Source: an uncultured virus (IMG/VR IMGVR_UViG_3300030606_000005) (lineage: Duplodnaviria > Heunggongvirae > Uroviricota > Caudoviricetes). From it: a stretch of 64,000 nucleotides of DNA. The DNA lies in the IMG/VR virus record IMGVR_UViG_3300030606_000005; one strand, written 5' to 3'. Each line of letters begins with the position of its first letter. Within the stretch, counting starts at the first letter, position 1. Positions 1-64,000 of this stretch are shown here, one piece after another. The translations under genes were made by a program, and so were the position numbers. The notes below the pieces were generated by a model that had not been told where the DNA came from, did no database searches, and saw only the letters and a list, made by a program, of their open reading frames with translations.

Positions 1-40
1 TTCTCTATTTCTCTCCCTGGCTTTCGGCGCAACGTAACAG

Positions 41-68
41 CGCCCCTCCAGCCGAAGCCGGAGGGGCG
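41..68 (-). terminator. Hairpin/intrinsic terminator on the minus strand
   Basis: Minus strand reads cgcccctccggc-TTCG-gctggaggggcg (cUUCGg loop, one G-U pair) followed by ctgtt; on the plus strand the same stem has an A-C mismatch. Confidence 0.65.
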
Positions 69-155
69 GTGTGATCGTGATCTTCGGTTGTCGAGGCTTG
101 GTGCCCGCTCCGGCTGGTGTTCCGTTCCCGGGGGCTGCTCTCTGCCTCTGAACTA

Positions 156-184
156 AGCATCGCGCTAACCGCGTTGGGTGTCAA
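156..184 (-). promoter_or_regulatory. Sigma70/HrdB-like promoter pointing leftward
   Basis: TTGACA (184-179), 17 nt, GATGCT (161-156) on the minus strand. Confidence 0.5.
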
Positions 185-244
185 CCTCCCAACTCCCCTT
201 ATTCCAACATCTTTTGGGGTGTTCCGGTCGCCGGAGGGGGCGGG

Positions 245-655
245 GTGCAGAAGCGTTGCGAGACCTGCGGCGAGTCCTTCGAGGCGAAGCGGAAGACGGC
301 GAAGTTCTGCTCGGACCGGTGCCGGATGCGGGCGCACCGCCGGCCTGCCGAAACCGAACAGTCGGCGCCCGTAGCGTCACCGGCTCCCGTCGAACGCGAA
401 GAGACCGCCGAGTCGCTCACCGAGGCCGCGCGCGCCGAACTCCTGGCGGCAGGCCGGGAGCGGACGGCGTCCGGTCGGGCGGTGCTGGTGCTGGCTCGGC
501 GGATCGACGCGAACGCCTCCGAGTCCGGGTCGTCGCTGGCGGCGCTGGTACGGGAGTTCCGCGCGGCCCTGGCAGGCGCGTTGCAGGGCGCCGGCGAGGC
601 CACGGACCCGGTGGACGAGCTGAGGACGCGGCGTGAGCGCAAGCGCTCTGGTTGA
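245..655 (+). CDS. Terminase small subunit (N-terminal CxxC...CxxxC zinc motif)
   Basis: Directly upstream of and overlapping TerL; GGAGG RBS; C-terminal DPVDELRTRRERK typical of actinophage TerS. Confidence 0.75.
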   Translation: MQKRCETCGESFEAKRKTAKFCSDRCRMRAHRRPAETEQSAPVASPAPVEREETAESLTEAARAELLAAGRERTASGRAVLVLARRIDANASESGSSLAALVREFRAALAGALQGAGEATDPVDELRTRRERKRSG

Positions 656-2117
656 GCCCACCTACCGCAGCGAGCCGGTGTATGCGCGCACGCTGGGGCC
701 GGAGGTAGCGGATCTGGCGCGGCTGGCCTCCTTCGGGCCCGACCCGGAGCAGGAACTCATCCTCGACGCGGTGTTCGCCCTCGACAAGCGGGGCAAGTCG
801 GCCGCGTTCGAGACCGCCGCGGTGGTGGGCCGTCAGAATCTGAAGACCGGCGTGATGAAGCAGATCGCGCTCGGCTGGCTGTTCCTGACCGATGAGCGGC
901 TTGTGGTGTGGTCGGCGCACAAGTTCGAGACGGCGCAGGAGTCGTTCAGGGATCTTGTAGAGCTGATCGACGGCTCGCCGCATTTGTCGCGGCGGGTGAA
1001 GGCGATCCACCGGGGCAATGGTGACGAGGCGATCGAACTCGTCGGTGACCGGCGGCTGATCTTCAAGACCCGTACGAAGGGCGGCGGCCGGGGCCTGTCC
1101 GGGGACAAGGTCTTCCTCGACGAGGCGTTCGCGCTTCAGCCGATGCACATGGGTGCGCTGCTGCCGACCTTGTCGGCGCGGCCGGATCCGCAGGTCGTGT
1201 ACGGGTCGTCGGCCGGGCTGGCGGAGTCGGTGGTGCTGCGCGGGGTCCGGGACCGCGGCCGGGCCGGTGCGGATGCGCGGCTCGCCTACTTCGAGTGGTG
1301 CGCGCCGCCGCCGCAGGAAGCGTGCCGGGACGGCGCGAAGTGCACCCACGCGCTCGACGCGAAGGGCTGCGGCTGCGACAGGCCGGAACTGTGGCAGCAG
1401 GCCAACCCGCAGCTCGGCCGCAGGATCAGCCTCGACTTCATGGCGGCGGAGCGGCGCGCGCTGCCGCCGGCGGAGTTCGCCCGCGAGCACATGGGCTGGT
1501 GGGACGAGCCCGCCGGCGGGCTCGTCCCGATCACGCCGGAGGCGTGGGCGTCCGGCGCGGATGGGGAGTCGCAGGTTCAGGACCCGGTGGCACTCGCCGT
1601 GGACATCACGCCGGACCGGTCGATGGCCGCGATCAGTGCGGCGGGCAGGCGTGCGGACGGGCTGACGCACGGCGAGCTGGTCGACCACCGTCCCGGTACC
1701 GGGTGGATCGTGGACCGGCTGGTGGAGCTGGCGACGAACTGGCGGCCGTGCGCGGTGGTGCTGGATCCGGGCGGCCCGGCCGGGTCGCTGGAGAAGGAGC
1801 TGAACGAGCGAGGCTTCCAGACCGAGCCGACGGGCGATGAGTGGCGGCTGCACCTCGTCGGCACCCGGGAGTACGCGCAGGCCTGCGGCGCCCTGGTCGA
1901 CGACGTGAACAACGGCCGGTGGCGGCACCTGAACCAGGGACCGCTGAACACCGCGGTGGAGGGGGCGCGGACCCGCCCGCTGGCGGAGGCCTGGGCATGG
2001 TCGCGCAGAAACAGCGAGGACGACATCTCGCCGCTGGTGTCGGTCACCTTGGCGCGGCACGGCTTTGCGACGCACGGCGTGGCCGAGGACCCGGAGCCCT
2101 TCGCGATGTGGGGCTGA
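633..2117 (+). CDS. Terminase large subunit
   Basis: Walker A-like VGRQNLKT, GRGLSGD, Walker B VFLDEA, QANPQLG, nuclease LAVDITPDR. Confidence 0.95.
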   Translation: MSASALVEPTYRSEPVYARTLGPEVADLARLASFGPDPEQELILDAVFALDKRGKSAAFETAAVVGRQNLKTGVMKQIALGWLFLTDERLVVWSAHKFETAQESFRDLVELIDGSPHLSRRVKAIHRGNGDEAIELVGDRRLIFKTRTKGGGRGLSGDKVFLDEAFALQPMHMGALLPTLSARPDPQVVYGSSAGLAESVVLRGVRDRGRAGADARLAYFEWCAPPPQEACRDGAKCTHALDAKGCGCDRPELWQQANPQLGRRISLDFMAAERRALPPAEFAREHMGWWDEPAGGLVPITPEAWASGADGESQVQDPVALAVDITPDRSMAAISAAGRRADGLTHGELVDHRPGTGWIVDRLVELATNWRPCAVVLDPGGPAGSLEKELNERGFQTEPTGDEWRLHLVGTREYAQACGALVDDVNNGRWRHLNQGPLNTAVEGARTRPLAEAWAWSRRNSEDDISPLVSVTLARHGFATHGVAEDPEPFAMWG

Positions 2118-2372
2118 ATGAGGAGAGAAGGCGGCGTGGCGGTGTGGACGGACCGGGTGCCGGTCGACGAGATCAGTGAGCGGGCCCGAAAGGTGTCGTT
2201 CGCGCGGACGGCGCTGACCGTGTTGGCGGGGCTGCTGTTCGGGCTCGGCTGGGTGGTGGCGCGCGCGTTCCGGGTGGCATGGACCGCGGTGGTGTGGTGC
2301 GCGGTGGCGGTACAGGTGGGCTGGCGCGAGGGCATCGCGCGGTCGGCTACGAGTGAGGAGCCGACGCCGTGA
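2118..2372 (+). CDS. Small membrane protein
   Basis: Hydrophobic segments; coupled in the terminase-portal operon; start uncertain. Confidence 0.6.
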   Translation: MRREGGVAVWTDRVPVDEISERARKVSFARTALTVLAGLLFGLGWVVARAFRVAWTAVVWCAVAVQVGWREGIARSATSEEPTP

Positions 2373-2617
2373 GCGAGCAGGCTGACGTCCCGGAGGCGCT
2401 CGCCGTGAAGCGACTCACGGCCTATGCGCCCGTGACGGCCGAGCAGTTGGTGGACGCGGGATTGCCGCTGCCTGAGGGCATGGCACTGTCCCCGGAGCTT
2501 CCGCGCCCTTCGTGGTACCGGCGCCGTCGCCGGGCGTGGCTGCGCGCCGTCCAGACACTGCGAGAGCGCCTCGGGCTCTGGATCGCCGGTTACGACCCTG
2601 ACGAGGGGGACCGGTGA
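2369..2617 (+). CDS. Hypothetical protein
   Basis: GTGA overlaps on both sides, RBS. Confidence 0.6.
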   Translation: MSEQADVPEALAVKRLTAYAPVTAEQLVDAGLPLPEGMALSPELPRPSWYRRRRRAWLRAVQTLRERLGLWIAGYDPDEGDR

Positions 2618-2841
2618 GCGAACAGGTGAACGTCCGGATCGTCGAGGCGCAGCTGAGTGTCGTCCGGCCGGGAGACAAGGTGCTGGTCCGCATGCAGCGT
2701 GACCTCACTCCTGGGCAGGTGCGAGACGTCGCCGAGCAGCTTCGGGAGCGGATGCCCGACGTCGATGTCTGTGTGATCTGCGGGGTGGACGGGATCGACG
2801 TGTACCGGGCTGGTTCGCCTGTTGAGGGCGAGCCTGGCTGA
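2614..2841 (+). CDS. Hypothetical protein
   Basis: Coupled to both neighbours. Confidence 0.6.
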   Translation: MSEQVNVRIVEAQLSVVRPGDKVLVRMQRDLTPGQVRDVAEQLRERMPDVDVCVICGVDGIDVYRAGSPVEGEPG

Positions 2842-4274
2842 TGGCGTCGCTTCTGGAGCGGATCGCCGCTGCCCAGGGTGGGACCGCTCGGGGCCGGAAG
2901 GAGTTCAGCGAGCCGCCGCTGTGGGCGCTGGACGCCTACCGGGACGCCTACGGCGCGGGTCTGCTGCCCGACCGGGAGCAGATCGGCAACAACTTCGAGG
3001 CGTACGTCCAGGGCGCGTTCAAGACCAACGGGCCCGTGTTCTCCTGCATCCTCGCGCGCGCGATGGTGTTCTCCGAAGCCAGGATGCTGTTCCAGCGGCT
3101 TCGGCAAGGACGGCCCGGCGACCTGTTCGGCACGGGCGACCTGTCGCTGCTGGAGACGCCCTGGCCCGGCGGCACCACGGGCGAGTTGCTGGCGCGCATG
3201 GAGTTCGACGCCAGCCTCGCAGGGAACTTCTACGCCACCACCGCCGACAACGCGGGCAGGCTCGGCAAGGCCGCGAAGGGCCCGGGTCGGCGCGTCGTGC
3301 GGATGCGGCCGGACTGGGTGACCCTCATCATCAGCTCCGCTTCCGAGGACCCGTGGGCGCTGGACGCCCGGGTGGTCGGCCTGCTGTACGAGCGGCGCAC
3401 CGGTTACTTCACGCCGACGGGCGCGCCGTCACCGGGCGCAGTGGTGCTGCTGCCGGACGAGGTGGCGCACTTCAGTCCGATCCCCGACCCGATCGCCCGG
3501 TTCCGCGGCATGTCGTGGCTGACCCCGGTTGTCCGGGAGATCCAGGCGGACAACTCCGCCACCACACACAAGGACGCCCTCTTCCGCAACGGGGCTCGCC
3601 CGTCGATGGTGGTGCGCTTCGACCGGGGTGTCGCGCGGGACAAGTTCGACGAGTTCGTCACCCGCTTCAAGGCCAGCCATCAGGGCGGCGAGAACGCTGG
3701 CAAGACGCTGTTCCTGGGTGGCGGCGCGGATGTCACACCCCTGACGTTCAACTTGCGGGACCTGGAGTTCTCCCAGGTGCAGGGCAAGGGTGAGTCTCGT
3801 ATCGCGTCGGCGGCCGGAGTGCCGCCCTCTTGGGTCGGTTTCTCAGAGGGGCTTCAAGGTTCAGCCCTGAACGCTGGAAATTTTGCGGCCGCACGCCGAA
3901 GGTTCGCGGACGGGACCGTAAGGCCGTTGTGGCGGCAGGCTGCTGCCGCTCTGCAAACCCTGGTGCCCGCCCCCGCCGCGTCCCGCCTCTGGTACGACGC
4001 CCGCGATGTCGCCTTCCTGCGGGAGGACCGCAAGGACGCCGCCGAGATCCAGGGCCGGCAGGCGCAGACGATCCGGACTCTCACCGACGCCGGTTACACC
4101 CCCGAGTCCGTGAAGGCCGCCGTCCAGGCCGAGGACTGGACGCTTCTGGAACACACGGGCTTGTTCAGTGTCCAGTTGCAGCCGCCCGGTACCGGCCAGG
4201 CCCCGACCGAGCCCCCCGCCCTCCCGAGCGGGCGCAGCACCACCGACGACGACCCGGAAAGCGAGGACGTGTGA
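2841..4274 (+). CDS. Portal protein (HK97 family)
   Basis: Position; motifs LAGNFY, GMSWLTPV, FRNGARP, IASAAGVPP. Confidence 0.92.
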   Translation: MASLLERIAAAQGGTARGRKEFSEPPLWALDAYRDAYGAGLLPDREQIGNNFEAYVQGAFKTNGPVFSCILARAMVFSEARMLFQRLRQGRPGDLFGTGDLSLLETPWPGGTTGELLARMEFDASLAGNFYATTADNAGRLGKAAKGPGRRVVRMRPDWVTLIISSASEDPWALDARVVGLLYERRTGYFTPTGAPSPGAVVLLPDEVAHFSPIPDPIARFRGMSWLTPVVREIQADNSATTHKDALFRNGARPSMVVRFDRGVARDKFDEFVTRFKASHQGGENAGKTLFLGGGADVTPLTFNLRDLEFSQVQGKGESRIASAAGVPPSWVGFSEGLQGSALNAGNFAAARRRFADGTVRPLWRQAAAALQTLVPAPAASRLWYDARDVAFLREDRKDAAEIQGRQAQTIRTLTDAGYTPESVKAAVQAEDWTLLEHTGLFSVQLQPPGTGQAPTEPPALPSGRSTTDDDPESEDV

Positions 4275-5416
4275 TGGACACCAAGACCCTGTGCCGGGTC
4301 GAGATCAAGGACGAGGCCAAGGGGGAGGTCACCGCGGTGTTCGCGACGCTCGGTGTGCGCGACCACGACGGCGATTTCACCCGGGAGGGCGCGTTCACCG
4401 ACGGTGCCCCCGTACGCATCAGCGCCTACGGCCACAAGTCGTGGCAAGGCCAGCTGCCCGTCGGTAAGGGCGTCATCCGCGTGAAGGGCAAGCGGGCCAT
4501 CCTCGAAGGCCAGTTCTTCATGAACACCACCCACGGCCGCGACACCTTCGAGACCGTCAAAGCCCTGTCGGAGGACGGGCTTCAGGAGTGGTCCTACGGC
4601 TTCGACATCGACGAGTACGCGTTCGGTGAGGTCGACGGGCAGCGGGTGCGATACCTCGACAAGCTGACCGTGCACGAGGTGTCCCCGGTGCTGCTCGGCG
4701 CCGGCATCGGCACCCGCACCCTGTCGGCGAAGGGCCGCGACCGCGAACCGGTGCCCGCCCGGCCGGCCGCGGCGGTGCCTCCCGTGAAGGGGGCCATCCC
4801 CGTGCATGAGACCGAGACCGTCTCCCGCTCGTGGGATGCCGCTGCGATGAAGGCCGCCCTGCCCGACGACGCCCGCCCGTCCCAGCTGCGCACCGTGTTC
4901 GCATGGGTGGACCCGGACGGCGACCCCGAGGTGAAGTCCAGCTACAGGTTCGCGCACCACCACGGCGTGGACGGCCCGGCCAACCTTCGGGCCTGCCAGG
5001 CCGAGATCGCCAAGCTGAACGGGGCGCGCGGTGGCGCGGACCTTCCCGAGGCGGACCGCAAGGCCGTCTATGACCACCTGGCCGGGCACCTGCTGGAGTC
5101 CGACCGGGAACCCCCGAAGCTGCGGGACCGCGGCCCCGGGCCCATCAAGAGCCAGACCCTCAACGAGGAACTGGCCGAAGCCCTCGCGTATGTGTCGGGG
5201 GCTATCGAAAGCGCGTCCAGGGTGGTCGCCCTGCGTGCGGAGAAGGGCAAGACGCTGTCCCGAGGCAACACCGAACTCCTGGGCTGGATCGGTGACGACC
5301 TCAAGCGTCTGGACGCCCTGCTCACCACTCCACCTGCGGGAACGGTCAGTGACGAGGAACTCGCCTCCGTCTTCCTGGCCGGACTCGCTCGTCTGCACGA
5401 AGGAGCGAACCGATGA
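4274..5416 (+). CDS. HK97-type prohead protease with C-terminal extension/scaffold
   Basis: ATG at 4274 overlaps portal stop; DHDGD..GAF, H, WSYGF, HEVSPVLLGA motifs. Confidence 0.88.
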   Translation: MDTKTLCRVEIKDEAKGEVTAVFATLGVRDHDGDFTREGAFTDGAPVRISAYGHKSWQGQLPVGKGVIRVKGKRAILEGQFFMNTTHGRDTFETVKALSEDGLQEWSYGFDIDEYAFGEVDGQRVRYLDKLTVHEVSPVLLGAGIGTRTLSAKGRDREPVPARPAAAVPPVKGAIPVHETETVSRSWDAAAMKAALPDDARPSQLRTVFAWVDPDGDPEVKSSYRFAHHHGVDGPANLRACQAEIAKLNGARGGADLPEADRKAVYDHLAGHLLESDREPPKLRDRGPGPIKSQTLNEELAEALAYVSGAIESASRVVALRAEKGKTLSRGNTELLGWIGDDLKRLDALLTTPPAGTVSDEELASVFLAGLARLHEGANR

Positions 5417-6693
5417 CGGCGACACTGGACGCCGAGAGGGTCATCGAGTTCCCCGCGCTCGTCGAGGCGAAGAACGCGCTCGACGCGAAGCGGGACGAAC
5501 TCGCGAAGATTTTCACCGAGGCCGGCCCCGACTACGACATGACCCTGGTGAAGTCCATCTCGGGCGACACCCACGCCAAGGTCGACCACATCCGCACCCT
5601 GAACACGGAGATCGACGAGCGGAAGAGCAAGGTCGACGAACTCCTGGTCGTCGCCCGCGCCGCGGCTGTCGCCAAGCAGGGCGACGGCGGTGAGAAGGGC
5701 TCGGAGCCGGACGACCGCAAGAACACGGGACGGTCTCCGCAGGACAAGGGCGCGGGCTCACTGAAGGCCTTCGGCCGTCTGTTCGTCGAGTCGCCCGCGT
5801 TCAAGCAGTTCGCGCGGGGGGCCGGCGGCGGCCCGCAGGCGAGCATCGACATCGAGCTGAAGACGCTGTTCTCCACGGGCTCGTGGGAGCCGGAGACCAC
5901 CCGTACGGGCCGGATCGAGATGTTCCCCACCCGGCCGGCGCCGCGCGTCGCGGACCTGGTCCCGCAGACCACCACCATGCAGGCCGCGGTGGTCTACATG
6001 GAGGAGACGACGTACGGCAACACGGCGGCGGAGACCGCCGAGGGCGACCAGTTCCCCGAGGCGATCCTGGGCCTGGAGGAGAAGTCTCAGCAGGTGCGGA
6101 AGATTCCCGTGTTCCTGCCGGTGACGGAAGAGACGTTCGAGGACGAGCCGCGCGCCGAGTCGTACGTGCAGAACCGTCTGCCGTTCATGATTCGGCAGCG
6201 GCTGGACCTTCAGATCCTGCGCGGCAACGGCACCGCGCCGAACCTGCTCGGCACGGAGAACGTGTCGGGCATCCTGTCGCAGGCCAAGGGTGCCGACCCG
6301 GTACCGGACGCCCTGTACAAGGGGATGCGCCGCATCCGCGACACCGGGTTCGCGGAACCGTCCGTCGTGTTCATCACCCCGGAGAACTGGGAGCCGGTGC
6401 GGCTGCTGCGCACCGCGGACGGCATCTACATCTGGGGCCACCCGAGCATGCCGGGGCCGGCCACCATCTGGGGTGTGCCCGTCGTGGAGACCACGGCCGC
6501 GCCGTCCACGAAGGCGCTGCTGGGCGACTACACCAACTTCTCGGAGCTGGCCGTCCGCCGCGGCATCGACGTGCAGGTGTCCAACAGCCACGGCGACTTC
6601 TTCGTCCGCGGCAAGCTCGCTGTCCGCGCGGACATCCGCTGCGCCGTCATCCACTACCGTCCGACCGCGTTCTGCGAGGTCACCGGCCTGTGA
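5413..6693 (+). CDS. Major capsid protein (HK97 fold with N-terminal delta domain)
   Basis: Coiled N-terminus, ILRGNGTAPNLLG, IWGVPVVET, position after protease. Confidence 0.93.
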   Translation: MTATLDAERVIEFPALVEAKNALDAKRDELAKIFTEAGPDYDMTLVKSISGDTHAKVDHIRTLNTEIDERKSKVDELLVVARAAAVAKQGDGGEKGSEPDDRKNTGRSPQDKGAGSLKAFGRLFVESPAFKQFARGAGGGPQASIDIELKTLFSTGSWEPETTRTGRIEMFPTRPAPRVADLVPQTTTMQAAVVYMEETTYGNTAAETAEGDQFPEAILGLEEKSQQVRKIPVFLPVTEETFEDEPRAESYVQNRLPFMIRQRLDLQILRGNGTAPNLLGTENVSGILSQAKGADPVPDALYKGMRRIRDTGFAEPSVVFITPENWEPVRLLRTADGIYIWGHPSMPGPATIWGVPVVETTAAPSTKALLGDYTNFSELAVRRGIDVQVSNSHGDFFVRGKLAVRADIRCAVIHYRPTAFCEVTGL

Positions 6694-6700
6694 CCGCCGT

Positions 6701-6727
6701 GAGGGGAGGGCACACCGCCCTCCCCTC
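6701..6727 (+). terminator. Stem-loop after the capsid gene (terminator/attenuator)
   Basis: Perfect 11-bp inverted repeat gaggggagggc-acacc-gccctcccctc. Confidence 0.6.
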
Positions 6728-6748
6728 CTGCATCGAAGGAGCAAAGCA

Positions 6749-7159
6749 ATGCCCTACACGGGTGGATACCCGCGCGCCACGGAACTGAAGGCGGTGCGCG
6801 GCCGGTACGACTTCGCGGTGGACGGCGGCGCCGTTGGTGACATCGACCTCACCAGCCTCGCGCAGATCCCCGCCAACGCGGTCGTCCTCGGCGGGTTCGT
6901 CGAGGTGGACACGGCCGTGGTCGGTTCCGGAGCGAGCCTGGCGGTCAAGGTGGAGGGCGCGGCCGACATCGTGGGCGTCGCGGCAGTGTCCGGCGCGCCC
7001 TGGTCGACGACCGGCCGTAAGTCGGTCATCCCCGTGTTCACCGGGGCGACGACCGTCAAGACCACGGCCGCGCGGAAGATTCAGGCGACGGTGTCGGCGG
7101 CGGTGCTCACCGCCGGCGCCTTCGACGTCGTGCTGTTCTACGTCGAGCTGCCCGACTGA
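6749..7159 (+). CDS. Virion protein, possible capsid decoration
   Basis: ATG 6749 with GAAGGAG RBS; beta-rich; follows MCP. Confidence 0.65.
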   Translation: MPYTGGYPRATELKAVRGRYDFAVDGGAVGDIDLTSLAQIPANAVVLGGFVEVDTAVVGSGASLAVKVEGAADIVGVAAVSGAPWSTTGRKSVIPVFTGATTVKTTAARKIQATVSAAVLTAGAFDVVLFYVELPD

Positions 7160-7416
7160 TGGTCTCAGCGCAAAGGGTCACGGTCAGCTCAGCGGCCGTG
7201 GCCCTGAACACGGCGAGCACCGCAGGCCAGCAGCTCACGATCCGCAACACCGACGCCACCAATGCCGCGGATCTTGGTGGGTCGGATGTGGTGGCCGACG
7301 AAGGGTTCCCCCTGGCGGCCGCCGCCCAGGTGACGGTCGACCTCGCGCCGGGTGACGTGCTGTATGCGATCCGCTCGACTGCCAACGATGTGGTGCTCGG
7401 GGTCCTGCGCACCTGA
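7159..7416 (+). CDS. Small virion protein
   Basis: Coupled ORF in the head region. Confidence 0.6.
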   Translation: MVSAQRVTVSSAAVALNTASTAGQQLTIRNTDATNAADLGGSDVVADEGFPLAAAAQVTVDLAPGDVLYAIRSTANDVVLGVLRT

Positions 7417-7427
7417 GAGGAGAGGTA

Positions 7428-7697
7428 ATGCCGATCATCGAGGGGGCCATCCCCCGCGACGCCGTCACTCAGGCGATCGTTGCCGGTGCGGCGGCCGGGA
7501 ACATCACGGTCACCGGCATCAAGACGCGGGACCGGCTGGTGTCGGTGCTGCGTGCGGTCGGCGGCGGCACGGACGTCACCGACGTCACCGACCTGAGCAG
7601 CGAGTTCGCCATCACGGCGGCGGACACCATCAACAACACGGGCGGTACGGCGACGACCGGCAGCAAGCTGATCGTCACGTACCTGTCGGTGGGGTGA
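7428..7697 (+). CDS. Small virion protein (decoration-like)
   Basis: RBS GAGGAGAGG; Thr/Gly-rich beta sequence. Confidence 0.6.
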   Translation: MPIIEGAIPRDAVTQAIVAGAAAGNITVTGIKTRDRLVSVLRAVGGGTDVTDVTDLSSEFAITAADTINNTGGTATTGSKLIVTYLSVG

Positions 7698-7701
7698 GGA
7701 C

Positions 7702-8016
7702 ATGGCAGACACCGGCGGCCCCGTGGTGGCCGATCAGCGGCTGTATCTGACCCGCGACAGGACGCGCGTGGTGCCGGACGGGGACCCCGAGGCACGGTCG
7801 CTGTTCTGCACCCCGGGGTCGACGATTCCGCGCGAGCAGGCCGCCCGCTACGGCCTGCTCGCCGCCCCGGAGCCCGCACCCGACGCGGAGGAAGCGGCGG
7901 AGGCGGACAGGGAACCGGAAGCACCGAAGCAGCGCACGGCACAGGCCAGGCCCCGGACGGCCCGCACCAAGCCCCGCACCGCTGCCGGCGGCAAGAGCGA
8001 CGACGGCGAGAAGTGA
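7702..8016 (+). CDS. Hypothetical head-region protein
   Basis: RBS; low-complexity charged C-terminus. Confidence 0.6.
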   Translation: MADTGGPVVADQRLYLTRDRTRVVPDGDPEARSLFCTPGSTIPREQAARYGLLAAPEPAPDAEEAAEADREPEAPKQRTAQARPRTARTKPRTAAGGKSDDGEK

Positions 8017-8027
8017 GCGGCTGATCC

Positions 8028-8678
8028 GTGCCCGGCTTCGCGACGCTCACCGACACTTTCGACGACGGGGTGGTCGACCCCGTGAAGTGGGTGGGCTCGT
8101 ACGGCGACATCGAAGAGGCCGGGGGCCGCGCCCGCGTGCCGTGCACCACGGCGTTCTCTGCCTACCAGTCCGCAGTGGTCTACACGCTCGCGGAGTCCCA
8201 AGTCGCCTGCCGTGTCTACGCGCCGGCCGCCGGGGGCGCAGCTGTGGAGGCCCTTGCCGAGCTGCTCGTCGTCACCTCCGTGGGCGGCACGGATGGCGGG
8301 TTCAGTATCAACGCGGTCACGGGGCAGATGCGGCTGATCTCCCGGGTGGGTTACGCCGACGCCGGCGAGGTCGTGTTGGCCTACGACCCGGGCGCGCATG
8401 CGTGGCTGCGGCTGCGCGAGGCCGCGGGGAGCCTGCTGTGGGACACGTCTACGGACGGCGCCACGTGGACGACGCGGCGTACCGCGGCCTCCCCGGCCTG
8501 GACGGCCGACGCCAACCTCAGCGTGATCCTCGCCGGGCACCGCGACAGCGGCATCGACGACTTCAGCGAGTTCGACAACTTCAATGTGATGCGCCGCGCG
8601 CGCCTGACCCCGGCCGCCCCGGCGGCCCCCGCCCTGGCGCCGCTTGCGCGCGCCGTGCCCACCATGAGCGGGGTGTGA
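8028..8678 (+). CDS. Virion protein, beta-sandwich/lectin-like domain
   Basis: HAWLRLRE...WDTSTDGATWT motif; resembles 20400..21278. Confidence 0.6.
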   Translation: MPGFATLTDTFDDGVVDPVKWVGSYGDIEEAGGRARVPCTTAFSAYQSAVVYTLAESQVACRVYAPAAGGAAVEALAELLVVTSVGGTDGGFSINAVTGQMRLISRVGYADAGEVVLAYDPGAHAWLRLREAAGSLLWDTSTDGATWTTRRTAASPAWTADANLSVILAGHRDSGIDDFSEFDNFNVMRRARLTPAAPAAPALAPLARAVPTMSGV

Positions 8679-8681
8679 TCG

Positions 8682-9506
8682 ATGTACGACCTCGGTGATG
8701 TGATGCCGCTCGGCGTCACCGTCAAGGACGGCGGCGGCACCCTCGTCAACGCGGGCTCCATGGCGCTCACGATCACCCTCCCCGACGGGACGACGGTCAC
8801 CGTTGACCCGGTTACGCCCGTCTCGACCGGCACGTACACCTATGACTACGCGGCGACGCAGGTGGGCCGGCATGTGGTGCGCTGGGTCGCCACCGGGGCC
8901 TACGCGAACGCCTACACGGATGTGGCCGATGTTCGGGGCGCCGATCCGCGCTTCCTGTTCTCCCACGCGGACGCGAAGAAGCACCTGAACATCGACGCCG
9001 GCGACACCGGCGACGACGAAGAGATCCGCGACTGGAACGCGGCCACCGCCTTCATCGTGGAGTACTTCGTCGGCCCCGTCGCCCGACGCACCGTGGTCGA
9101 ACGGCACCGCGACCGCCGCATGACCTCGATCGTGCTGCGGCAGGTTCCTGCCCTCTCGCTCACGTCCGTGGAGCCCGTGCTGACGAACGGTGTCTCCTAC
9201 GACGTCTCCGGCCTGGACCTCGACGAGGAAACAGGCGAGGTGCTCCGCCTCGATGGCGGCCACTTCACCGGCCCACTGCGTGTCGCCTACGTCGCCGGCC
9301 GTGCCGTCCCGACGCCGAACATTGCGCAGGGCGGGCGCATCATCCTCCAGCACCTGTGGCTCACCCAACGCGGCCGGATGGGCGCCGTCATGGGCGGCAG
9401 CAGCGACTACGACATCTCCGAGCCCATCCCCGGTCTCGGCTATGCGGTACCGAACCGGGCGCTGGAGCTACTGCAACCCGACCGTCGAGCTCCGGAGGTG
9501 GCGTAG
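8682..9506 (+). CDS. Head-tail adaptor with N-terminal Ig-like domain
   Basis: DAKKHLNI...DDEEI, YVAGR, IILQHLW motifs; position. Confidence 0.75.
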   Translation: MYDLGDVMPLGVTVKDGGGTLVNAGSMALTITLPDGTTVTVDPVTPVSTGTYTYDYAATQVGRHVVRWVATGAYANAYTDVADVRGADPRFLFSHADAKKHLNIDAGDTGDDEEIRDWNAATAFIVEYFVGPVARRTVVERHRDRRMTSIVLRQVPALSLTSVEPVLTNGVSYDVSGLDLDEETGEVLRLDGGHFTGPLRVAYVAGRAVPTPNIAQGGRIILQHLWLTQRGRMGAVMGGSSDYDISEPIPGLGYAVPNRALELLQPDRRAPEVA

Positions 9507-9971
9507 ATGGCATCCAGCCGTGTCCCCGACCTCATCGACAACTTCCTCGCCGTGCTCAAGGCAGCCCCGGGACTGAGCGACGTGCAGGTCGTCGACGGGC
9601 CCCTGGTCAGCGGAACGGCCGTCCGCGAGCAACTGTTCGTCGGCTACGACGCAGACCCGGAAGGCGAAGCGCAAGCGGCGTCGACCACCCAGACGTGGGC
9701 GGGGCTCGGGGCGAAGGCGAAGAACGAGGACATCGAGCTGACGTGCGCGGTGCTCGTGCGGAAGGGCTCCACCGACGTCAGGACACTGCGCGTGCGCGTC
9801 TACGAGATCTTCGCCGAGGTGGAAGCCGTCGTCCGTGCGGATCCCTCCCTGGGGCTCCCTCCACCCTCGGTGTGCGCCGTCACCGACACCAGCTTCCGCA
9901 CCCCGCAGACCCCTGACGGCATCGAGGGCCGCCTGCTGTTCACTCTCGCCGCCACACCCACCCGGATCTAG
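9507..9971 (+). CDS. Tail terminator/completion protein
   Basis: Position before the major tail gene; size and character. Confidence 0.6.
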   Translation: MASSRVPDLIDNFLAVLKAAPGLSDVQVVDGPLVSGTAVREQLFVGYDADPEGEAQAASTTQTWAGLGAKAKNEDIELTCAVLVRKGSTDVRTLRVRVYEIFAEVEAVVRADPSLGLPPPSVCAVTDTSFRTPQTPDGIEGRLLFTLAATPTRI

Positions 9972-9981
9972 GAGGCCCGTG

Positions 9982-10239
9982 ATGAGCGCCGTACGCCTGC
10001 GCAACCTCGGGGAGGCCGTGCACCTGTACGCGCCCCCGGGAAGCCCCAACGCCCTCCCGGTCGACCACGACCAGGTCGTCACCGTCGCCGGGCCCATGGA
10101 GGAGACCGACGACGCCTACGTGTGCGGAGAGGGCGGCCAGGCCCGCGCCTTCCCCAAGTCCCGCTGGGCGGTGGAGCAGGCGCCGACGGCGAAGAAGACG
10201 GCCGCGAAGGCTGCTGACGAGAAGGGTGGTGACCGCTGA
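9982..10239 (+). CDS. Hypothetical tail-region protein
   Basis: GGAGG RBS; coupled to the major tail gene. Confidence 0.55.
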   Translation: MSAVRLRNLGEAVHLYAPPGSPNALPVDHDQVVTVAGPMEETDDAYVCGEGGQARAFPKSRWAVEQAPTAKKTAAKAADEKGGDR

Positions 10240-11267
10240 TGGCCACGGGGTCCGGTCTCGATGCACAGATCATGGTCGGCGCCGAGTCGACGTGGGGGAC
10301 TGCGGTCACTCCCGACCACAGCTACGAGTTCAACGACGAGTCGCTGAAGCGCGAGCCGACGTGGCTGGAGCCGACAGGGCTGCGGGTGGGGCAGAAGTAC
10401 AAGCGGGCGGGCCGGGTGACCGTTTCCCGCGAGTCCGTCTCCGGTGATGTGACGCTGGAGCACGCCACGAAGGGCATGGGCCTGCTGTGGAAGCACGCCC
10501 TCGCCTCGGGCGCGGTGCCCACGCAGATCGCCGCGACCGCCGCGTACGAGCAGATTCACGTTCCCGGCGACTTCCGGGGCCTCGGTCTGACGGTGCAGGT
10601 GGGCCGTCCGGAGCCGTCCACGGGCACGGTGCGGCCGTTCACCTACGCCGGGTGCAAGATCGGGTCGTGGGAGCTGAATGTCTCCGACAACGCGATCCCC
10701 ACGCTGAAAGTCAGCTTCGACGGGCGGGGCGAGAACACCGCGACCGCCTTGGCCGCTGCCGCCTACCCGGCCGGCAGCCACGTCTTCAGTTTCGCGAACG
10801 CCTCGCTGACGCTGGGCGGCACGGTGGACACGACCGGCGGCAAGACCACGGTGTCCGGGGCGACGGCGGTCGCGACCGTCGTCACCCAGGCCACGGTGAC
10901 CGGGGCCGCACCCATGGCGACGGAGCGTTTCGGCATCGGCAACGCGGGCCTGAAGTCGGAGCAGCTGGAGAACAACACCCCCACCATCACCGGGTCGCTG
11001 GCAGCGGAGTTCAACAAGACGGAGCTGTACGACGTCTACACGAACAACACCACCACCGCGCTGGTGCTGCTGCTGGAGGGCGAGGACATCGAGGCGGGCA
11101 ACCTCGAAACCCTGGAGATCATCCTTCCGGCGGTGAAGCTGAAGGCCGCCGCGCCGAACGTGGGCGGCCCGGACATCGTGCAGATGTCCACGGACATCGA
11201 GGCGTACGACGACGAAACCAACCCGCCCATCCAGGTGCGGATCATCGCCGCCGATACGAGCCTGTAG
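10239..11267 (+). CDS. Major tail (tube) protein
   Basis: GAESTWGTAVTP N-terminus, PFTYAGCKI, GPDIV motifs; position. Confidence 0.85.
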   Translation: MATGSGLDAQIMVGAESTWGTAVTPDHSYEFNDESLKREPTWLEPTGLRVGQKYKRAGRVTVSRESVSGDVTLEHATKGMGLLWKHALASGAVPTQIAATAAYEQIHVPGDFRGLGLTVQVGRPEPSTGTVRPFTYAGCKIGSWELNVSDNAIPTLKVSFDGRGENTATALAAAAYPAGSHVFSFANASLTLGGTVDTTGGKTTVSGATAVATVVTQATVTGAAPMATERFGIGNAGLKSEQLENNTPTITGSLAAEFNKTELYDVYTNNTTTALVLLLEGEDIEAGNLETLEIILPAVKLKAAAPNVGGPDIVQMSTDIEAYDDETNPPIQVRIIAADTSL

Positions 11268-11277
11268 GGGAGGCGCT

Positions 11278-11724
11278 GTGATCAAACTGACTGTTGAGGG
11301 CGTCGTCTACGAGTTCGATCAGGAGAAGCTGCTGATCGGCGAGGCCCGCGAGATGAAGACTCTGACCAGGCTGTCGCCGCGGCGGTGGGGCGACGGCGTC
11401 GAAGAGGGCGACCCGGACGCCGTCGCCATCACGATCTACCTCGCGAAGAAGCGCGCCGGCGAGACCCTGCGGTTCTCCGAGCTGGACAGCCTCGACTACG
11501 CCGACATCCAGCTGGAAGTGCTCGACGAGGCCGCCCCGGCCGATGGAGAGCGTCTCGCGGAGGCTGTCGGCGACGTTCAGCGGGCGGCGGAGGCCGCCGT
11601 CCAGCGGGCCGCAGCGGACCCTACGCCGCCGCCCGCTGGGACGACCCCGACGGACGGTACTGGCGCTACCTCGCCCCCTTCGCCTACTACTTCAAGTACC
11701 ACCCCGACGACATCGGACGCCTGA
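11278..11724 (+). CDS. Tail assembly chaperone (short form); probable -1 frameshift extends it to 11798
   Basis: Follows the major tail gene; overlapping -1 frame open to 11798. Confidence 0.75.
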   Translation: MIKLTVEGVVYEFDQEKLLIGEAREMKTLTRLSPRRWGDGVEEGDPDAVAITIYLAKKRAGETLRFSELDSLDYADIQLEVLDEAAPADGERLAEAVGDVQRAAEAAVQRAAADPTPPPAGTTPTDGTGATSPPSPTTSSTTPTTSDA

Positions 11725-11799
11725 CGCTCGCCGAGTTCGACCACCTCGCGCAGGCGGCCGATCAGCTCGCCAAAGACGCCAGCGGAATCGACGACTGAC

Positions 11800-12297
11800 G
11801 TGAAGGGGGACGCCGTGGTCGCGGACTTCGAGATGCGAACCGGGAGGGACCTGACACGGATCGCGCGTGAGCTGCGGGCCATGAACAACCCGGAGCTGAA
11901 GAAGCGCTTCAGCAACGAACTGCGGCAAGCGGCCAAGCCGATGGTGCCTGCGGTGAAGCAGGCGATCCGGCAGATCCCCTCCAAGCAGGGCTACACGGCG
12001 GACGGGTTGCGCGGCCGTATGGCGCGGGCCGTAAAGCTGGAAGTGCGCACCACGGGCCGGGACGCAGGTGTGCGCATCCGGGTCGACGGCCGCAAGATGC
12101 CCAGCGGCGACAAGTCCCTCCAGGCCTACATGGAGGGCGTCAAGAAGCCCTGGCGGCACCCCGTGTATGGCAACCGGGAGGTGTGGGTGCGGCAGTCCCC
12201 GAAGCCGTACTTCTACCGGACTGTCGAGTCGATGGGACAGCGGGCCCGCCAGGGCGTCAACCGGGCCATCGACCGGGTCGCCGACGACATCACGTAG
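11800..12297 (+). CDS. HK97 gp10-like neck/tail protein
   Basis: WRHPVYGNREVWVRQ..KPYF motif; basic. Confidence 0.6.
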   Translation: MKGDAVVADFEMRTGRDLTRIARELRAMNNPELKKRFSNELRQAAKPMVPAVKQAIRQIPSKQGYTADGLRGRMARAVKLEVRTTGRDAGVRIRVDGRKMPSGDKSLQAYMEGVKKPWRHPVYGNREVWVRQSPKPYFYRTVESMGQRARQGVNRAIDRVADDIT

Positions 12298-12386
12298 CCC
12301 GCCCGTACGCCCCGTAACGCATCGCACTGCTTCCGCACTGACCGGCGCTGCCGCGCCCCGACCCCTGTGAGGGGAGGTGGCGCGGC

Positions 12387-15300
12387 GTGTCCACGCGTAC
12401 CACCCGGGTCGTCTACGACCTCGTCGCGAGGGACCGCGCCACCCGCACGTTCGGCCGTGTCGGGGGCGCGGCGAACGGTCTTGCCCGGACCGGCGCCACG
12501 GTCGGCGCGGCCCTCAAGACGGGCTTCGCGGTCGGCGCGGTCGCCGCCGGCGGTCTCGGCTTCGCCACGCTCAAGGCCAGTGGCGACTTCGAGAAAGCAA
12601 TGAATCAAGTCAGGGCCGTCACCAACGCGTCCGGAAAAGACTTCACCGACCTGCGCGACCAGGCCAAGGAACTTGGCGCCACCACGAAGTTCTCCGCCAC
12701 CCAGGCCGCTGAAGGCATGGGCTTCCTGGCGATGGCCGGATTCCAGACCAAGGACATCATGGACGCGATGCCGGGCGTGCTGTCGCTGGCCTCCGCCGGG
12801 AACATGGATCTGGGCCGGTCCGCGGACATCGCCTCCAACATCCTCACCGGCTACGGGTTCAAGGCCAAGGAGACCGCCCGCGTCGTCGACGTGATGGCGA
12901 AGACCTTCACCAGCACGAACACGGACCTTGAGCAGCTCGGTGAGGCCTTCAAGTACGCCGGGCCTGTCGCCAAGAGCGCTGGTCTCGACTTCGAGGAGAC
13001 CTCGGCGGCGCTCGGCCTCATGGGGAACGCCGGCATCCAGGCGAGCATGGCCGGAACCGCGCTGCGCGGCACCGTCACGCGTCTGCTGGCGCCGACAAAG
13101 AAGATCCAGACCACGCTGGACGACCTCGGTGTCACGGTCACGGACTCGACGGGCAAGCTGCTGCCGCTGAACGAGATCGTCAAGCAGCTGGAGAAGTCCG
13201 GTGCGACGACCGGCGACATGATGACGATCTTCGGTCAGCGTGCGGGCCCGGCGATGCTGGCGCTCGTCGACCAGGGCTCGGGTGCGCTCGTCGACCTGAC
13301 GAAGAAGCTGGAGGGTGCCGGGGGTACCGCCGACCGCATCGCGAAGATCCAGATGGAAGGTCTTCAGGGCCAGTTGGTCTCGCTCAAGAGCGCCTGGGAA
13401 GGCCTCATGATCGAGATCGGTGACCTCGGTGTGCTCAACCTCGCTACCGGTGCGGTGGAGGGCGTGACGACCGCCACGCGTGGTCTGGCGGGCTTCGTCG
13501 AGCACCACGGCCTGCCCGCGATCGAGACGTTCCGCGAGAAGTTCACGGACTTCGTGCCCGTCGAGAAGATCAAGCGGGGCTTCTCGGACGCCAAGGAAGC
13601 CGTCGGTGACTTCTTCGCGGGCCTGGCGCCGTCGAAGGGGCCCGTGCTGCCGTCGCCGATGCTGAAGGCGCCTCAGGCGCCCGCGTCGATTGCGCTGCCC
13701 GCGCCGCAGAAATCCGACGCGCAGGCGTGGGGCGAGACGATCCGTCAGGCCTTCCAGGGCGGCATCGAGAACCTCGACTGGGGCAAGCTGGGCAGCTCGC
13801 TCGGTAAGGGCCTGTCGTCGGCGATCGGCTGGGTCGGCAAGAACGCCGCCAACCTCGGCCGGAAGATCATTGAGGTCTTCTCGAAGATTGACTGGGTGGA
13901 TGTCGGCAAGCAGGCCGGCAAGGCCGCCATCCCCTTCGTCATCGGCTTCGTGATCAACCTCTTCGAGCCGCTGTTCAGCGCTGCTTTCTGGAGTAAGCAC
14001 TGGAAGGACGTCCTCCTCGCGATCGCCTTCGCGATCCCGGTCGGACGGCTCTTCGGCGCCCTCGCGAAGGTCTTCAGCAAGATCCCCTTCCTGAAAATCT
14101 TCTCGCCGCTGTTCTCCGGCATCGGCAAACTAGGAGGGTTCATCGAGAAGGGCTTGGGCCGGTTCGTCCTCAAGCCCCTCGGGAAGTTCGGCAAGGCCAT
14201 CTGGGACGGGATCGTCAAGGGCTTCACGACGGTCTTCCCCAGCACCGCCGGGAAGCTGGGCGAGTTCCTCGGGAAGCTGGCCCTCAACATCCTTGGCTAC
14301 GCGGGCCGGTTCGCTGCTGCCGGACAGCGGCTGATCACGGGCCTGGGCAACGGCATCCTGCGGATCGGTGGCGGGATCGGCGAGTGGATCGGCAAGATCA
14401 TCGGCTGGCTCGTCAAGCCATTCGCTCAGGCCGGATCGTGGCTGCTCAAGCGTGGCGGCCAGGTCGTCGGCGGCCTGAAAACCGGCGCCGTCAATGCGGC
14501 GAAGGGCATCGGCTCCTGGGCGTGGCGCACCATCGTCCAGCCGCTCGTATCCCGCTTCGTATCGGCGGGATCCTGGCTTGTCGCCCGGGGCCGGTCGCTG
14601 GTCACCGGGCTGAAGAACGGCGCGGTGGCGATCGCGAGGAGTATCGGCTCGTGGGCGGTCCGGACGATCGTCACGCCGGTCACGTCCCGGTTCACCAGCG
14701 CGGGCTCGTGGCTCGTCAGTAGGGGCCGTTCGCTGGTCACCGGCCTCAAGAACGGCGTCATTGCCATCGCCAGGACGATCGGGTCGTGGACTCGGTCCCG
14801 TGTGATCAGCCCGGTGACCGGCGCCTTCAAGAATGCTGGAACGTGGCTGAAGTCCGCGGGGGGCTCCCTGATCTCCGGCCTGAAGAACGGCGTTGTCGGC
14901 GCGGTCCGGGGAATCGGAGCGTGGGCCAAGTCGCACATCGTCGACCCCGTCGTGAACGCGGTGAAAAAGTTCTTCGGCATCCGCTCCCCGTCGACGGTGT
15001 TCGCCGGGATCGGCGGCTTCCTCGTCAAGGGCCTCGTCAAGGGCATGGGCGTCAGCGGCGGTGCCATCGCGAAGAAGGTCTTCGGGGACATGCCCTCCGC
15101 GCTCGCGGGGATCGTCGGCAAGGGACTGGTGTCCATCACCAGCCTGCCGGGCAAGGCGCTGAAGGCGCTCGGCGGCGTCGCCGGGAAGATCGGCGGCTTC
15201 TTCTCGGATCTCTTCGGCGGAGGGGGCGGGGGCAGTGTCGGCACGGGCGTCAGCCGGTGGGCGCCGGTCGTGAACACCGTCCTCGGCATGCTCGGTGCGC

Positions 15301-15836
15301 CCGCGTCGGCGCTCGGCCCGGTCCTGAAGCGGATCGAGATGGAGTCCGGCGGCAACCCCAGCGCCATCAACGACTGGGACATCAACGCCCGCCGCGGTGA
15401 TCCCTCGCGCGGGTTGATGCAAACCATCGGGGGGACGTTCAACGCCTACGCCGGCCCCTTCAGGGGGCGCGGCATCTACGACCCCTTGGCGAACATCTAC
15501 GCGGGCGTCAACTACGCCATGCACACCTACGGCCGGAACTGGGTCAACGTCATGACCAGGCCCGGAGGGTACGACTCCGGCGGTGTGGCGACCGGGGTGG
15601 GCTTCCTGCCGAAGTACACGCCGAAGCCGGAACGTGTCCTCAGCCCTCGCCAGACCGCCTCGTTCGACCGGCTCGTCGCTCTGCTCGAACGCGGCGGCAT
15701 GGGCGCAGGAGGCAGCGAGGTGCGAGTGTTCATCGGCGACCGGGAGATCCGGGACATCGTCCGCGTCGAGACGAAGCCCATCGTCAACGACGCCGTCGAC
15801 CGGGCCGCGTTCCGGCAGAAGGTCGGGTACCGCTGA
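12387..15836 (+). CDS. Tape measure protein with C-terminal lytic transglycosylase domain
   Basis: 1149 aa; TP901-type core (TTKFSATQAAEG, GIQASMAGTALR); SLT motifs MESGGNP and RGLMQTI. Confidence 0.95.
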   Translation: MSTRTTRVVYDLVARDRATRTFGRVGGAANGLARTGATVGAALKTGFAVGAVAAGGLGFATLKASGDFEKAMNQVRAVTNASGKDFTDLRDQAKELGATTKFSATQAAEGMGFLAMAGFQTKDIMDAMPGVLSLASAGNMDLGRSADIASNILTGYGFKAKETARVVDVMAKTFTSTNTDLEQLGEAFKYAGPVAKSAGLDFEETSAALGLMGNAGIQASMAGTALRGTVTRLLAPTKKIQTTLDDLGVTVTDSTGKLLPLNEIVKQLEKSGATTGDMMTIFGQRAGPAMLALVDQGSGALVDLTKKLEGAGGTADRIAKIQMEGLQGQLVSLKSAWEGLMIEIGDLGVLNLATGAVEGVTTATRGLAGFVEHHGLPAIETFREKFTDFVPVEKIKRGFSDAKEAVGDFFAGLAPSKGPVLPSPMLKAPQAPASIALPAPQKSDAQAWGETIRQAFQGGIENLDWGKLGSSLGKGLSSAIGWVGKNAANLGRKIIEVFSKIDWVDVGKQAGKAAIPFVIGFVINLFEPLFSAAFWSKHWKDVLLAIAFAIPVGRLFGALAKVFSKIPFLKIFSPLFSGIGKLGGFIEKGLGRFVLKPLGKFGKAIWDGIVKGFTTVFPSTAGKLGEFLGKLALNILGYAGRFAAAGQRLITGLGNGILRIGGGIGEWIGKIIGWLVKPFAQAGSWLLKRGGQVVGGLKTGAVNAAKGIGSWAWRTIVQPLVSRFVSAGSWLVARGRSLVTGLKNGAVAIARSIGSWAVRTIVTPVTSRFTSAGSWLVSRGRSLVTGLKNGVIAIARTIGSWTRSRVISPVTGAFKNAGTWLKSAGGSLISGLKNGVVGAVRGIGAWAKSHIVDPVVNAVKKFFGIRSPSTVFAGIGGFLVKGLVKGMGVSGGAIAKKVFGDMPSALAGIVGKGLVSITSLPGKALKALGGVAGKIGGFFSDLFGGGGGGSVGTGVSRWAPVVNTVLGMLGAPASALGPVLKRIEMESGGNPSAINDWDINARRGDPSRGLMQTIGGTFNAYAGPFRGRGIYDPLANIYAGVNYAMHTYGRNWVNVMTRPGGYDSGGVATGVGFLPKYTPKPERVLSPRQTASFDRLVALLERGGMGAGGSEVRVFIGDREIRDIVRVETKPIVNDAVDRAAFRQKVGYR

Positions 15837-17311
15837 TGGGCATCGCGTTCGTCAGTACCGGCGGCCAGGCCACCGGGACGACCAGCATCACCCCGGGGAT
15901 TCCCGGTGGTTCGTCGGCCGGGCAGCTCGCCGTGCTGCAAGTCGTGTCCGGGCACCCTGACGAGGCTGTGCCGTCGACGCCGTCCGGGTGGACACGCGTG
16001 GGGACGTTCTCCGGCGGCGGCGGCACCTTCGGCTCCGGGACCGGCCCAAGACGCCTGACATGGTTCGTACGTGTCCTGGCGGGCTCGGACCCCGACCCCA
16101 TCGTGACCCTGGCATCCGGTGCGGACGTGACCATTGGTGGCCGCATCGTCACCCTGTCCCGCTCGGCCGGAGTCGGCTGGCTGTGGGCCGCCACGTTCGG
16201 CGACGACACCACCAGCGGCACCAGCTTCTCGGCGGTCTGCCAGAGCGCGCTCACCTTCCGGCCCGGCGACTTCGTCAACCTCGGCTACACCCTGCCGTCC
16301 GGCACGACCGACATCAGCGCCGAGGGGGTCACCGCGCCCGGCATCACCTTCGGCGCGGTGACCGAACGCGCGGACAGTGGTACCGGCACCGGCAACAACG
16401 CCCGCAACTGCCAGGCGACCGCACTGGTAACGACGGGCACGGCCAGCGCCATCGCAACCGTCACCGGCACTCTGTCCACGGCCCGCACCGGCGTTGCCGG
16501 GGTGCTGCGCCTGCGGGAGGACGTGCCCAAGGGTGACATCACCGCCACCCCCCAGAGCGTGTTCCCGCCCCGCAACCTGGTCGCGGTCACCGAGATGGCC
16601 GCCGGGGACGTCGTCGTCGCCACCCTCTTCCGGGAGGTCGACGGCGAACTCACCGAACTGCGCGCCGCCAGCGATGTGGACGTCACAGGGCAGGACGCGC
16701 TGGTCCGCGTCGACGGCGAACAGCCGCTCGGGGTGGCCGTCGCCTACGCGGCCCGCCTCATCGACAGCCTCGGCGACGAATCCCTCATCTACTCCGGCCC
16801 GATCACGTCGACCGTCGACAGCGACGTCCTTTCCGACGCCGTACGCGGCGTGGGCGCGAAGGTGTTCATCGAGGCGTGGCCGGAGTTCAAGCGCACCCGC
16901 GACGCCACCGTGTTCAACGTCGGCGGCCGTCTGGTGACCCAGGGGCGGCCCCGGTCGAAGGCACAGTCCACGATCACGGTGTCCACCGACACAGAGGCGG
17001 ACGGCGACGACTTGCAGGAGACCCTCGACGGCCTCACCGAAGGTGTGCTGTTGCTCCGCAAACAGGTCACCGCCGCGAAGGTCGACGGGCACCTTGCGCT
17101 GCTGAACGACGGTGAGCGGCCGAACTGGCAGACCGCGTACGAGGAATGGGACCTGGAGGTCGCACAGTCCGAGGCGTGGCCCGACGATCTCGAAGCGTCG
17201 GGATTCACGCTTCAGGACTTGGCCGACAACTTCTCGACCCTCCAGGACCTGGCCGACTCCTTCGCGGGTCAGACACTGCTCGACGTGGCCCTGTACGACT
17301 TCGGGAGTTGA
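15836..17311 (+). CDS. Minor tail protein (distal-tail-like)
   Basis: Directly after tape measure; Thr/Gly-rich N-terminal domain. Confidence 0.7.
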   Translation: MGIAFVSTGGQATGTTSITPGIPGGSSAGQLAVLQVVSGHPDEAVPSTPSGWTRVGTFSGGGGTFGSGTGPRRLTWFVRVLAGSDPDPIVTLASGADVTIGGRIVTLSRSAGVGWLWAATFGDDTTSGTSFSAVCQSALTFRPGDFVNLGYTLPSGTTDISAEGVTAPGITFGAVTERADSGTGTGNNARNCQATALVTTGTASAIATVTGTLSTARTGVAGVLRLREDVPKGDITATPQSVFPPRNLVAVTEMAAGDVVVATLFREVDGELTELRAASDVDVTGQDALVRVDGEQPLGVAVAYAARLIDSLGDESLIYSGPITSTVDSDVLSDAVRGVGAKVFIEAWPEFKRTRDATVFNVGGRLVTQGRPRSKAQSTITVSTDTEADGDDLQETLDGLTEGVLLLRKQVTAAKVDGHLALLNDGERPNWQTAYEEWDLEVAQSEAWPDDLEASGFTLQDLADNFSTLQDLADSFAGQTLLDVALYDFGS

Positions 17312-17312
17312 C

Positions 17313-18395
17313 GTGCTGGACATGTCGGCCGAGGCCCTGAAGATCGTGCAGGGCAGCTTCACGATGCTGGTGCGCGCGGAGTCGTGGAGAGACGGTGAGC
17401 TGCTCGCCGCGGACATCCCCGTGGCTGACGGCTCCGAAGAGCGCGACCGGTCGCTGAACGTGCCGGAGCGCGTGTCGCTGACGGTGCCGCGCCGGGACCG
17501 CGGTTTCAACTGGGACCCCCGCGACCCGGATCATCCGCTGGCGGCGTACGGGCAGCAGCTGCACGTCTCCTACGGCGTCGACCTCGGTAAGGGTTCCTTC
17601 GAATGGATCGACCGCGGCTGGTTCCTGGTCACCGAGTCGTCGACGGACGGCGACACCGTGACCGTCACCGCACAGGGCCTGCTCGCCCTGATCGACGAGG
17701 CCCGCTTCATCACTCCCTACCAGCCCGCTTCCGGTGACACCCTGGTGTCGACCGTGCGGGGCCTGGTCGAACCCGCGCTGACCGTGAGCTTCGACGGCAG
17801 CCTCGCGGACAGGTCGACTCCGCTGGGCATGCAGTGGGACGAGGACCGGCTCGGCGCGCTGACCGAGGTACTGGATGCGTGGCCCGCCGACGGCCGTGTC
17901 ACCGAGGACGGCTACCTGCTCATCGAGCCCGTCACCGACATCGGCACACCGGTCCTCGATCTGACGGACGGCAGCGGCGGCACGGTGATGCGCTGGCTCG
18001 GCGGCAGCACCCGGGACGGCGCGTTCAACGTGGTCGTGGCTCAGGGCGAGGACGCGGACGGCAACCAGCTGCGCGGGACCGCCTACGACACGATCAGCCC
18101 GTACCGGATCGGCGGAAGTTTCAGCCCGCTGCCGGTGCCCTTCTTCTACGCCAGCCCGCTGCTGGCCACCGTCGCGCAGTGCCGCAAGGCCGCGGCATCA
18201 CGGCTGGCCACGCTGCGCCGCACCGCCGACCGCATGGTGGAGGTGACGATGGTGCCTCACCCCGGTCTCGAACTGGGCGACACGGTCACAGCCACCAGCG
18301 AGAACCTGGACGGCGCGTGGTGCACGGTGGAGAAGTTCACGCTGCCGTACGCGCCGGGCGAGATGACCGCCACGATCCGGGTCCCGGCGGTCTGA
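17313..18395 (+). CDS. Minor tail/hub protein
   Basis: Position; HPLAAYGQQL, HPGLELGD motifs; start GTG 17313 or ATG 17322. Confidence 0.7.
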   Translation: MLDMSAEALKIVQGSFTMLVRAESWRDGELLAADIPVADGSEERDRSLNVPERVSLTVPRRDRGFNWDPRDPDHPLAAYGQQLHVSYGVDLGKGSFEWIDRGWFLVTESSTDGDTVTVTAQGLLALIDEARFITPYQPASGDTLVSTVRGLVEPALTVSFDGSLADRSTPLGMQWDEDRLGALTEVLDAWPADGRVTEDGYLLIEPVTDIGTPVLDLTDGSGGTVMRWLGGSTRDGAFNVVVAQGEDADGNQLRGTAYDTISPYRIGGSFSPLPVPFFYASPLLATVAQCRKAAASRLATLRRTADRMVEVTMVPHPGLELGDTVTATSENLDGAWCTVEKFTLPYAPGEMTATIRVPAV

Positions 18396-18396
18396 C

Positions 18397-19218
18397 ATGG
18401 CGAACTGGGCGGCGAACCGGGTCAGCACAGCCGGACTCGGCAGCCTCGTCGGCGTCGCCCTCAGTGACGCCTCCGGCGGGGCCTGTCTGGCCAGCGTGCG
18501 CAGCACCATCACGACCGCCCGCGTCGTCGCCGGACTCACCGTCGCGACCGGTGACGCGCTCCTCATCGCCCGCGTCGGCTCCGTCTACTACGTGCAGGCC
18601 GTCATCCAGGCCGGGCCCGCCGTCCCGCCCACACTGCCCGAACCGGACGAGAACACCCCGCAGGCCCCGGACACCGGCGACAACGCCCCCGACCCCAAGC
18701 CGGCCGTGACGACGGGCACCCTGGTGTGTACGCCGGTGGCCACGTCGACGTGGCGCGACGGCAAATGGCGCACCGACATCGGCAGCTCGACATCCGCCGA
18801 CACCTTGCAGGGCCGCTACAGCGGCTCGTCGTTCGGCCGCAACCACGGGTTCGCCTTCTACGGCAGCAAACCCCGCTCGCTGGCGGGGGCGACGGTCACG
18901 AAGGCCACCCTCAAGGTGCGGCGCCTGACGGCCGGGGACTACGCGAAGCGGACGCCGACGCTGCGCCTGGTCACCCAGGCCACCCGGCCGAGCGGCTTCC
19001 CGACGCTCAACGAATCCGCCTCCGGCCCGGCGCTCGCTGTCGGCTCCACCACGACATCGTTCGCGATTCCCAACAGCTGGGCGCAGGCCATCGTCAACGG
19101 CACGCGCGGCGGCATCGCGGTCTCGATCGGATCCGACAGCCCGTACATCCGGCTGGCGGGCAGGGCCGCATGGTCGGCGGCCTGGACCCTGACTCTCTCC
19201 TGGAGGCGCGGCTCGTGA
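18397..19218 (+). CDS. Minor tail protein
   Basis: Position in the tail operon. Confidence 0.65.
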   Translation: MANWAANRVSTAGLGSLVGVALSDASGGACLASVRSTITTARVVAGLTVATGDALLIARVGSVYYVQAVIQAGPAVPPTLPEPDENTPQAPDTGDNAPDPKPAVTTGTLVCTPVATSTWRDGKWRTDIGSSTSADTLQGRYSGSSFGRNHGFAFYGSKPRSLAGATVTKATLKVRRLTAGDYAKRTPTLRLVTQATRPSGFPTLNESASGPALAVGSTTTSFAIPNSWAQAIVNGTRGGIAVSIGSDSPYIRLAGRAAWSAAWTLTLSWRRGS

Positions 19219-19976
19219 GCCAGCAGACGAACAAGGGCATCGTATTTCCCGAGAGCGGAGACAACGTCCGTCTGTGGGAGTGGTTCTCGTCCCTGGCGTC
19301 CAGCGCCGACGCCGCGATCCCCGGCAACGTCGACGAGCAGGTGTTCACCTCGTCGGACACATGGACGAAGCCGGCTGGCGCCCTGTGGGTTGTCGTCGAG
19401 GTGCAGGCGGCCGGCGGCGGCAGCGGCGGCGTGGCGGCGACCGGCGCCGGGCAGGCGGGCTGCGCGGCCGGCGGGGCTGGGGGCGAGTATGCGCGCAGCG
19501 TGTTCCTGGCCTCCGTGTTGTCCAGCACGGTGGCGGTGACCATCGGGGCGGGCGGGGCGGGCGGGACGGCGGGAGCCAACGCGGGAAGTACGGGCGGCAG
19601 TTCCTCGTTCGGGGCGCTGGTGACGGCTGCGGGCGGTGGTGGTGGCGCGGGCGGCACGGCCACCAGCGGGGGCATCAACACCGCCGGGGGCGGGGGCGGC
19701 ACCGGCGGCGCGGGCGGAAACGTGTACGTGCGCGGCGACGACGGCGGCAACGGTGTCGTTGCCGGTGCGTTCCCGCTGAAAGTCAACTTCGGTGGCGGGT
19801 CGATGCTCGGATGCATCACGCGTGCGTCGCCGACGGCGTCCGGGTCAGCGGCGGGCATCGCAGGCCACCTGTACGGGGGTGGGGCGTCGGGCGGGTCCAA
19901 TGCGGCATCTCAGGCCGCGGCGGCCGGTGTGGGCGGCGCGGACGGCGTGGTCATTGTTCGTACGTACACGGCATAG
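19215..19976 (+). CDS. Glycine-rich tail fibre/minor tail protein
   Basis: QVFTSSDTWTKPAGA followed by GGAGG repeats. Confidence 0.75.
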   Translation: MSQQTNKGIVFPESGDNVRLWEWFSSLASSADAAIPGNVDEQVFTSSDTWTKPAGALWVVVEVQAAGGGSGGVAATGAGQAGCAAGGAGGEYARSVFLASVLSSTVAVTIGAGGAGGTAGANAGSTGGSSSFGALVTAAGGGGGAGGTATSGGINTAGGGGGTGGAGGNVYVRGDDGGNGVVAGAFPLKVNFGGGSMLGCITRASPTASGSAAGIAGHLYGGGASGGSNAASQAAAAGVGGADGVVIVRTYTA

Positions 19977-19985
19977 GAGCACGAT

Positions 19986-20396
19986 GTGACGGTCTTCATT
20001 TCCGCAGCGGCCCGCAACGCCGCCGCTGACGCGGTCGTGGATCTCGTTGATGCGGGGGCGGCGGCGGGCACGCTTCAGATCCGCTCCGGCTCGCAGCCCG
20101 CCGGGCCGGACTCGGCGGCCACCGGCACCCTGCTCGCCACGGTCACCCTCGCCGATCCGGCGTTCGGTGCGGCCTCTGGGGGTGTGGCCACCCTGGCCGG
20201 AACGCCGCTGACAGCCACCGCCGTCGCGGACGGCACCGCCGCCTGGTTCCGCATCCTCGACAGCAACGGCGTGGCCCGTATCGACGGCAGCGTCGGCGTG
20301 TCCAGCGCCGACCTGATCGTCAACACCGTGACCGTGTCGACCGGCCTCGACGTCGAGATCACGGACGGGACCATCACGATGCCCGCCTCCGGGTGA
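19986..20396 (+). CDS. Virion structural protein
   Basis: GTLQIRSGSQP, GTAAWFRI, IDGSVG motifs common in actinophage tail regions. Confidence 0.65.
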   Translation: MTVFISAAARNAAADAVVDLVDAGAAAGTLQIRSGSQPAGPDSAATGTLLATVTLADPAFGAASGGVATLAGTPLTATAVADGTAAWFRILDSNGVARIDGSVGVSSADLIVNTVTVSTGLDVEITDGTITMPASG

Positions 20397-20399
20397 CCC

Positions 20400-21278
20400 A
20401 TGGCCAAGCTCAGCACGCTCTACGACCCGTTCGACGGCGACGGCCTCGACACCACGCTGTGGAACGACTCTGTCGGCGTCACGCAAAGCCTCGGCGACGG
20501 GTACGCGGCCCTCGCGCCGTCCGGCGAATACGACAACTTCCTCGGCTTCACCCCGCCGTCCCGCGACTTCGCCGAGGACATCTTCGCCTGGGAGTGGACG
20601 TATCCGGTCGCGCCCACCTCCGGCACGGAGCAGTACTGCGGCATCAACAACGGCACATCTGGCGAGGAGTTCCAGTTCGGTCGGTTCTCCACGAGCCTGG
20701 GCTACTTCGTGGGCGCCGAGGATGGGTTCGTGCCCTGGTCGGACACCGATCACCGCTGGTGCCGTATCCGCACCACGACGACGCAGGTGTTCTTCGAGAC
20801 GTCCGCCGACGGTTCCATCTGGGTCAACCCGTTCGAGGGTGGCGGCGGCGGTGTCGAAGCCCTGCCCGCCTGGGATCTGTCCCTCACTCAGGTTCACTTC
20901 ATCAACGCCTTCTACACCGGCGCCGGCGGCGGGGACATGCGCGTCCACACCGTCGGCGTCGACTCCGCGACCCTGTCCGGCAGCCTCATGGGCGTCCTCG
21001 GCGGCATCAGTGCCCAGCTCGACGCGTCGCTGTCGTCGGCCGGGTCGGTCGCGGGCTCGCTCGCCGCCGTGGCGGCAGCCGCCGCCGGCCGAGTCGTCAG
21101 CCGCACCTCCCTCGGAGGCGTACTGGGCGGGATGACCGCGGCCATGGACGGCATGTTGGAGTCCAGTGCCGAGGACGTCACCGTGTCGGTCGGCCCCACC
21201 CGCATCGCAACGACCGGCGTCGGCACCACCGTACTCAGCCCCAGCATCGCGGACACGATCGTCGAGAGGAGCCCGTGA
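20400..21278 (+). CDS. Putative tail/receptor-binding protein, lectin-like N-terminus
   Basis: HRWCRIR...FFETSADG motif; resembles 8028..8678. Confidence 0.55.
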   Translation: MAKLSTLYDPFDGDGLDTTLWNDSVGVTQSLGDGYAALAPSGEYDNFLGFTPPSRDFAEDIFAWEWTYPVAPTSGTEQYCGINNGTSGEEFQFGRFSTSLGYFVGAEDGFVPWSDTDHRWCRIRTTTTQVFFETSADGSIWVNPFEGGGGGVEALPAWDLSLTQVHFINAFYTGAGGGDMRVHTVGVDSATLSGSLMGVLGGISAQLDASLSSAGSVAGSLAAVAAAAAGRVVSRTSLGGVLGGMTAAMDGMLESSAEDVTVSVGPTRIATTGVGTTVLSPSIADTIVERSP

Positions 21279-21637
21279 TGCCGGACATCTACAACACGGC
21301 CACCGAATACACGTCCAACGCGCTGACGTTCACGCGCGGCGGGCCCACGCAGGTCACGGCGGTCGGTGTCTACCACACCACTGACGTCAACTACGTCCCC
21401 GCCGTCGTCGACTTCACCACCGTCCAGCTCATCGACGGCGTCACCAACCCCACCGACCCACTCGCCCAGGACGGCGTCGTCGACGTCGTGGCGCAGATCG
21501 GCCCCGCCGTCGGCGCCGACGTCTCGCTCGCGGCCGGCACGTACTACCGGTGGATCCTCATCCAGACGCAGGCCATCGGCCCCCGGCCCGGCGAGAACAT
21601 CATCCGCAAGGCCCCCGACACCCTCGTCGTTCTGTAG
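21278..21637 (+). CDS. Hypothetical virion protein
   Basis: ATG 21278 overlaps previous stop; RBS GAGGAG. Confidence 0.6.
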   Translation: MPDIYNTATEYTSNALTFTRGGPTQVTAVGVYHTTDVNYVPAVVDFTTVQLIDGVTNPTDPLAQDGVVDVVAQIGPAVGADVSLAAGTYYRWILIQTQAIGPRPGENIIRKAPDTLVVL

Positions 21638-21646
21638 GAGGCCTCG

Positions 21647-21859
21647 ATGAACTTCCCCCTGTGGTTGTGGGCGATCCCCGCTGGAAGCTTCGCCGTGCTG
21701 GAGGGTCTTGCCATCGCCAACAAGCGGCGCGGCGACACAGCATCCGAGCTGATCCGCCGAGCCGCAGGAGTCAGCCCCGTACGTCCGTGGCGGCCCCTCG
21801 GCATCGCCGCCATCGCCACGTTCTGCACGTGGCTCGCGCACCACCTGATCGGAGGCTGA
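21647..21859 (+). CDS. Small membrane protein
   Basis: Two hydrophobic segments; GGAGG RBS. Confidence 0.6.
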   Translation: MNFPLWLWAIPAGSFAVLEGLAIANKRRGDTASELIRRAAGVSPVRPWRPLGIAAIATFCTWLAHHLIGG

Positions 21860-21860
21860 C

Positions 21861-22349
21861 ATGGTCCCTACCCCTGGCCGCATCGTGATGTACCAGCTGA
21901 CCGAGGACGATGCCCGGCGCATCACCCACCAGCGCACCCACAACGGTCAGCGCGGCAACTTCGTCACCGAGGGCCAGGAGTACCCGGCCGTCGTCGTCCG
22001 CACCTTTCCCGGCAACCCGGACGGCGTGTGCAACCTGCGCGTCCTGCTGGACGGCGAGGACACCCCGTACTGGGCGACGTCCCGCCACGAGGGCATGGCC
22101 GGTGAGGGCATGACCGTGGACAGCAGCGGCTTCCATGCCCGCGAAGGCTGGTACTTCCGCCGCGAAGACGACGGTTCGGTGCGCATCCTCGCCCCGGACA
22201 GCCTGGGGCCAGGCGCCCACCAGGTCGTGACGTTGGACGCGGACACGTGGGCGTCAGTCGTCGCTTCCGTGAGCCACGGGGGCGAGACCGGCGAGAGCTT
22301 CCGGACTGCGCGCCGCTTCCACGACGACCGAACCGAGGAAGGTGCCTGA
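21861..22349 (+). CDS. Hypothetical protein
   Basis: RBS; PTPGRIVMY N-terminus. Confidence 0.6.
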   Translation: MVPTPGRIVMYQLTEDDARRITHQRTHNGQRGNFVTEGQEYPAVVVRTFPGNPDGVCNLRVLLDGEDTPYWATSRHEGMAGEGMTVDSSGFHAREGWYFRREDDGSVRILAPDSLGPGAHQVVTLDADTWASVVASVSHGGETGESFRTARRFHDDRTEEGA

Positions 22350-22549
22350 TGGCTCGCCACGATCCTGTTGAGCTGGCCAAGGCCGCATACGCGGCGTACG
22401 GCGAGGCGACCGGAGGACGCACGTACGACGGCCGCCTCATGCCCGGCTGGGACGACCTCGGCGACACGATCCAGAACGCGTGGGCTGTGGCGGCCCACGC
22501 CGTCTTCAAGGCGGTCGTCACCCCGCCGCGATCGGAGGGGACACCGTGA
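22349..22549 (+). CDS. Hypothetical protein
   Basis: ATG 22349 coupled; AYAAYG...MPGWDDL. Confidence 0.6.
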   Translation: MARHDPVELAKAAYAAYGEATGGRTYDGRLMPGWDDLGDTIQNAWAVAAHAVFKAVVTPPRSEGTP

Positions 22550-23481
22550 GGACCGGTCCGCAGAAGTACCCCGGAGCCTCCACCGCCTACTGGTACCAGG
22601 ATGATTACCCGGGCTCGGCGATGGAGACCAACGTCATCCTGTGGCACAGCACCGAGGGAACCTCACTGCCGTCGTACGGCGGTGGCGGCTCCGCCCCGAA
22701 CCTGACCGCCGTGCCGGACTTCGCGGCCAAGAAGCTGCGCTGGTACCAGCACTTCGACTTCGACGTGTCCGCCCGCGCCCTGGTCAACACGGCGGGCGGC
22801 GTGGAGACGAACACGCTCAACGTGTGCCAGGTCGAGATCGTCGGCACCTGCGACCCGGCCACCCACAAGAAGTGGGGATCGACACCGCACCTGTACACGC
22901 CCGACCTCCCCGACTGGGCGATCAGGGACCTTGGCGCCTTCGCCCGCTGGGCTAACGAGCAGCACGGCGTACCGCTCACGTCCGGCCTGGCCTTCAAGCC
23001 GTACCCCGGCTCGTACGGCGCCAGCAACGGGGTCCGCATGTCCAACGCTGCCTGGCTCAAGTTCAGCGGGCACTGCGGCCACCAGCACGCCCCCGAGAAC
23101 CTCCACGGCGACCCGGGCGCCTTCCCGATGACCGCCATCCTCACCGCTGCCAAGGGCACACCTCAGGAGGACGACATGCCCACCGCCAAAGAGATCGCTG
23201 ACGAGGTCGCGAAGACGCTGCCAGCCGCAGTGTGGGCGCACCGACTGATCAGCCCGACCGCCCCCGAGGGCACGGACCCGGCGCGGCCGGCGGGCACCTT
23301 CCTGCGCTGGGGGGACAAGCATCAGGCGGCGCTGCTCGCCGAGCTGGGGGCGCTGCGCGGCGCGGTGGCGGCGCTCGCGGCGGCGGGAGGGCTGGACGCG
23401 GCGGAGGTCCAGGCCGCGGCGGAGGCCGGTGCGCGGACGGTGCTGTCCGAGTTCGGCGACGCACTCACGAAGGAGTTCTGA
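22546..23481 (+). CDS. Endolysin (zinc amidase-like)
   Basis: WHSTEG, QVEIVG, GHQHAPENLHGDPG motifs; precedes holin. Confidence 0.85.
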   Translation: MRTGPQKYPGASTAYWYQDDYPGSAMETNVILWHSTEGTSLPSYGGGGSAPNLTAVPDFAAKKLRWYQHFDFDVSARALVNTAGGVETNTLNVCQVEIVGTCDPATHKKWGSTPHLYTPDLPDWAIRDLGAFARWANEQHGVPLTSGLAFKPYPGSYGASNGVRMSNAAWLKFSGHCGHQHAPENLHGDPGAFPMTAILTAAKGTPQEDDMPTAKEIADEVAKTLPAAVWAHRLISPTAPEGTDPARPAGTFLRWGDKHQAALLAELGALRGAVAALAAAGGLDAAEVQAAAEAGARTVLSEFGDALTKEF

Positions 23482-23484
23482 CCC

Positions 23485-23670
23485 ATGAAGGTCTCCACGA
23501 TGTGGAAGGCGATCGTCGCCGCAGTCGCGGCCGGCACCGGGTCCCTGGGTGCTGCGGTACAGGACGGCACGCTGACGACCGGGGAAGGCGTCGCCGTGGT
23601 GCTGGCTGTGCTCGGCGGGCTCGGGGTCACGTACGTGGTGCCGAACCGGGAGCCCAAGGACTCGGCATGA
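23485..23670 (+). CDS. Holin
   Basis: 61 aa with two hydrophobic helices, WKAIVA...GVTYVVPN; follows endolysin. Confidence 0.8.
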   Translation: MKVSTMWKAIVAAVAAGTGSLGAAVQDGTLTTGEGVAVVLAVLGGLGVTYVVPNREPKDSA

Positions 23671-23987
23671 CCACGGTCCCGGACCCGTCGACGAACCTCG
23701 CGGTCGAGGTAGCCAACCTACGAGGGGAGATCAACACGGGGTTGGAGTCCATCAAGGGCACCTTGGGAATCCTCGTCGAACGCACGACCCGCACCGACGC
23801 TGACGTCCGCCAGCTGCGCGCGGACATGGAGGCCGAGTTCCAGAAGCTCCGCGACGAAGAGGTCAAGCCGCTACGTGCGAAGGTCGACGATCTGGAAGGC
23901 CGCCGTTTCCCTCTGCCGGTGATCGGCGCGCTGGCCACGGTCTGTGCGCTGCTCGTCAGCGTCATCGGTCTGCTGCTCGTCAGCTGA
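23667..23987 (+). CDS. Coiled-coil membrane protein of the lysis cassette
   Basis: ATGA overlap; coiled coil plus C-terminal TM. Confidence 0.7.
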   Translation: MTTVPDPSTNLAVEVANLRGEINTGLESIKGTLGILVERTTRTDADVRQLRADMEAEFQKLRDEEVKPLRAKVDDLEGRRFPLPVIGALATVCALLVSVIGLLLVS

Positions 23988-24026
23988 TCCGGTCCGCCCC
24001 ACGGATGTCCGTAGAGCGTCTGCTGT

Positions 24027-24058
24027 GCCCCGCCGCCTCCGGGCGGCGGGGCGCTTTT
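24027..24058 (+). terminator. Intrinsic terminator ending the late operon
   Basis: gccccgccgcc-tccg-ggcggcggggc followed by gctttt. Confidence 0.85.
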
Positions 24059-24136
24059 GCCGTTGCTGCGGCCTCCGTGATGCGCTCGTGCGCCGTTGCC
24101 AACAGGTCGCTTCGCGGGTAGGTCTCTTCTCAGGAG

Positions 24137-24376
24137 GTGGGGCCGATGGACCGTCCCCGAGAGACGCTCGGTGAGCGTGGAGAGCGCGTACCTTGCGCGA
24201 CCCTCGAATGGCAGAGCGGGGGTTTCTACAGGTGCGTACAGTGCGGCACGGAATGGGTATGCACGCGTCGCCCGACTTCAAAGCCACAGAAGCGGAAGCC
24301 GAGGCAGATGCCGCTGAAGCCCCGCACCGGTCTCCCTGACAAGATCATCGTGAAGGAAGTGCCCGCGCAGAACTGA
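24137..24376 (+). CDS. Small basic protein with CxxC
   Basis: GGAGG upstream; start uncertain (24137 or 24146). Confidence 0.45.
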   Translation: MGPMDRPRETLGERGERVPCATLEWQSGGFYRCVQCGTEWVCTRRPTSKPQKRKPRQMPLKPRTGLPDKIIVKEVPAQN

Positions 24377-24390
24377 CCTCGCCGACGGCA

Positions 24391-24633
24391 TCAGGCCTCG
24401 CCCGGCTCCGGGTACCGAACAGCTTTCTTCACAGCCTGCTCCAGCTCGTACCGGGACATGCTCACTTCCTCGCGCGCCGCATGCTCGGTGACCGCGGCCA
24501 GGAAGCTCTCGGCTGCCACGCGCCACGCCCTCCACTGCGTCTCAAACTCCGCACCGTCGACGCCTGCGAGCTGCGCGCGCTCGGACTCGGCGGAACGTTC
24601 CCGCTTGATCAATTCGTCGGGGATGTCTGCCAC
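24391..24633 (-). CDS. Hypothetical protein
   Basis: GTG 24633, ADIPDELIKRER...ELEQAVKKAVR. Confidence 0.6.
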   Translation of the reverse strand: MADIPDELIKRERSAESERAQLAGVDGAEFETQWRAWRVAAESFLAAVTEHAAREEVSMSRYELEQAVKKAVRYPEPGEA

Positions 24634-24873
24634 GAGCACGGATCTTAGGCGGGGGCGCGAGCCGCCGCTGCGCCCGGCTCGCCGACCAGGCCGCAGGTAA
24701 CTGCTCACGCTCGACCTATTGCGCATTCCGGCCAGTGCGGCGCATTGTGATCGTCGCACGCCCCCTTTCCGCCCCCAGGCGAAAGAGGCGGTGCAGCATC
24801 CTGCCGTCCTCCCGAGGCGGGATGCGCCTCGCGCCCCGGTCGCCGCCCCCGTCGTCGGCCGGGGCGCCGTGGA

Positions 24874-25416
24874 TCAACGCAGGTCGAGGACCATGGCGTC
24901 GTACCGGGGCGAGTCCTCGAACGGCTGCATCTGACCGACCTTCCGGTAACCCCAGCTCTCGTAGAGAGCACGCACTTTGGGGTGTTCGCTGTCCACGAGC
25001 AGTGATGCACGGGCTTCCTGCCGCTGGCCCATGAGTTCGTCGTGGATGCCTCGGGCGATGCCCTTTCCGCGCCATGGCTGGCGGACCATGATTTCGCACA
25101 GGCCGAACGTGCCCTGCTCGCCGTAGTCCCGGACGCCGGGGCCGACAGGGTCTAGGATGTCGCGCCACTCCCGGGCGCTGTCGAGCCGCCCGTACGCGTA
25201 GCCGACCGGCTGGCCGTCGATCTCGCCTGCGACACATGCCCAGCTGGAGCCAGAAGCGTGGCCCGAGAGCCGTTCCTCGAAGCGCTCCACGGAGAAGAAC
25301 GGGTCTTGTGCGGCCTCCCGCGCGTACACCTCGGCGTACACGTCCACGAGCATGGAGCGGATCTGAGGCAGGTGTTCGCGCCGGTAATAGCTGAGCGTGA
25401 GCACATCTACCGTCAT
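24874..25416 (-). CDS. GNAT family N-acetyltransferase
   Basis: VGYAYG, EIMVRQPWRGKGIA acetyl-CoA motif, LYESWGY. Confidence 0.9.
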   Translation of the reverse strand: MTVDVLTLSYYRREHLPQIRSMLVDVYAEVYAREAAQDPFFSVERFEERLSGHASGSSWACVAGEIDGQPVGYAYGRLDSAREWRDILDPVGPGVRDYGEQGTFGLCEIMVRQPWRGKGIARGIHDELMGQRQEARASLLVDSEHPKVRALYESWGYRKVGQMQPFEDSPRYDAMVLDLR

Positions 25417-26690
25417 GTTGCCGCCTCCTGGTAGTGGTCTGCGAAGGTCCTTGCCTCTCGCGGAGCGCAGTCCAGCACATCGTCGTGGAACTGCGCCAGG
25501 TGCGCACTCCAGCGAGCGCTGCGTACCTCGGGAAGCAGGCCGAGGGCCTCGTGCCCGGATTCGAGGGCCCCGTCCGCCTCACCAGCCGCGAGAAGGTTCC
25601 TGGCCAGGCTGACATGGGTGGCGAATGCATTCCGGCGGAACTCGTCCGTCGCTATGAGCGCAAGCGCATCACGGTCGGCTTGAGCCGCCCGCGCGTAGTC
25701 CCCCAGGTTGAAGAAGCACAAGGCGGCCTGTCCGGCCATCTCATCGGGGCCGCAGAACGCCAGCCACGCGGGGGCCTGGCCGGACGCACGGTCGAGTTCC
25801 TGTTCGGCGCGGTGGAGGGACTGCGCGCACCGCCCCCTTTCCCCGTCGGCCGAATGCCCGAGTGCGACCCGCGAGTGCAGCAGCGCCGATAGGCGAGGGT
25901 CGCGCCGGCCTCGGGTGGCGTCCAGTGCCGCGCGAGCGACGGCGACCGCCTCGGCGCCGTGGCCGAGGTCGACCGCCTGCCGGGACAGGCTTGCCCAGAT
26001 GCGGGCCTGGAGCATGGGGTCACGTGCGAGGAGTGCGTAGCGAAGTGCGGTGTCCCACCGGCTGCGCGCCTGGTCGTGTCGGCCGGAGTCGTAGGCCAGC
26101 CATCCGGCTTCCTCGCATATTTCACCGAGGGCTTGGTGCAGCTGTGTCTGCACGCGTCCGCCGTAGGTGCAGTGCCGCATGGCGTGCTCGACGTGTTCGA
26201 CGTACCGTCCGGCGATGTCGGCTAGCTGTGCGCTTCCGTGCTGACTGTCCAGCTGGACGAGGTGCGCCTCGGCCTCGCGGATACGGACGATGTCGCTCAG
26301 GCCTAGGCGCCCCGACTCGGGCAGTGGGGGCAGGGCGATGAGGCTGCCGAGGCCGACGATGAACTTGCGGCGGAGCACGGGCGGGTCCTGAGGTGGTGCG
26401 GGTACTGACGTTCGCACGGTAACCCGGGGAGTGCGGCTGGCGGGAGGGCAGAAGCCTAACTCGCTGGCAGGGCGGCCGAATACGCTTTCCAGCGGAAGAC
26501 GACTGCGGGTTCTCGGCCAGGCGACCTTGCCCTTCAGCCAGAAGTTGACGAGCTGCACCGAGCAGTTGCCGGGGGCTCCCGTGAGCTGCTCGGCGGCGTC
26601 GTTGACCGCTTCGGCGAGCCCTTCCCGGGTGAACCCGTACTCGGTCATGAGCTGCCGGAGCGTGAGGTTCGGCTGGAGTTGATCGACCAT
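25413..26690 (-). CDS. XRE-HTH plus helical-repeat transcriptional regulator (NsdA-like family)
   Basis: ATG 26690 with GAGGGG RBS; N-terminal HTH, LDSQHGS and AGWLAYDSG motifs; contains TTA codon at 26459-26457. Confidence 0.8.
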   Translation of the reverse strand: MVDQLQPNLTLRQLMTEYGFTREGLAEAVNDAAEQLTGAPGNCSVQLVNFWLKGKVAWPRTRSRLPLESVFGRPASELGFCPPASRTPRVTVRTSVPAPPQDPPVLRRKFIVGLGSLIALPPLPESGRLGLSDIVRIREAEAHLVQLDSQHGSAQLADIAGRYVEHVEHAMRHCTYGGRVQTQLHQALGEICEEAGWLAYDSGRHDQARSRWDTALRYALLARDPMLQARIWASLSRQAVDLGHGAEAVAVARAALDATRGRRDPRLSALLHSRVALGHSADGERGRCAQSLHRAEQELDRASGQAPAWLAFCGPDEMAGQAALCFFNLGDYARAAQADRDALALIATDEFRRNAFATHVSLARNLLAAGEADGALESGHEALGLLPEVRSARWSAHLAQFHDDVLDCAPREARTFADHYQEAAT

Positions 26691-26870
26691 CAGTCCCCCT
26701 CGTGACGGCACCACCGTAGCGGCAGAAGTTTGCCCCTGCCGTGAAGTTACCCCTTCCGAACTTGTCTTTACCGGTTGGTGGTTGACGCGTGACGGTGGTT
26801 CCTCAGCGCAAGCCAAACCCCGGCACCGCTGACACGGCCCGGGGCGCGGCCGACTGCAAAGGAGTCGACA

Positions 26871-27158
26871 GTGAACCTTGTACCACGATTGCTCGAATGG
26901 GTGAGAACCCTCCTGTTCGGGGCGCTTGAATCCGGCCGCCTTGCTCTTGATGCGGACCAGGACGATGACCCGAGTGTGGCCCCGCCCTGTCCGTCGCCGG
27001 AGATGTGGGGAGCCATCCTCATCCATGCCCGACGCCGCAGGGCTCAGCGCCAACGGTTTGTGCCGGCGCCGGGCGCTGACTCGCCGGTGCGCGCCTACGC
27101 CAGTCCAGCGAACGGACAGGCGCGAGCGCTGGCCATGTCGGCGCAGGAGGCCCGGTGA
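26871..27158 (+). CDS. Hypothetical protein
   Basis: AAGGAG RBS; divergent from the regulator. Confidence 0.55.
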   Translation: MNLVPRLLEWVRTLLFGALESGRLALDADQDDDPSVAPPCPSPEMWGAILIHARRRRAQRQRFVPAPGADSPVRAYASPANGQARALAMSAQEAR

Positions 27159-27160
27159 CG

Positions 27161-27385
27161 ATGACCGCGTACAAGCCGAACCTCGGCGACACCGTCGAGG
27201 ACACCAGCGCCAACAAGGTCGGCAAGGTCATGGGCTTCGAGGGGCCGTACGTCCAGGTGCGGCCGATCGGCGGCGGCCTGGAGTGGGACGCGCATCCGGA
27301 CAACCTCCGGCCCGTCACCGGCACCGAGGCGCTGCGCTCCGCCGTCGCGGTGGCCAACGCCCGCTCGCGGGGTGAGTGCCCGTGA
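27161..27385 (+). CDS. Hypothetical protein
   Basis: VGKVMGFEGPYVQVRPIGGGLEW motif; RBS. Confidence 0.7.
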   Translation: MTAYKPNLGDTVEDTSANKVGKVMGFEGPYVQVRPIGGGLEWDAHPDNLRPVTGTEALRSAVAVANARSRGECP

Positions 27386-27750
27386 CGGCCAACACCTCCC
27401 TGCCGGTCGACGTCGAGACGATGCGCGCCAGCGCCAGTCGCCTGCTCGCACCCGACGCCGAAGCGCCTTCCGTGCAGGAACTGGAGACGCTGACGCTCAC
27501 GCTGAAGGGGCATCTGGCGCTCATCATCCCCGAGCTGGGGCGGGCTGCTTCAGGTCGGCGCGATGACGACGACATGCCCCGCGTGTGCGCCCGGATGGCC
27601 ATCGCGGAGACCTGCCGGAAGGTACGCATCGAGCCGCGCCCCGGCCTGAGTTCACACATCGCGTACGCGCGCCGTCTGTCCCGTTCCCTGAACGCGCTGT
27701 GCCGACACTACGAGATCTTGCACGACAAGAAGGCGGAGGCCTGCGAGTGA
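27382..27750 (+). CDS. DUF6415-like protein
   Basis: LPVDVETMRASA, LKGHLALIIPE, ARRLSRSLNALCRHYE. Confidence 0.65.
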   Translation: MTANTSLPVDVETMRASASRLLAPDAEAPSVQELETLTLTLKGHLALIIPELGRAASGRRDDDDMPRVCARMAIAETCRKVRIEPRPGLSSHIAYARRLSRSLNALCRHYEILHDKKAEACE

Positions 27751-27941
27751 GCGCGTCCAGGACCGCACAGGCTCCGACTCTGTCCGCCGAGTGCACGGTC
27801 GCGAAGCATCCCGACTACCCGGACATGCACGGCCGGTGCCGCCAGACCGAGGACATCCCTGTCCACCCCAGCGCGCCGCGCATCCTGCTCTGGCCCCGCT
27901 GCCGCTGCTCCTGCCACACGCAGGCCGTGAGCGCGTCGTGA
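27747..27941 (+). CDS. Small Cys/His-rich protein
   Basis: GTGA overlap; LSAEC...HGRC...RCRCSCH. Confidence 0.5.
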   Translation: MSASRTAQAPTLSAECTVAKHPDYPDMHGRCRQTEDIPVHPSAPRILLWPRCRCSCHTQAVSAS

Positions 27942-28073
27942 AGGCGATCGCCGGCCTGCTCGTGTACGTGGCAGCCGTGTCCGCCCCCGTCCTCGCCCTG
28001 GTGCTGGTGAGGACTCCGAACTAGCGCACCCCCATGGCGGCCGTCTCGGGATAGGGCCGCACCCCACAACGCC

Positions 28074-28578
28074 CCTCCGGCCGGTGCTCCGCAAGACGCC
28101 GACGGGAGGCGGCAGCCCGCCCTGCCGGTGTCCCGCAAGACACTGGTGGGGCGGGTGACAGCCCCACGATCAGCCCCGCTCGTCCGCCTCCCCCGCGGCG
28201 GACGAGCGGGGCGCTGTCACGAGCGCCGCGACATCTATGTCGAGCGCTGCGGCGATCCTCAGAAGGTGGCCGTATCGGGGGTCGCTCTCACCGCGCTCGA
28301 TGCGTTGGAGGGTGCGCCGGTCGATGCCGGTGATCTCGGCGAAGCGTTCCTGGGTGCAGTTGGCATAGAGCCGTAGATCGCGGATGCGTCCGCCCAGGTT
28401 GCGACGCTGTTCGGTGATCCATGTGGGGGCGTCGCTTGGCACTCGACAAAACTCGAATGTCCGTGATCACATGTCAGCGTCAGCCATGTCGCTTTTTGTG
28501 ATCTATGGCTGAGGGGTGAGTGAGCCCCGCCTGAGCGCCCTCCCCGCCGGTGTCCCGCAAGACGCTGGTGGGGAGGGC
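28074..28578. repeat. Three related hairpins with CCGCAA loop (28074-28109, 28116-28155, 28537-28578)
   Basis: Shared core ccggtg(t/c)(c/t)ccgcaagac; outer stems differ but remain paired. Confidence 0.75.
28170..28442 (-). CDS. XRE family HTH regulator
   Basis: TQERFAEITGIDRRTLQRIERGESDP. Confidence 0.88.
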   Translation of the reverse strand: MPSDAPTWITEQRRNLGGRIRDLRLYANCTQERFAEITGIDRRTLQRIERGESDPRYGHLLRIAAALDIDVAALVTAPRSSAAGEADERG

Positions 28579-28617
28579 TTCGTCGTTCCTGCGTCCCGCT
28601 GCCTGGTGTCCTTTAGA

Positions 28618-28647
28618 ACTAAGGTGCATCCATGGATGCGCCTTAGT
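28618..28647. other. Candidate attP core (30-bp near-perfect palindrome)
   Basis: actaaggtgcatcca|tggatgcgccttagt with one mismatch, directly upstream of the serine integrase. Confidence 0.5.
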
Positions 28648-28688
28648 CGTTACACTCTGTGTCGAGCAGTAGGCACGGAGGGGTGAGC

Positions 28689-30290
28689 ATGGCCGTACTG
28701 ACCACAGCTGAGGCCGTCATGGACGAGGCCGTCACTCGGGCGGCCCGCGAGTATTTGCGGGTATCCAAGGGCAACGGCCGCACCGCGCGCAGCATCCGGG
28801 ACCAGCACCGGGACAACCTTGCCACCGAGGCGGACCATGGTCCCTGGACTTGGGGGGAGCCGTACAAGGACACCGGATCGGCGTCCAAGTTCGCGCGCAA
28901 GATCCGAGACGATTTCGAGCGCATGCTGGCCGACCTCAGGTCCGGCCAGTTCGGTGGCCCGGGTGATGTGCTCGTGCTGTGGGAGATTTCCCGGCTCGCC
29001 CGCGAGACCGGCCGCGGCGTGGAACTCGTGGACGCCTGCGAGAAGGGCAGGTACCTGATCCACGTCACTTCTCACGAGCGCACCTACAACCCGGCCAACT
29101 ACCAGGACCGCCACAGTCTGATCGGCGGCATCAACGACGCGGAGAAGGAAGCCCGACTGCTGTCCGTCCGCACTCTGCGCGGCCTGAACTCCGCGGCCCG
29201 TGAGGGACGCCCGCAGGGGCAGGTTCCGTTCGGTTACCGGAGGGATTACGAGGTGGTGGACGGTCGTCCGCGCCCCGTGGCGCAGTACCCGGACCCGGAG
29301 ACCGCCCCCCTGGTCAAGGAGTTGTACGAACGCGTCGTGGGCGTGAACGGCAAGCTGCCGGAGCCCATGTACGCGATTGCTAAGGACTGGGAGGAGCGCG
29401 GGGTTGTCGGCAAGAACGGGAAGACGTTCACGCCCCAGAACCTCCGCTCGATGCTCCTCCGTCCGTCGAACGCCGGGCTGCGCAAGCACAACGGGGTGCT
29501 GGTGCCGGAGCAGTGGGATGGCTGGACGCCGGTCATCTCCCGTGACCTGTTCGATCGTGTCCAGGTGATCCTGTCCGATCCGTCGCGCCGCAAGTACACC
29601 GGCGAGCACATCCGGCATGTGCTGAGCATGACGCTGAAGTGCGGCGTGTGCGGCAGGGGCATGGTGGTACAGACCCGTAGGAAGCCGGGCGCCAAGGACG
29701 CCGTCGGGTACCAGTGCGGGCCGAGAGGGCACGTGTGGGTACCGAAGGCCCAGACCGACCGCATCCTCATCGGCGATCTCGACCCCGTCGACCCGGACAC
29801 GGGTGAGCTGCTCCCGCCGAAGTTGGGGACGATTCTGGAGTACCTGACCGCGCCCGACCGGTACGCGGGCCTACGGCATCGGCCCGACACGAGTGCGGAG
29901 GAGACGACACTCAGAGCCGAGCTGGCCCGGCTTCACGGTGAGCTGAAGGAGTTGGAGGAGGCGCCGCAGCCGAAGACTGCGCGTGCCCGTATCCGGCGCA
30001 CCAGCGACATCGAGGAACTGGAGACGGACGTCGCCGTCCTGGAGGCGAAACTGGGCACGCTCACCACCCCGGCTCCGCTCGCCGAACTGCTGCCGGACGA
30101 GCCGATCACCGATGTCGTGCGGTGGTGGCGAAGGGCCGGCGTGGAGAAGCAGCGGGCCATCGCCGCGCTGCTTCTCACACCGTCCATGTTGGGTGAAGTG
30201 CGGATCATGCCGTCACCGGTGCCCCGGGGCCATGCCCCGGTGGCGGAGCGGATGGCCGTGTACCGGGAGACGCTACCCGCTGCTGAGTAG
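28689..30290 (+). CDS. int: Large serine recombinase (integrase)
   Basis: YLRVS catalytic Ser, D.GSAS, WEISRLAR, PFGY, CGVCG zinc ribbon, coiled coil; GGAGG before ATG 28689. Confidence 0.93.
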   Translation: MAVLTTAEAVMDEAVTRAAREYLRVSKGNGRTARSIRDQHRDNLATEADHGPWTWGEPYKDTGSASKFARKIRDDFERMLADLRSGQFGGPGDVLVLWEISRLARETGRGVELVDACEKGRYLIHVTSHERTYNPANYQDRHSLIGGINDAEKEARLLSVRTLRGLNSAAREGRPQGQVPFGYRRDYEVVDGRPRPVAQYPDPETAPLVKELYERVVGVNGKLPEPMYAIAKDWEERGVVGKNGKTFTPQNLRSMLLRPSNAGLRKHNGVLVPEQWDGWTPVISRDLFDRVQVILSDPSRRKYTGEHIRHVLSMTLKCGVCGRGMVVQTRRKPGAKDAVGYQCGPRGHVWVPKAQTDRILIGDLDPVDPDTGELLPPKLGTILEYLTAPDRYAGLRHRPDTSAEETTLRAELARLHGELKELEEAPQPKTARARIRRTSDIEELETDVAVLEAKLGTLTTPAPLAELLPDEPITDVVRWWRRAGVEKQRAIAALLLTPSMLGEVRIMPSPVPRGHAPVAERMAVYRETLPAAE

Positions 30291-31193
30291 GCGCGTCTCC
30301 TCGTCCGGTGGTGTGGCGGCCGTGATGCACGGGGACGGCTCGGCCGATGGCGTCGGCGGAAGGCTCTCCGGCTGGCCGGGCGGCGGCCTTTCCGACGGGG
30401 TGGCTGCCTCCGCCAGCCCCGGACCGTCTGCGGGAGAACCGTCAGGGTGCGGTGAGGCGATGTAGCTGGGAGGGGCCTCTTCGGTCGGCCCCGGTGCTCC
30501 GGCATCCTCCGTGTACCGGGTGCTGGGGCTGGCGACGGGGGTGGTGCTCCTGCTGGGCAGCGGTGGGGGGGAAGCCGGTGACGCGGCGGTAGGTGTAGTG
30601 CCGCTGTGTGCCGGATGTGGCGCAGGGAGCCAGGGATGCGGCTGGCCGGGCGGCGCTGCGGGTGCGGAGGGTTGTGGCCCGATGTGATCAGCCGTGCTGA
30701 TCCACGGGGTGATGGCCAGGGCTGTGACCGCCGTGCCGGTGACGGCGGTCCCGGCTATCGCGCTGACTAGGTGACTGCGGTGCATGGCGAGTGCCTCACG
30801 AGCCGCCGTGCCTGCGGTTGCCGCGATAGCGAGAGCCCCGCCGAGGTGCAGTCCGAGGTGCTTCTTGCGCCGGACTGGGCCCGGCCGGGGTGGGGGGGAG
30901 GGGGCAGGGCCGCCGCTGACGGCGACGGCTCGCCGGGGTAGTTCGTCGTCGGGTTCGGTGAGTAGGTGTCTCAGTGCTGTCACGTGGGCTCGCTGGGCGC
31001 GCATCTGCCTGTCGATCCCTGTGATCTGCCGCCTCAACTCGGCTATGTCGCCGAGCAGGCGCCGCAAGAACAGACCCTCAGTGATGATGATGACGCCGAG
31101 CGCGCTCGCGAAAATGACCATGGCCATTCCCATCCCCACTATGTGCGTGCGCGTCAGGCTCCATACATGTCGGTGAATGTACGGATCAGTCAT
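30273..31193 (-). CDS. Membrane protein with coiled coil and Pro-rich C-terminus
   Basis: N-terminal TM, coiled coil, second hydrophobic segment; downstream of repressor. Confidence 0.6.
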   Translation of the reverse strand: MTDPYIHRHVWSLTRTHIVGMGMAMVIFASALGVIIITEGLFLRRLLGDIAELRRQITGIDRQMRAQRAHVTALRHLLTEPDDELPRRAVAVSGGPAPSPPPRPGPVRRKKHLGLHLGGALAIAATAGTAAREALAMHRSHLVSAIAGTAVTGTAVTALAITPWISTADHIGPQPSAPAAPPGQPHPWLPAPHPAHSGTTPTAASPASPPPLPSRSTTPVASPSTRYTEDAGAPGPTEEAPPSYIASPHPDGSPADGPGLAEAATPSERPPPGQPESLPPTPSAEPSPCITAATPPDEETRLLSSG

Positions 31194-31271
31194 CTTGTAC
31201 CGGATGTGACTCGCGTCACCTCCACCCCGAAGGGTCGTGACTCAACCGTTACCAAGCTTTGGCCAGTGCAG

Positions 31272-31766
31272 TCATCCTGCGTGACGGGGGTGCTGTGGGC
31301 CGCTGGCCTTGCGTGTCCGACGCCGGACGGTGGCCTCGTAGTCGGCGGCGATCTCCCGCAGCAGCTCCGGGACGTCCTCTTCGTCGACGTCCTCCAGGGC
31401 GGCATCGATCATGCGGCGCACATGCGGCGGCGCCGTCCGCAGCGCCTCCGGGAGTGGCGGTGACTGCCGGTCCTGCTGGCGCTCCATCTCCCTGAGAATC
31501 TCCGCTGCTGCCGGGTTGTGCTCCTGCATCCTCTCGGCGCTCACGCCGACGGTCCGCGCCATCGCTGCAACGGTCGACGGCTTCCCGGGCACGTCGACGC
31601 GCTTCGCGCCGGCCCCCCGGTAGCCGGCCTCGACGTGCCGCCAGCTGGATCCGCTGAACTTGAAGGGCATGCGCGCGGCGGCTGTCTCGGGGCTGATGCC
31701 TTGCGCTTCGCGGGCCAGCTTGATCAGTGCCCCGTGACCCGGCGGGCCGTGTTCCCGGTCTGCCAT
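31272..31766 (-). CDS. Putative immunity repressor (XRE-like HTH)
   Basis: LIKLAREAQGISPETAAAR...SWRHVEAG; divergent from the Cro-like gene. Confidence 0.75.
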   Translation of the reverse strand: MADREHGPPGHGALIKLAREAQGISPETAAARMPFKFSGSSWRHVEAGYRGAGAKRVDVPGKPSTVAAMARTVGVSAERMQEHNPAAAEILREMERQQDRQSPPLPEALRTAPPHVRRMIDAALEDVDEEDVPELLREIAADYEATVRRRTRKASGPQHPRHAG

Positions 31767-31874
31767 CTCTGAATCCTTCCCCCTCGCGCCACTCGTACTT
31801 TCTCGAACTTTATTGAAGTGCAGCAGGTCACGCGAGGGCATGCACGAGCCCTTCACATTGAGAACGATTAAGTC

Positions 31875-31914
31875 CGACTAGCCACTTGTAGTTAGTCGTA
31901 CATGGTCGTAATCT
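31875..31914 (+). promoter_or_regulatory. Leaderless promoter for the Cro-like gene with overlapping inverted repeat
   Basis: TTGTAG (31886), 17 nt, TAATCT (31909), 7 nt, ATG; IR cgactagc...gttagtcg 31875-31898. Confidence 0.55.
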
Positions 31915-31921
31915 CGTCCGT

Positions 31922-32164
31922 ATGAACGAAGACCCGAAGAGCTTCCGCCGTCGGCGGGTCGAAGCCGGTCTGAGCCTCACGGACCTTGCGAAGCAGGTAG
32001 GGGTCAGTACGAGCCACCTCTCCGACGTCGAGAACGGACGGGCGGGCTTCTCCCCGAAGAACCTCAAGAAGATCGCCGACGCACTCGGCTGCACCATCCG
32101 TGACCTCCTGCTCCCCGACCCGGAGGACGAACCCGACACCACGGCCTCACGGAGCGCGGCCTGA
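31922..32164 (+). CDS. Cro-like XRE HTH protein
   Basis: GLSLTDLAKQVGVSTSHLSDVENG. Confidence 0.9.
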   Translation: MNEDPKSFRRRRVEAGLSLTDLAKQVGVSTSHLSDVENGRAGFSPKNLKKIADALGCTIRDLLLPDPEDEPDTTASRSAA

Positions 32165-32282
32165 TGCGCGCCCGCATCGACGCCGTGTGCCGGTGGCTTT
32201 GCCACTGCGGGCACCGCAACCCCATCTGGCGGGCCCAGTGCCGCGTATGCGGCGCCGACCGCGAGTTCAAGGCAGGCCTGGC

Positions 32283-32480
32283 ATGAACGGCCGCAGCCCC
32301 GGCGAAGTCGTCCTGCGTATCCGGCCCGGCGAGTCGGAAACCGACTTCGCCCGGCGAGTCGCCCATACCGCGCCGCCGACACCGACCCACGTCATGGACC
32401 GGCTGCGCGCGCTGCTGGCTCCCACAGCCTCGGCCACCGACAGCAGTCCGCCCCGGCGGAATCTGCACCACGCCGCCTGA
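32283..32480 (+). CDS. Hypothetical protein
   Basis: MNGRSPGEVVLRIRPGESE. Confidence 0.45.
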   Translation: MNGRSPGEVVLRIRPGESETDFARRVAHTAPPTPTHVMDRLRALLAPTASATDSSPPRRNLHHAA

Positions 32481-32556
32481 CAAACGAGAGGGCCCGCCGG
32501 AGGCGCATCCGACGAGCCCTGGCCCACCAGCCATTCATCACGAGAAGACGAAGTAG

Positions 32557-32835
32557 GTGGACCCGATGCAAACCAGCATCGCACACGCCCCCCGCGCGAG
32601 CGGCGGTACGAGCGCACCCGAGGTGGAGAACGGTGACCTCCGCGACCTCCTGGCCGCGATCCGTGACGCCCTCGACCTGCCGCCCGGCAACCGCCGTCCG
32701 GCCCTGCTCGACGGCCGCGTCCTGCTGGTCCTCGGCACGGTCCGCGATGTCCTCGACGGTCGGGCCCCGTTCATTCCGTACGAGACCGAGCTGCTGCGGC
32801 AGAAGGTCGCCGAGGGCGGAGGCGGCCATGCCTGA
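32557..32835 (+). CDS. Hypothetical protein
   Basis: LRDLLAAIRDALDLP; coupled downstream. Confidence 0.6.
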   Translation: MDPMQTSIAHAPRASGGTSAPEVENGDLRDLLAAIRDALDLPPGNRRPALLDGRVLLVLGTVRDVLDGRAPFIPYETELLRQKVAEGGGGHA

Positions 32836-33226
32836 GCCGCTGTCCGACGCGTATCTGAAGGAGATTCAGGACCGGGTCACCGCCGTGCCGAAGGGCCCGT
32901 GGAAGGTCGAGCCGAACGACTACGGCATTCCGGACTCGGTGGGCCCGGTGGCCTTCATCCAGACGTGGGCCGACTCCCAGCTACTGCCGACCGTCGAGTT
33001 CATCGGGCACGCGCGCACCGACCTCCCGGCCCTGATCGGCGAGGTCGCCCGGCTGAAGGACCGCATCCGCGTGCTGGAGAGCACGGCGCCGCGCTGCGAG
33101 AACGTGAGCCGCCATCAGCGCGCGTGCGACCTCCCGCTCGGTCACGACGGGGATCACCAGCGCACCGACCGCCATGTCGGCCTGGTCCGTTGGCCTGCTG
33201 CGGAGGTTGAGCGTGATGGCTGCTGA
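32828..33226 (+). CDS. Hypothetical protein (Ead/Ea22-like motif)
   Basis: PKGPW...EFIGHARTDLPALIGEVARL. Confidence 0.6.
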   Translation: MPEPLSDAYLKEIQDRVTAVPKGPWKVEPNDYGIPDSVGPVAFIQTWADSQLLPTVEFIGHARTDLPALIGEVARLKDRIRVLESTAPRCENVSRHQRACDLPLGHDGDHQRTDRHVGLVRWPAAEVERDGC

Positions 33227-33878
33227 CAACCCCGCCTTCCCCTGGGCGCGTACGTACGACGCCGACCAAGTGTCCGCGTTCATCGACGACTTGTGGGGCG
33301 CGGCGTCTGGGGACAACGACCTCGCCACCCTGGACGCGATCGAGAAGGTCATCGCCGCGCACCGGCCGGCCCCGGTGCCGTGCCCGCTCAGCATGCGCGA
33401 GATCGAGATCCTGACCGAGATCGCCTCCGGCGAGACGTGCGAGAGCGCCGCCGGGAACCTGGGCCTCACCGTGGATTCCGTGCGCAGCCGGTGCTCCGAC
33501 ATCTACACCCGGCTCGGTGCGCGGTGCGCGGCACAGGCGACGGCCATCGCCGCACACCACGGATGGCTGCCCGACCTGCGGACCCCGGCCCCTGTCGCCC
33601 GGGTTCCGAAGCTGCCCCCTCACACCTGGAAGACCATCTACCGCGAACGCGCCGCCGAGATGCGGAAGAAGCCCGGCGAGGTCGTGGAGATCGGCCCGTA
33701 CGGATCGCGGGACGGGGCACGCAGGGGCGCTCTGCGTATCAGCCAAGGCCTCCTCGACGTCTTCCGGCCCGCCGGTTTCTTCGAGGCCGAAGCCATCCCC
33801 ACCGACCATGCCCGGTGGATCGTCCGCGCCCGTTACATCGGCGCCCCCGTCAACACCGCACAGAAGGCAGTGTCATGA
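33216..33878 (+). CDS. LuxR-type HTH protein with extra C-terminal domain
   Basis: PLSMREIEILTEIASGET...LGLTVDSVRS..IYTRLGA. Confidence 0.8.
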   Translation: MAADNPAFPWARTYDADQVSAFIDDLWGAASGDNDLATLDAIEKVIAAHRPAPVPCPLSMREIEILTEIASGETCESAAGNLGLTVDSVRSRCSDIYTRLGARCAAQATAIAAHHGWLPDLRTPAPVARVPKLPPHTWKTIYRERAAEMRKKPGEVVEIGPYGSRDGARRGALRISQGLLDVFRPAGFFEAEAIPTDHARWIVRARYIGAPVNTAQKAVS

Positions 33879-34351
33879 CCGCTCTCCGCCACGCGATCAT
33901 CAGCGTCGACGGTGAACTCACTCACCACGACGGCCGGTTGGACTGGGACACGGTCATCGGCCCCGAGGGCAAGTCCCGCATCCATCTGCCCGGTCTCGCC
34001 GTGGCGGGGTGGGCGAACGACGTCGGCCTGCTCTTTCCGAAGCGCTACCCCCGGAACGTCGTCGGCTCGTGTGTCCTCGCCGCCCTCGGTGCCCGCGTGC
34101 AGCCGTACGCCAGTCCGATCGTGTTCACCGGATGGAACCCCGGCAACACCCCGCTCGGCCTGCTGGAGATCGAGCCGCTGCCCAAGCCCGTCGAGCATCT
34201 CGACACCGTGCACGGCGACGTCCTCAAGGCCCTCGCCGGACAGACCCCCCGCGACACGCCCCCGAGCTGGGCCGAGCAGATGCGGAAGATCGCCGACCGC
34301 GCCCGTACGGGCCCCACTCCCGGCATCACGATCCGGACGGTGAGGCTGTGA
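33875..34351 (+). CDS. Hypothetical protein
   Basis: ATGA overlap. Confidence 0.6.
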   Translation: MTALRHAIISVDGELTHHDGRLDWDTVIGPEGKSRIHLPGLAVAGWANDVGLLFPKRYPRNVVGSCVLAALGARVQPYASPIVFTGWNPGNTPLGLLEIEPLPKPVEHLDTVHGDVLKALAGQTPRDTPPSWAEQMRKIADRARTGPTPGITIRTVRL

Positions 34352-34659
34352 CGACCACAGTCGACATCCGCTTCGAGTCCCCCGCGCCGGGCCTCCCGCT
34401 TCCGGCCGAGGACCGCGACGCCTTCATTGACGCACTGCGTTGGCGTCCGGGGATCTGGGCGCTCATGGGCCAGCACCGGTCCGCGGGTGCGGCACGGCAG
34501 CTGGCTTACTGCATCCGCAACTCGCTGCGCCCCTGGACCCATCTCGCTGCCGGAGTCTTCGACGCCGAGTCGAAGACCGTCATGGGTGAACACCGCGTGT
34601 ACGTCCGCTACTTGGGCCAGCGCACCCCGCACGTCTCCAGCGAGGTGACCGGCCGATGA
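34348..34659 (+). CDS. Hypothetical protein
   Basis: GTGA overlap; shares a domain with the 33216 C-terminus and 40569. Confidence 0.6.
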   Translation: MTTTVDIRFESPAPGLPLPAEDRDAFIDALRWRPGIWALMGQHRSAGAARQLAYCIRNSLRPWTHLAAGVFDAESKTVMGEHRVYVRYLGQRTPHVSSEVTGR

Positions 34660-36026
34660 AGACCACCCGCCCGGCGTCAACGCCATCCGCCGTCGTCGTA
34701 CGCGTGGCCGCTGCGGAAGCCAAGGCAGGAGAGGGGCACTCCCCTTGTGCCGCCCCCGAGACTCTGCCTGCGCCGGGCGGGAACCCGACCACTCGCCCGG
34801 AGTCAACGCCACCCGCAGCCGCAACGGACAGGCCGGCTGCGGGAGCCAAGGCCGGAGAGGAGCCGCGACGCACTCAGGCTCCGGAGACCCTGCCTGCTCC
34901 GGGCGAGTCCCCCGCCGGGACGACGGCAACCCCCACGGTCGTCGTCCCGGCCACCGCGCCGGAGGCCCACCCCCCGGCCTCCGGCGCGGCACCCCTCGCC
35001 ACACCGACCGCCCGGCTCGTGCTGCCCGCCGGAGCCGCTGAAGGCGACTGGCATGCCGTACGCCGCACGGGTGTGGGCGGCTCTGACGTCGCGGCGATCC
35101 TCGGTATGGACTCGTACGGCGGTGCCCTGCGCGTGTGGCTGGAGAAGACCGGCCAGGCCCGCCCGCAACGTGACGCCCGGCTGGAGCGTGCCGCGCGGCG
35201 CGGGCAGCGGCTCGAAGGGCTCGTCGCGGAGTTCTTCTCCGAGGACTCCGGGCTGACCGTTCTGGACTCGCCGGGCACTCTCCAGCACGTCGACCACCCG
35301 CACTGGATCGCCAACCCGGACCGGCTCACCGTCCCTGTCGGCGGCGGCCGGGATGACCTCGGTGTGCTGGAGTGCAAGTCCCGTACGTGGCGCTCCGCCC
35401 GCACCGAAGGCTGGCACGGCGAGCAGGCACCCGACAGGCCCGCCATCCAAGCCCACTGGTATCTCACCGTCTCCGGCTACCGGCACGCCCACGTCGCCGG
35501 GCTCATCGACGACGACCTTGAGTGGTTCCGCCTCGAACGCGACGACGAACTGTGCGGACTGCTAGCCGACGCCGTCGACCGGTTCTGGCACGACCACGTG
35601 CAGGCCGGCATCCCGCCGAAGCCCGACGGCTCGCAGGCCACTGCTGAGTTGCTCGCCCGGCTGTGGGACGCCCGCGAGGACGCCACCGTCGAAGTCGATC
35701 CGGTCGAGTCGATGCTGCTGAAGCAGCGGCGCCGGGAGCTGAAGGAACAGCTGACAGAGCTGGGTGACGAACTCGGCGAAGTCGAGAACCAGATGCGTGC
35801 GAACGCTGGTGACGCAGAGGTCGCCACGATCGGCGGCCGTACGGCCTACACGTGGCGGCAGAACGGCCAGTTCGCCCACGCCCGCTTCCGCGAGGCAGAG
35901 CCCGAACTCGCCGCCGCCTACACCCACCTCGTCCCAGCCGTCGATGCCGAACGCCTGGCTGCGGACCACCCCGAGACCTACCGCAATTTCCGGGCGCGCG
36001 TGCTGCGCGTGCCCTCGGAAGGATGA
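34656..36026 (+). CDS. YqaJ-like exonuclease (recombination)
   Basis: RRTGVGGSDVAAILG, ANPDR, LECKS, QAHWY; Pro/Ala-rich duplicated N-terminus. Confidence 0.9.
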   Translation: MKTTRPASTPSAVVVRVAAAEAKAGEGHSPCAAPETLPAPGGNPTTRPESTPPAAATDRPAAGAKAGEEPRRTQAPETLPAPGESPAGTTATPTVVVPATAPEAHPPASGAAPLATPTARLVLPAGAAEGDWHAVRRTGVGGSDVAAILGMDSYGGALRVWLEKTGQARPQRDARLERAARRGQRLEGLVAEFFSEDSGLTVLDSPGTLQHVDHPHWIANPDRLTVPVGGGRDDLGVLECKSRTWRSARTEGWHGEQAPDRPAIQAHWYLTVSGYRHAHVAGLIDDDLEWFRLERDDELCGLLADAVDRFWHDHVQAGIPPKPDGSQATAELLARLWDAREDATVEVDPVESMLLKQRRRELKEQLTELGDELGEVENQMRANAGDAEVATIGGRTAYTWRQNGQFAHARFREAEPELAAAYTHLVPAVDAERLAADHPETYRNFRARVLRVPSEG

Positions 36027-36940
36027 CCATGTCCGAGCTGAAAGACCGTGTGAAGCAGGCCGCCGGAGCCGACGAGCAGCCGGAGCAGGCGCCGGTCACC
36101 GACCTCGCCGTCAACGACAGCGCCCGGCAGTGGCTTCAGCGCCGCCAGACGTACTTCACTGACGCGCTGCCCCGGCACGTCGACCAGGCCCACTTCATGG
36201 CCGTCGCGCAGGCCGCGATGGAGAAGCTGAAGGACTGCACGCCCGCGAGCATCCACACCGCGCTCCTGGCCTGCTGCCGCTTTGGCCTGGAGCCCGACGG
36301 CCGCCAGGCCGCCATCGTCCCCTACGGGGACGTCGCGACGTTCCAGCCCATGTACGAGGGCTACATCGAGCTGATGTACCGGCACGATCGCGTGGACTCG
36401 GTGCACTTCAACTGGATCCGGGAGAAGGACCAGTGGGACTACACCCCGACGGAGCCGTCCCCGCGCGATTTCTTCCATAAGCCGCGCGTCGACCTCACGG
36501 AGGAAGAGCGCGGCAAGGTCATCCTGGCGTACGCGTTCGCCTGGATCGACGGCCGCCGCTCCCAGGTCATCATCCTCAACCGCGACCAGGCCGAGAAGAT
36601 CCGCGACAAGTACTCCAAGGCGTACAAGAAGGCTGAGCGCAACAGCAAGAAGGACTCAGCCTGGCACACCGACTTCGACGCCATGTGGGCCAAGTCCTGC
36701 GTGCTGCGCCTCCGGAAGGTCGTGCCCACGTCGACCGAACTGGCCGCGCTGATGCAGGCGGACGACGACATCGACGACACCCAGTCCGCCCCACCGGTCA
36801 TCCGGGGCACCGTCATCTCCCGCGACGACCAGGCCGAGGGCGGCGAGCAGCAGCCTCAGGCGTCCAGCTGGCCGTCCGCTGCCCAACCCGGCTCCGGCCC
36901 GCGCGAGGCCGACGGCAGTGAGGGCGGTGAGTCGGCATGA
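36023..36940 (+). CDS. recT: RecT-family ssDNA annealing protein
   Basis: CTPASI, GLEPDG, IVPYG, YEGYIEL, WHTDFDAMWAKS motifs; follows YqaJ. Confidence 0.9.
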   Translation: MTMSELKDRVKQAAGADEQPEQAPVTDLAVNDSARQWLQRRQTYFTDALPRHVDQAHFMAVAQAAMEKLKDCTPASIHTALLACCRFGLEPDGRQAAIVPYGDVATFQPMYEGYIELMYRHDRVDSVHFNWIREKDQWDYTPTEPSPRDFFHKPRVDLTEEERGKVILAYAFAWIDGRRSQVIILNRDQAEKIRDKYSKAYKKAERNSKKDSAWHTDFDAMWAKSCVLRLRKVVPTSTELAALMQADDDIDDTQSAPPVIRGTVISRDDQAEGGEQQPQASSWPSAAQPGSGPREADGSEGGESA

Positions 36941-37137
36941 AGACTCGTCTCCGCGGCTTCAACGGCCATCCGACGACGCTGACCGTCGGCTCGTGCCCCA
37001 CCTGCGGCAAGGCGGGCTACGTCTCCCGCCGGGAGGCCAAACGGGCCGCGCGGGGCATGTTCCCGGGCACCCACCACAAGGCTGTGAAGTGCGGGCAGTG
37101 GTGGCACATCCAGCGCGTGTGGGGTGAGACCCGGTGA
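36937..37137 (+). CDS. Small CxxC protein
   Basis: CPTCGKAGY..RREAKRAAR; coupled. Confidence 0.55.
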   Translation: MKTRLRGFNGHPTTLTVGSCPTCGKAGYVSRREAKRAARGMFPGTHHKAVKCGQWWHIQRVWGETR

Positions 37138-37619
37138 CCGCGCCCGCCCTTCACCTCACGGTGTACGGCACCCCGGGCCCGCAGGGATCGAAGACCCGCA
37201 ACGCTCACGGCGCGATGTACGAGTCTTCGGCCAAGGTCAAGCCGTGGCGCGAGGCGGTGAAGACGGCCGCACTCGACGCGCTCCACCACGACGACGCGTG
37301 GGCGGCGCTCGACGGTGCGGTGTGGCTGGACGTGCAGTTCAGCCTGCGACGCCCGAAGCACCACTACGGCACGGGTCGCAACGCGGGCCGGCTGAAGCCG
37401 TCCGCGCCGCCGTACCCGACCGGCAAGCCCGACCTCGACAAGTTCGTCCGTTCCACTCAGGACGCCTTGAAGGACGCCGGGGTGCTCGCCGACGACAGCG
37501 TCGTCGCCAGTCTGTCCGCCTCCAAGGTCTTCGTGCTCTGGGGCGACGCCCTCCGTACGCCCGGCGCCGTCATCAAGGTCTGGCGCCTGACCGACTTCCT
37601 GAAGGAGCCCCAGACGTGA
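37134..37619 (+). CDS. rusA: RusA-family Holliday junction resolvase
   Basis: GTPGPQGSK, KPDLDKFVRSTQDAL, DDSVV. Confidence 0.9.
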   Translation: MTAPALHLTVYGTPGPQGSKTRNAHGAMYESSAKVKPWREAVKTAALDALHHDDAWAALDGAVWLDVQFSLRRPKHHYGTGRNAGRLKPSAPPYPTGKPDLDKFVRSTQDALKDAGVLADDSVVASLSASKVFVLWGDALRTPGAVIKVWRLTDFLKEPQT

Positions 37620-38134
37620 CGCAGATGAAGTTCGTCGCCCGTGTGTCCGCGTCGGCGCAAGAGGCGCTGGAGCCGCACGTGCGGCCGATGTACGACCAGC
37701 CCGGCAGCCGCCGTATGGCGATCATCGAGTTCGCGACGATCGAGCGGACCGAGCCCGCGCCCGGCAGCGAGACAGAGCCCTCGGTGAAGGTCCGGATCAT
37801 GGGCCTGGAGGTGCCGAACAAGGAGCAGGAGGGCGCGATCCGTGAGGCGCAGCGCTTCCTCCATCTCCAGCGGACCGCGCGCGGCACGCTCGACGACGAC
37901 GGGCAGCTCGAACTCAGCGACTCCACGCTGCGGCTGACCGGCGGAATGCTCGCCTACCTGGAGACGGCCCGGCTCCGCGCCGGACTCGCCCACTGGCGCG
38001 ACTACGCCCAACGCCTCGTCCACGGCCCGGACCTGACGGTCACCGAGGTACGGCACGAGATGCAGGCCCTCGCCGAAGGACTCACCGCCGTGCTCAACAC
38101 CGCGCGCGACCACGACGACAGCGGCGACGCCTGA
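37616..38134 (+). CDS. Hypothetical protein
   Basis: Coupled; AAGGAG RBS. Confidence 0.6.
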   Translation: MTQMKFVARVSASAQEALEPHVRPMYDQPGSRRMAIIEFATIERTEPAPGSETEPSVKVRIMGLEVPNKEQEGAIREAQRFLHLQRTARGTLDDDGQLELSDSTLRLTGGMLAYLETARLRAGLAHWRDYAQRLVHGPDLTVTEVRHEMQALAEGLTAVLNTARDHDDSGDA

Positions 38135-38193
38135 CTCCCATGACGCGCCCATGAGACGCCCCTGACCCCGAGCCCAGCCAGCCCCGAAGGGAG

Positions 38194-39489
38194 GTGACCC
38201 CCGTGCCTCAACGCGTCCGCATACCCCTGCGCGTCATCGTCGGCCACTACGCCGACTCGGTGCTGCCTGTGTACGTCAAGGTCTCGGCCTTTGATCGGAA
38301 GGAGACCGGCTGTGAGGCGAGGGTCGCCTACCTCGCCGCGCTGCTCGGCCTGGCGCACTCCACGGTCGAGGCCGCGCTGACGGAACTGATGCGGCCGGCG
38401 CCCGATGACGACGTCATCGAGGTCACGAGCCAGCAGCGCACGTACGAGGGCGGGGACGGGCAGTCGGCGCGGCGCCATGTCCGCGCCGTCAACTGGCGCA
38501 CCGAGCACGGTGCTTGGGTGCCTACTCGCGCCGCTGAGGCGCTGTCGCCGCGCCAACTGCGCTGCTACGCCGCACTGTCGTACGCCACCGCGACCGGCGT
38601 GCACGTCACCCTCGCCGAACTTGGCCGGGTGCTGCGCCACCGATCCGGTGAGAGCGCCGGCCAGTCGCTCGACGTGCGTTCGGTGCGGCGCATCCTGCGT
38701 CAGTTGGAAGAGCTGGGCTGGATCAGCGTCGAGCACCGCGCCGGGTACCGGGGCCGCAACGTCTACACCTGTCACGACGAGCCGACCCATGAGGCGCTGA
38801 CTGCGGACACTGAGGATGGGGTGGGTGGGGACGCTGGGGATGGGTCCCTGATCTTTAAGGATGACCACCAGATTGACTCACCTGATGATGCGCGGGCCGG
38901 TGGTTCCATCCGCCGTAGGCGAACCTCAGGTAGCGCGCGGGCGGCTGTGGAAAACCCTCCGCTTCCGCCGTCGCTGCGCCGCCTGTACGCCGGGCCTGAG
39001 CTGACGATCGCTCCGCGGATCTGGCGAGTCCTCGAACCGGTGAAGCCGCTGCTGCCGGGCCTGTCGCCCTACGTGGTGCGGGAGTTGGCGCGGGAGATCG
39101 CCCGGCAGCTCGACGAGGGCCAGGACGCCGAACGGCTCCGGCTGCGGCTGGGGTTCCGCTTCGCGTCCACCCAGGAGATCCGCGACCCGGGCCGGTGGCT
39201 GCTCGGTGCCGCCGTCGTCCGCCGGGGCTGTGGGCTCACCGCGTGTGAGTCCGGCCGGATCTGGCACACCGGCGTCCGCTGCGACGTATGCGCCGAACTG
39301 CGGGCAGACGGAGGCCAGCGGCCCCCGTGGCATCCATCTGCCCGCCGCCCAAGGCCCGCTAGCCCGCCCGTCCGCTGGCACGAGTGCGAGGCCTGCCGCG
39401 CCCCGTCCCGCAGCCCGTTCCCGGACGGCGTCTGCCGTGCCTGCCGACCCCCGGACCCGGCCGAGCTGTTGAGGAGGTGGCACCGGTGA
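38194..39489 (+). CDS. Putative replication initiator (tandem winged HTH, C-terminal Cys motifs)
   Basis: Two HTH-like segments (LAALLGLAHSTVEAAL; SVRRILRQLEELGWI); position; internal repeats. Confidence 0.6.
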   Translation: MTPVPQRVRIPLRVIVGHYADSVLPVYVKVSAFDRKETGCEARVAYLAALLGLAHSTVEAALTELMRPAPDDDVIEVTSQQRTYEGGDGQSARRHVRAVNWRTEHGAWVPTRAAEALSPRQLRCYAALSYATATGVHVTLAELGRVLRHRSGESAGQSLDVRSVRRILRQLEELGWISVEHRAGYRGRNVYTCHDEPTHEALTADTEDGVGGDAGDGSLIFKDDHQIDSPDDARAGGSIRRRRTSGSARAAVENPPLPPSLRRLYAGPELTIAPRIWRVLEPVKPLLPGLSPYVVRELAREIARQLDEGQDAERLRLRLGFRFASTQEIRDPGRWLLGAAVVRRGCGLTACESGRIWHTGVRCDVCAELRADGGQRPPWHPSARRPRPASPPVRWHECEACRAPSRSPFPDGVCRACRPPDPAELLRRWHR

Positions 39490-39824
39490 CCGACGTGCCG
39501 CAGTCCGCCACACCCCAGCTGCTCGCCCTCGCCCAGGCCACTCGGCCGGACTGGTCACCCGACCTGCTGCGGGACGTGATCGCGCAGATCCGCTGCCGGG
39601 AGGACATGAGCTTCGGCCGCCTGGTCGTCGCCGTCGCCCAGCTGATCGCCGACCCCGACGCCGAACCGCGCGACCTGCTCGCCGGATTGCCGGAGCCGTG
39701 GCGTCGGCGCCGCAGCCCGCCGACACCAGAGACCGCAACCCGAGGGGCCGCCGCCGTACGCGCGGCCCTGCACCACCCACCCGATTCCGACCGACCCGAA
39801 AGGGGATGGCGATGACCGCGACAC
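39486..39824 (+). CDS. Hypothetical protein
   Basis: GTGA overlap; LALAQATRPDW. Confidence 0.6.
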
Positions 39825-40228
39825 AGCACATCGCCGTACCGCACCACCCGCTCGCCACCCTCACCGCGTGGCTGACGGGCCGCCTGCACCGGCGGCGCCC
39901 GCGTCCCACCGTGCTGGACGTGACCGCGCTGGACATCGAGGCCCTGCGCCTGGCGCTGCCGCTCGACGACCCCGACCGGCACGCCCTCGAAGACCCGGCC
40001 ATCGAGGACGCGTTCGCGCACCTGGCCGTCGACCACCCCGCCGAGGTGGCCGCCACGGCGATGCGCGCCGCCGACCACGAGACGCTGCTCCTAGCCGTCG
40101 TCGACGACTGGTTCCGCCACGCCCACCCCGCACCCGAGCACCGCTGGACACCCGAGACCGTCGCCGCGCACGAGCAGCTGCTCGGCTCCGTCCGTGTCTG
40201 CTTCCGCCCCGGTGGGGGTGCGGCGTGA
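39812..40228 (+). CDS. Hypothetical protein
   Basis: RBS; coupled downstream. Confidence 0.55.
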   Translation: MTATQHIAVPHHPLATLTAWLTGRLHRRRPRPTVLDVTALDIEALRLALPLDDPDRHALEDPAIEDAFAHLAVDHPAEVAATAMRAADHETLLLAVVDDWFRHAHPAPEHRWTPETVAAHEQLLGSVRVCFRPGGGAA

Positions 40229-40572
40229 GCACCGCGACCGCCATCACAGCGACCACCGTCACGCGTGACCGGCTGCGCAGCCGACTGCGTGAGATCACCG
40301 GCCGGGTGCTCGCCGAGGTCCGCGTCACCCGCGTGCAGTGGACGGACGGCCCGCGCTGGTGCGTGCTCGCGCTCACGGTCGAGAAGCGCCCGCCGTTCGG
40401 GCACCGCGAAGTCCCGCTCGCCGACAGCAACCAGCACGAGGGGATCGCCGAGCTACTGAAGGCCACCTTCCCCGACGCCGACTGGGACACCGCCCAGGAC
40501 TACGACGTCACGACCGGCGCCCTCACCGAGCACGTCGTACGGCCGCCCGCCAGCCTGCGAGGCGCCCCGTGA
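40225..40572 (+). CDS. Hypothetical protein
   Basis: FPDADWDTAQDYDVTTG. Confidence 0.6.
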   Translation: MSTATAITATTVTRDRLRSRLREITGRVLAEVRVTRVQWTDGPRWCVLALTVEKRPPFGHREVPLADSNQHEGIAELLKATFPDADWDTAQDYDVTTGALTEHVVRPPASLRGAP

Positions 40573-40838
40573 GCCGTCTCGCCGCCCGCCCCCGGGCCGA
40601 CCACCAGCACGCGGCTGCCATGGCCCGGCAGTTGCCCGGCATGTGGGTCCTCGCCGGTTCCTACGCCAGCAGCCACAGCGCCGACGGAGCTGCCCGACAC
40701 GTCCGCACCGGCGACCGCGTGCCCGCCTACCTGCCCGCCGGCTCATTCGCGGCGCGGGTGCAGCTCACCGACGACGGCGCCGACCTGTGGGTCCGCTACA
40801 CCGCCACGACAGCGAAGGGAGAAGCAGGCCATGGCTGA
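40569..40838 (+). CDS. Hypothetical protein
   Basis: GTGA overlap; AYLPAGSFAAR...LWVRY. Confidence 0.6.
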   Translation: MSRLAARPRADHQHAAAMARQLPGMWVLAGSYASSHSADGAARHVRTGDRVPAYLPAGSFAARVQLTDDGADLWVRYTATTAKGEAGHG

Positions 40839-40881
40839 CACCTCGATTGAGTGGACGGACCGGAGGCGGCGTCATGGGTAG
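40831..40881 (+). pseudogene. Orphaned 5' stub of the DUF5131 gene (MADTSIEWTD)
   Basis: Matches the N-terminal IEWT motif repeated at 41574. Confidence 0.7.
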
Positions 40882-41581
40882 CGCGGAGGGAGCCCTGAAG
40901 ACCGCTGCTGCTCGCATCGGCATCACGGTCGAGGAGTACAGGGCGTTGCAGGCCCAGGGCCTCAAGTGGTGCATGACGTGTGCCGTTTGGCGGCCGGTGA
41001 CGGCGTTTGCCAAAGACCGGTCTCGCGGAGACGGGCTGAAGTCCACGTGCAACGGCCACTACGCGCGGAAGGCGGCTGGCCCGTCAAAGGCGGAGCGGCG
41101 GCAACGCGCACTGGTAGGCGAGCGATGGTGCCGCGGGTGCAAGGCCTGGCTCCCTGTCGCCGAAGTTCCCCGGGCTGGTGCCTGCCGACCCTGCACCGCT
41201 GCTGCGGCACGTGCGTACTACGCCGGCCCGGCCGGAGAGCAGATCCGCGCGCTCAAGAACGCACGCAGCCGCCGATTGGACCCGATCCCCCCATGGTGGC
41301 GGCAGCAGCAGTTCGCCGACTTCGACGGGCTGTGCGCCTACGGATGCGGCTCCCCGGCAGAAGTGATCGACCACGTCTGGCCCGTGGTCCGAGGCGGCAA
41401 GTCCACCCCCGGAAATCTCGTCCCGGCCTGCAACAGATGCAACAGCAAGAAGCGCGCCAACAGCCCCACTCCGAGGGTTGAGCGCGGACTCGCGCTGATG
41501 CCCGAGCCCTGGGAACACCTGGTGGCCCTCGCCCTGGAACACAACACCGACCTCTGGCTGGAAGAGCTGATCAATGTCTAG
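40874..41581 (+). CDS. HNH endonuclease with N-terminal zinc fingers
   Basis: CAYGCG, IDHVWPVVRGG, NLVPACNRCNSKK. Confidence 0.9.
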   Translation: MGSAEGALKTAAARIGITVEEYRALQAQGLKWCMTCAVWRPVTAFAKDRSRGDGLKSTCNGHYARKAAGPSKAERRQRALVGERWCRGCKAWLPVAEVPRAGACRPCTAAAARAYYAGPAGEQIRALKNARSRRLDPIPPWWRQQQFADFDGLCAYGCGSPAEVIDHVWPVVRGGKSTPGNLVPACNRCNSKKRANSPTPRVERGLALMPEPWEHLVALALEHNTDLWLEELINV

Positions 41582-42782
41582 CCGAACGAAGATCGAATGG
41601 ACCAGGAGCGATGACGGTACTCCGGGCCAGACTTGGAATCCCACAACCGGCTGCGACCGCGTCAGCCCCGGCTGCGACAACTGCTACGCGCTGACGATGG
41701 CGAAGCGGCTGAAGGGCATGGGGCAGGCGAAGTACCAGGCCGACGGCGACCCGCGCACCTCCGGGCCTGGCTTCGGCGTGAGCGTCCACCCGGACACGCT
41801 CGACGAGCCGCTGCACTGGAAGAAGCCGCGCCGCGTCTTCGTCAACTCCATGTCCGACCTGTTCCACGACGCCGTGCCCGACGAGCACATCGTCGCCGTC
41901 TTCGCCCGCATGTGGTGGAGCCCGCAGCACACCTTCCAGGTCCTCACCAAGCGGCACGGCCGCATGCGGTCGCTCGTACCGCGCATCGAGCAGCGACTCC
42001 GCAAGATGGAGCGCGACCTGGAGCTGGTCGACGCCCCGACGCCACTCCACTGGCCGCTGCCGAACCTGTGGTTGGGCGTCTCGGTCGAAGATCAGCGGTG
42101 GGCAGACATCCGTATCCCGGCGCTGCTGGACGCCCCGGCCGCAGTCAGGTTCGTGTCCTGCGAGCCGCTGCTCGGACCCGTCGATCTGAGGCTCCCTGCC
42201 GACCACTCGACGCACGAACGGGACTACACCGACGGCATGCCGTGGCCGCAGTGCCTCGACTGCTCCACCGACGACAGCACGGTCGACTGGACCGTCCCTT
42301 CGGAACCCCGCCTCCACTGGGTTATCAGTGGCGGCGAGTCCGGTCCCGGGGCCCGCCCCGCTCACCCGGACTGGTTCCGCTCTCTGCGTGACCAGTGCCA
42401 TAACGCCGACGTCGCCTACTTCCACAAGCAGCACGGGGAGTGGCAGCCGATCGGCCCGCTGTATGGCGACCTTGAGGAGACCGACGAGGGGCACCTCGAA
42501 GCGGTCCACCTGGAAGCCGTCGAGGGCAAGCGGGTCATCCAGCTTGAGTCCGACGGCTACATAGCCGAGGGCCACCAGCCCGGCGACACGCGCACGTGGC
42601 TGATGGCCCGTGTCGGCAAGAAGGCCGCGGGCCGCGAACTCGACGGCCGCACCTGGGACCAGTTCCCCGAGCCATCCCGCAGCGACTTCCGCGCGTCCAT
42701 CGCAGCCGGGCTGACCGAGGACTTCGACACCTTCTCCCGCCGCCTCGACGCGGCCACCACCGACACCCCCCGGAGGGGCTGA
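41574..42782 (+). CDS. DUF5131 (phage Gp37/Gp68) family protein
   Basis: WNPTTGCDRVSPGCDNCYA, FVNSMSDLFH, WVISGGESG, GRELDGRTW. Confidence 0.92.
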   Translation: MSSRTKIEWTRSDDGTPGQTWNPTTGCDRVSPGCDNCYALTMAKRLKGMGQAKYQADGDPRTSGPGFGVSVHPDTLDEPLHWKKPRRVFVNSMSDLFHDAVPDEHIVAVFARMWWSPQHTFQVLTKRHGRMRSLVPRIEQRLRKMERDLELVDAPTPLHWPLPNLWLGVSVEDQRWADIRIPALLDAPAAVRFVSCEPLLGPVDLRLPADHSTHERDYTDGMPWPQCLDCSTDDSTVDWTVPSEPRLHWVISGGESGPGARPAHPDWFRSLRDQCHNADVAYFHKQHGEWQPIGPLYGDLEETDEGHLEAVHLEAVEGKRVIQLESDGYIAEGHQPGDTRTWLMARVGKKAAGRELDGRTWDQFPEPSRSDFRASIAAGLTEDFDTFSRRLDAATTDTPRRG

Positions 42783-43027
42783 TGCTGCACCTCACCAAGG
42801 CCGGCCCATCGGCCACAGAGCGGCGCCTTGAGTCTGAGAACCGTGGCCTGCGCGACCAGTTGGCCGCGCTCACCGACCGGCTGTCGGAGCTTCAGACCGC
42901 GAACGAGCGCCTGTACGCCTCCGACTACGACACCACCGGCGGCCCGCGCTTCGACATGAGTCAGCCGTTTGGGAGCGAGCCCGCCCGCAAGCTCGGCACG
43001 CTCTGGATGAAGGGCGGCACGCCGTGA
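42782..43027 (+). CDS. Coiled-coil hypothetical protein
   Basis: TGATG coupling. Confidence 0.55.
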   Translation: MLHLTKAGPSATERRLESENRGLRDQLAALTDRLSELQTANERLYASDYDTTGGPRFDMSQPFGSEPARKLGTLWMKGGTP

Positions 43028-43473
43028 TCGTCTACCTGTTCCTGCTGGCCGGTGCCGCCGGTACGGAGGCCGCCGCGTACTACGCGCTCCGTGGCCGTGG
43101 CGTACACCGGTACGTCGCCCCCCGCCCGATGCTGCGCCTTGAGGCCGCCCACAGCACGGCTATCGCCGACGAGCTGGCCTGCAAACTGATCGGCCTGGCC
43201 AGCGAGTACGACGCCGTGGCCGCCGAGCGCGACGCCCTGAAGGCCGCGCTGGAGAAGGCCGGGCTGCGCATCGCCGACCAGGAAGAGCAGCTACGCGCCT
43301 TCGACTTGCTGTGCGCCGAGAACACGCAGCTGCGCGCCGACCTCGCCAACGCCCGCGCCATGCGTCAGCTGACGGCCGGCCCCCGCCCGGCCGACGACGC
43401 GAGCGCCCTGCCGGACGACGTCCAGGAGTTCGTCGACCAGACCGCCACCACCTGGCGCGCGGAGGTGTCGTGA
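43024..43473 (+). CDS. Coiled-coil protein with N-terminal hydrophobic segment
   Basis: GTGA overlap. Confidence 0.55.
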   Translation: MIVYLFLLAGAAGTEAAAYYALRGRGVHRYVAPRPMLRLEAAHSTAIADELACKLIGLASEYDAVAAERDALKAALEKAGLRIADQEEQLRAFDLLCAENTQLRADLANARAMRQLTAGPRPADDASALPDDVQEFVDQTATTWRAEVS

Positions 43474-44429
43474 TGCAGGAGTACTACCGCGACGATCAGG
43501 TCACGCTGCTCCTCGGCGACGCCCTCGAACAGCTCCGCACTCTGCCCGACGGCTCCGTCGACTGCGTCGTCACCAGCCCGCCCTACTACGGACTCCGCGA
43601 CTACGGCACGCCCGGCCAGTACGGACTGGAGCCGACGCCTGCGGCCTACGTCGAGACGATGCGCGCCCTGTTCGCCGAGGCGCGCCGTGTCCTCGCCGAC
43701 GACGGGACGCTGTGGCTCAACCTCGGCGACAGCTACGCCAGCGGCGGCCGCACCAGCTATGACACCCGCGGCGGCAATACGCGGGCCAACGGCTACGCGG
43801 CGCAGCGCGCGCCGTCCGAGCTGCCGGGCAAGAACCTCCTCGGCGTTCCGTGGCGTACCGCGTTCGCTCTCCAGGACGACGGCTGGATCCTCCGCAACGA
43901 GATCATTTGGCACAAGACCAACGCCATGCCGGAGAGCATCAAGGACCGGCTGTCGACTCGGCACGAACACCTGTTCCTGTTCGCCAAGGCATCGAGGTAC
44001 CGCTTCGATCTCGACGCGATTCGCGAGCCGCACACCATGCGGCCCCAGCGCAGGCCTCGAGGTCACAAGGAACGGCAGAAGCTCGGCGTCCTCCCGGCGC
44101 AGACCTGGTCCACATCGGAGCGAGACGAGCCCGGAGTCGACGGCCACCCGCTCGGCCGGAACCCCGGCGATGTGTGGTCCATCCCGACCCGCCCCTACCC
44201 GGCCGCGCACTTCGCGGTGTTCCCGATCGATATCCCGCTCCGCTGCATCAAGGCCGGATGCCGACCCGGCGGAACCGTCCTCGACCCGTTCTCCGGCAGC
44301 GGCACCACCGGCGCTGCAGCCCGCCAGCTCGGCCGGAAGTACGTGGGCATCGACCTCAACCCCGCGTACCACGACCTCGCCAAGGAGCGGTTCACGCAAG
44401 GAGTCCTCGACTTCGACACCGCGAGCTGA
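43473..44429 (+). CDS. Orphan N4-cytosine/N6-adenine DNA methyltransferase (beta class)
   Basis: VTSPPY before VLDPFSGSGTT. Confidence 0.93.
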   Translation: MQEYYRDDQVTLLLGDALEQLRTLPDGSVDCVVTSPPYYGLRDYGTPGQYGLEPTPAAYVETMRALFAEARRVLADDGTLWLNLGDSYASGGRTSYDTRGGNTRANGYAAQRAPSELPGKNLLGVPWRTAFALQDDGWILRNEIIWHKTNAMPESIKDRLSTRHEHLFLFAKASRYRFDLDAIREPHTMRPQRRPRGHKERQKLGVLPAQTWSTSERDEPGVDGHPLGRNPGDVWSIPTRPYPAAHFAVFPIDIPLRCIKAGCRPGGTVLDPFSGSGTTGAAARQLGRKYVGIDLNPAYHDLAKERFTQGVLDFDTAS

Positions 44430-44606
44430 CCCCTGATCGCCCCGCCGCCGGGAGTCCCCGGGCCTCGGCGGCGGGTGCCCACCGCAAGGAGAACCACCGT
44501 GCACGACTACCGCGCCGCCGCACAGGACGGCTGCCCCATCTGCGGCGCCCCCTTCCCCTGCCTACGACACGGCGGCAGCCACGCCCCGACGAGAGGAACC
44601 CGCCTC

Positions 44607-44897
44607 ATGCGCACGTCCCGCTCCCGCATCATCGCCGCCGTTCTCGCAGCCGCCGCCACGCTTGCCGTGCTGGCCGGATGCAGCGCAAAGGGCACCGAGC
44701 CCTTCAAGGACGCGCCCCGCTCCGGCACGGACAACGGCAACCCTGCCGACCTCATCCGCATGCCCGACGGCTTCAGCAACGCCGCCACCAAATGCGACCA
44801 CGGCAACCGGCTGTACATCGCCTACCACGGCGACTCCGCGTACGCCGCGATCGCCGTCGTGCCCGGTGACCCGAGCTGTCAGGGAGGCACGCGATGA
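44607..44897 (+). CDS. Small lipoprotein
   Basis: Basic N-terminus, hydrophobic core, lipobox LAGC. Confidence 0.8.
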   Translation: MRTSRSRIIAAVLAAAATLAVLAGCSAKGTEPFKDAPRSGTDNGNPADLIRMPDGFSNAATKCDHGNRLYIAYHGDSAYAAIAVVPGDPSCQGGTR

Positions 44898-44956
44898 CCC
44901 GCACCCTGCCCGCCCCGCCAGCCCGCATCGCCCGGCTGCCCCGCGATCACGTGGGA

Positions 44957-45643
44957 CTACCCGGCCGCCGCTGCTCGTTCGGCCTTCCGTCGCTCGTAGT
45001 TCCGCTTGTTTCGGGCGTTCGTACAGGTCCGGCACTCCCTGCCGCCGTTCTTCTTCCGGATGATGTTGTGCCCCTCGTACGCATGGCCCTGCGGGCAGTG
45101 TGTTCGCGTCCGCAGCTCGGTCGATCTGGCGCTGCGTGCCGTGTTCACGGACTGGGTGACGACCTCCAGGTGTCCGATCTCGACGCAGTCGCGGTAGATA
45201 CAGCCGCGTTCGGCGACGTGGTCGATCGTCATGCCCTCGGGGATGGGACCGACTGCCCGCTCCCACGCCTCGCGGTGTGCGTACGACTTGCTGCCGAGCC
45301 TGCCGTAGCCGTTGGAGTGGTGCGGTCCTTGCCAGCGCAGACAGCCGCTCTCGGGGTCACGCACCGGCGCCGGGTAGTCGTCCCACCCCTTCTTCTTCAG
45401 GGACGGCTGTCCGCGCTTGCCTTCGTTGCGGCACGCCATCGAGCAGTACTTGCGCTTGCGGTCCTTCTTCAGGATCGGGCCGCCGCAGGTCGCGCAGCGG
45501 AGATCGACGGGTTCGCCGAAGCGGGATTCAGTGGCGCACTTGGCAGAGCAGAAGCGCTGTTCCGGACGGTCCCCGCTGGCGTAGTTGGGGCGGAACTCGA
45601 CGCCGCAGCGTTCACAGTTCCGAGTGATCGTCATCCGTGGCAT
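44957..45643 (-). CDS. HNH endonuclease with zinc fingers, inverted relative to the operon
   Basis: CLRWQG, NGYG, AHREAW, IDH, HLEVVTQSVN, THCPQGH; TAGAAT 6 nt upstream of ATG. Confidence 0.88.
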   Translation of the reverse strand: MPRMTITRNCERCGVEFRPNYASGDRPEQRFCSAKCATESRFGEPVDLRCATCGGPILKKDRKRKYCSMACRNEGKRGQPSLKKKGWDDYPAPVRDPESGCLRWQGPHHSNGYGRLGSKSYAHREAWERAVGPIPEGMTIDHVAERGCIYRDCVEIGHLEVVTQSVNTARSARSTELRTRTHCPQGHAYEGHNIIRKKNGGRECRTCTNARNKRNYERRKAERAAAAG

Positions 45644-45739
45644 TTCCCCATTCTACCTGCGGTTATTGCCGTCAACCAGGAGTCTGCGGAACTCCGCGCC
45701 CTGGAACTGTTGCCGGCTGAAACGGCCGTGGGGTGAGCC

Positions 45740-46423
45740 ATGAGCAACTACACCGGGCAGGTCCCCGACACCGCGGCCCGCCCCCTGGACTGGATGGACC
45801 GTATGGCCTGCCGGGACAAGCGGGAGCTGTTCGACGACCCGACACGCGAGCACGAGGCGCGCACTGTGTGCATCAACGACTGCCCCGTACGCACGCAGTG
45901 CCTCGCTCACGTCAAGCGGCTGGAGGACGGCGCTTCCCGGGCCCGGCGGGACGGTGTTGTCGCCGGGCTCACCCACAGGGAGCGGTGGCGCTGCGATGCG
46001 GCGGCGTACCGCTGCAAGGACGACGCGCCCGCGCTGGACTTCACCGGCGACCCGCCGCGCTGCGGCACGCACATCGCGCTGCTCAAGCACCTGTGGCTGG
46101 ACGAGCCGATCGACTCCAAGTGCTGGAGCGGCGAGGTGCACCGCGACCACGAGAGCCGGTCCCGGCGAGAGCACACCAGCCCCATGCCCCAGCCTGAGCC
46201 TGAGCCGGTCATCGAGCGGAAGCCTCCCGTCCAGCTGGTCACGAAGGCGAAGCCGCCCGTGCGCGGCGACAGCCCCCACGAGCGACGGATCTACGCCCTG
46301 TGGTCGTCCGGCCTGAGTGACCTGGACATCGCCCGCCGCATGGCCGTCAGCGTGCCCTCCGTGCAGCGGGTGCGCGACTGGCTCGGCCTGCTCGCCAACC
46401 TGCACGCACGGAGGGCGTCATGA
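45740..46423 (+). CDS. WhiB-family regulator with C-terminal HTH
   Basis: W...MAC, VCINDCPVRTQC, GVVAGLT..ER; C-terminal GLSDLDIARRMAVS. Confidence 0.88.
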   Translation: MSNYTGQVPDTAARPLDWMDRMACRDKRELFDDPTREHEARTVCINDCPVRTQCLAHVKRLEDGASRARRDGVVAGLTHRERWRCDAAAYRCKDDAPALDFTGDPPRCGTHIALLKHLWLDEPIDSKCWSGEVHRDHESRSRREHTSPMPQPEPEPVIERKPPVQLVTKAKPPVRGDSPHERRIYALWSSGLSDLDIARRMAVSVPSVQRVRDWLGLLANLHARRAS

Positions 46424-46818
46424 AGCCCGACGAGGCCGCGTGGGTGTACGAGCACGTCATCTGTGATTACCACCTTGCCAACGAGGCGCACTGGTGGTGC
46501 GGGCCCGACCAGACGGAAGACCGGGACTGCCCCTGCCAGTTCGGATGCGTGCTGTGCCGTGCGGGCCGGCACCAGGCGTGCCGCACGATCAGCGCCCGGA
46601 CGGACGGCGGCTTCCGCCCCCAGCCGGAGACGGCCCTTCGCGTACCCGCCGCACACCGGCCGGACCGCAAACGCCCGCTGCACGTGGCCGTGTGGCTCGC
46701 CGACCGGGTGTGCCGGGTCTTGTGCGACTGCACTGTCTGCCACCCGCCGCAACTCGCTCCAGCGCCAGAGCCGGACGCGTGGGCGCATGGCCTGCTGTTC
46801 GAACTGGAGGCTTCCTGA
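46420..46818 (+). CDS. Cys-rich hypothetical protein
   Basis: CPCQFGCVLC..H..C. Confidence 0.6.
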   Translation: MKPDEAAWVYEHVICDYHLANEAHWWCGPDQTEDRDCPCQFGCVLCRAGRHQACRTISARTDGGFRPQPETALRVPAAHRPDRKRPLHVAVWLADRVCRVLCDCTVCHPPQLAPAPEPDAWAHGLLFELEAS

Positions 46819-47228
46819 TGCCCGCCGCACCCATGCCCCGTCACCCGGTGCCCGACCACATCCCCGCCCACCTGCGCGAAGCCTTCGCCACGGCCAGGGG
46901 CCGCCAGGTCCCGCCGCGCAGCCCGTACAAGCCGGGCGATGCTGTTCAGCTCCACGGCTACCGAGGCGAGTTCCCGCCCGGACTCCGACAGACCGGATTC
47001 CGCGGCTGGGTCGTCGGCTGCGTCGGCGACACGGTCCTCACCGGCATCACCACCGACGGCCAGGAGTGGTGGGAGTACTGGGGTCGCTTGAAGCCGGACG
47101 GTCTCCCGGTCGACCTGTGGGCGGGCTGCGTCTGCTGCCACGAGGCCCGCGCTCCGCTGCTGCGCGCCTTCTACGCCAAGCAGCGCGCCAAGGGCCAGCA
47201 GCTCGGACTGTTCGCGGGGGCGCCGTGA
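46818..47228 (+). CDS. Hypothetical protein ending in QLGLF
   Basis: TGATG coupling, GGAGG RBS. Confidence 0.6.
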   Translation: MPAAPMPRHPVPDHIPAHLREAFATARGRQVPPRSPYKPGDAVQLHGYRGEFPPGLRQTGFRGWVVGCVGDTVLTGITTDGQEWWEYWGRLKPDGLPVDLWAGCVCCHEARAPLLRAFYAKQRAKGQQLGLFAGAP

Positions 47229-47434
47229 CCGTCCAACTCGCGATCTTCGTGGACTGCCCGTACGGCGGCTGCGAGGAGGGCTACTGCGCCTGCCTCGAAC
47301 AAGACCTCGACGAGGACTTCGACGAACCGGACGACGACCCCGAACTCGAAGACGACGACGAGCCGGAGTACTTCCGCGCCGTCGAGACCGTCCCGATCTC
47401 CATCGACGACTACGAACCACCCAAGGAACCCTGA
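47225..47434 (+). CDS. Small acidic Cys protein
   Basis: GTGA overlap; D/E-rich. Confidence 0.5.
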   Translation: MTVQLAIFVDCPYGGCEEGYCACLEQDLDEDFDEPDDDPELEDDDEPEYFRAVETVPISIDDYEPPKEP

Positions 47435-47679
47435 TGCCCACGACCACCCTCATCGCCCTCGCGATCGGCCTGGCCGCCGTCGCCAGCCTCTGCCTGAACG
47501 TCCGCGACTGCTGGTTCTTCGGCCTGCTGGCTCTGGCCACGATGGTCGGCGCCGTCGGTGAGGCCTACCGCGAGAACGAACACCTCGCCGTGGGACTGGT
47601 CTCCCTCAGCTTCGTGCTCGGCGTGTTCTCCGCCAGGGCCGCCTGGCGCGACGGCAGCACCGGCCGGGGTTCGCGATGA
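47434..47679 (+). CDS. Small membrane protein
   Basis: Three hydrophobic segments. Confidence 0.6.
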   Translation: MPTTTLIALAIGLAAVASLCLNVRDCWFFGLLALATMVGAVGEAYRENEHLAVGLVSLSFVLGVFSARAAWRDGSTGRGSR

Positions 47680-47894
47680 CGTACGACGTCTTCCTCATCG
47701 GCTTCCTCGGAGGCCTCGCCGCCCTCGTCGGCCTGATCTGTTTCGTCGCCCTCAGCGTCGCCGTCTGCGCGGTTGCCGCCCGCGCCGTCACCGCCATCGA
47801 GGCGGCCAAGGAACTGCGCCGTGCCCGCCGCCAGGACCTGACGACCTGCCGTGCCATCGAAGCGCTCGGCATCACCAACCACCCCAAGGAGTAA
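47676..47894 (+). CDS. Small membrane protein
   Basis: N-terminal TM. Confidence 0.6.
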   Translation: MTYDVFLIGFLGGLAALVGLICFVALSVAVCAVAARAVTAIEAAKELRRARRQDLTTCRAIEALGITNHPKE

Positions 47895-47896
47895 CC

Positions 47897-48064
47897 ATGT
47901 CCGACCAGCTCGCCCGCACCGGAACCGCCGCCGGAGCCATCGTCATCGGCACCACCGTCATCACCGGGTGGTGGCTTCTCGCCGCCGCCTTCACCCTCGT
48001 CGCCATCGGCGCCGTCTGCATCCGCGCCGGCTTCCGCCGAGGCCGTGGGGCAGGCCAGCGGTGA
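47897..48064 (+). CDS. 55-aa membrane peptide with LARTG motif
   Basis: AAGGAG RBS; LARTG, hydrophobic stretch, Arg-rich tail. Confidence 0.65.
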   Translation: MSDQLARTGTAAGAIVIGTTVITGWWLLAAAFTLVAIGAVCIRAGFRRGRGAGQR

Positions 48065-49575
48065 CCAGACACCTGACCGCGCACCCGCACCGCTCCGGCA
48101 TGGTCCTCACCGGCGCCATCGCCCTCACCCTCGCCGCCGGATGGGCAGCCCACCACGGCATCCAGGCCGCCCGATACGGCACCGACACCGGCAGCCGCCT
48201 CGCCGCCGTGTGGTCCGTGACGTTCCTGCTGCTCCTCACCCAGACACTCATGTACCACCTGGAGCGCACCCGTCGGCCTTCCCCACGGGCACGCCGCCAG
48301 CTCGACGCACTGCACGTCGCGGTGCTCATACCGGTCTACAACGAGGACCCCGGATATCTGCGGCTCGGCCTTCAGTCGATGCTCGCCCAGACCCGGCGCC
48401 CGGACTCGGTGCACGTCGTCGATGACGGGTCGACGAGCGGCGACTATGCCGCGGTGCGCGCCTGGTGGATCCGGGCGGCGGCCACGGCCGGGATCGCGAC
48501 GACGTGGCAGCGCACCGCGAACGCGGGCAAGCGGCACGCGCAGGCCGCAGCGGTCCGGGTCAGCCCGGACGCGGACGTCTACATCACGGTCGACTCCGAC
48601 TCCTGCCTCGATCCGAACGCGCTGGAAGAGATCCTGCTGCCGCTCGCCCGCGCCCGGGTGCAGTCCGTCGCAGGGATAGTCCTCGCGACGAACCACCGGA
48701 CCAACCTCCTCACCCGGATCACGGACCTGTGGTTCGTCACCGGGCAGCTCACCGACCGCTCCGCCCTCTCCGCGATGGGCAGCGTGCTGGTCAACTCCGG
48801 CCCGCTCGCCGCCTACCGGGCCCCGGTCGTACGCGACAACCTCGACAGCTATCTGAACGAGCGGTTCATGGGCAGGCCCGTGATGTTCTCCGACGACAGC
48901 CTGCTGACCCTGTACGCGCTGCTGCGCGGCCGGACCGTGCAGCAACCGTCCGCCGTGGTGTTCACCGCGCTGCCCGAGAAGACGTCCCACTTCCTGCGCA
49001 TGTACCTGCGCTGGATGCGCGGCTCCACCATCCGCTCCCTGTGGCGCATGCGCTACCTGCCCGTCACAGGGTGGGCGTACTGGGCTCACCTGCTCCGCTG
49101 GTTCCAAGTCGCCCTGTCCACCGCCGTGCTGGGCTGGCTGCTGGTCGTCGAGCCCGCCGTGTACGGGCGCACTCCGCCCGCGAGCTTCTTGATCGTGCCG
49201 TTCCTGATCGGCTGGGCGCAGGCCCTCCGCTACCTCGGCATCATCCGCAGCGACGAACGCATCCGCGCCCGGCTCGTCACCTGGCTGCTCATGCCGCTCG
49301 CCGTCGTCGGCTCATGGACCGTGCTCCGGGCGATGCGCTGGTACGGCATGGCGACCTGCGCCCGCACCGGCTGGGGCACCCGCCAGAACGGCGCCGAAGT
49401 CGCCCTGGACGCCCGGACGCCCGAGGACACGGCCGTGCCTCTGCCGGACGACGACACCGTCCGCATGCGCATCCCCGTCGCGAAGCTGCTCGACCCGGAC
49501 ACCGAGACCACCCTCACCCTGCCCATCCCACACCAGCGCACCGCCGCGCCTCAGCACGAAGGAAGCACCCGATGA
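48061..49575 (+). CDS. Processive GT2 glycosyltransferase (HasA/NodC-like)
   Basis: IPVYNED, DDGS, GKRHAQ, DSD, SDD, YLRW; N- and C-terminal TMs. Confidence 0.88.
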   Translation: MTRHLTAHPHRSGMVLTGAIALTLAAGWAAHHGIQAARYGTDTGSRLAAVWSVTFLLLLTQTLMYHLERTRRPSPRARRQLDALHVAVLIPVYNEDPGYLRLGLQSMLAQTRRPDSVHVVDDGSTSGDYAAVRAWWIRAAATAGIATTWQRTANAGKRHAQAAAVRVSPDADVYITVDSDSCLDPNALEEILLPLARARVQSVAGIVLATNHRTNLLTRITDLWFVTGQLTDRSALSAMGSVLVNSGPLAAYRAPVVRDNLDSYLNERFMGRPVMFSDDSLLTLYALLRGRTVQQPSAVVFTALPEKTSHFLRMYLRWMRGSTIRSLWRMRYLPVTGWAYWAHLLRWFQVALSTAVLGWLLVVEPAVYGRTPPASFLIVPFLIGWAQALRYLGIIRSDERIRARLVTWLLMPLAVVGSWTVLRAMRWYGMATCARTGWGTRQNGAEVALDARTPEDTAVPLPDDDTVRMRIPVAKLLDPDTETTLTLPIPHQRTAAPQHEGSTR

Positions 49576-50213
49576 TCCGCAACACTGAGAAGGACGCCAA
49601 TGATCCGGCCGGGGCGATGCTCATCCTGGCTGCGAGCATGGGTTCCGGCGGCACCGACCAGGTCATCGCCGAGCAGGAGCGCGCCGGGCAGGCGCAGCTC
49701 ATCAACTCCGACCGGCTGCCCGCAGACCTGAGCGGCGACGACCAAGCCGCCTTCGAGGCGCTCGGCTTCACCTTCGGCGAGCCCGACCCGGGCGACCCGC
49801 TGTTCCGCCCGGCCACGCTCCCCGAGGGATGGAAGCGCGAGGGGTCTGACCACGACATGTGGTCGTACGTCGTCGACCAGCTCGGCCGCCGCCGCGTCGC
49901 CGTCTTCTACAAGGCTGCCTTCTACGACCGGCGCGCGTTCATGCGGCTCAACACGCTGCATGGCTACGTCTCCGAGTGTGGCTACCACGACAGCCCGATC
50001 GTCACCGACGAGACATGGGCGACCCCGGCCGGCCTCGCCCAGGCCCTCCGCGACCTCGCCGCCGAGGCGCAGAAGAACGTCACCAGCTGGGAGCAGATCG
50101 CCGAGCGGGGCGGCGCGGACGACGACACCAGGAAGTACGTCGCCGAGTACACCGCCACCCGCGACAAGTACACCGCGCTCGCTGAGGGTTTCGAAGCGGT
50201 GGCCGAGGCATGA
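49572..50213 (+). CDS. Hypothetical protein
   Basis: DPLFRPATLPEGW, VFYKAAFYDRRA. Confidence 0.65.
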   Translation: MIRNTEKDANDPAGAMLILAASMGSGGTDQVIAEQERAGQAQLINSDRLPADLSGDDQAAFEALGFTFGEPDPGDPLFRPATLPEGWKREGSDHDMWSYVVDQLGRRRVAVFYKAAFYDRRAFMRLNTLHGYVSECGYHDSPIVTDETWATPAGLAQALRDLAAEAQKNVTSWEQIAERGGADDDTRKYVAEYTATRDKYTALAEGFEAVAEA

Positions 50214-51898
50214 GCGACAGCGCACACCCGGCCCTGGCCACGTTCCGGCTCTACCGCGAGCACGATGTCACCGGCATCTCCGGTGAGGGTGTCATCGCCG
50301 AGGGAGTCCAGTTCTCCGACGGCTGGGTCGTCACCCACTGGCTCGACCAGCCGCCGATGTGGGAGCCGAAGACCGATGTGTGGCACCACAAAGGCACCCA
50401 CCCCATCGCGAAGATCCACGGCCATGACGGGGCCACCCGCATCGTGTGGACCGATGAGTTCGTGTGTCCGGCCCAACTGCCGCCCGCACTCGTGGGCATC
50501 GTCCCCGGCGGCCCGTGCGTCGCGCGCGGGCCGCACACCGAGCACAAGACGGCTGATGGAACCGCCTTCACGGACATCGAGGACGCGACGGCGCCCGCGA
50601 AGACGTGCAGCGCGCAGTACACCGGGGTACTTCCGGTGGGCGAGTGCATCCGCGCCGCCGGGCACAGTCCTGCCACCGACCACACCGACGACCGTGGGCG
50701 CAACTTCGGGGGCAGGCTGTCCGAGTACCCCGCCACTGGCTCCCAGGCACCGCCGAATCAGGGCCCGTTGACGGGTATCGAGGTGCGCGACCCGTGCCCA
50801 TGGTGCGAGGACTGCCCGCTCATCCCGCTCACGCTCATGGACGACCACATACGCGAGCACCACCCCGAGGTACGTGAGGGCGGGCCCGGCATCCCGGTGC
50901 CCGACGCGGAGCCGGAGCCGGTTCGCTTCGTCCAGGTCGATGGTGTCCTCGCCGATGGTGGCGCCGACGCCGCCCGTGAAGCCCTGCGGCAGATGGACGC
51001 CGACCCGCACGGTCTCAAGGCGGGCATGGTCGTCAAGCCGTACACGGAGTACGGCCAGCAGAAGTGGGTGTTCCGCTGCTGGGGCACCGACACCTGCGAT
51101 GGGTTCCTCTCTCTCGACCACTACAGCCAGCTGTCAGCCGAGCGGGCGCGAGACCGGCACGCCGCAGAGGAGCACCCGGAGGCCACGGTCACTGTGCGGC
51201 TGGACAACTCGGCCGCCAAGTTCACCCCGCGTCCGGACGGTGGCATAGCGGAGGACGGCCTACGGCGGCGGTGCGAGCAACTGCATGCCCAGCTGGACGA
51301 CGCCGAGGCGGGCATCACGGAGGCCGTACGGCAGCGGAAAGCTGCGGAGGACCGCGCGCGCCGAGCCGAGGGCGAACGATCCGAGGCTGCCCAGCTCAGC
51401 CATCAGTACCGCAACGCCGCCGAGCGGGCCAAGCGGGATCACGACCAGCAGGCCACCGCCCTCGCCGACGCACAGCAGCTCATCAGCATGCTGGGGGACC
51501 TCATCGGCGCTGAGCGTCGCATTGTGATGACTGCCATGGGCCACCGCGAGGACCAGGGTGTACGCCGCGAGGCATGCGACGGCTGCGGGCGGGACCACAT
51601 GGCCGAGCTGGAAACGGTGATCGCGACGGCCGACAAGGCGTACGCCGTGGCGTTCCCACCCACCGCCGACGGGCCCGCGCGCCCCGGACGCCTGCCCGAC
51701 GGCGCCCGGCTCACCCCGCGTCAGCGCGCCTACGAGGCCACCAACGCCTACATCGAGAGTCTCGGCGACCGCCTGCCGTCGACCAGGTCAGCCCGCACCG
51801 CGCACATCTGGCAGGCCGTGAACACCGCCCTCGAAGCCGCCGGACACGCCGCCAACCCCGAGACCCTCTGCCGACTCCCGCACGAGATGGAGGTGTGA
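50210..51898 (+). CDS. Mosaic multi-domain hypothetical protein
   Basis: N-terminal DVTGISGEGVIAEGVQFSDG; several Cys/His motifs and a coiled coil. Confidence 0.6.
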   Translation: MSDSAHPALATFRLYREHDVTGISGEGVIAEGVQFSDGWVVTHWLDQPPMWEPKTDVWHHKGTHPIAKIHGHDGATRIVWTDEFVCPAQLPPALVGIVPGGPCVARGPHTEHKTADGTAFTDIEDATAPAKTCSAQYTGVLPVGECIRAAGHSPATDHTDDRGRNFGGRLSEYPATGSQAPPNQGPLTGIEVRDPCPWCEDCPLIPLTLMDDHIREHHPEVREGGPGIPVPDAEPEPVRFVQVDGVLADGGADAAREALRQMDADPHGLKAGMVVKPYTEYGQQKWVFRCWGTDTCDGFLSLDHYSQLSAERARDRHAAEEHPEATVTVRLDNSAAKFTPRPDGGIAEDGLRRRCEQLHAQLDDAEAGITEAVRQRKAAEDRARRAEGERSEAAQLSHQYRNAAERAKRDHDQQATALADAQQLISMLGDLIGAERRIVMTAMGHREDQGVRREACDGCGRDHMAELETVIATADKAYAVAFPPTADGPARPGRLPDGARLTPRQRAYEATNAYIESLGDRLPSTRSARTAHIWQAVNTALEAAGHAANPETLCRLPHEMEV

Positions 51899-51901
51899 GC
51901 C

Positions 51902-52057
51902 GTGATCTGCAAGCCATGCCGAGACGCCGCCGCTGGTGTGCCCGGCGCCCGCCACTGCGACGAGCCCGCCAACCCCGGCCGTGAGTCCTGGTCGTGCGCC
52001 TGCCAGCACCGGCCGCCCGTACGTCAGGCCGACGCCGACACCTCGAAGGAGTCCTGA
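51902..52057 (+). CDS. Small Cys-rich protein
   Basis: GGAGG RBS; ICKPC...CACQH. Confidence 0.5.
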   Translation: MICKPCRDAAAGVPGARHCDEPANPGRESWSCACQHRPPVRQADADTSKES

Positions 52058-52059
52058 CC

Positions 52060-52629
52060 GTGGCGAACACTCAGTGGAACGGCGAACCCTGTGCGGCGCG
52101 GCGCATCACCGCCATCGTCGCCGACAACGACGCCTTCCCCGGGTACTGGGCCCGTCACCTGGTCGGCACGCGCCGCGACGTCGTCGAAGTGACCTACGGC
52201 GGCAGCACCTTCTACCTCGACGACGAGGTGGGCGAAGGCTGGCACAAGGTCACTCACGGCGGATCACCGCGCTGGGCGCACAGCAACATCACCATCCAGC
52301 CGGACAGCATCCAGCCCCGTGGCGACCGCAAGGCCGACCCGGACATGCCCTGCCCGCACGAGAACTTCGACGCCTTCGTGGAAGTCAACCGGGTCACCGC
52401 GAGCGACAACGACCCGACGGCGGTCGGTTACCACGCCGACGCCAAGGTCAGCTGCTACGACTGCGGCGAGCCGTTCCGCTGGACCGGCGTGAAGGCCGGC
52501 ATGTCCCAGGGCCGTCCGATGTGCAGCGTCGACGAGACCGAGCTGCGCGCGCCCCTGCGCCCGGCGAGCGCGGACCCCGACTTCGGACTCGGACTGCCCG
52601 GCTTCTCCGTCCGGTACAGGGAGGGCTGA
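52060..52629 (+). CDS. Hypothetical protein (two domains)
   Basis: AAGGAG RBS; CPHENF, CYDCGEPF. Confidence 0.6.
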   Translation: MANTQWNGEPCAARRITAIVADNDAFPGYWARHLVGTRRDVVEVTYGGSTFYLDDEVGEGWHKVTHGGSPRWAHSNITIQPDSIQPRGDRKADPDMPCPHENFDAFVEVNRVTASDNDPTAVGYHADAKVSCYDCGEPFRWTGVKAGMSQGRPMCSVDETELRAPLRPASADPDFGLGLPGFSVRYREG

Positions 52630-53810
52630 TGGACCGCGTCAACCCGGTGGACGACCGCACGTTCACCACGCCCCTCATCAAGGGACTCCAGCGGCGGATC
52701 GACCTGCTCGCCGAGACGATCCCCGGCGACGACGCCTACCGGATCGCCGCAGCCTGGGTGTACACGACACTGCTGGTCGCGTGGTGCGAGGACCACGGCC
52801 TCATCGAGACCCGGCTGCGAGCCGGCGCACAGGACCGGCGCAAGGCGCACCTCGATGCGGGCGGGAGGATGCTCGGCTGGCTGGGCTGGTCGGCCGCCGC
52901 ACTCACCGTGCACCCCTCCACCGCGTGCCTGCTGGACCCCCGCTACAACCCGATCACGAAGGGCGCCCCCACCGAGCAGGCCGCCCGCGCGCTCGTCGAC
53001 TGGTGGACCGACGAAGCCCCCGACCTCGCCTACCCCACGGGCAAGGGGCCCGCGTCCATCACCGGCTGGCTGGCCGGAGACATGCTCCAACTCGTCACCG
53101 ACGAACGCCGCCTCGCCAACGCCCTGTGCCAGACCCCCTGGTGGATCGCCGACTTCCTCCTCGACCGCACCCTCGCCCCCGCCATCGGCGCCTTCCCCGG
53201 CCAGCTGCTGCGGGTCATCGACCCCGCCTGCGGCACCGGACACCTCCTCGTCTGGGCACTCATAGGCCTCTACCACTGGTACCGCAGCGACCGCCCCGGG
53301 CACCCCGCGATGGATCCCCGCCGGGCCATCAGGCGGGCATTGGCGGGACTGCACGGCGTGGAACTCGACCCGCTCACCGCCGCCGTCGCACGCCTGCGCC
53401 TCACCGTCACCGCCGGCGCCCTCCTCGCAGCAGACGGCGCACTCCCCACCCCGCTGCGCCTGCACCAGATCCCCGCCGGCCTGCGGCCCCGGGTCGCCAT
53501 CGGCAACGCGCTCCTCGCCGGACTCGACGACCCGTGCCCGCCCGGCACGATCCTCGACGACACCGCCGACTACCCCGGAATCCTCACCCGCGGCACCTAC
53601 CACGCCGTCGTCGCCAACCCCCCGTACATCACGGTCAAGGACCCGGCCGTGAGCAAGGCGATCAAGGCCGCCTACTTCGCGGCCCACGGCAAGTACAGCC
53701 TGTCGGTGCCCTTCGCCCAGCTCACCTTCGACCTCGCTATCCGTGGCGCCCCGGACGGAGAACCCCTCGCACCGCCAGAACAGCTCGGCCTGTTCGCCAC
53801 CCCGGCATGA
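52629..53810 (+). CDS. N6-adenine methyltransferase, truncated PglX (BREX-2)-like
   Basis: IDPACGTGHLL then ANPPYITVKD (gamma order); 393 aa. Confidence 0.85.
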   Translation: MDRVNPVDDRTFTTPLIKGLQRRIDLLAETIPGDDAYRIAAAWVYTTLLVAWCEDHGLIETRLRAGAQDRRKAHLDAGGRMLGWLGWSAAALTVHPSTACLLDPRYNPITKGAPTEQAARALVDWWTDEAPDLAYPTGKGPASITGWLAGDMLQLVTDERRLANALCQTPWWIADFLLDRTLAPAIGAFPGQLLRVIDPACGTGHLLVWALIGLYHWYRSDRPGHPAMDPRRAIRRALAGLHGVELDPLTAAVARLRLTVTAGALLAADGALPTPLRLHQIPAGLRPRVAIGNALLAGLDDPCPPGTILDDTADYPGILTRGTYHAVVANPPYITVKDPAVSKAIKAAYFAAHGKYSLSVPFAQLTFDLAIRGAPDGEPLAPPEQLGLFATPA

Positions 53811-53816
53811 CCGCCT

Positions 53817-53891
53817 GCCCGGGTGGCGGAACAGGCAGACGCAGCCGCCTTAAAAGCGGATCAGTTGCGGGTTCGAATCCCGTCCCGGGCA
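53817..53891 (+). tRNA. tRNA-Leu(UAA)-like, short variable loop
   Basis: GCCCGGG/CCCGGGC acceptor, Leu-type D-loop, CT-TAA-AA loop (TAA 53851-53853), GGTTCGAATCC, discriminator A. Confidence 0.82.
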
Positions 53892-53925
53892 CGTCAACCA
53901 GCCACGCACCAAGGAGTTCCAGCAC

Positions 53926-54189
53926 ATGCGCCGTATCAAGGCCGCGTCCGTCGAGCAGCTGCTTACCGGCAACGGTCACAAGCTCAGCGAGTTCTGGGAC
54001 GGCGACTGGGACCCCGGGTTCCGCGTCGCGCAGGGCGGCACCCGCGTCGTGTTCGTTTTCTACGACGGTCACGACGAGGCCGACCAGCTCGACGCCGTTA
54101 CGGCCGAGCTGCGCGGTGCTGGGTACCACGTGGTCGCCACGCATCAGGAAGGCGCCGGGCACCGGCGCCTGGAGGTGACCCGCCCATGA
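53926..54189 (+). CDS. Hypothetical protein
   Basis: AAGGAG RBS. Confidence 0.6.
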   Translation: MRRIKAASVEQLLTGNGHKLSEFWDGDWDPGFRVAQGGTRVVFVFYDGHDEADQLDAVTAELRGAGYHVVATHQEGAGHRRLEVTRP

Positions 54190-54407
54190 TCGCCGTTCGC
54201 CGCATCCTCAACCGGGCCATCGCGCACGCGGTGCTGCTCGGCCGCCACCACCGCACGGCCGTCGTCGGCGGCTACCACTGGCGCTACTGCTCCCACCGTT
54301 CCCATTGGCTCCGGCTGCCGTGCTGGCGCTGGTTCATCCACGACGGCTACTGCCACCACCACAACGAGACCTGCTGGCTCAACTGCCCGGAGCGCCCTCT
54401 TGACTAA
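54186..54407 (+). CDS. His/Cys/Trp-rich small protein
   Basis: ATGA overlap. Confidence 0.5.
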   Translation: MIAVRRILNRAIAHAVLLGRHHRTAVVGGYHWRYCSHRSHWLRLPCWRWFIHDGYCHHHNETCWLNCPERPLD

Positions 54408-54738
54408 GCCCACCCCGATCGACGAGCTACGTACGGCTGCCGCCCGCCTGCGCGACGACCGGAACTGCGACGGCCACCGCGTCGACTGCAACAGCCGCGA
54501 ACTGCTGGAGATGATCCGCGTCCTGCTGCGCGCCCGCGAACCGCTCGCCGAGTTCCTGGAGACCGAGGCCGGCGTCGCCGAGGACATTCAGCGGCAGAGC
54601 CCGGACCTCACCGCCGATCAGGTCGCCGCGTTCGTTCACGGCGCGCTCGGCACCGCCCGTGCCATCAACGCCGCCGCCGAGCCCGGCCCTGTGCGCGGCG
54701 GCGCCATCCTCGACCACCTCACCGGAGGAACGACCTGA
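54400..54738 (+). CDS. Hypothetical protein
   Basis: TPIDELRTAAARLR. Confidence 0.6.
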   Translation: MTKPTPIDELRTAAARLRDDRNCDGHRVDCNSRELLEMIRVLLRAREPLAEFLETEAGVAEDIQRQSPDLTADQVAAFVHGALGTARAINAAAEPGPVRGGAILDHLTGGTT

Positions 54739-55118
54739 TGCAGCCCGCCTTCACCCGCGGCTTCCGCCTGCACCACAACGGCCAGGTCCTCGACGGTGCC
54801 GAGTTTCCCTCCGGCCGCGCATTCGTGATCGACGACCCCGAGCACGGGCTCGCGTCCGCTGCGACGTCGGTGCAGCACCTCCTGGAGGGCTACCACGGCG
54901 CCCGCGTCGAATGGCCCGGCGACCAGCTCGTACCCACGGCGCTGCTGCTCGACCTGGTGAACATCGTCGCCAACGCCCGGCGGGACCGGCCCTTCCCCGA
55001 GGCCACGGCGCGCGCAGTCCTCGGCCAGCTCACGAAGTACCTGGGCTACGACGTCGCCGAACGCGCCGCCGAGCAGGAAGCCACCCGCGCCCTCGCACGA
55101 GGGGACACGCACCTGTGA
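54738..55118 (+). CDS. Hypothetical protein
   Basis: GGAGG RBS; DGAEFPSG. Confidence 0.6.
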   Translation: MQPAFTRGFRLHHNGQVLDGAEFPSGRAFVIDDPEHGLASAATSVQHLLEGYHGARVEWPGDQLVPTALLLDLVNIVANARRDRPFPEATARAVLGQLTKYLGYDVAERAAEQEATRALARGDTHL

Positions 55119-55534
55119 GGCCGGAGCTGCGCCGTCCTGGCGCCCGCTGGCGGCTGCTCGTGCACGAGTGGGCCGGACGCGTCTCCGGCCAGCGCGACGG
55201 CATGTACGGCGCCGCGCACAGCATCGCCAGCGACACCGCGTTCGGCGGCAAGGTCCCCGACGGCGAGCACTACAAGAACCACCTGTTCGAGAACACCGAG
55301 TTCGACGAACTGACGGTCGGCAGGTGGCTACACATCGAGCAGATGGACCACCGCGTGTGGTGGATGAACATCGCCGGGATCACCGTGCACGCCACCGTCG
55401 ACCGCGACGGCCGCCCGCTGCGCGTGTGGGTGTCCGGCCCCTACGACTACGACGAACCCGTGCCTGACTGCCGCTACGAGCTGACCTGGACCAACCCCGA
55501 GCAATACCCGAAGGAGCAAGCCGATGGACGCTGA
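55115..55534 (+). CDS. Hypothetical protein
   Basis: FDELTVGRWLHIEQMD. Confidence 0.6.
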   Translation: MRPELRRPGARWRLLVHEWAGRVSGQRDGMYGAAHSIASDTAFGGKVPDGEHYKNHLFENTEFDELTVGRWLHIEQMDHRVWWMNIAGITVHATVDRDGRPLRVWVSGPYDYDEPVPDCRYELTWTNPEQYPKEQADGR

Positions 55535-55778
55535 ACACCGCGTCGTCACGATCGACCGCCACGAGTGGGTACTGAAGAGCCCCGCCCACCACACCGAGAT
55601 CGGCAAGGCCGTCGACGCCGCCGAACTGGAACGCGCCACGCAGGCCTCCAAGGGCGTGCGTACCGGCGACGTCCACGTCCACGGCGACGACACCGAGTTG
55701 GTCATCTCATTCGAGGCCGAGCGGAAGAACTCCAAGCGGACGATCCGCGACCAGATCATCGAGGCCGACGATGCCTGA
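55524..55778 (+). CDS. Hypothetical protein
   Basis: AAGGAG RBS. Confidence 0.6.
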   Translation: MDAEHRVVTIDRHEWVLKSPAHHTEIGKAVDAAELERATQASKGVRTGDVHVHGDDTELVISFEAERKNSKRTIRDQIIEADDA

Positions 55779-56145
55779 GAAGCGCATCAGGACCGACACC
55801 ATCCGAGGACAATGCCCCGCGTGCGGGTGGGCGTCGCTCTTCGTCGGCGAGGGCGGCTACCTCACGTGCTCGCGGCTGGAATGCCCGCAGCCCGACACCG
55901 CGCACAGAATCCTCGCCGACCGCGAGACCGAGCACATCGTGCAGTTCGACGACGACGGCTTCACCGTCCGCCACCCGCTGCGCGAGCGCCTCGACGACGC
56001 GCTGATGCGATGCGACCTGCACCGGCACTGCGCCTCCCTGCCCGGCCCTCCGGATGCGCCCGGTCGGTACCGGACTGTCGAGCAAGACGGCGGCTGGCTG
56101 TTCCAACGGCTCGACGTGCAGGAGGCCGCCAGTGCAGACGATTGA
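55771..56145 (+). CDS. Zinc-binding hypothetical protein (DUF6085-like)
   Basis: GQCPACG..LFVGEGGYLTCS..CPQP. Confidence 0.6.
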   Translation: MPEKRIRTDTIRGQCPACGWASLFVGEGGYLTCSRLECPQPDTAHRILADRETEHIVQFDDDGFTVRHPLRERLDDALMRCDLHRHCASLPGPPDAPGRYRTVEQDGGWLFQRLDVQEAASADD

Positions 56146-56698
56146 CGACCTCGTCCGGGACCTGCTCGATTGTTGGACCGGCGACGAGCAGCATCCCGGC
56201 GACGGCGGCCCCGGCCTCATCACCAGACTCGACAGCCTCGCCCTGCGTACCCGGCAGCCGCCCGCCGGCGGGCACGCCCCGCCCGGCAGCCGCCCGCCCG
56301 CCTCGCTGGACGCCGTGCACTGGTCGACGGCGATCAAGGCTCAGGCGCGCATCCTCGACATGGAGCTGCGCGGCTCCAGCCACATGCAGCAGTGGGACCG
56401 CGCCCTCCGCGCGATCCCGCCAGGCGCCGAGGCCGCGGGCCGCGTCGCTGAGGTCGCATCCACCGTCGGCCGCTGGCACTCCAGCTGCCGCACCGCGCTC
56501 GGACTCCAGGAGCCGGCCCGGCACTACCGGCACGTGCTCTGTCTGGTGTGCGGCCAGCGCACCGTGTACGGCCGCGCCGACGGCGACCGCCCGCGCGCCT
56601 GGTGCATCAACGACGTCTGCACCGACGAGGACACCGGGCAGCCCGCCCGGTACGAGGGCGACCGCCTGTACCTGCTCACGGAGAACCGGGCCTCATGA
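56132..56698 (+). CDS. Hypothetical protein with C-terminal zinc ribbon
   Basis: PGSRPPASLDAV, CLVCG, CINDVC. Confidence 0.6.
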   Translation: MQTIDDLVRDLLDCWTGDEQHPGDGGPGLITRLDSLALRTRQPPAGGHAPPGSRPPASLDAVHWSTAIKAQARILDMELRGSSHMQQWDRALRAIPPGAEAAGRVAEVASTVGRWHSSCRTALGLQEPARHYRHVLCLVCGQRTVYGRADGDRPRAWCINDVCTDEDTGQPARYEGDRLYLLTENRAS

Positions 56699-57438
56699 CC
56701 GCAGACACGCCCGTCGCCCACGGCTACACCGTGCGCGACCTCGAACACTTCGCCCGGCTCGTCCTGCGCATGGACCGCTGGTACATCGCTGGAGACATTG
56801 ATGAGCGGTACGACGCCGTGTGGTTCGGCATCACCGAGTGCCTGCTCACCGCCGATGAGCCGCCGACCCGGCGGGAGCTGCTGAACGCGGGCACCGCGGC
56901 CTCCGACGCCCGGGTCAGGGACGACATGCGCACGCACGGCCGGTGCACGCAGAACTTCGGCCAGCCGATGCCCCGCTTCCACGCCTACTGGAATCCGGCC
57001 AACCCTCCGTCGCCGGAACACCGTGTCGTCGAGCGTCTCGCCGTACAGCAGATCTGGCCGCTGCTCCAGCCCCGCCAGCGGCAGGCTCTCGCAGCGCTCG
57101 CCACCACCGGCGACTACGACAAGGCCGCCGCCGCGCTCGGCATCACCAAGGGGACCTTCGGCGTGCTCATCTCCACTGGCCGCCGCCGCTTCTACGCCTG
57201 GTGGCACGAGCACGAAATGCCCTCGCGTCAGTGGCGCACAGACCGGCGGGTTCGTTCCAGGGACGGCCGCGACCACCTCGGACGACAGCGGCTCACCGCA
57301 GCGCAGGTCGACGCCTACCGGCAGCGCCGCGACGCCGGCGAACCCGTGAAGGCTCTGGCCGCTGAAGCAGGAATAGCGACCGGCACCATGTACCAGCTAC
57401 TCAAGGGCGCGTCCAAGCCTGCGCAGGTGATGACGTGA
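56695..57438 (+). CDS. Sigma-factor-like/HTH DNA-binding protein
   Basis: LQPRQRQAL..YDKAAAALGI and a second C-terminal HTH. Confidence 0.6.
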   Translation: MTADTPVAHGYTVRDLEHFARLVLRMDRWYIAGDIDERYDAVWFGITECLLTADEPPTRRELLNAGTAASDARVRDDMRTHGRCTQNFGQPMPRFHAYWNPANPPSPEHRVVERLAVQQIWPLLQPRQRQALAALATTGDYDKAAAALGITKGTFGVLISTGRRRFYAWWHEHEMPSRQWRTDRRVRSRDGRDHLGRQRLTAAQVDAYRQRRDAGEPVKALAAEAGIATGTMYQLLKGASKPAQVMT

Positions 57439-58679
57439 GCAGCAGCACTCTGGAGGCACTCGCCGCCGAAGCCCCGGGCCCCGACGGGCACCGGCAGATC
57501 ATGCGCGTGGCCGTCAACGCCGTCGCCGCCGCGCGTGGCATGCCTGCGCCGTGGCCCATGGACATTCCCGGTGATACGGCCGAGCGCGTTGTGAAGCTGC
57601 TGGCCGACCTCGCAGACCTCAGCCAGTGGGGTGCTGCGGAACTCGGCGAGCTGCGCGAGCAACTGCTCGCGACCGAGGACCGCAGCGCGTCGGGCGTCTG
57701 GTACACGCCAGCCGAGGTCGCCCGGCCACTGACCCACGCCGCCCTGGGCGAGATCACCGACCTGCACCTGGACGACGACCCCGTCGACGTCCTCAACGTC
57801 TCGGTCCTGGACCCGGCGTGCGGCTGCGGAGTGTTCCTCATCGCCGCCGCACGCATCCTCGCCTCCGCCTACGTCGGCCTGCTGTACGGCACGCAGGATC
57901 CCGCCCCGCTCACTGTTCAGGCCGTCATGGCCGACGTCATGCGCTGCTGCGTGTACGGCATCGACACCGACCCGGTCGCCGTCGACCTCGCCAAGGCCAT
58001 GTGCTGGCTGGAGACCAGCGGCTTCGCCCCCATCGACTGGCTCGACGACAACATCGTCGTCGGCAACGCCCTCGCAGGGGACATCCCTCCGGCGCTGACC
58101 GGCCGGCTCAGCACGGCCAGCCCGCTGGCGATCGTGGGCAACCCGCCCTACAAAGACAAAGCCAAGGGCGCCGCCCCATGGATCGAAGCCCGCCGTCCCC
58201 ACCGGCTGAAGGACCGTTCCCCCGACGAACTCTGGCGCCCGTCCTTGGACGAGTTCCGCACCCCCGGCCAGGGCCGGTTCGAGTACACGCTGTCCAACCT
58301 GTACGTGTACTTCTGGCGCTGGGCCCTGTGGCGCGTCTTCGAAACCCGCATGAACGCCGGGGTGATCGCGTTCCTCACCCCGAGCGCCTGGCTGAAGAGC
58401 GAGGCATTCAATGGGATGCGCGGCGCCATGCGCGGGGCCGCCGACCGGATCCTCATCGTCGACCTGACACCCGAGGGCAAAGCGCCGCCCACCAAGACGC
58501 GCATCTTCCCGGGCGTCACCCTTCCCCTCTGTGCGGCAGTGCTCGCCCGGCGCGGAGGCCCACGACCGGACGACATGGCCCCCGCACACATCGCCACCGT
58601 TTCGGGCAGCCGCGAGGACAAATTCCGGCAGCTCGAACGGCTCCTCGGCGCTTCAAGCCCGACATGGGGCGCCTCGTGA
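57435..58679 (+). CDS. N6-adenine methyltransferase, Type ISP-like catalytic core
   Basis: GVWYTP, VLDPACGCGVFL, GNPPY, NLYVYFWRWA. Confidence 0.85.
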   Translation: MSSSTLEALAAEAPGPDGHRQIMRVAVNAVAAARGMPAPWPMDIPGDTAERVVKLLADLADLSQWGAAELGELREQLLATEDRSASGVWYTPAEVARPLTHAALGEITDLHLDDDPVDVLNVSVLDPACGCGVFLIAAARILASAYVGLLYGTQDPAPLTVQAVMADVMRCCVYGIDTDPVAVDLAKAMCWLETSGFAPIDWLDDNIVVGNALAGDIPPALTGRLSTASPLAIVGNPPYKDKAKGAAPWIEARRPHRLKDRSPDELWRPSLDEFRTPGQGRFEYTLSNLYVYFWRWALWRVFETRMNAGVIAFLTPSAWLKSEAFNGMRGAMRGAADRILIVDLTPEGKAPPTKTRIFPGVTLPLCAAVLARRGGPRPDDMAPAHIATVSGSREDKFRQLERLLGASSPTWGAS

Positions 58680-58684
58680 TGGGG

Positions 58685-59140
58685 TCAGGGCGCGTCGATC
58701 TCGGCTTGAGTACGTGGGTCACCGTTGAGTCGGATCGCGATCGTGCGCGCCGTCTCGTGATTGACGTCCGCCCAGCGGCCGATCTCGCGGAAGGAATGGC
58801 CGGCCCGGCGCGCACCGGCGATGTCCTGTTCGAGTTCCCGCCTTCGCTGGGTGATGACCCTCGCTCGGCGGCGAAGCCGGGGCGTCCAGCGCTCGGCTCC
58901 AGGGGCGACGGCTCCCATCTTGTTGTACCGGGGGTGCTCACGCTGGATCGCGCGGAGTTCCGCCTTGAGCGCGGCCTGCCGCGTGCGGCGCCATGTGATC
59001 TCCTTCGTGGCAACCTCAGGCCACCACGCCTTGTCGGCCTCATGCTGTGCGAACCGGACCGAGGGTCGATCGGTGACGCCGACATACAGAAGGTGCCCGT
59101 CGGCGTCGTACAGCCGGTACAGCGCCGTCCGGCCGCTCAT
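58685..59140 (-). CDS. GIY-YIG nuclease-domain protein with C-terminal HTH
   Basis: LYRLYD....LLYVGVT, RFAQH, E..AI..EHPRYN; GHSFREIGRW. Confidence 0.85.
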   Translation of the reverse strand: MSGRTALYRLYDADGHLLYVGVTDRPSVRFAQHEADKAWWPEVATKEITWRRTRQAALKAELRAIQREHPRYNKMGAVAPGAERWTPRLRRRARVITQRRRELEQDIAGARRAGHSFREIGRWADVNHETARTIAIRLNGDPRTQAEIDAP

Positions 59141-59370
59141 TTGTCGGCCTCTTCCCGCTCCCGCGTTTCTCGCGCGCGCCGTGCTTCCAGCACCACCTTT
59201 CGGGCCGGCCGTGAGGGCAGCTCGGCACCGGGCTCACGCAGGTACCAGGCGATCAGCTCGCGGATCACGGCGGCGCGCTCAGTGCCAACGCTCTTGGCCG
59301 CGGCGTCGAAGTCGTACCACTCGTCACCGATGCGGATCTGGCGAGCTGGAGTCTTCGGCGCATTCGGCAT
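59137..59370 (-). CDS. Ribbon-helix-helix DNA-binding protein
   Basis: TPARQIRIGDEWYDFDAAAK...RAAVIRELIAWY. Confidence 0.75.
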   Translation of the reverse strand: MPNAPKTPARQIRIGDEWYDFDAAAKSVGTERAAVIRELIAWYLREPGAELPSRPARKVVLEARRARETREREEADK

Positions 59371-59386
59371 GAGCGCACCGTACCGG

Positions 59387-59492
59387 GGTGTAGCTACGGG
59401 CTTCAATGTCCTCACCTCCGGGTGTAGCTACAGAAATCATGGTCCACCGCCTTGCGGTGTAGCTACACCTCACGCTATGGTGTAGCTACACC
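59387..59492. promoter_or_regulatory. Four copies of palindromic operator GGTGTAGCTACACC over a rightward promoter
   Basis: Copies at 59387, 59421, 59456, 59479 (last two perfect); TTGCGG-18-TATGGT overlaps them. Confidence 0.85.
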
Positions 59493-59510
59493 CAAAGTCA
59501 AGGAGGGGTC

Positions 59511-59870
59511 ATGGACGCACAGCTCACGCGCAGGATCACCGTCGCCGAGTACCTCGTACGGCGCGACCTCCCGGCCGACTGGCGCTTCGGCTCTTGGCTG
59601 GGTCGTGTCGCCGCTGAGATCTACCGCGACACCTACCGGCGCGAGCCGTCCAAGGCGTTCCGGTTCATCAACGGCCGCTTCCGCAGGGTGATGGCGTACC
59701 GGCCGTCCGAGGCGCACGTGCTGATCGCCGCGTGGGAGCGGTACGGCCGGTTCGCCGAGGACCGGCCCGCCCCGGCCGTCCGTACCCGCCACGTCCCGGC
59801 GCCCCGCTTGACCAGCATCGACGCGATGCGGTGGACCCCGAGCCGTGGCCCTGTCCGTAGCCACCCGTAA
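59511..59870 (+). CDS. Hypothetical Arg-rich protein
   Basis: AAGGAGG RBS. Confidence 0.7.
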   Translation: MDAQLTRRITVAEYLVRRDLPADWRFGSWLGRVAAEIYRDTYRREPSKAFRFINGRFRRVMAYRPSEAHVLIAAWERYGRFAEDRPAPAVRTRHVPAPRLTSIDAMRWTPSRGPVRSHP

Positions 59871-59895
59871 CCGTCCGCCCCGGAAAGGGGGAGTC

Positions 59896-60141
59896 ATGTC
59901 CGACACCCTGATTCGCGCTCTCGACCTGATCGAGCCCGGTGACCTGGTCGTCTACCACGGCTCCATCCGCAGCATGCACGGCCTGTGGCTGGCGATCCCG
60001 TGCCCGTGCCGGATCTGCCAGGCCGTGGACGCGCTCGGTCTGGTCGACGTCCGGTTCGCGTTGGCCGACCCGTGGGGCGAGCGGCCCGGCCCCCACCACG
60101 TCCGCCGCCAGTCCATCACCCGCTCTATCGCCTGCGGCTGA
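59896..60141 (+). CDS. Hypothetical protein with CxCxxC
   Basis: GGGGGAG RBS. Confidence 0.6.
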   Translation: MSDTLIRALDLIEPGDLVVYHGSIRSMHGLWLAIPCPCRICQAVDALGLVDVRFALADPWGERPGPHHVRRQSITRSIACG

Positions 60142-60149
60142 GCACCCCA

Positions 60150-60225
60150 GGGCCTGTAGCTCAGGAGGCAGAGCGAGGGATTTAAACCCCAGTGCGCGCC
60201 GGTTCGACCCCGGCCGGGCCCACCA
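60150..60225 (+). tRNA. tRNA-like gene with degenerate anticodon arm (TAA or TTA), encoded CCA
   Basis: 76 nt; intact acceptor, D and T arms; anticodon arm AGGGATTTAAACCCCAG poorly paired. Confidence 0.7.
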
Positions 60226-60260
60226 GATCAGTCACCGATCAACCCCGGAGGGGGAACACC

Positions 60261-61466
60261 GTGAGCATCACCGACGTCAACACCGCGTTCGCGGCCGAGA
60301 AGACGGCACAGATCGAAGCCGTCCGCAACGTTGAGCGCGCGTTCCAGAGCCGTATCGACCGGGGAGAGATCCGCCTCGTCGGCGGCGGCCAGTACGAGGT
60401 GCTGACCGGCTGGGACCGGGGCGAGCGCTTCACCGTCTCTCGCAACACCCAAGGGCAGATCGAGCGGATCATCGCCAACCACGGGCTCGACGAGAGCGCG
60501 GACGGCACGATCGCCCTCTACGCGTCCTCGCCCGCGTGGCACGGCCTCGGTCAGATCATCCCCGGCGGCACCACGGACATCGACGAGGTCCTCGTACGGT
60601 CCGGCCTCGACTTCGAGGTGACCACGGTGCCCGCCCTGTACGAGTGGGATGGCGAACTGCGCGAGCACACCGACCAGTTCCACACCGTGCGTGAGGACAC
60701 GGGCGCGGCGCTCGGAGCGGTCGGCGCCCGCTACACCCCGATTCAGAACCGTCAGGGCTTCGAGTTCCTCCAGGAACTGGTGGGCCGCTACGACGTGGTG
60801 TGGGAGTCGGCCGGTGTCCTGCGCGGCGGGAAGCGCGTGTTCATCTCGATCCGCCTGCCCGAGACCGTCCGCGTGGACGCCGACGGCATCAACGACCTGA
60901 TCGTCCCGTACGTGGCCGTCATGAACGACCACAGCGGGCAGGGCCAGTTCCAGTGCGTCGTCACCCCCTGGCGACCCGTCTGCGCCAACACCGAACGCTT
61001 CGCCGTCCGGGACGCCCACACCCGGTGGGCCGTGCGGCACACGGCAGGCGCCACCGACGAGATCAAGGAAGCCCGGCGCACGCTCGGCCTGTCCGTGAAG
61101 TACTTCGAGGAGTTCGCCGCCGAGGAGACCGCGCTCGCCCGTACGGACATCGCCGTCGCCGAGTTCCACGACCTGGTCGCCGACCTGTGGCCCCTCGACG
61201 AGGACGCAACCGACCGCGCGAAGACCAACCACGCTCACCGGCTCGGCGCCCTCGACGCGACGTTCCGCACCGAGACGGAGCGCGTCGGCCGTACGGCGTA
61301 CGCCGCCGAGCGCGCCATCACCGGCTACCTCGATCACGTCGCACCCCGGCGGCCCGGCCGAACGATGACGGAGGAAGTGGCGCGCGCCACCGCGCTGCTG
61401 GAGGGCGCGGACGACGAGATGAAGACCAAGGCCCACAAGCGGCTGCGGCTCCTGCGCAAGGCCTGA
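60261..61466 (+). CDS. DUF932 family protein
   Basis: PAWHGLG, YTPIQN, ESAGVLRGGKRVF, TPWRPVCANT, RHT. Confidence 0.88.
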   Translation: MSITDVNTAFAAEKTAQIEAVRNVERAFQSRIDRGEIRLVGGGQYEVLTGWDRGERFTVSRNTQGQIERIIANHGLDESADGTIALYASSPAWHGLGQIIPGGTTDIDEVLVRSGLDFEVTTVPALYEWDGELREHTDQFHTVREDTGAALGAVGARYTPIQNRQGFEFLQELVGRYDVVWESAGVLRGGKRVFISIRLPETVRVDADGINDLIVPYVAVMNDHSGQGQFQCVVTPWRPVCANTERFAVRDAHTRWAVRHTAGATDEIKEARRTLGLSVKYFEEFAAEETALARTDIAVAEFHDLVADLWPLDEDATDRAKTNHAHRLGALDATFRTETERVGRTAYAAERAITGYLDHVAPRRPGRTMTEEVARATALLEGADDEMKTKAHKRLRLLRKA

Positions 61467-61561
61467 ACCCCCAGACCGGCGGCCGGGCCGACTCCCCCAG
61501 CTCGGCCGCCCCCAGGGCCGCCGCCCCGCCCAACCCCCGTCACGCGGGGCGGCGGCTCCAA

Positions 61562-61637
61562 GCGCCCGTGGCCCAACCGGTAGAGGCAGCGCCTTATAAG
61601 CGTCGAGCTGCGAGTTCGAATCTCGTCGGGCGTACCA
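61562..61637 (+). tRNA. tRNA with TAT anticodon (Ile, reads AUA), encoded CCA
   Basis: GCGCCCG/CGGGCGT acceptor, CT-TAT-AA loop (61595-61597), 4-bp anticodon stem, GTTCGAATC, ACCA. Confidence 0.8.
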
Positions 61638-61672
61638 CCGCAGATCACCAACGACTCAGGAAGACACGCGAC

Positions 61673-62245
61673 ATGAGCACCGACCCGCCTGGCATCTCCG
61701 CCGGGCCCATCGAGACCGAGCCGCTCGACTACCCGACACCCGGCGACTTCCCGACCACGAGCCGCAAGGCCGAGATCCTGGGGGACGTGTTCCGCGCGGC
61801 CGGCGTACACCTGGGTGCGTACGACGAGCGGATCGCGACCTGGCTCGCCCAGACCTCCGACTGGTCGACGTTCGCCGTCATCGTCTCGTGGGTGGCGCGC
61901 GCCGCCACGGCCCGTGAGCCGACCCGGACGGTCGCCCTGCCGGGCCGGTTCGACGCGACCCCGGCCGAGGTGGACCGGCACCTGCGGCGGATCCTCGCCG
62001 AGGACGTGTACCTGCGCTACCAGCAAGCCATCGGCGGCCATGCGGTCATGGAGGCCTCGAAGGACCTCCGCATGGAAGTCGTCCTGCCGAACGCCCCGGA
62101 CGCCAAGCAGTGGCGCGAGGCGGCCAACTACATCGACCCCCGCCTGCACGGCGGCCCGTACCCGTCGCAGCTCTTGTGCTCGCAGCACGACGGCTTCGGC
62201 CCCTGCCCCGGCGCACCCCGCTGCACCCCGAAGGAGAACGACTGA
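61673..62245 (+). CDS. Hypothetical protein
   Basis: GVHLGAYDERIATWLA. Confidence 0.6.
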   Translation: MSTDPPGISAGPIETEPLDYPTPGDFPTTSRKAEILGDVFRAAGVHLGAYDERIATWLAQTSDWSTFAVIVSWVARAATAREPTRTVALPGRFDATPAEVDRHLRRILAEDVYLRYQQAIGGHAVMEASKDLRMEVVLPNAPDAKQWREAANYIDPRLHGGPYPSQLLCSQHDGFGPCPGAPRCTPKEND

Positions 62246-62523
62246 TGGCCACCGGCCCCGAGCACTACCGCAAGGCCGAGCGCCTCGCCGAGCAAGCCGA
62301 CACGTGGATGAACGCCGACACCGGCTGGAAGGCCCACCTGTCCACCGAGGAACGCATCGCCCACCGCACGGCCGACCTGCTGGCTGGCCTGCTGCACGCG
62401 GTCCTCGCCAACTCCGCCGCGACCGCGCTGAACGACCACAGCGCCGACGAAGGCGGCATGCCGCTCGCCGACTACGACGCGTGGGTCCAGACGGCCTCTC
62501 AGTGGAAGCGGGGCGGGAAGTGA
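62245..62523 (+). CDS. Hypothetical protein
   Basis: MATGPEHYRKAERL; AAGGAG RBS. Confidence 0.6.
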   Translation: MATGPEHYRKAERLAEQADTWMNADTGWKAHLSTEERIAHRTADLLAGLLHAVLANSAATALNDHSADEGGMPLADYDAWVQTASQWKRGGK

Positions 62524-62909
62524 CCACGCTCGACTTGACCCCGAACGACTGGCAGCGCGCCAACCTGGCGCCGCTCGCCGTCGCCTGCCCCGACTGCGGC
62601 TCGCCTGCCGGCCAGCTGTGCACGAGCCACGGCGGAACCCGCGCCCGCAACTCACAGGTCCACCGCGCCCGCACGGCCGCCTGGGAGACGGCTCGGCTCG
62701 CCGCGAACCCGGCCGCCAAGCTCATCGCCGACGCGGTGACCGAGCGGGGCATCCGGCACGGCCAGCACGCCGTCAACCTGCTGCGCGAGCACGGCTACAC
62801 GGCCGAGGCCGACAACGTCCAGCGCGCCGTGTCCCGCCGCCACGGGCACATGTCCGCCAAGCAGGCCGCGCAGTTCCTCATCGACATCGAGGGCGGTGAG
62901 AACCAGTGA
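62520..62909 (+). CDS. Zinc-finger protein
   Basis: VACPDCGSPAGQLC...HRAR. Confidence 0.6.
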   Translation: MTTLDLTPNDWQRANLAPLAVACPDCGSPAGQLCTSHGGTRARNSQVHRARTAAWETARLAANPAAKLIADAVTERGIRHGQHAVNLLREHGYTAEADNVQRAVSRRHGHMSAKQAAQFLIDIEGGENQ

Positions 62910-63667
62910 GCGCCCGCGACACCCTTATCGGCATCCTCCAGCAGTGGACCGACCGGCACGACGCCGCTCCACAGACGCCCGAAGCCCTGGTCGCCGCCTC
63001 TGATGCCGAGCTGCTGCGGGGCTGGGCGGCGAAGATCCGCGAGGTCGGAACCGCGAAGGGCTGGTCGACGTGGGCCGCCGCCTACATCGACCCCGACGTC
63101 GAGTTCGTCGACACGGCCATGCCGTCGACCGAGACGATCGTCGCCGAGCTGCGCCGACTTGACCGCGTCGCCATCCTCCGCCAGGCCGCCGAGGCGATCG
63201 AGCGTGAGCAGGCCCGTGAGGAGCGAGCGGAAAGCGAGCGGTTCGGATACCTCGACCACGAGACGGAGCTTCAGGGGGTCGCTGTCCGGGCCAAGGCGAC
63301 GTTCCTGCGCCGCCTGGCCGACGACGTCGAGCGGGGGAAGGACACCAGCGTCGGCAGCCAGCCGACCGCAGGCGGCGCCACTCCCGACTTCTTCCTGCCC
63401 GGTCATACGTACAGGCGGCGCCGGTGGCGGTTCCAGTGCCTCGCTGTCGGCCCGGACCCCTTCACCGGGGAGACCCGGGCCGCCGGCTACCTGTACCGGC
63501 CGGGCGAGTCCGCGACCGTCACAGGGATGGACCCGGAGACCTGGGCGCGCGGCGGCTGGTGCGACATCACCGAGTTGTCGCCCGCCACCGACGCACCGGC
63601 GGCGCACCCGGATGCGACGGCGCACGCCTCGTCGTACGACACCGACACCGAAGGAACGAGCCAGTGA
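62906..63667 (+). CDS. Mosaic hypothetical protein
   Basis: GTGA overlap; DFFLPGHTY. Confidence 0.6.
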   Translation: MSARDTLIGILQQWTDRHDAAPQTPEALVAASDAELLRGWAAKIREVGTAKGWSTWAAAYIDPDVEFVDTAMPSTETIVAELRRLDRVAILRQAAEAIEREQAREERAESERFGYLDHETELQGVAVRAKATFLRRLADDVERGKDTSVGSQPTAGGATPDFFLPGHTYRRRRWRFQCLAVGPDPFTGETRAAGYLYRPGESATVTGMDPETWARGGWCDITELSPATDAPAAHPDATAHASSYDTDTEGTSQ

Positions 63668-63669
63668 AC

Positions 63670-64000
63670 ATGCCCGCGCCGCTGACCATGACTGCACGCC
63701 GCGCCATGGTCGCGGAACTGCGCCGCCAGGAGCCAGGCATCAGCGCCCGCAAAATCGCAGATCGGCTCGGGGCTGGCAAGGACACGATCCTCCGGGACAT
63801 CGCCGAGATCGAGACGGAGCAGCGCCAGCGCGCCGCCGAGGCCGCAGCCTCCGCAGCGTCTGCTGAGCCGCCCGCGCCACCGGACGCGCCGGAGGGCGAC
63901 ACGCTCGTGATCCGCCTCGACGAGCCGATGCGCCAGGCCCTCGCCACCCTCCGCGCTGCCGTCGGCTCTCCAGACACCCCGACCGCCAACCGGCGGGCGG
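63670..64000 (+). CDS. HTH protein, truncated by window end
   Basis: GISARKIADRLGAGKDTILRD. Confidence 0.65.
   Translation, partial: MPAPLTMTARRAMVAELRRQEPGISARKIADRLGAGKDTILRDIAEIETEQRQRAAEAAASAASAEPPAPPDAPEGDTLVIRLDEPMRQALATLRAAVGSPDTPTANRRA

Follow-up and report, generated by a model that had tools for sequence, protein, structure and literature searches.

The regulator-GNAT cassette and its setting

The stretch of DNA analysed here (64,000 nt, referred to as the window) covers most of a temperate actinophage with 70% GC, while about 8.7 kb of the 72,699-nt source sequence lie outside it. By Pfam and PHROG, its genes include those for a terminase, portal, capsid, tape measure, endolysin and serine integrase as well as HTH genes. 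Judging from the closest homologues of the regulator described below, which sit in Streptomyces-like genomes, the host would be a streptomycete. The features on which this work centres are the following.

25413..26690, minus strand: long isoform of the regulator, 425 aa, HTH and TPR (NF053720, PHROG 10886, AlphaFold2)
26457..26459, minus strand: TTA (Leu) codon 78 of the regulator, context GAG TTA GGC
26386..26389, minus strand: AGGA, core of a ribosome-binding site 7 nt ahead of the internal GTG and weak in the window copy
26376..26378, minus strand: candidate internal start GTG, codon 105, two codons before RRKF, conserved in the family
25413..26378, minus strand: predicted short isoform, 321 aa, TPR without HTH and without TTA
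24874..25416, minus strand: GNAT acetyltransferase, 180 aa, TTA-free (Pfam PF00583)
26691..27160, no strand: divergent intergenic region (gap in the gene call), likely with promoters and operator
27161..27941, plus strand: divergent small genes 27161-27385, 27376-27750 (DUF6415) and 27747-27941 (gene call, Pfam)
53817..53892, plus strand: phage tRNA with anticodon UAA, Leu-type D arm and A73, without a long variable arm

The GNAT gene overlaps the regulator stop, as the preliminary description had it, by 4 nt (ATGA). A GNAT-like partner is encoded by 59 of the 61 downstream ORFs recovered from 70 loci examined, with the same -4 overlap in 42 of the 61. On the other side of the regulator, a promoter scan of the cassette found no sigma-70-like consensus. 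DUF6415 recurs in the equivalent place beside plasmid and chromosomal homologues, and the divergent small genes are likely to be the rest of the cassette and its regulatory target. TTA-bearing regulator cassettes are also present in other temperate phages (L075 21612-22411, L076 21941-22791, L074 21671-22183, L305 3524-3919, L310 3808-4272), whose few TTA codons lie in the divergent genes instead of, or besides, the regulator.

Elsewhere in the window, the early region holds three DNA methyltransferase-like genes, a family 2 glycosyltransferase gene and a WhiB-like gene (43473-44429, 52629-53810, 57435-58679, 48100-49575, 45740-46423). An imperfect direct repeat of ∼40 nt (about 28115-28155 and 28535-28578) lies on either side of a small HTH gene (28170-28442). 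Between integrase and repressor there are 981 nt without a called gene (30291-31271); a 306-codon minus-strand ORF within them has no Pfam or PHROG match. Two HTH genes (31272-31766 and 31922-32164) fit the role of the phage immunity repressor by position. The regulator belongs to a mobile cassette of host type and is not the immunity repressor.

Identity, predicted fold and spread of the regulator

With 296.7 bits against NCBIfam NF053720 (cut-off 75), the regulator is a member of the NsdA family of TPR-like regulators, and it also matches PHROG 10886. It is no orthologue of NsdA or NsdB themselves, as it fails the equivalog models NF050130 (59.4 vs 830 bits) and NF050135 (40.2 vs 700 bits). 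The AlphaFold2 model of the long form (mean pLDDT 91.4) consists of an XRE-like HTH domain (residues ∼9-78), a disordered linker (86-106) and a TPR solenoid (131-424). Fold searches with this model matched TPR proteins, Rap, NprR and PlcR among them, and among 55 family rows Pfam detected HTH_3 in 8 and TPR_2 in 25 (E <= 0.05).

The three closest homologues have chromosomal genes as neighbours, yet the family is also represented on plasmids (167 records) and phages (10 records), and a close member was present in 68 of 201 sampled Streptomycetaceae genomes. In several phages, the regulator sits between lysis genes and integrase, as it does in the window. By sequence, it is thus a mobile host-type gene of the NsdA family, found within a regulator-GNAT cassette that is widespread on Streptomyces chromosomes, plasmids and phages. 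One member (L005 10001-10192) is broken by a stop after ∼62 codons and still contains a TTA; in another case (L002 7452-8027), part of the GNAT region is present a second time beside a homologue.

A single in-frame TTA codon in the window

The preliminary description had reported a TTA at codon 78 of the regulator, had seen no second in-frame TTA by manual scan, and had proposed a computational codon count. The codon is present in the minus-strand ORF 25413-26690 as described, and the count over the called genes of the window (self-trained call, 99 genes, 19,618 codons) returned this one TTA. Tracing every TTA trinucleotide of either strand (64 in all) again showed codon 78 to be the only one in frame in a called gene. 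The others are off-frame or antisense, or fall into tRNA loops, intergenic DNA, stretches upstream of called starts or tiny uncalled ORFs, and the tracing revealed no convincing hidden TTA-bearing gene in the window. The tiny intergenic ORFs are two in number and contain two in-frame TTA codons each: 26741-26785 (plus strand, 14 codons), which lies in the divergent promoter region, and 28550-28672 (plus strand, 40 codons), which ends 17 nt before the integrase start. Both probably arose by chance in AT-richer DNA. The TTA site of the regulator is identical in a contig of run X1, which is possibly the source of the window sequence, and in a 151-nt contig from a different sample (run X4), which ends 7 nt past the TTA.

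A single TTA per phage is ordinary. With the same crude gene caller, 16 other actinophage records had 0-6 TTA codons each, and section 3.1 of PMC10732093 puts the share of Streptomyces phage genes that carry TTA at 1.91%. Besides, the suggestion in the preliminary description to look for conservation of the codon in homologues led to a negative answer, since the closest ones have CTG (88% identity), CTT (74%) and ATC (73%) at codon 78. In two of these three, TTA is found at another codon (38 or 36), and the third (74% identical) is without an upstream TTA. Across the family alignment, the column of codon 78 reads TTA in 10 of 63 rows, the window counted. What is above chance is the placement of TTA throughout the family, not codon 78 itself. 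In the window, the codon belongs to the final helix of the N-terminal HTH domain (model helix 75-78), 27 codons upstream of the internal start.

A conserved candidate start codon within the regulator gene

The main feature of the locus, overlooked in the preliminary description, is this probable internal start. It is positioned at the end of the disordered linker of the model, where family members share the motif (V/M/L)-x-R-R-x-F and, behind it, a hydrophobic stretch. The first alignment was built from 72 loci, which were reduced to 62 homologues plus the window by dropping 4 duplicates, 5 loci without an N-terminal match and 1 broken gene; 10 viral homologues were then added and 3 rows without the motif (2 NsdA-like, 1 GNAT-type) omitted, leaving 70 rows. 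The GNAT-type member L029 has no start-type residue at the internal site. In the 70 rows, the codon at the site is GTG in 61, ATG in 4, TTG in 4 and CTG in 1, i.e. GTG, ATG or TTG in 69, and never GTC, GTA or GTT; the share of GTG among the other valines is 36%. A ribosome-binding site precedes the codon in 53 of the 55 rows with ATG or GTG, compared with 43 of 557 other internal ATG or GTG codons.

This first search required V, M or L at the site; its repeat on fresh homologues fixed RRxF only and allowed the start 2-3 codons before it. In this fresh set (n = 44, with 40 taken down a list of 90 matches plus 4 others, and seven of the rows forming one close group), a start codon was found in 44 of 44 and a ribosome-binding site in 41 of 44. 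In the window, the calculated duplex energy is -4.0 kcal/mol at the internal site vs -10.7 at the main start. The GenBank annotation of the 88% identical homologue is exactly the 321-aa short form. Two proteins are probably made from the one reading frame, and we infer from the conserved signature that the internal GTG is used in vivo. In several core NsdA-family paralogues (L258-L286), an RR motif is likewise closely preceded by a Met or Val codon (about codon 107-147), for which the ribosome-binding site is weak or absent in most, and the internal start may predate the GNAT-linked subfamily.

TTA codons concentrate upstream of the internal start

TTA is found in 38 of the 63 rows of the first alignment, with clusters at columns 11, 25, 67 and 78. 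Its distribution over the gene is highly uneven: in the 70 rows, 51 of 594 leucine codons before the internal start are TTA vs 13 of 2,509 after it, and in the fresh set 35 of 386 vs 1 of 1,465 (33 vs 1 of the 44 genes), although the rows are related, so that Fisher P values make the evidence look more independent than it is. Upstream, TTA makes up 6-14% of leucines in each 25-codon bin with enough leucines, and the density steps down at the start: the 25 codons ahead of it have TTA at 11 of 78 leucines, the 25 codons behind it at 0 of 183. The downstream TTA codons of the first set (0.5% of leucines) also exceed the background.

Upstream TTA codons are carried by 40 of the 70 members of the first set and 33 of the 44 fresh ones, vs 6 of 357 background genes. 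The latter were drawn from 24 genomic stretches after removal of one broken family member; 9 contain a TTA, 6 of them in the first 104 codons, and this rate agrees with the 2.86% given in section 3.1 of PMC10732093. TTA is biased to gene starts generally in Streptomyces, as stated in PMC4255298, and in our background genes this bias is about 5-fold. The excess in the family is specific to the reading frame, with 51 upstream TTA in frame vs 14 and 2 in the other frames, and TTT, ATA, ATT and TAT are not enriched upstream; these frame and codon controls rule out AT richness or an internal promoter as its cause. Among 29 other NsdA-family paralogues from three genomes, only 2 have an early TTA, and the core paralogues are mostly without an N-terminal TTA and without a strong internal site.

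The upstream TTA occupies at least 12 different columns, and sister rows, placed by a quick version of the family tree, often differ in its position or presence, which suggests that the codon was regained rather than inherited once. With 30 of the 70 and 11 of the 44 members lacking an upstream TTA, the gate appears dispensable. As far as sequence comparison goes, it is the placement of TTA above the internal start that exceeds chance in this regulator family.

These data divide the earlier proposal that the regulator-GNAT pair is bldA-gated. For the regulator it is supported, in that the family keeps TTA under codon-level selection, which makes dependence on the host bldA tRNA likely. The GNAT gene, in contrast, is TTA-free, starts behind a strong ribosome-binding site of its own and probably stands outside the gate; the 61 downstream ORFs contain only one TTA, in a non-GNAT ORF.

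A probable isoform switch set by bldA

UUA is read by a single tRNA, the product of bldA, which is required for development and not for growth, according to PMC4255298. We lean towards reading the TTA as an isoform-ratio switch, a probable bldA-set device in a known regulator family, in which bldA would gate only the long, DNA-binding form and leave the short form and the GNAT protein to escape. The long form (HTH and TPR), starting at 26690, would have to be translated through the TTA, while the short form (TPR only) would start at the internal GTG below it. In young mycelium, where the bldA tRNA is scarce, the long form would be throttled with short form and GNAT still being made, and the ratio of long to short would rise as the tRNA accumulates. 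The internal start below the TTA would also keep ribosomes arriving at the shared regulator stop and GNAT start. Such a switch would be timed by host development, would not require the phage tRNA and would most likely act on the divergent small genes. The internal-start signature, the TTA partition and the domain layout were established by comparison; that both isoforms are produced, that bldA limits the long one and that the short one dilutes the DNA-binding dimers, as well as the target itself, is what we infer.

The short form could act through dimerisation, diluting the DNA-binding dimers. A modelled dimer of long and short form scored 0.81 vs 0.00 for the best control, with at least 69% of contacts in agreement between runs and a partner pLDDT of at least 83; the mark applied was attained for 116 of 157 solved pairs and for 2 of 215 mismatched ones. 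The modelled interface (residues 171-257) is contained in both forms. Modelling thus supports, rather than proves, mixed dimers with one HTH, and if mixed dimers do carry a single HTH, the short form would be an anti-regulator. The result may, on the other hand, reflect a generic TPR homodimer, and it is silent on amounts in the cell.

Alternative readings and the phage tRNA(UAA)

The motif at the internal start resembles a twin-arginine signal, so that the short isoform might, as a tentative alternative, be a Tat substrate that is exported or membrane-tethered, with the long form as the bldA-gated cytoplasmic regulator; an exported short form might even take the long form with it as a folded partner. 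Both arginines are present without exception in the 55 aligned rows, and at least 13 uncharged residues follow RRxF in 60 of the 70 rows (15 follow RRKF in the window). The segment lies outside the confident fold of the model, the Pfam TAT_signal matches 7 of 55 rows (E up to 0.05), and some members are named Tat pathway or twin-arginine proteins in RefSeq. Yet only one of 20 short forms passes the cut-off of TIGR01409, which the short form of the window does not match at all. An A-x-A cleavage motif is present in 24 of the 70 rows and absent from the window short form, and only 2-3 residues precede the arginines. Export or tethering and an anti-regulator role do not exclude each other. In a combined form, likewise possible but doubtful, a widespread Streptomyces regulator subfamily would use the bldA codon for setting the ratio between a gated DNA-binding form and an ungated, dimerising short form with a twin-arginine signal, rather than for switching a gene on. 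If this were true, the short form could neutralise the regulator or take it to the Tat machinery for as long as the bldA tRNA has not accumulated, and the cassette would serve temperate phages as a ready sensor of the developmental state of the host.

Rather unlikely, in our estimation, is ordinary 5′-biased bldA control of one protein, with the internal start as an unused relic of a fusion between an HTH and a TPR gene. PMC4255298 and PMC10327506 document that TTA is biased towards gene starts and regulators, and the weak internal ribosome-binding site in the window would suit this explanation. An unused start would, however, be expected to drift to GTC, and none of the 114 rows has GTC, GTA or GTT at the site despite only ∼30% identity between the proteins; nor would a mere 5′ bias sit easily with a TTA density that holds up to the internal start and then falls at once.

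The preliminary description went further in proposing that the regulator-GNAT pair, gated by bldA in the lysogen, is released in lytic growth by the phage's own tRNA(UAA), which we now regard as improbable. The tRNA folds into a cloverleaf, is a tRNA-Leu derivative (Rfam 55 bits) and lies on the early-gene strand. It shares the genome with a regulator that has the only TTA in the called genes of the window and, if charged with leucine, would decode this TTA irrespective of the function for which it was selected. Its charging is uncertain because it lacks the long variable arm of the host bldA tRNA; the tRNA-Leu(UAA) of four probed host genomes has this arm. No close match to the tRNA was found among isolated phages, but short-variable-arm tRNA(UAA) genes occur in six high-GC viral records (L080, L083, L084, L086, L087, L225). 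L082 and L228 have a long-arm tRNA(UAA) with a similar core, and the discriminator base varies (A, G, T) among the records that resemble the window tRNA. A broad tRNA(UAA) pattern scan, used for structural comparison only, yielded mostly ordinary long-arm tRNA-Leu of unrelated phages (80 of 119 loci examined).

The co-occurrence of tRNA and TTA speaks against such a release. Among 17 other phage records with an intact regulator N-terminus (five isolated phages carry distant members of 25-26% identity), the regulator contains TTA in 10, in which no tRNA(UAA) was found; 2 combine a tRNA(UAA) with a regulator free of TTA, and the remaining 5 show neither. Of the 10 TTA-bearing records, 6 are complete or at least 97% complete, 4 are less than 90% complete and two are near twins. 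These small numbers give a Fisher P of 0.53 with the window and 0.15 without it. The family regulator was found in none of the six records with the window-type tRNA, by a search that recovered its controls. Two subfamily alignments served for the viral scan, the whole-family alignment being too divergent for it. Of seven records with tRNA(UAA), three lack TTA in their called genes. Overall, there are 6 TTA in 130,024 codons with tRNA(UAA) vs 18 in 149,628 without, a comparison in which the caller missed some regulator TTAs in the latter group. In addition, TTA regulators are mostly chromosomal, with the closest homologues lying among chromosomal genes. The pairing in the window thus looks incidental. 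Two further tRNA genes on the plus strand have the anticodons UUA (60150-60225; ochre stop UAA) and UAU (61562-61637; Ile AUA), so that all three anticodons consist of A and U only and their cognate codons are very rare in the window (TTA 1, ATA 11, TAA stops 3). Of the three TAA stops, those at 54407 and 59870 are no more than 600 nt from a tRNA gene, and the window tRNAs may be decoys or rare-codon helpers.

That the TTA is a chance codon in a poorly adapted gene of low GC3, as the regulator GC3 of 0.80, its 3 of 21 CTA and 2 of 11 ATA codons of the window and the rarer upstream TTA in members with GC3 >0.86 (4 of 15) might suggest, is very improbable and already largely refuted by the TTA partition, the frame control and the fresh set, the more so as TTA outnumbers CTA upstream (51:14) with the reverse downstream (13:42) and in the background, the excess is frame-specific, and early TTA occurs in just 2 of 52 background genes with GC3 <0.86, one of these a broken family member.

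Comparison with known systems

In Streptomyces, a TTA codon is usually taken as an on/off gate of the whole gene. The window regulator resembles members of the bldA/TTA regulon (adpA and others), as described in PMC4255298, in that a rare UUA in a regulator is read by one developmentally important tRNA. It differs from adpA, where the TTA keeps one position between two domains and controls the protein as a whole, whereas in the window family it floats over at least 12 columns, tends to lie above the internal start and would gate one isoform.

A possible precedent for nested products is the sporulation gene known as ORF1590 in S. griseus and SCO4114 in its orthologues. A study from the 1990s reportedly proposed a long product with the HTH and a nested short one, the latter undetected in vegetative growth, and a twin-arginine-like short form is not known for it. 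PMC3372375 refers to S. griseus ORF1590 as a sporulation-associated protein, and Table 2 of PMC4255298 lists a TTA in SCO4114 orthologues of 9 of 14 genomes. ORF1590/SCO4114 is one core chromosomal gene, whereas the window regulator belongs to a mobile, GNAT-linked family.

NsdA and NsdB, TPR regulators of secondary metabolism according to PMC7160387, share with the window protein the N-terminal HTH and the TPR part, above the curated cut-off of their family. Unlike these two, it comes from a subfamily that is mobile and linked to GNAT genes, and in which the internal-start signature is strong and TTA lies upstream. The RRNPP regulators (Rap, NprR, PlcR) have the same HTH-TPR layout and a similar fold, yet the likeness is one of architecture only: Rap of phage phi105 aligns to the model with Z 18.6 (rmsd 4.6, 261 aligned), NprR with Z 15.9 (rmsd 5.7, 275 aligned) and PlcR with Z 14.0 (rmsd 9.9, 272 aligned), at 8-14% identity, eukaryotic TPR proteins score equally high, and no gene for a signalling peptide came to light. 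The phage Hau3 terminase offers a parallel on the phage side, as its UUA was proposed to sense the bldA state of the host; there, the codon triggers bypassing in an essential lytic gene (PMC10732093), unlike the in-frame codon in an accessory, host-type regulator described here. In the supplement of the same paper, some UUA clusters among 'xre' rows could belong to this regulator family, although the rows do not identify them.

TTA codons in regulators, in SCO4114 and in phage Hau3 are known already, as reported in PMC4255298, PMC10327506 and PMC10732093; for this regulator family, a literature search that covered few subscription journals found no account of an internal start or a TTA partition. 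Annotations that pick the long form, the short form or a Tat substrate may each be half right. While poor positional conservation has made most TTA codons look unimportant, what is kept here, across more than 100 homologues, is the side of the internal start on which the codon lies, and this rule gives a reason for 5′-located TTA codons in one family.

What the first reader, a model, noticed from the sequence alone, without database searches (positions are those of the whole stretch)
53817..61637. Three dispersed tRNA(-like) genes, all with A/T-only anticodons, in a high-GC phage
Seen: cloverleafs at 53817-53891 (TAA), 60150-60225 (TAA or TTA) and 61562-61637 (TAT). Each stands alone between early genes and each has an imperfect anticodon stem. 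Known: UUA and AUA are among the rarest codons in Streptomyces; UUA depends on the developmentally regulated bldA tRNA and AUA on TilS-modified tRNA-Ile(CAU). Inference: these tRNAs do not serve the phage's bulk codon usage, so they may form a rare-codon decoding or host-reprogramming system, or act as decoys or replacements against anticodon nucleases.
Basis: partly seen in the sequence, partly recalled or inferred. Interest (0 to 1): 0.85.

Follow-up and report, generated by a model that had tools for sequence, protein, structure and literature searches.

The report
Phage tRNAs for Streptomyces' rarest codons
A Streptomyces temperate phage carries tRNAs for two codons it almost never uses itself (UUA and AUA); related mobile elements keep these anticodons on different tRNA bodies, some of which look built to deliver the wrong amino acid, so they may change how the host reads its own genes.

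Summary
The three tRNA genes are real (Rfam 55/45/45 bits, cut-off 29) and lie in a Streptomyces temperate phage. Relatives found without using the anticodon keep it: UAU in 10 of 14 DUF932-anchored loci, and in 5 of 5 closest proviruses. UAU stems covary, so this is not decay. The anticodon is fixed but the body varies. t1 is a short-armed Leu(UAA), a bldA stand-in of a known type. t3 puts UAU on a Leu-type body, in a slot where relatives use an Ile2-like body. t2's family carries the alanine mark G3·U70 with UAA/UAU in 7 of 9 copies; t2 itself lacks it and has a broken anticodon arm. The phage has 1 TTA and 11 ATA in about 18,900 codons, no more than tRNA-less relatives. Sampled host defence genes use these codons 6–8 times more often. 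Best reading (0.45): identity-tolerant readers that bypass the host's bldA and TilS gates. Bolder reading (0.2): deliberate mistranslation of AT-rich host genes. Expression and charging are untested.

The parts
53817..53891 (+). t1: short-variable-loop tRNA-Leu(UAA); Leu-type D arm, A15·U48, 6-nt variable loop, no encoded CCA
   Evidence: family of 18 distinct high-GC sequences, 18 of 18 with A15·U48; host Leu(CAA) is short-armed too
60150..60225 (+). t2: class I tRNA of the family that usually joins an alanine acceptor to UAA; this copy has G3-C70 and a broken anticodon arm (UAA or UUA register)
   Evidence: same slot before DUF932 holds UAA tRNAs in L003 and L004
61562..61637 (+). t3: UAU anticodon on a Leu-type body (A15·U48, C13·A22 D stem, 4-bp anticodon stem); relatives have an Ile2-like UAU tRNA in this slot
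   Evidence: one further Leu-type UAU tRNA in a 65% GC virus
61478..61558 (+). two GC-rich hairpins directly before t3, kept before the UAU tRNA of related proviruses (processing or termination signal, inferred)
   Evidence: fold z -2.8 for the region including t3; similar leaders in L002, L003, L004, L039, L078
60261..61466 (+). DUF932 gene flanked by t2 and t3; used as anticodon-blind anchor
   Evidence: PF06067 E 8e-62
52629..53810 (+). DNA methyltransferase-like gene directly before t1; the pair recurs in provirus L279
   Evidence: Eco57I/MmeI-type Pfam hits; 67% identical protein beside a t1-type tRNA
25413..26690 (-). only called gene of the window with a TTA codon (weak TPR hit, beside a GNAT gene)
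28659..30290 (+). serine integrase; argues against tRNA-dependent lysogeny

Best explanation
These are mobile-element tRNAs selected to read UUA and AUA, the two codons Streptomyces decodes through single gated tRNAs (bldA; TilS-modified Ile2). Transcribed with the early genes and cut out as ordinary tRNAs (inferred), they are charged by host synthetases and fill the ribosome at UUA/AUA without bldA or TilS. The anticodon is what is held; the amino acid is loosely held: Leu for t1, Leu or Ile for t3, Ile for the common UAU form, Ala for most of t2's family. All are aliphatic, and LeuRS and AlaRS do not need the anticodon (established knowledge), so any such body gets charged. As the phage barely uses these codons, the effect falls mainly on host or cargo mRNAs and on the roughly 8% of phage genes with an ATA: it removes stalls when the host tRNAs are scarce, unmodified or cut. 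t2 here is probably a decaying spare made redundant by t1. Shown: genes, anticodon conservation, covariation, body swaps, codon counts. Inferred: expression, charging, target, benefit.
For: Anticodon-blind anchors: UAU in 10 of 14 DUF932 loci, UAA in 2; UAU in 5 of 5 proviruses with RecT >=71% identical; the t2-type 5' half occurs in 3 of 301 Streptomyces genomes, all UAA or UAU. Structure is selected: 98.5% of cells paired, 15 of 20 pairs with two-sided change, 0/500 shuffles, slid controls 37-51%. Cognate-looking bodies are the majority: 26 Ile2-like UAU and 18 Leu UAA against 9 of the Ala family. S. coelicolor LeuRS charges short-armed tRNA-Leu, and a Leu(CAA) switched to UAA replaces bldA (PMC6614811). 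A marker of the eukaryote-type IleRS, which may accept U34 (PMC3575796), rings in 3 of 4 Streptomyces genomes. Orthologous loci L299 and L300 carry the same Ala body with UAA and UAU.
Against: No benefit is shown. A complete provirus with an Ala-UAA tRNA has 0 TTA in about 19,900 called codons, so the UAA tRNAs cannot be for its own genes. Proviruses with and without these tRNAs use TTA and ATA alike (5 and 58 of 120,316 vs 7 and 42 of 111,295; p 0.57, 0.23). Hosts keep tilS (4 of 4). G3·U70 is a derived trait absent from 76 of 76 ordinary tRNAs with that 5' half; its retention is more than mere tolerance predicts. Unmodified UAU can misread AUG (PMC3575796). More distant relatives carry Gly(UCC) or nothing.
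Confidence: 0.45

Rival explanations
1. Codon-targeted sabotage: mischarged tRNAs (Ala at UUA or AUA, Leu at AUA, possibly Ile at AUG) spoil newly made proteins from AT-rich host genes such as defence systems and TTA-gated regulators, while sparing phage genes.
For: G3·U70 with A73 in 7 of 9 family members; that acceptor marks true tRNA-Ala in 19 of 21 viral hits and matches host Ala(CGC). 49 defence-type ORFs use TTA 0.61 and ATA 2.82 per 1000 codons against 0.07 and 0.43 in four prophages (8x, 6.5x; p 6e-6, 1e-19); 34 of 49 contain ATA. Five Ala-UAA regions have 0 TTA in 33,060 codons. Neighbours are methyltransferases, DUF932, SSB. Allo-tRNAs with UAU and UAA are a precedent (PMC5389517).
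Against: Most copies look cognate. Only 8 of 49 defence ORFs have a TTA and most have 0-2 ATA; Leu/Ile to Ala or Ile to Leu is mild. All AT-rich codons are enriched there (TTT 6.6x, AAT 4.8x). TTA avoidance is general in these proviruses. Proteins made before infection are untouched. t2 itself lacks G3·U70.
Confidence: 0.2
2. Replacement or decoy against a tRNA-cutting or tRNA-modifying host toxin aimed at Ile2, bldA tRNA or U-rich loops; the open 27·43 pair confers resistance and rare anticodons keep a decoy harmless.
For: 27·43 open in 32 of 52 members vs 0 of 44 host tRNAs; 8 of 96 called window genes contain ATA and would stall if Ile2 were lost; general hypothesis in PMC10264068 (abstract).
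Against: Cutting the UUA reader would hardly touch a phage with 0-2 TTA codons. A pure decoy should lose G3·U70. No such nuclease was identified here.
Confidence: 0.2
3. Passengers or decaying genes: tRNAs with rare anticodons persist because they do little harm.
For: t2 has a broken anticodon arm; L003 has A3·C70, L239 a 6-nt loop, three UAU copies an extra base in the arm; patchy presence; most allo-tRNA(UAU) were inactive (PMC5389517).
Against: Compensatory changes in all 7 acceptor pairs; slot, leader hairpins and anticodon kept while the body is swapped.
Confidence: 0.1
4. tRNA-dependent lysogeny: the phage breaks a host tRNA gene on integration and supplies the same isotype.
For: Known for Ile2 and Leu sites in actinophages (PMC10865867); three t1-type copies lie 0.4-4 kb from bldA (L195, L232, L236).
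Against: This phage has a serine integrase; no match above 11 nt to host tRNAs within 27,000-32,000; bldA is intact in those three loci.
Confidence: 0.04

Closest known systems
Type I tRNA-Leu(CAA) of Streptomyces coelicolor and its UAA-switched form (PMC6614811; passages and section 14 read)
   Same: Short variable loop, Leu-type D arm, LeuRS substrate; reads UUA in place of bldA when given UAA.
   Different: t1 is a natural phage gene; t3 joins such a body to an Ile anticodon.
Allo-tRNAs of Acidobacteria (PMC5389517; abstract and passages read)
   Same: Ser or Ala identity with foreign anticodons; UAU commonest, UAA and ochre also seen; many with weakened stems.
   Different: Allo-tRNAs have 8/4 or 9/3 folds; these are plain 7/5 tRNAs in Streptomyces phages and other mobile DNA.
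tRNA-ProX dual-identity tRNAs of Streptomyces (PMC11415595 passages; PMC10404621 term search only)
   Same: Natural tRNAs whose acceptor identity and anticodon disagree, same genus.
   Different: Pro identity with AGC, AGU or AUU anticodons; here Ala or Leu identity with UAA or UAU, using host synthetases.
tRNA-Ile(UAU) of Mycoplasma mobile and others (PMC3575796; passages and Discussion read)
   Same: Reads AUA without lysidine.
   Different: There it replaces tilS; here it is mobile, hosts keep tilS, and the body is not always Ile.
Nuclease-evading phage tRNAs (PMC10264068; abstract read)
   Same: Phage tRNAs with altered anticodon arms.
   Different: Those back up codons the phage needs; these read codons it avoids.

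Membership tests
tRNA (RF00005) | score above gathering cut-off, cloverleaf | tested here: met
   55.0, 45.4, 44.6 bits vs 29; t2 anticodon arm ambiguous
Streptomyces type I tRNA-Leu | variable loop of at least 5 nt, U8·A14, Leu-type D arm | tested here: met
   t1 6 nt, t3 5 nt; criteria from PMC6614811
Streptomyces type I tRNA-Leu | leucylation by LeuRS | not testable with these tools
   needs an assay; determinants in this genus are few, so t3's identity is uncertain
AlaRS substrate | G3·U70 (window t2) | tested here: not met
   t2 has G3-C70
AlaRS substrate | G3·U70 with A73 (t2's homologues) | tested here: met
   7 of 9 distinct members; element named sufficient in PMC11415595
allo-tRNA | 8/4 or 9/3 acceptor/T branch | tested here: not met
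   all three are 7/5
tRNA-ProX | Pro identity with A34 anticodon | tested here: not met
   anticodons UAA/UAU; no Pro acceptor in the window
tilS-independent tRNA-Ile(UAU) system | host lacks tilS | tested here: not met
   TIGR02432 over cut-off in 4 of 4 Streptomyces genomes, three carrying such tRNAs; the window's own host genome is not held
tilS-independent tRNA-Ile(UAU) system | IleRS accepts U34 | tested here: inconclusive
   PF19302, which I recall as a eukaryote-type IleRS domain, in 3 of 4 genomes
tRNA-dependent lysogeny | tyrosine integrase and attP core inside a host tRNA gene | tested here: not met
   serine integrase; no core above 11 nt
nuclease-resistant phage tRNAs | resistance to a host anticodon nuclease | not testable with these tools
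   only the open 27·43 pair is suggestive

The most novel reading that the evidence does not exclude
Streptomyces phages and other mobile elements carry plain 7/5 missense tRNAs (Ala at UUA or AUA, Leu at AUA, perhaps an ochre reader) aimed at the codons that best separate AT-rich host defence and developmental genes from their own: a genetic-code weapon against host immunity and bldA-gated development.
Probability: 0.2. Interest if true: 0.9.

Novelty: new variant of a known kind. Interest (0 to 1): 0.66.

Why it matters
Why phages carry tRNAs is an old open question, and the usual answer is that they back up codons the phage needs. Here the tRNAs read codons the phage avoids, one of which gates Streptomyces development and antibiotic production. 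Natural body swaps under a fixed anticodon give a ready test of whether decoding or the amino acid matters. If the Ala forms are charged, they are natural mobile missense tRNAs and tools to probe or bypass bldA control.

Tried and rejected
No whole genome is held for the window, so its own host tRNAs were not seen; other Streptomyces genomes stood in. No close relative among 50,697 GenBank phage records. The single genome-contig scan gave one Acidimicrobiia Leu(UAA). 0 of 81 phylum-wide genomes had the DUF932 protein. No RNA holder was listed; this is no evidence on expression. No sigma-70-like promoter in 51,000-64,000. Whole-sequence identity to host tRNAs (62-68%) does not assign identity. 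Codon compensation for phage genes rejected. TTA avoidance as proof of a poison rejected: tRNA-less proviruses avoid it too; the contrast with UAU-only loci (24 TTA in 58,470) is confounded by cargo genes. Relaxed ARAGORN calls without a T-loop consensus were dropped (whose output was partly cut). Ala-type UAA tRNAs are rare among viruses: 2 high-GC and 4 odd low-GC of 36 distinct tRNAs from 114 hits of a capped scan. No fold or complex job was run.
Full report
Observation. The window is a Streptomyces temperate phage in virion gene order: terminase, portal, capsid, tape measure, serine integrase, RecET, WhiB, three methyltransferase-like genes and DUF932 (58 and 15 chosen ORFs scanned). DUF932's closest named relatives are Streptomyces proteins. 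ARAGORN and Rfam agree on three tRNA genes and no others. t1 reads UAA and t3 UAU. t2 can be drawn as UAA, UUA or an 8-nt loop.

Is the anticodon set kept? I used anchors that ignore the anticodon. Of 14 loci found through DUF932 (3 proviruses; 10 of 401 genomes; 1 plasmid), 10 carry a UAU tRNA and 2 also a short UAA tRNA; 3 genome loci have neither (one has an armless tRNA-like gene) and the plasmid locus has only an initiator-type tRNA 7.5 kb off. Of 17 RecT-anchored viral records I scanned 12. All 5 at 71% identity or more have UAU. Of the 7 more distant, two have Gly(UCC), one a Y-RNA-like repeat, three none, one a 36-tRNA array that I did not parse. The 5' half of t2's family occurs in 3 of 301 Streptomyces genomes, each with UAA or UAU. 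Pattern searches that did use the loop found 14 UAU tRNAs among 17 hits in 401 genomes and, among 37 of 42 places fetched, short UAA tRNAs in 11 genomes. The 401 genomes are of one genus identified as Streptomyces by SsgA copies and a bldA-type tRNA.

Three bodies. Distinct sequences from loci of at least 64% GC with at most five tRNAs fall into three groups (loop invariance there is partly built in by my patterns). (I) 26 UAU tRNAs with an Ile2-like D and T arm (compare the host CAU tRNA), G15·C48, A73 and freely covarying acceptor stems. With no acceptor signal, IleRS is the likely charger (inference). (L) 18 short-armed UAA tRNAs including t1, all A15·U48. The host's own Leu(CAA) is short-armed and such tRNAs are leucylated (PMC6614811). 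(A) 9 tRNAs including t2, 7 with G3·U70 and A73. That acceptor belongs to true tRNA-Ala in 19 of 21 viral hits. So U70 is a derived trait tied to UAA/UAU. t2 has the C70 form and L003 has A3·C70. t3 belongs to none of the three: it has a Leu-type D arm and A15·U48 but sits in the group I slot, behind the same two hairpins. L299 and L300 are orthologous loci with the Ala body and UAA or UAU. Neighbours elsewhere include DUF932, DUF7178, DUF3846 and SSB without phage structural genes nearby, which I read as plasmid- or ICE-like DNA; that DUF932 marks plasmid leading regions is my recollection and was not found in the listed papers.

Whose codons? With a home-made gene caller the window has 1 TTA and 11 ATA in 18,921 codons; provirus G003, which has the Ala-UAA form, has 0 TTA. 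Seven elements with these tRNAs and six without do not differ. Forty-nine defence-type ORFs (OLD, SIR2, Shedu, PglZ; some cut by locus ends; 13 short TOPRIM ORFs and one duplicate set aside) use TTA 8 times and ATA 6.5 times more than four prophages, and 13 and 4 times more than a 400-kb host sample. But every AT-rich codon is raised there, and only 8 of 49 hold a TTA.

Mechanism. Shown: real genes, fixed anticodons, selected structure, swapped bodies, no own need for UUA. Inferred: they are processed, charged by host enzymes and read UUA/AUA without bldA or TilS (hosts keep tilS). Because cognate-looking bodies dominate and all predicted residues are aliphatic, I favour identity-tolerant bypass of these two gates (0.45). 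Retention of G3·U70 and the codon bias of defence genes keep deliberate mistranslation alive (0.2), as does nuclease replacement or decoy given the open 27·43 pair (0.2). Passenger status (0.1) fits t2 alone. tRNA-dependent lysogeny is unlikely. My odds on charging: t1 Leu 0.85; t3 Leu 0.5, Ile 0.35; G3·U70 members Ala 0.75; t2 weak or inactive 0.6.

Prior work. It works like allo-tRNAs and tRNA-ProX but fails their defining features. Nine literature searches (titles and abstract starts seen) listed no report of Ala-acceptor UAA/UAU tRNAs in Streptomyces mobile elements; subscription papers and all supplements were not seen. PMC10732093 (passages) states that such phages usually lack UUA and describes UUA-triggered bypassing in the Hau3 terminase, which a UAA tRNA could disturb in rival phages (speculation). 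Four earlier AI notes of this scan describe the t1 type alone; they led me to PMC6614811. None shown covers the Ala family or the body swap.

Verdict. Real and conserved; t1 alone is ordinary; the fixed-anticodon, variable-identity set is a new variant of known dual-identity tRNAs. Interest 0.66.

Noticed in passing
L544:1400-1720; L013:1250-1680 (-); L058:13560-13900: Tandem irregular tRNA-like repeats in related proviruses, two of them directly before the same ORF; from recall they resemble Y RNAs before a Ro60/TROVE gene. The motif was not found in the window.
   Followed up: partly
L053:3524-3593 (-); L062:854-924 (-): tRNA-like genes with intact acceptor, D and T arms but a shrunken anticodon arm, near DUF932 or a UAU tRNA.
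   Followed up: no
L195, L232, L236: t1-type Leu(UAA) genes 0.4-4 kb from an intact host bldA, one with a tyrosine integrase between them.
   Followed up: partly
L609, L651, L687, L702: Low-GC viral tRNA-like genes with G3·U70, a UAA loop and an elongated irregular anticodon arm.
   Followed up: no
L542, L543: More distant proviruses carry a solitary Gly(UCC) tRNA instead.
   Followed up: partly
window 24874-27750: GNAT, TPR-like and DUF6415 cassette between lysis region and integrase; holds the window's only TTA codon.
   Followed up: partly
window 48100-49575: Family 2 glycosyltransferase among early genes; has ATA codons here and in G002 and G003.
   Followed up: no
window 59395-59495: Short repeated motif with inverted copies between divergent genes at 59415 and 59511, operator-like (by eye).
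   Followed up: no
L055:14639-18363: A UAU tRNA lies about 1 kb from an OLD nuclease plus UvrD pair (Gabija-like).
   Followed up: no

Follow-up and report, generated by a model that had tools for sequence, protein, structure and literature searches.

A conserved, short-armed tRNA-Leu(UAA) on a temperate phage, probably a spare decoder of UUA codons

The window, by which is meant the whole 64,000-nt stretch of DNA analysed, holds most of a phage of 70% GC, with portal, capsid and tail genes, a serine integrase, a repressor-like HTH protein, RecT, RusA, WhiB, several methylases and a DUF932 protein. The presence of the large serine integrase indicates that the phage is temperate. The features considered here are as follows.

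25413..26690, minus strand: NsdA-family TPR-like regulator (NF053720, 296.7 bits against a cut-off of 75)
28689..30290, plus strand: large serine integrase (PF00239, PF07508), 23 kb from tRNA-Leu(UAA)
52629..53810, plus strand: adenine methyltransferase resembling the N-terminal third of BREX-2 PglX (NF033451)
53817..53891, plus strand: tRNA-Leu(UAA), type I, the variable loop being short (ARAGORN, Infernal, alignment)
53844..53860, plus strand: its anticodon arm, four Watson-Crick pairs under a G27·A43 mismatch (53844/53860)
53851..53853, plus strand: its anticodon UAA, in the loop CUUAAAA with A37-A38
53861..53866, plus strand: its variable loop UCAGUU, 6 nt, last base U48
53926..54189, plus strand: 87-aa ORF of unassigned function in the same operon, beginning 34 nt after tRNA-Leu(UAA)
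60150..60222, plus strand: second tRNA, class I body, degenerate anticodon stem, CCA encoded (ARAGORN, Infernal)
61562..61634, plus strand: third tRNA, anticodon UAU (Ile, reads AUA), CCA encoded (ARAGORN, Infernal)

ARAGORN called a tRNA-Leu(taa) at 53817-53892, and Infernal matched 53817-53891 to the full RF00005 model with 55 bits (E 4.2e-9), exceeding the gathering score of 29. As a chance control, 20 simulated 64-kb windows gave two ARAGORN calls of any kind. The tRNA was parsed as GCCCGGG UG GCGG AACAGGCAG ACGC A GCCGC CUUAAAA GCGGA UCAGUU GCGGG UUCGAAU CCCGU CCCGGGC A. Its D arm, GCGGAACAGGCAGACGC, is of the Leu type (G13·A22, A14, A15, G18G19, A20a), the 15:48 tertiary pair is A15:U48, and A73 at 53891 is followed by C-G-U, so that C74 is encoded and CCA is not. 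The Leu-type D-loop, discriminator A and anticodon TAA that the preliminary description had pointed out are all present on parsing, and the variable region of just 6 nt (TCAGTT) and the G-A mismatch atop the anticodon stem that it reported correspond to the UCAGUU loop and to G27·A43. The gene is covered, with 0 differences, by a contig from a different study's run, which rules out assembly errors as the source of the short loop and of the mismatch. The minimum free energy fold alone is not a cloverleaf (z -2.4); it is the covariance model and the covariation that support one. G3:U70 is the identity mark of alanine tRNAs, and it was ruled out here, the bases being C3-G70.

Pattern scans and BLAST retrieved 14 further close UAA copies from high-GC phage records and Streptomyces plasmids. 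Ten UAA copies of this family were compared with the window's tRNA and were 81-95% identical to it, the closest relatives 85-95%. A covariation alignment of 12 rows (10 UAA and two phage CAA tRNAs) was analysed, in which 96.7% of the cells pair and two-sided changes are found at 9 of the 20 pairs. None of the 500 shuffles and no slid control equalled this covariation; since the rows are related, this is not to be read as a probability. The variable loop has 5-8 nt in 14 of the 15 UAA copies and 14 nt in the other, 15:48 is A:U in 14 and G:C in one, and 27:43 is unpaired in ten copies (G·A in seven) and paired again in five. The short arm and the mismatch are thus stable traits of a selected tRNA, the G·A being a trait of the family and not a lesion, while the single 14-nt copy shows the arm to be variable in length among family members. 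Of 14 family copies, 13 encode C74, and the tRNA starts 6-11 nt past an upstream stop codon in 9 of 14. It is confirmed that 53817-53891 is a real, conserved tRNA gene; judged from the alignment, the cloverleaf of the UAA family is under selection, and the window's tRNA is probably functional.

The possibility was considered that the gene is a relic, either an uncharged or decaying tRNA or a processing mark at which a polycistronic message is cut. The absence of an encoded CCA, the one mismatch, the near lack of cognate codons, the tight fit between ORFs and the degenerate look of the second tRNA would agree with this. However, throughout the family the stems vary by compensatory changes and the UAA anticodon, A37-A38 and the Leu-type D arm stay the same; a mere processing mark would have no need of an invariant anticodon. 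A relic of either kind is highly improbable.

The family member with the 14-nt arm (L164:6004-6085) lies on the S. platensis plasmid NZ_CP108975.1 and has 70 of 74 aligned bases the same as the window's gene, so that the two form a natural pair with which the role of the arm could be tested. Three UAA tRNAs are carried by one other Streptomyces plasmid, NZ_CP134606.1 (L174, L175, L176), one of which is long-armed, bldA-like and without G19. Similar sequences match 13 Streptomyces plasmid records, S. anulatus plasmids included (L247), and on the one of these that was fetched the UAA tRNA adjoins a ScbR-family gene.

BLAST against 50,697 cultured phage records gave 14 weak matches, none with 80% coverage. 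A scan of a genome collection with an exact pattern, which family members with C13 would escape, returned 41 loci with no Streptomyces-titled record among them. These short-armed Leu(UAA) loci represent 34 distinct sequences (cyanobacterial arrays, Myxococcota and others), some of them attachment-site chimeras. Short-armed Leu(UAA) genes were also found in viral contigs, and one is annotated in Mycobacterium phage Kykar. A 5-nt-armed Leu(UAA) tRNA was seen on the chromosome of Nonomuraea gerenzanensis (L167:1985-2058).

The host of the phage is taken to be a Streptomyces because the best plasmid matches of tRNA-Leu(UAA) are four Streptomyces records and 76 of the 78 records matching the NsdA-family regulator, a cargo gene, are from Streptomyces. 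The preliminary description took bacterial tRNA-Leu to be class II with a long variable arm, and for this genus that premise fails. In the accessible text of Fan et al. 2019 (PMC6614811), a tRNA-Leu(CAA) of type I, its loop 5 nt long, is shown to be native to S. coelicolor and to be charged by the leucyl-tRNA synthetase of that species (ScoLeuRS) at less than half the efficiency of bldA tRNA. The short arm is therefore not new, short-armed tRNA-Leu being already in print for Streptomyces. ScoLeuRS is described there as needing U8-A14, C74 and a loop that includes nucleotide 48 and measures 5 nt or more, with A73 unimportant, and bldA given a short loop retains 14% charging. The same text cites, at second hand, a type I Leu(CAA) with a UAA anticodon as replacing bldA. 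Against charging speaks that one Streptomyces LeuRS, from S. purpurogeneiscleroticus, was unable to take a type I tRNA.

Each feature needed by ScoLeuRS, as established on tRNAs that had neither a 6-nt loop nor G27·A43 (PMC6614811), is found in the window's tRNA, which has a 6-nt loop ending in U48, U8-A14 and an encoded C74. In the parts of that paper available, it is for the similar host tRNA that charging of the short form is documented. A pattern taken from the same paper retrieved six host-type Leu(CAA) genes, all of which end in A73-C74-U with no CCA, and the missing CCA in the window's tRNA is accordingly normal. From its sequence, the window's tRNA very probably accepts leucine and reads UUA, in which case it could read UUA without bldA.

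That part of the preliminary description is retained, namely a phage-encoded tRNA that very probably takes leucine and reads UUA; its proposal of a minimised bldA mimic is not. The window's tRNA shares 74% identity with a bldA-like copy on a plasmid, used as a proxy for chromosomal bldA, against 85-95% with its closest relatives, which form a separate mobile-element family. It also keeps G19, and the GCCCGG acceptor stem that it shares with bldA is commonplace in bacterial Leu(UAA) genes with a long arm. When viral contigs were scanned for chromosomal bldA, none of the 56 loci found was recognisable as Streptomyces bldA; they are mostly generic long-armed Leu(UAA) genes or attachment remnants. 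Trees of 69 columns, from which the second and third window tRNAs and their slot-mates were left out, gave p-AU values of 0.119 (with host-type CAA), 0.094 (with bldA-like) and 0.193 (short-armed only); they are compatible with more than one origin and direction of arm change, and a joint clade with the bldA-like copy is not rejected. By its identity and its G19 the window's tRNA is not recognisably bldA, which it appears to resemble in codon reading. The suggestion that it might act out of schedule has a catch as well. Transcription of bldA is early, and the timing of its function is said to lie with a late modification of A37 by MiaA/MiaB (available text of PMC10732093; A37 modification as the timer also in that of PMC12772374). 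With the same A36-A37, the window's tRNA would still need the host's MiaA/MiaB.

The tRNA-Leu(UAA) gene lies inside a long rightward gene run that begins after the repressor, probably the lytic operon; its assignment as a lytic-operon RNA follows from this gene order. A strict scan for consensus sigma-70 promoters found none in 44400-64000. Confined to sigma-70, the scan missed a TTGCGG-18-TATGGT site at about 59450 that was spotted by eye, and the tRNA may for this reason be expressed in the lysogen too. The site is surrounded by a repeated GTGTAGCTAC motif at 59384-59492, between divergent HTH-like/GIY-YIG genes and the operon of the second and third tRNAs, and this stretch is likely an operator-controlled promoter. 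Just upstream of the serine integrase, an inverted repeat at 28614-28646, CTAAGG(T)GCAT / ATGC(G)CCTTAG around CCATGG, is a candidate attP or operator.

A phage that integrates into bldA and replaces the broken host gene with its own tRNA would be a case of tRNA-dependent lysogeny, which is known in actinophages, tRNA-Leu(CAA) included, from the accessible text of PMC10865867. Tyrosine integrases are present in 8 of 15 related records. The integrase of this phage, however, is of the serine type, with the tRNA 23 kb away in the rightward operon. In an indirect comparison, only chance-level 10-11-mers are shared between the integrase region and the bldA-like proxy tRNA, none of them at the anticodon loop, and the tRNA family also occurs on plasmids. 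We give this explanation hardly any credence.

The stop codon of the PglX-like methylase is 6 nt ahead of tRNA-Leu(UAA). The methylase product matches NF033451 with E 1.2e-63, below the full-length cut-off; it is a stand-alone homologue of the PglX N-terminal third, with a possible anti-Pgl function. The arrangement bears on a role in counter-defence, in which the tRNA would replace or resist the loss of host tRNAs destroyed by nucleases or toxins, or serve as a decoy, with the odd anticodon stem as an escape feature. Such roles have been proposed for actinophage tRNAs (PMC10264068, from the portion available). A UAA tRNA is found directly behind the PglX-like methylase in four of the five records encoding that methylase, the other two tRNAs of the window flank DUF932 in a methylase-rich region, and 27:43 is unpaired in all three. 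But bldA is dispensable for growth and the phage barely uses UUA, so destroying bldA would be a poor defence, and the 27:43 pair is restored in 5 of 15 family copies. A counter-defence role is quite unlikely.

The anticodon of the second tRNA is UAA in the standard register (Infernal) and UUA, an ochre reader, in a shifted register (ARAGORN). Ochre read-through was rejected because the three TAA-ended ORFs are out of frame with the next called ORF. The slot of this gene, before DUF932, is occupied by UAA tRNAs in the related phages G003 and G004. Together with L057:9878-9954 and L248:2001-2076, the gene represents a second kind of UAA tRNA, near DUF932 and with a class I (GCUC/GAGC) body. The copies of this kind in G004 and on a plasmid of Streptomyces sp. 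NBC_00989 have G3:U70 and A73 and, on these bases, might put alanine at UUA; the copy at 60150-60222 has G3-C70.

The body of the third tRNA, with A15:U48 and a GCCC/AGGC D arm, is 75-83% like that of most Leu(UAA) family members, and isoleucine is its putative amino acid; as an Ile(UAU) it would read AUA without the lysidine route. UAU tRNAs with a different body flank the DUF932 gene in G002, G003 and G004, and UAA and UAU tRNAs occur together in G003, in G004 and on a Streptomyces plasmid. In the accessible part of PMC4932002, the inventory of six Streptomyces genomes lists for each one UAA tRNA gene and no UAU. By that inventory, the tRNA set of the window matches the two A/U-only codons for which host supply is limited or indirect.

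Codons were counted with a simple gene caller of our own (100 genes, 19,681 codons), which missed at least one ORF, near 30290-31200, that has no TTA; the reading frame of each of the 64 TTA triplets, on either strand, was checked. TTA occurs once and is the rarest sense codon, and ATA, with 11 occurrences, is joint-second-rarest. The sole in-frame TTA of the window is Leu78 of the NsdA-family regulator, at 26457-26459. This gene is phage cargo, located upstream of a GNAT gene and near the integrase, with a divergent DUF6415 gene; PADLOC assigned no defence family to the NsdA-like or the GNAT gene. Eleven homologues with 30-40% identity were fetched, ten picked from 78 plasmid matches and one viral. 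TTA stands in the Leu78 column in 3 of the 11 and a fourth has two TTA nearby, against a background of 3 TTA among 483 other Leu codons (binomial about 2e-5, with relatedness ignored). The codon pattern suggests that the TTA at Leu78 is a real bldA gate and part of a bldA-gated module on mobile elements.

This codon brings up the possibility that the tRNA overrides bldA, so that TTA-gated regulators (the phage's own NsdA-family gene, host adpA, antibiotic activators) are translated outside their schedule and host development is reprogrammed. The only TTA of the phage lies in a member of a family whose namesake, according to the available text of PMC5748664, represses sporulation and antibiotic production; its TTA column looks like a bldA gate, and UAA tRNAs are present on many Streptomyces plasmids, with three on one. 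Yet the NsdA TTA and the UAA tRNA are not a conserved pair. None of the four elements with a TTA-bearing NsdA homologue (one of them 50% complete) carries a UAA tRNA, and the homologue is absent from all 13 related phage records. Moreover, it is to the lytic operon that the tRNA seems to belong, and the host TTA genes that would be turned on take in SCO6638, a gene listed alongside the Pgl anti-phage island, with no obvious gain for the phage. An override of bldA is, in our estimate, unlikely.

The 11 related records with a UAA tRNA, several of them partial, have 0-2 TTA each and four have none. Given these counts and the failure of NsdA and tRNA to co-occur, the tRNA is not kept for one particular phage gene, and since the demand for TTA is tiny, simple codon compensation is a weak reason for keeping it. 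In the related phages G012 (L153:1734-4691) and G013 (L149), which also carry the UAA tRNA, TTA codons are found in a long tape-measure-like gene, a lytic structural gene.

The explanation that we favour, with a probability of roughly 0.6, is that the gene encodes a functional short-armed tRNA-Leu serving as a spare UUA decoder in lytic growth, independent of bldA. The gene, its structure, conservation and position, and the codon counts were observed; from these we infer the host genus, expression, processing, the charging of the window's sequence and the purpose. The tRNA would be co-transcribed with the rightward, probably lytic, operon, excised by host enzymes and given its CCA by them, and leucine would be attached by a Streptomyces LeuRS able to accept type I tRNAs. 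UUA could then be decoded during phage growth without the host's single, developmentally timed bldA tRNA. With Ile(UAU), it would make up a spare set for the two A/U-only codons that the host reads worst, UUA and AUA. Such a set would prevent stalling wherever one of these infrequent codons turns up in a phage or host message, and would not be a switch run by the lysogen. UUA stalls have been linked to ppGpp, and phage pressure has been suggested to lie behind the bldA checkpoint, in the part of Hesketh et al. (PMC2000904) that was available.

A broader and rather speculative extension, which we hold to be improbable as a whole, is that widespread bldA-independent UUA decoders on Streptomyces phages and plasmids break the translational clock in lytic growth. 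Here the TTA-gated NsdA-family repressor would be unlocked on induction, damping differentiation and the antibiotic (chemical) defence, although the same codon would tie the cargo to development in the lysogen. A literature search, outside whose reach most subscription journals lay, turned up no publication dealing with UUA tRNAs that phages or plasmids carry in Streptomyces. If the tRNA is charged and expressed, mobile elements can supply the tRNA that gates Streptomyces development and much antibiotic production. The idea that the bldA/UUA checkpoint was born of phage conflict (put forward in the available texts of PMC2000904 and PMC10732093) would become testable, and a compact bldA-independent UUA decoder would be at hand for waking silent gene clusters.

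Four known systems invite comparison. The tRNA-dependent lysogeny of Guerrero-Bustamante and Hatfull 2024 (PMC10865867, as far as its accessible text goes) likewise involves a temperate actinophage with a tRNA of a single-copy host isotype; those systems use a tyrosine integrase, whereas the window has a serine integrase with the tRNA far from it, and bldA is not essential. The short-armed Leu(UAA) tRNAs of other phages, of tRNA arrays and of some chromosomes have the same shape and anticodon, but most of them come from large tRNA clusters or from hosts other than streptomycetes, settings in which UUA is not known to act in development. bldA shares with the window's tRNA the UAA anticodon, A15:U48, the GCCCGG acceptor stem and the codon read. 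It differs in having a 17-nt arm and no G19 (PMC6614811, in the text available), where the window's tRNA has a 6-nt loop and G18G19, and it is a stand-alone chromosomal gene, whereas the window's tRNA is embedded in a phage operon. S. coelicolor tRNA-Leu(CAA) differs in its anticodon, in G15:C48 instead of A15:U48, in lacking G27·A43 and in its D arm; the window's tRNA is phage-borne and 69-72% identical to host-type copies, and an origin from host Leu(CAA) by one anticodon change is unlikely on account of that identity and of G15:C48. The two have in common a short loop (5 and 6 nt), G18G19, U8-A14, A73-C74 without an encoded CCA and, as inferred for the phage, the host genus.
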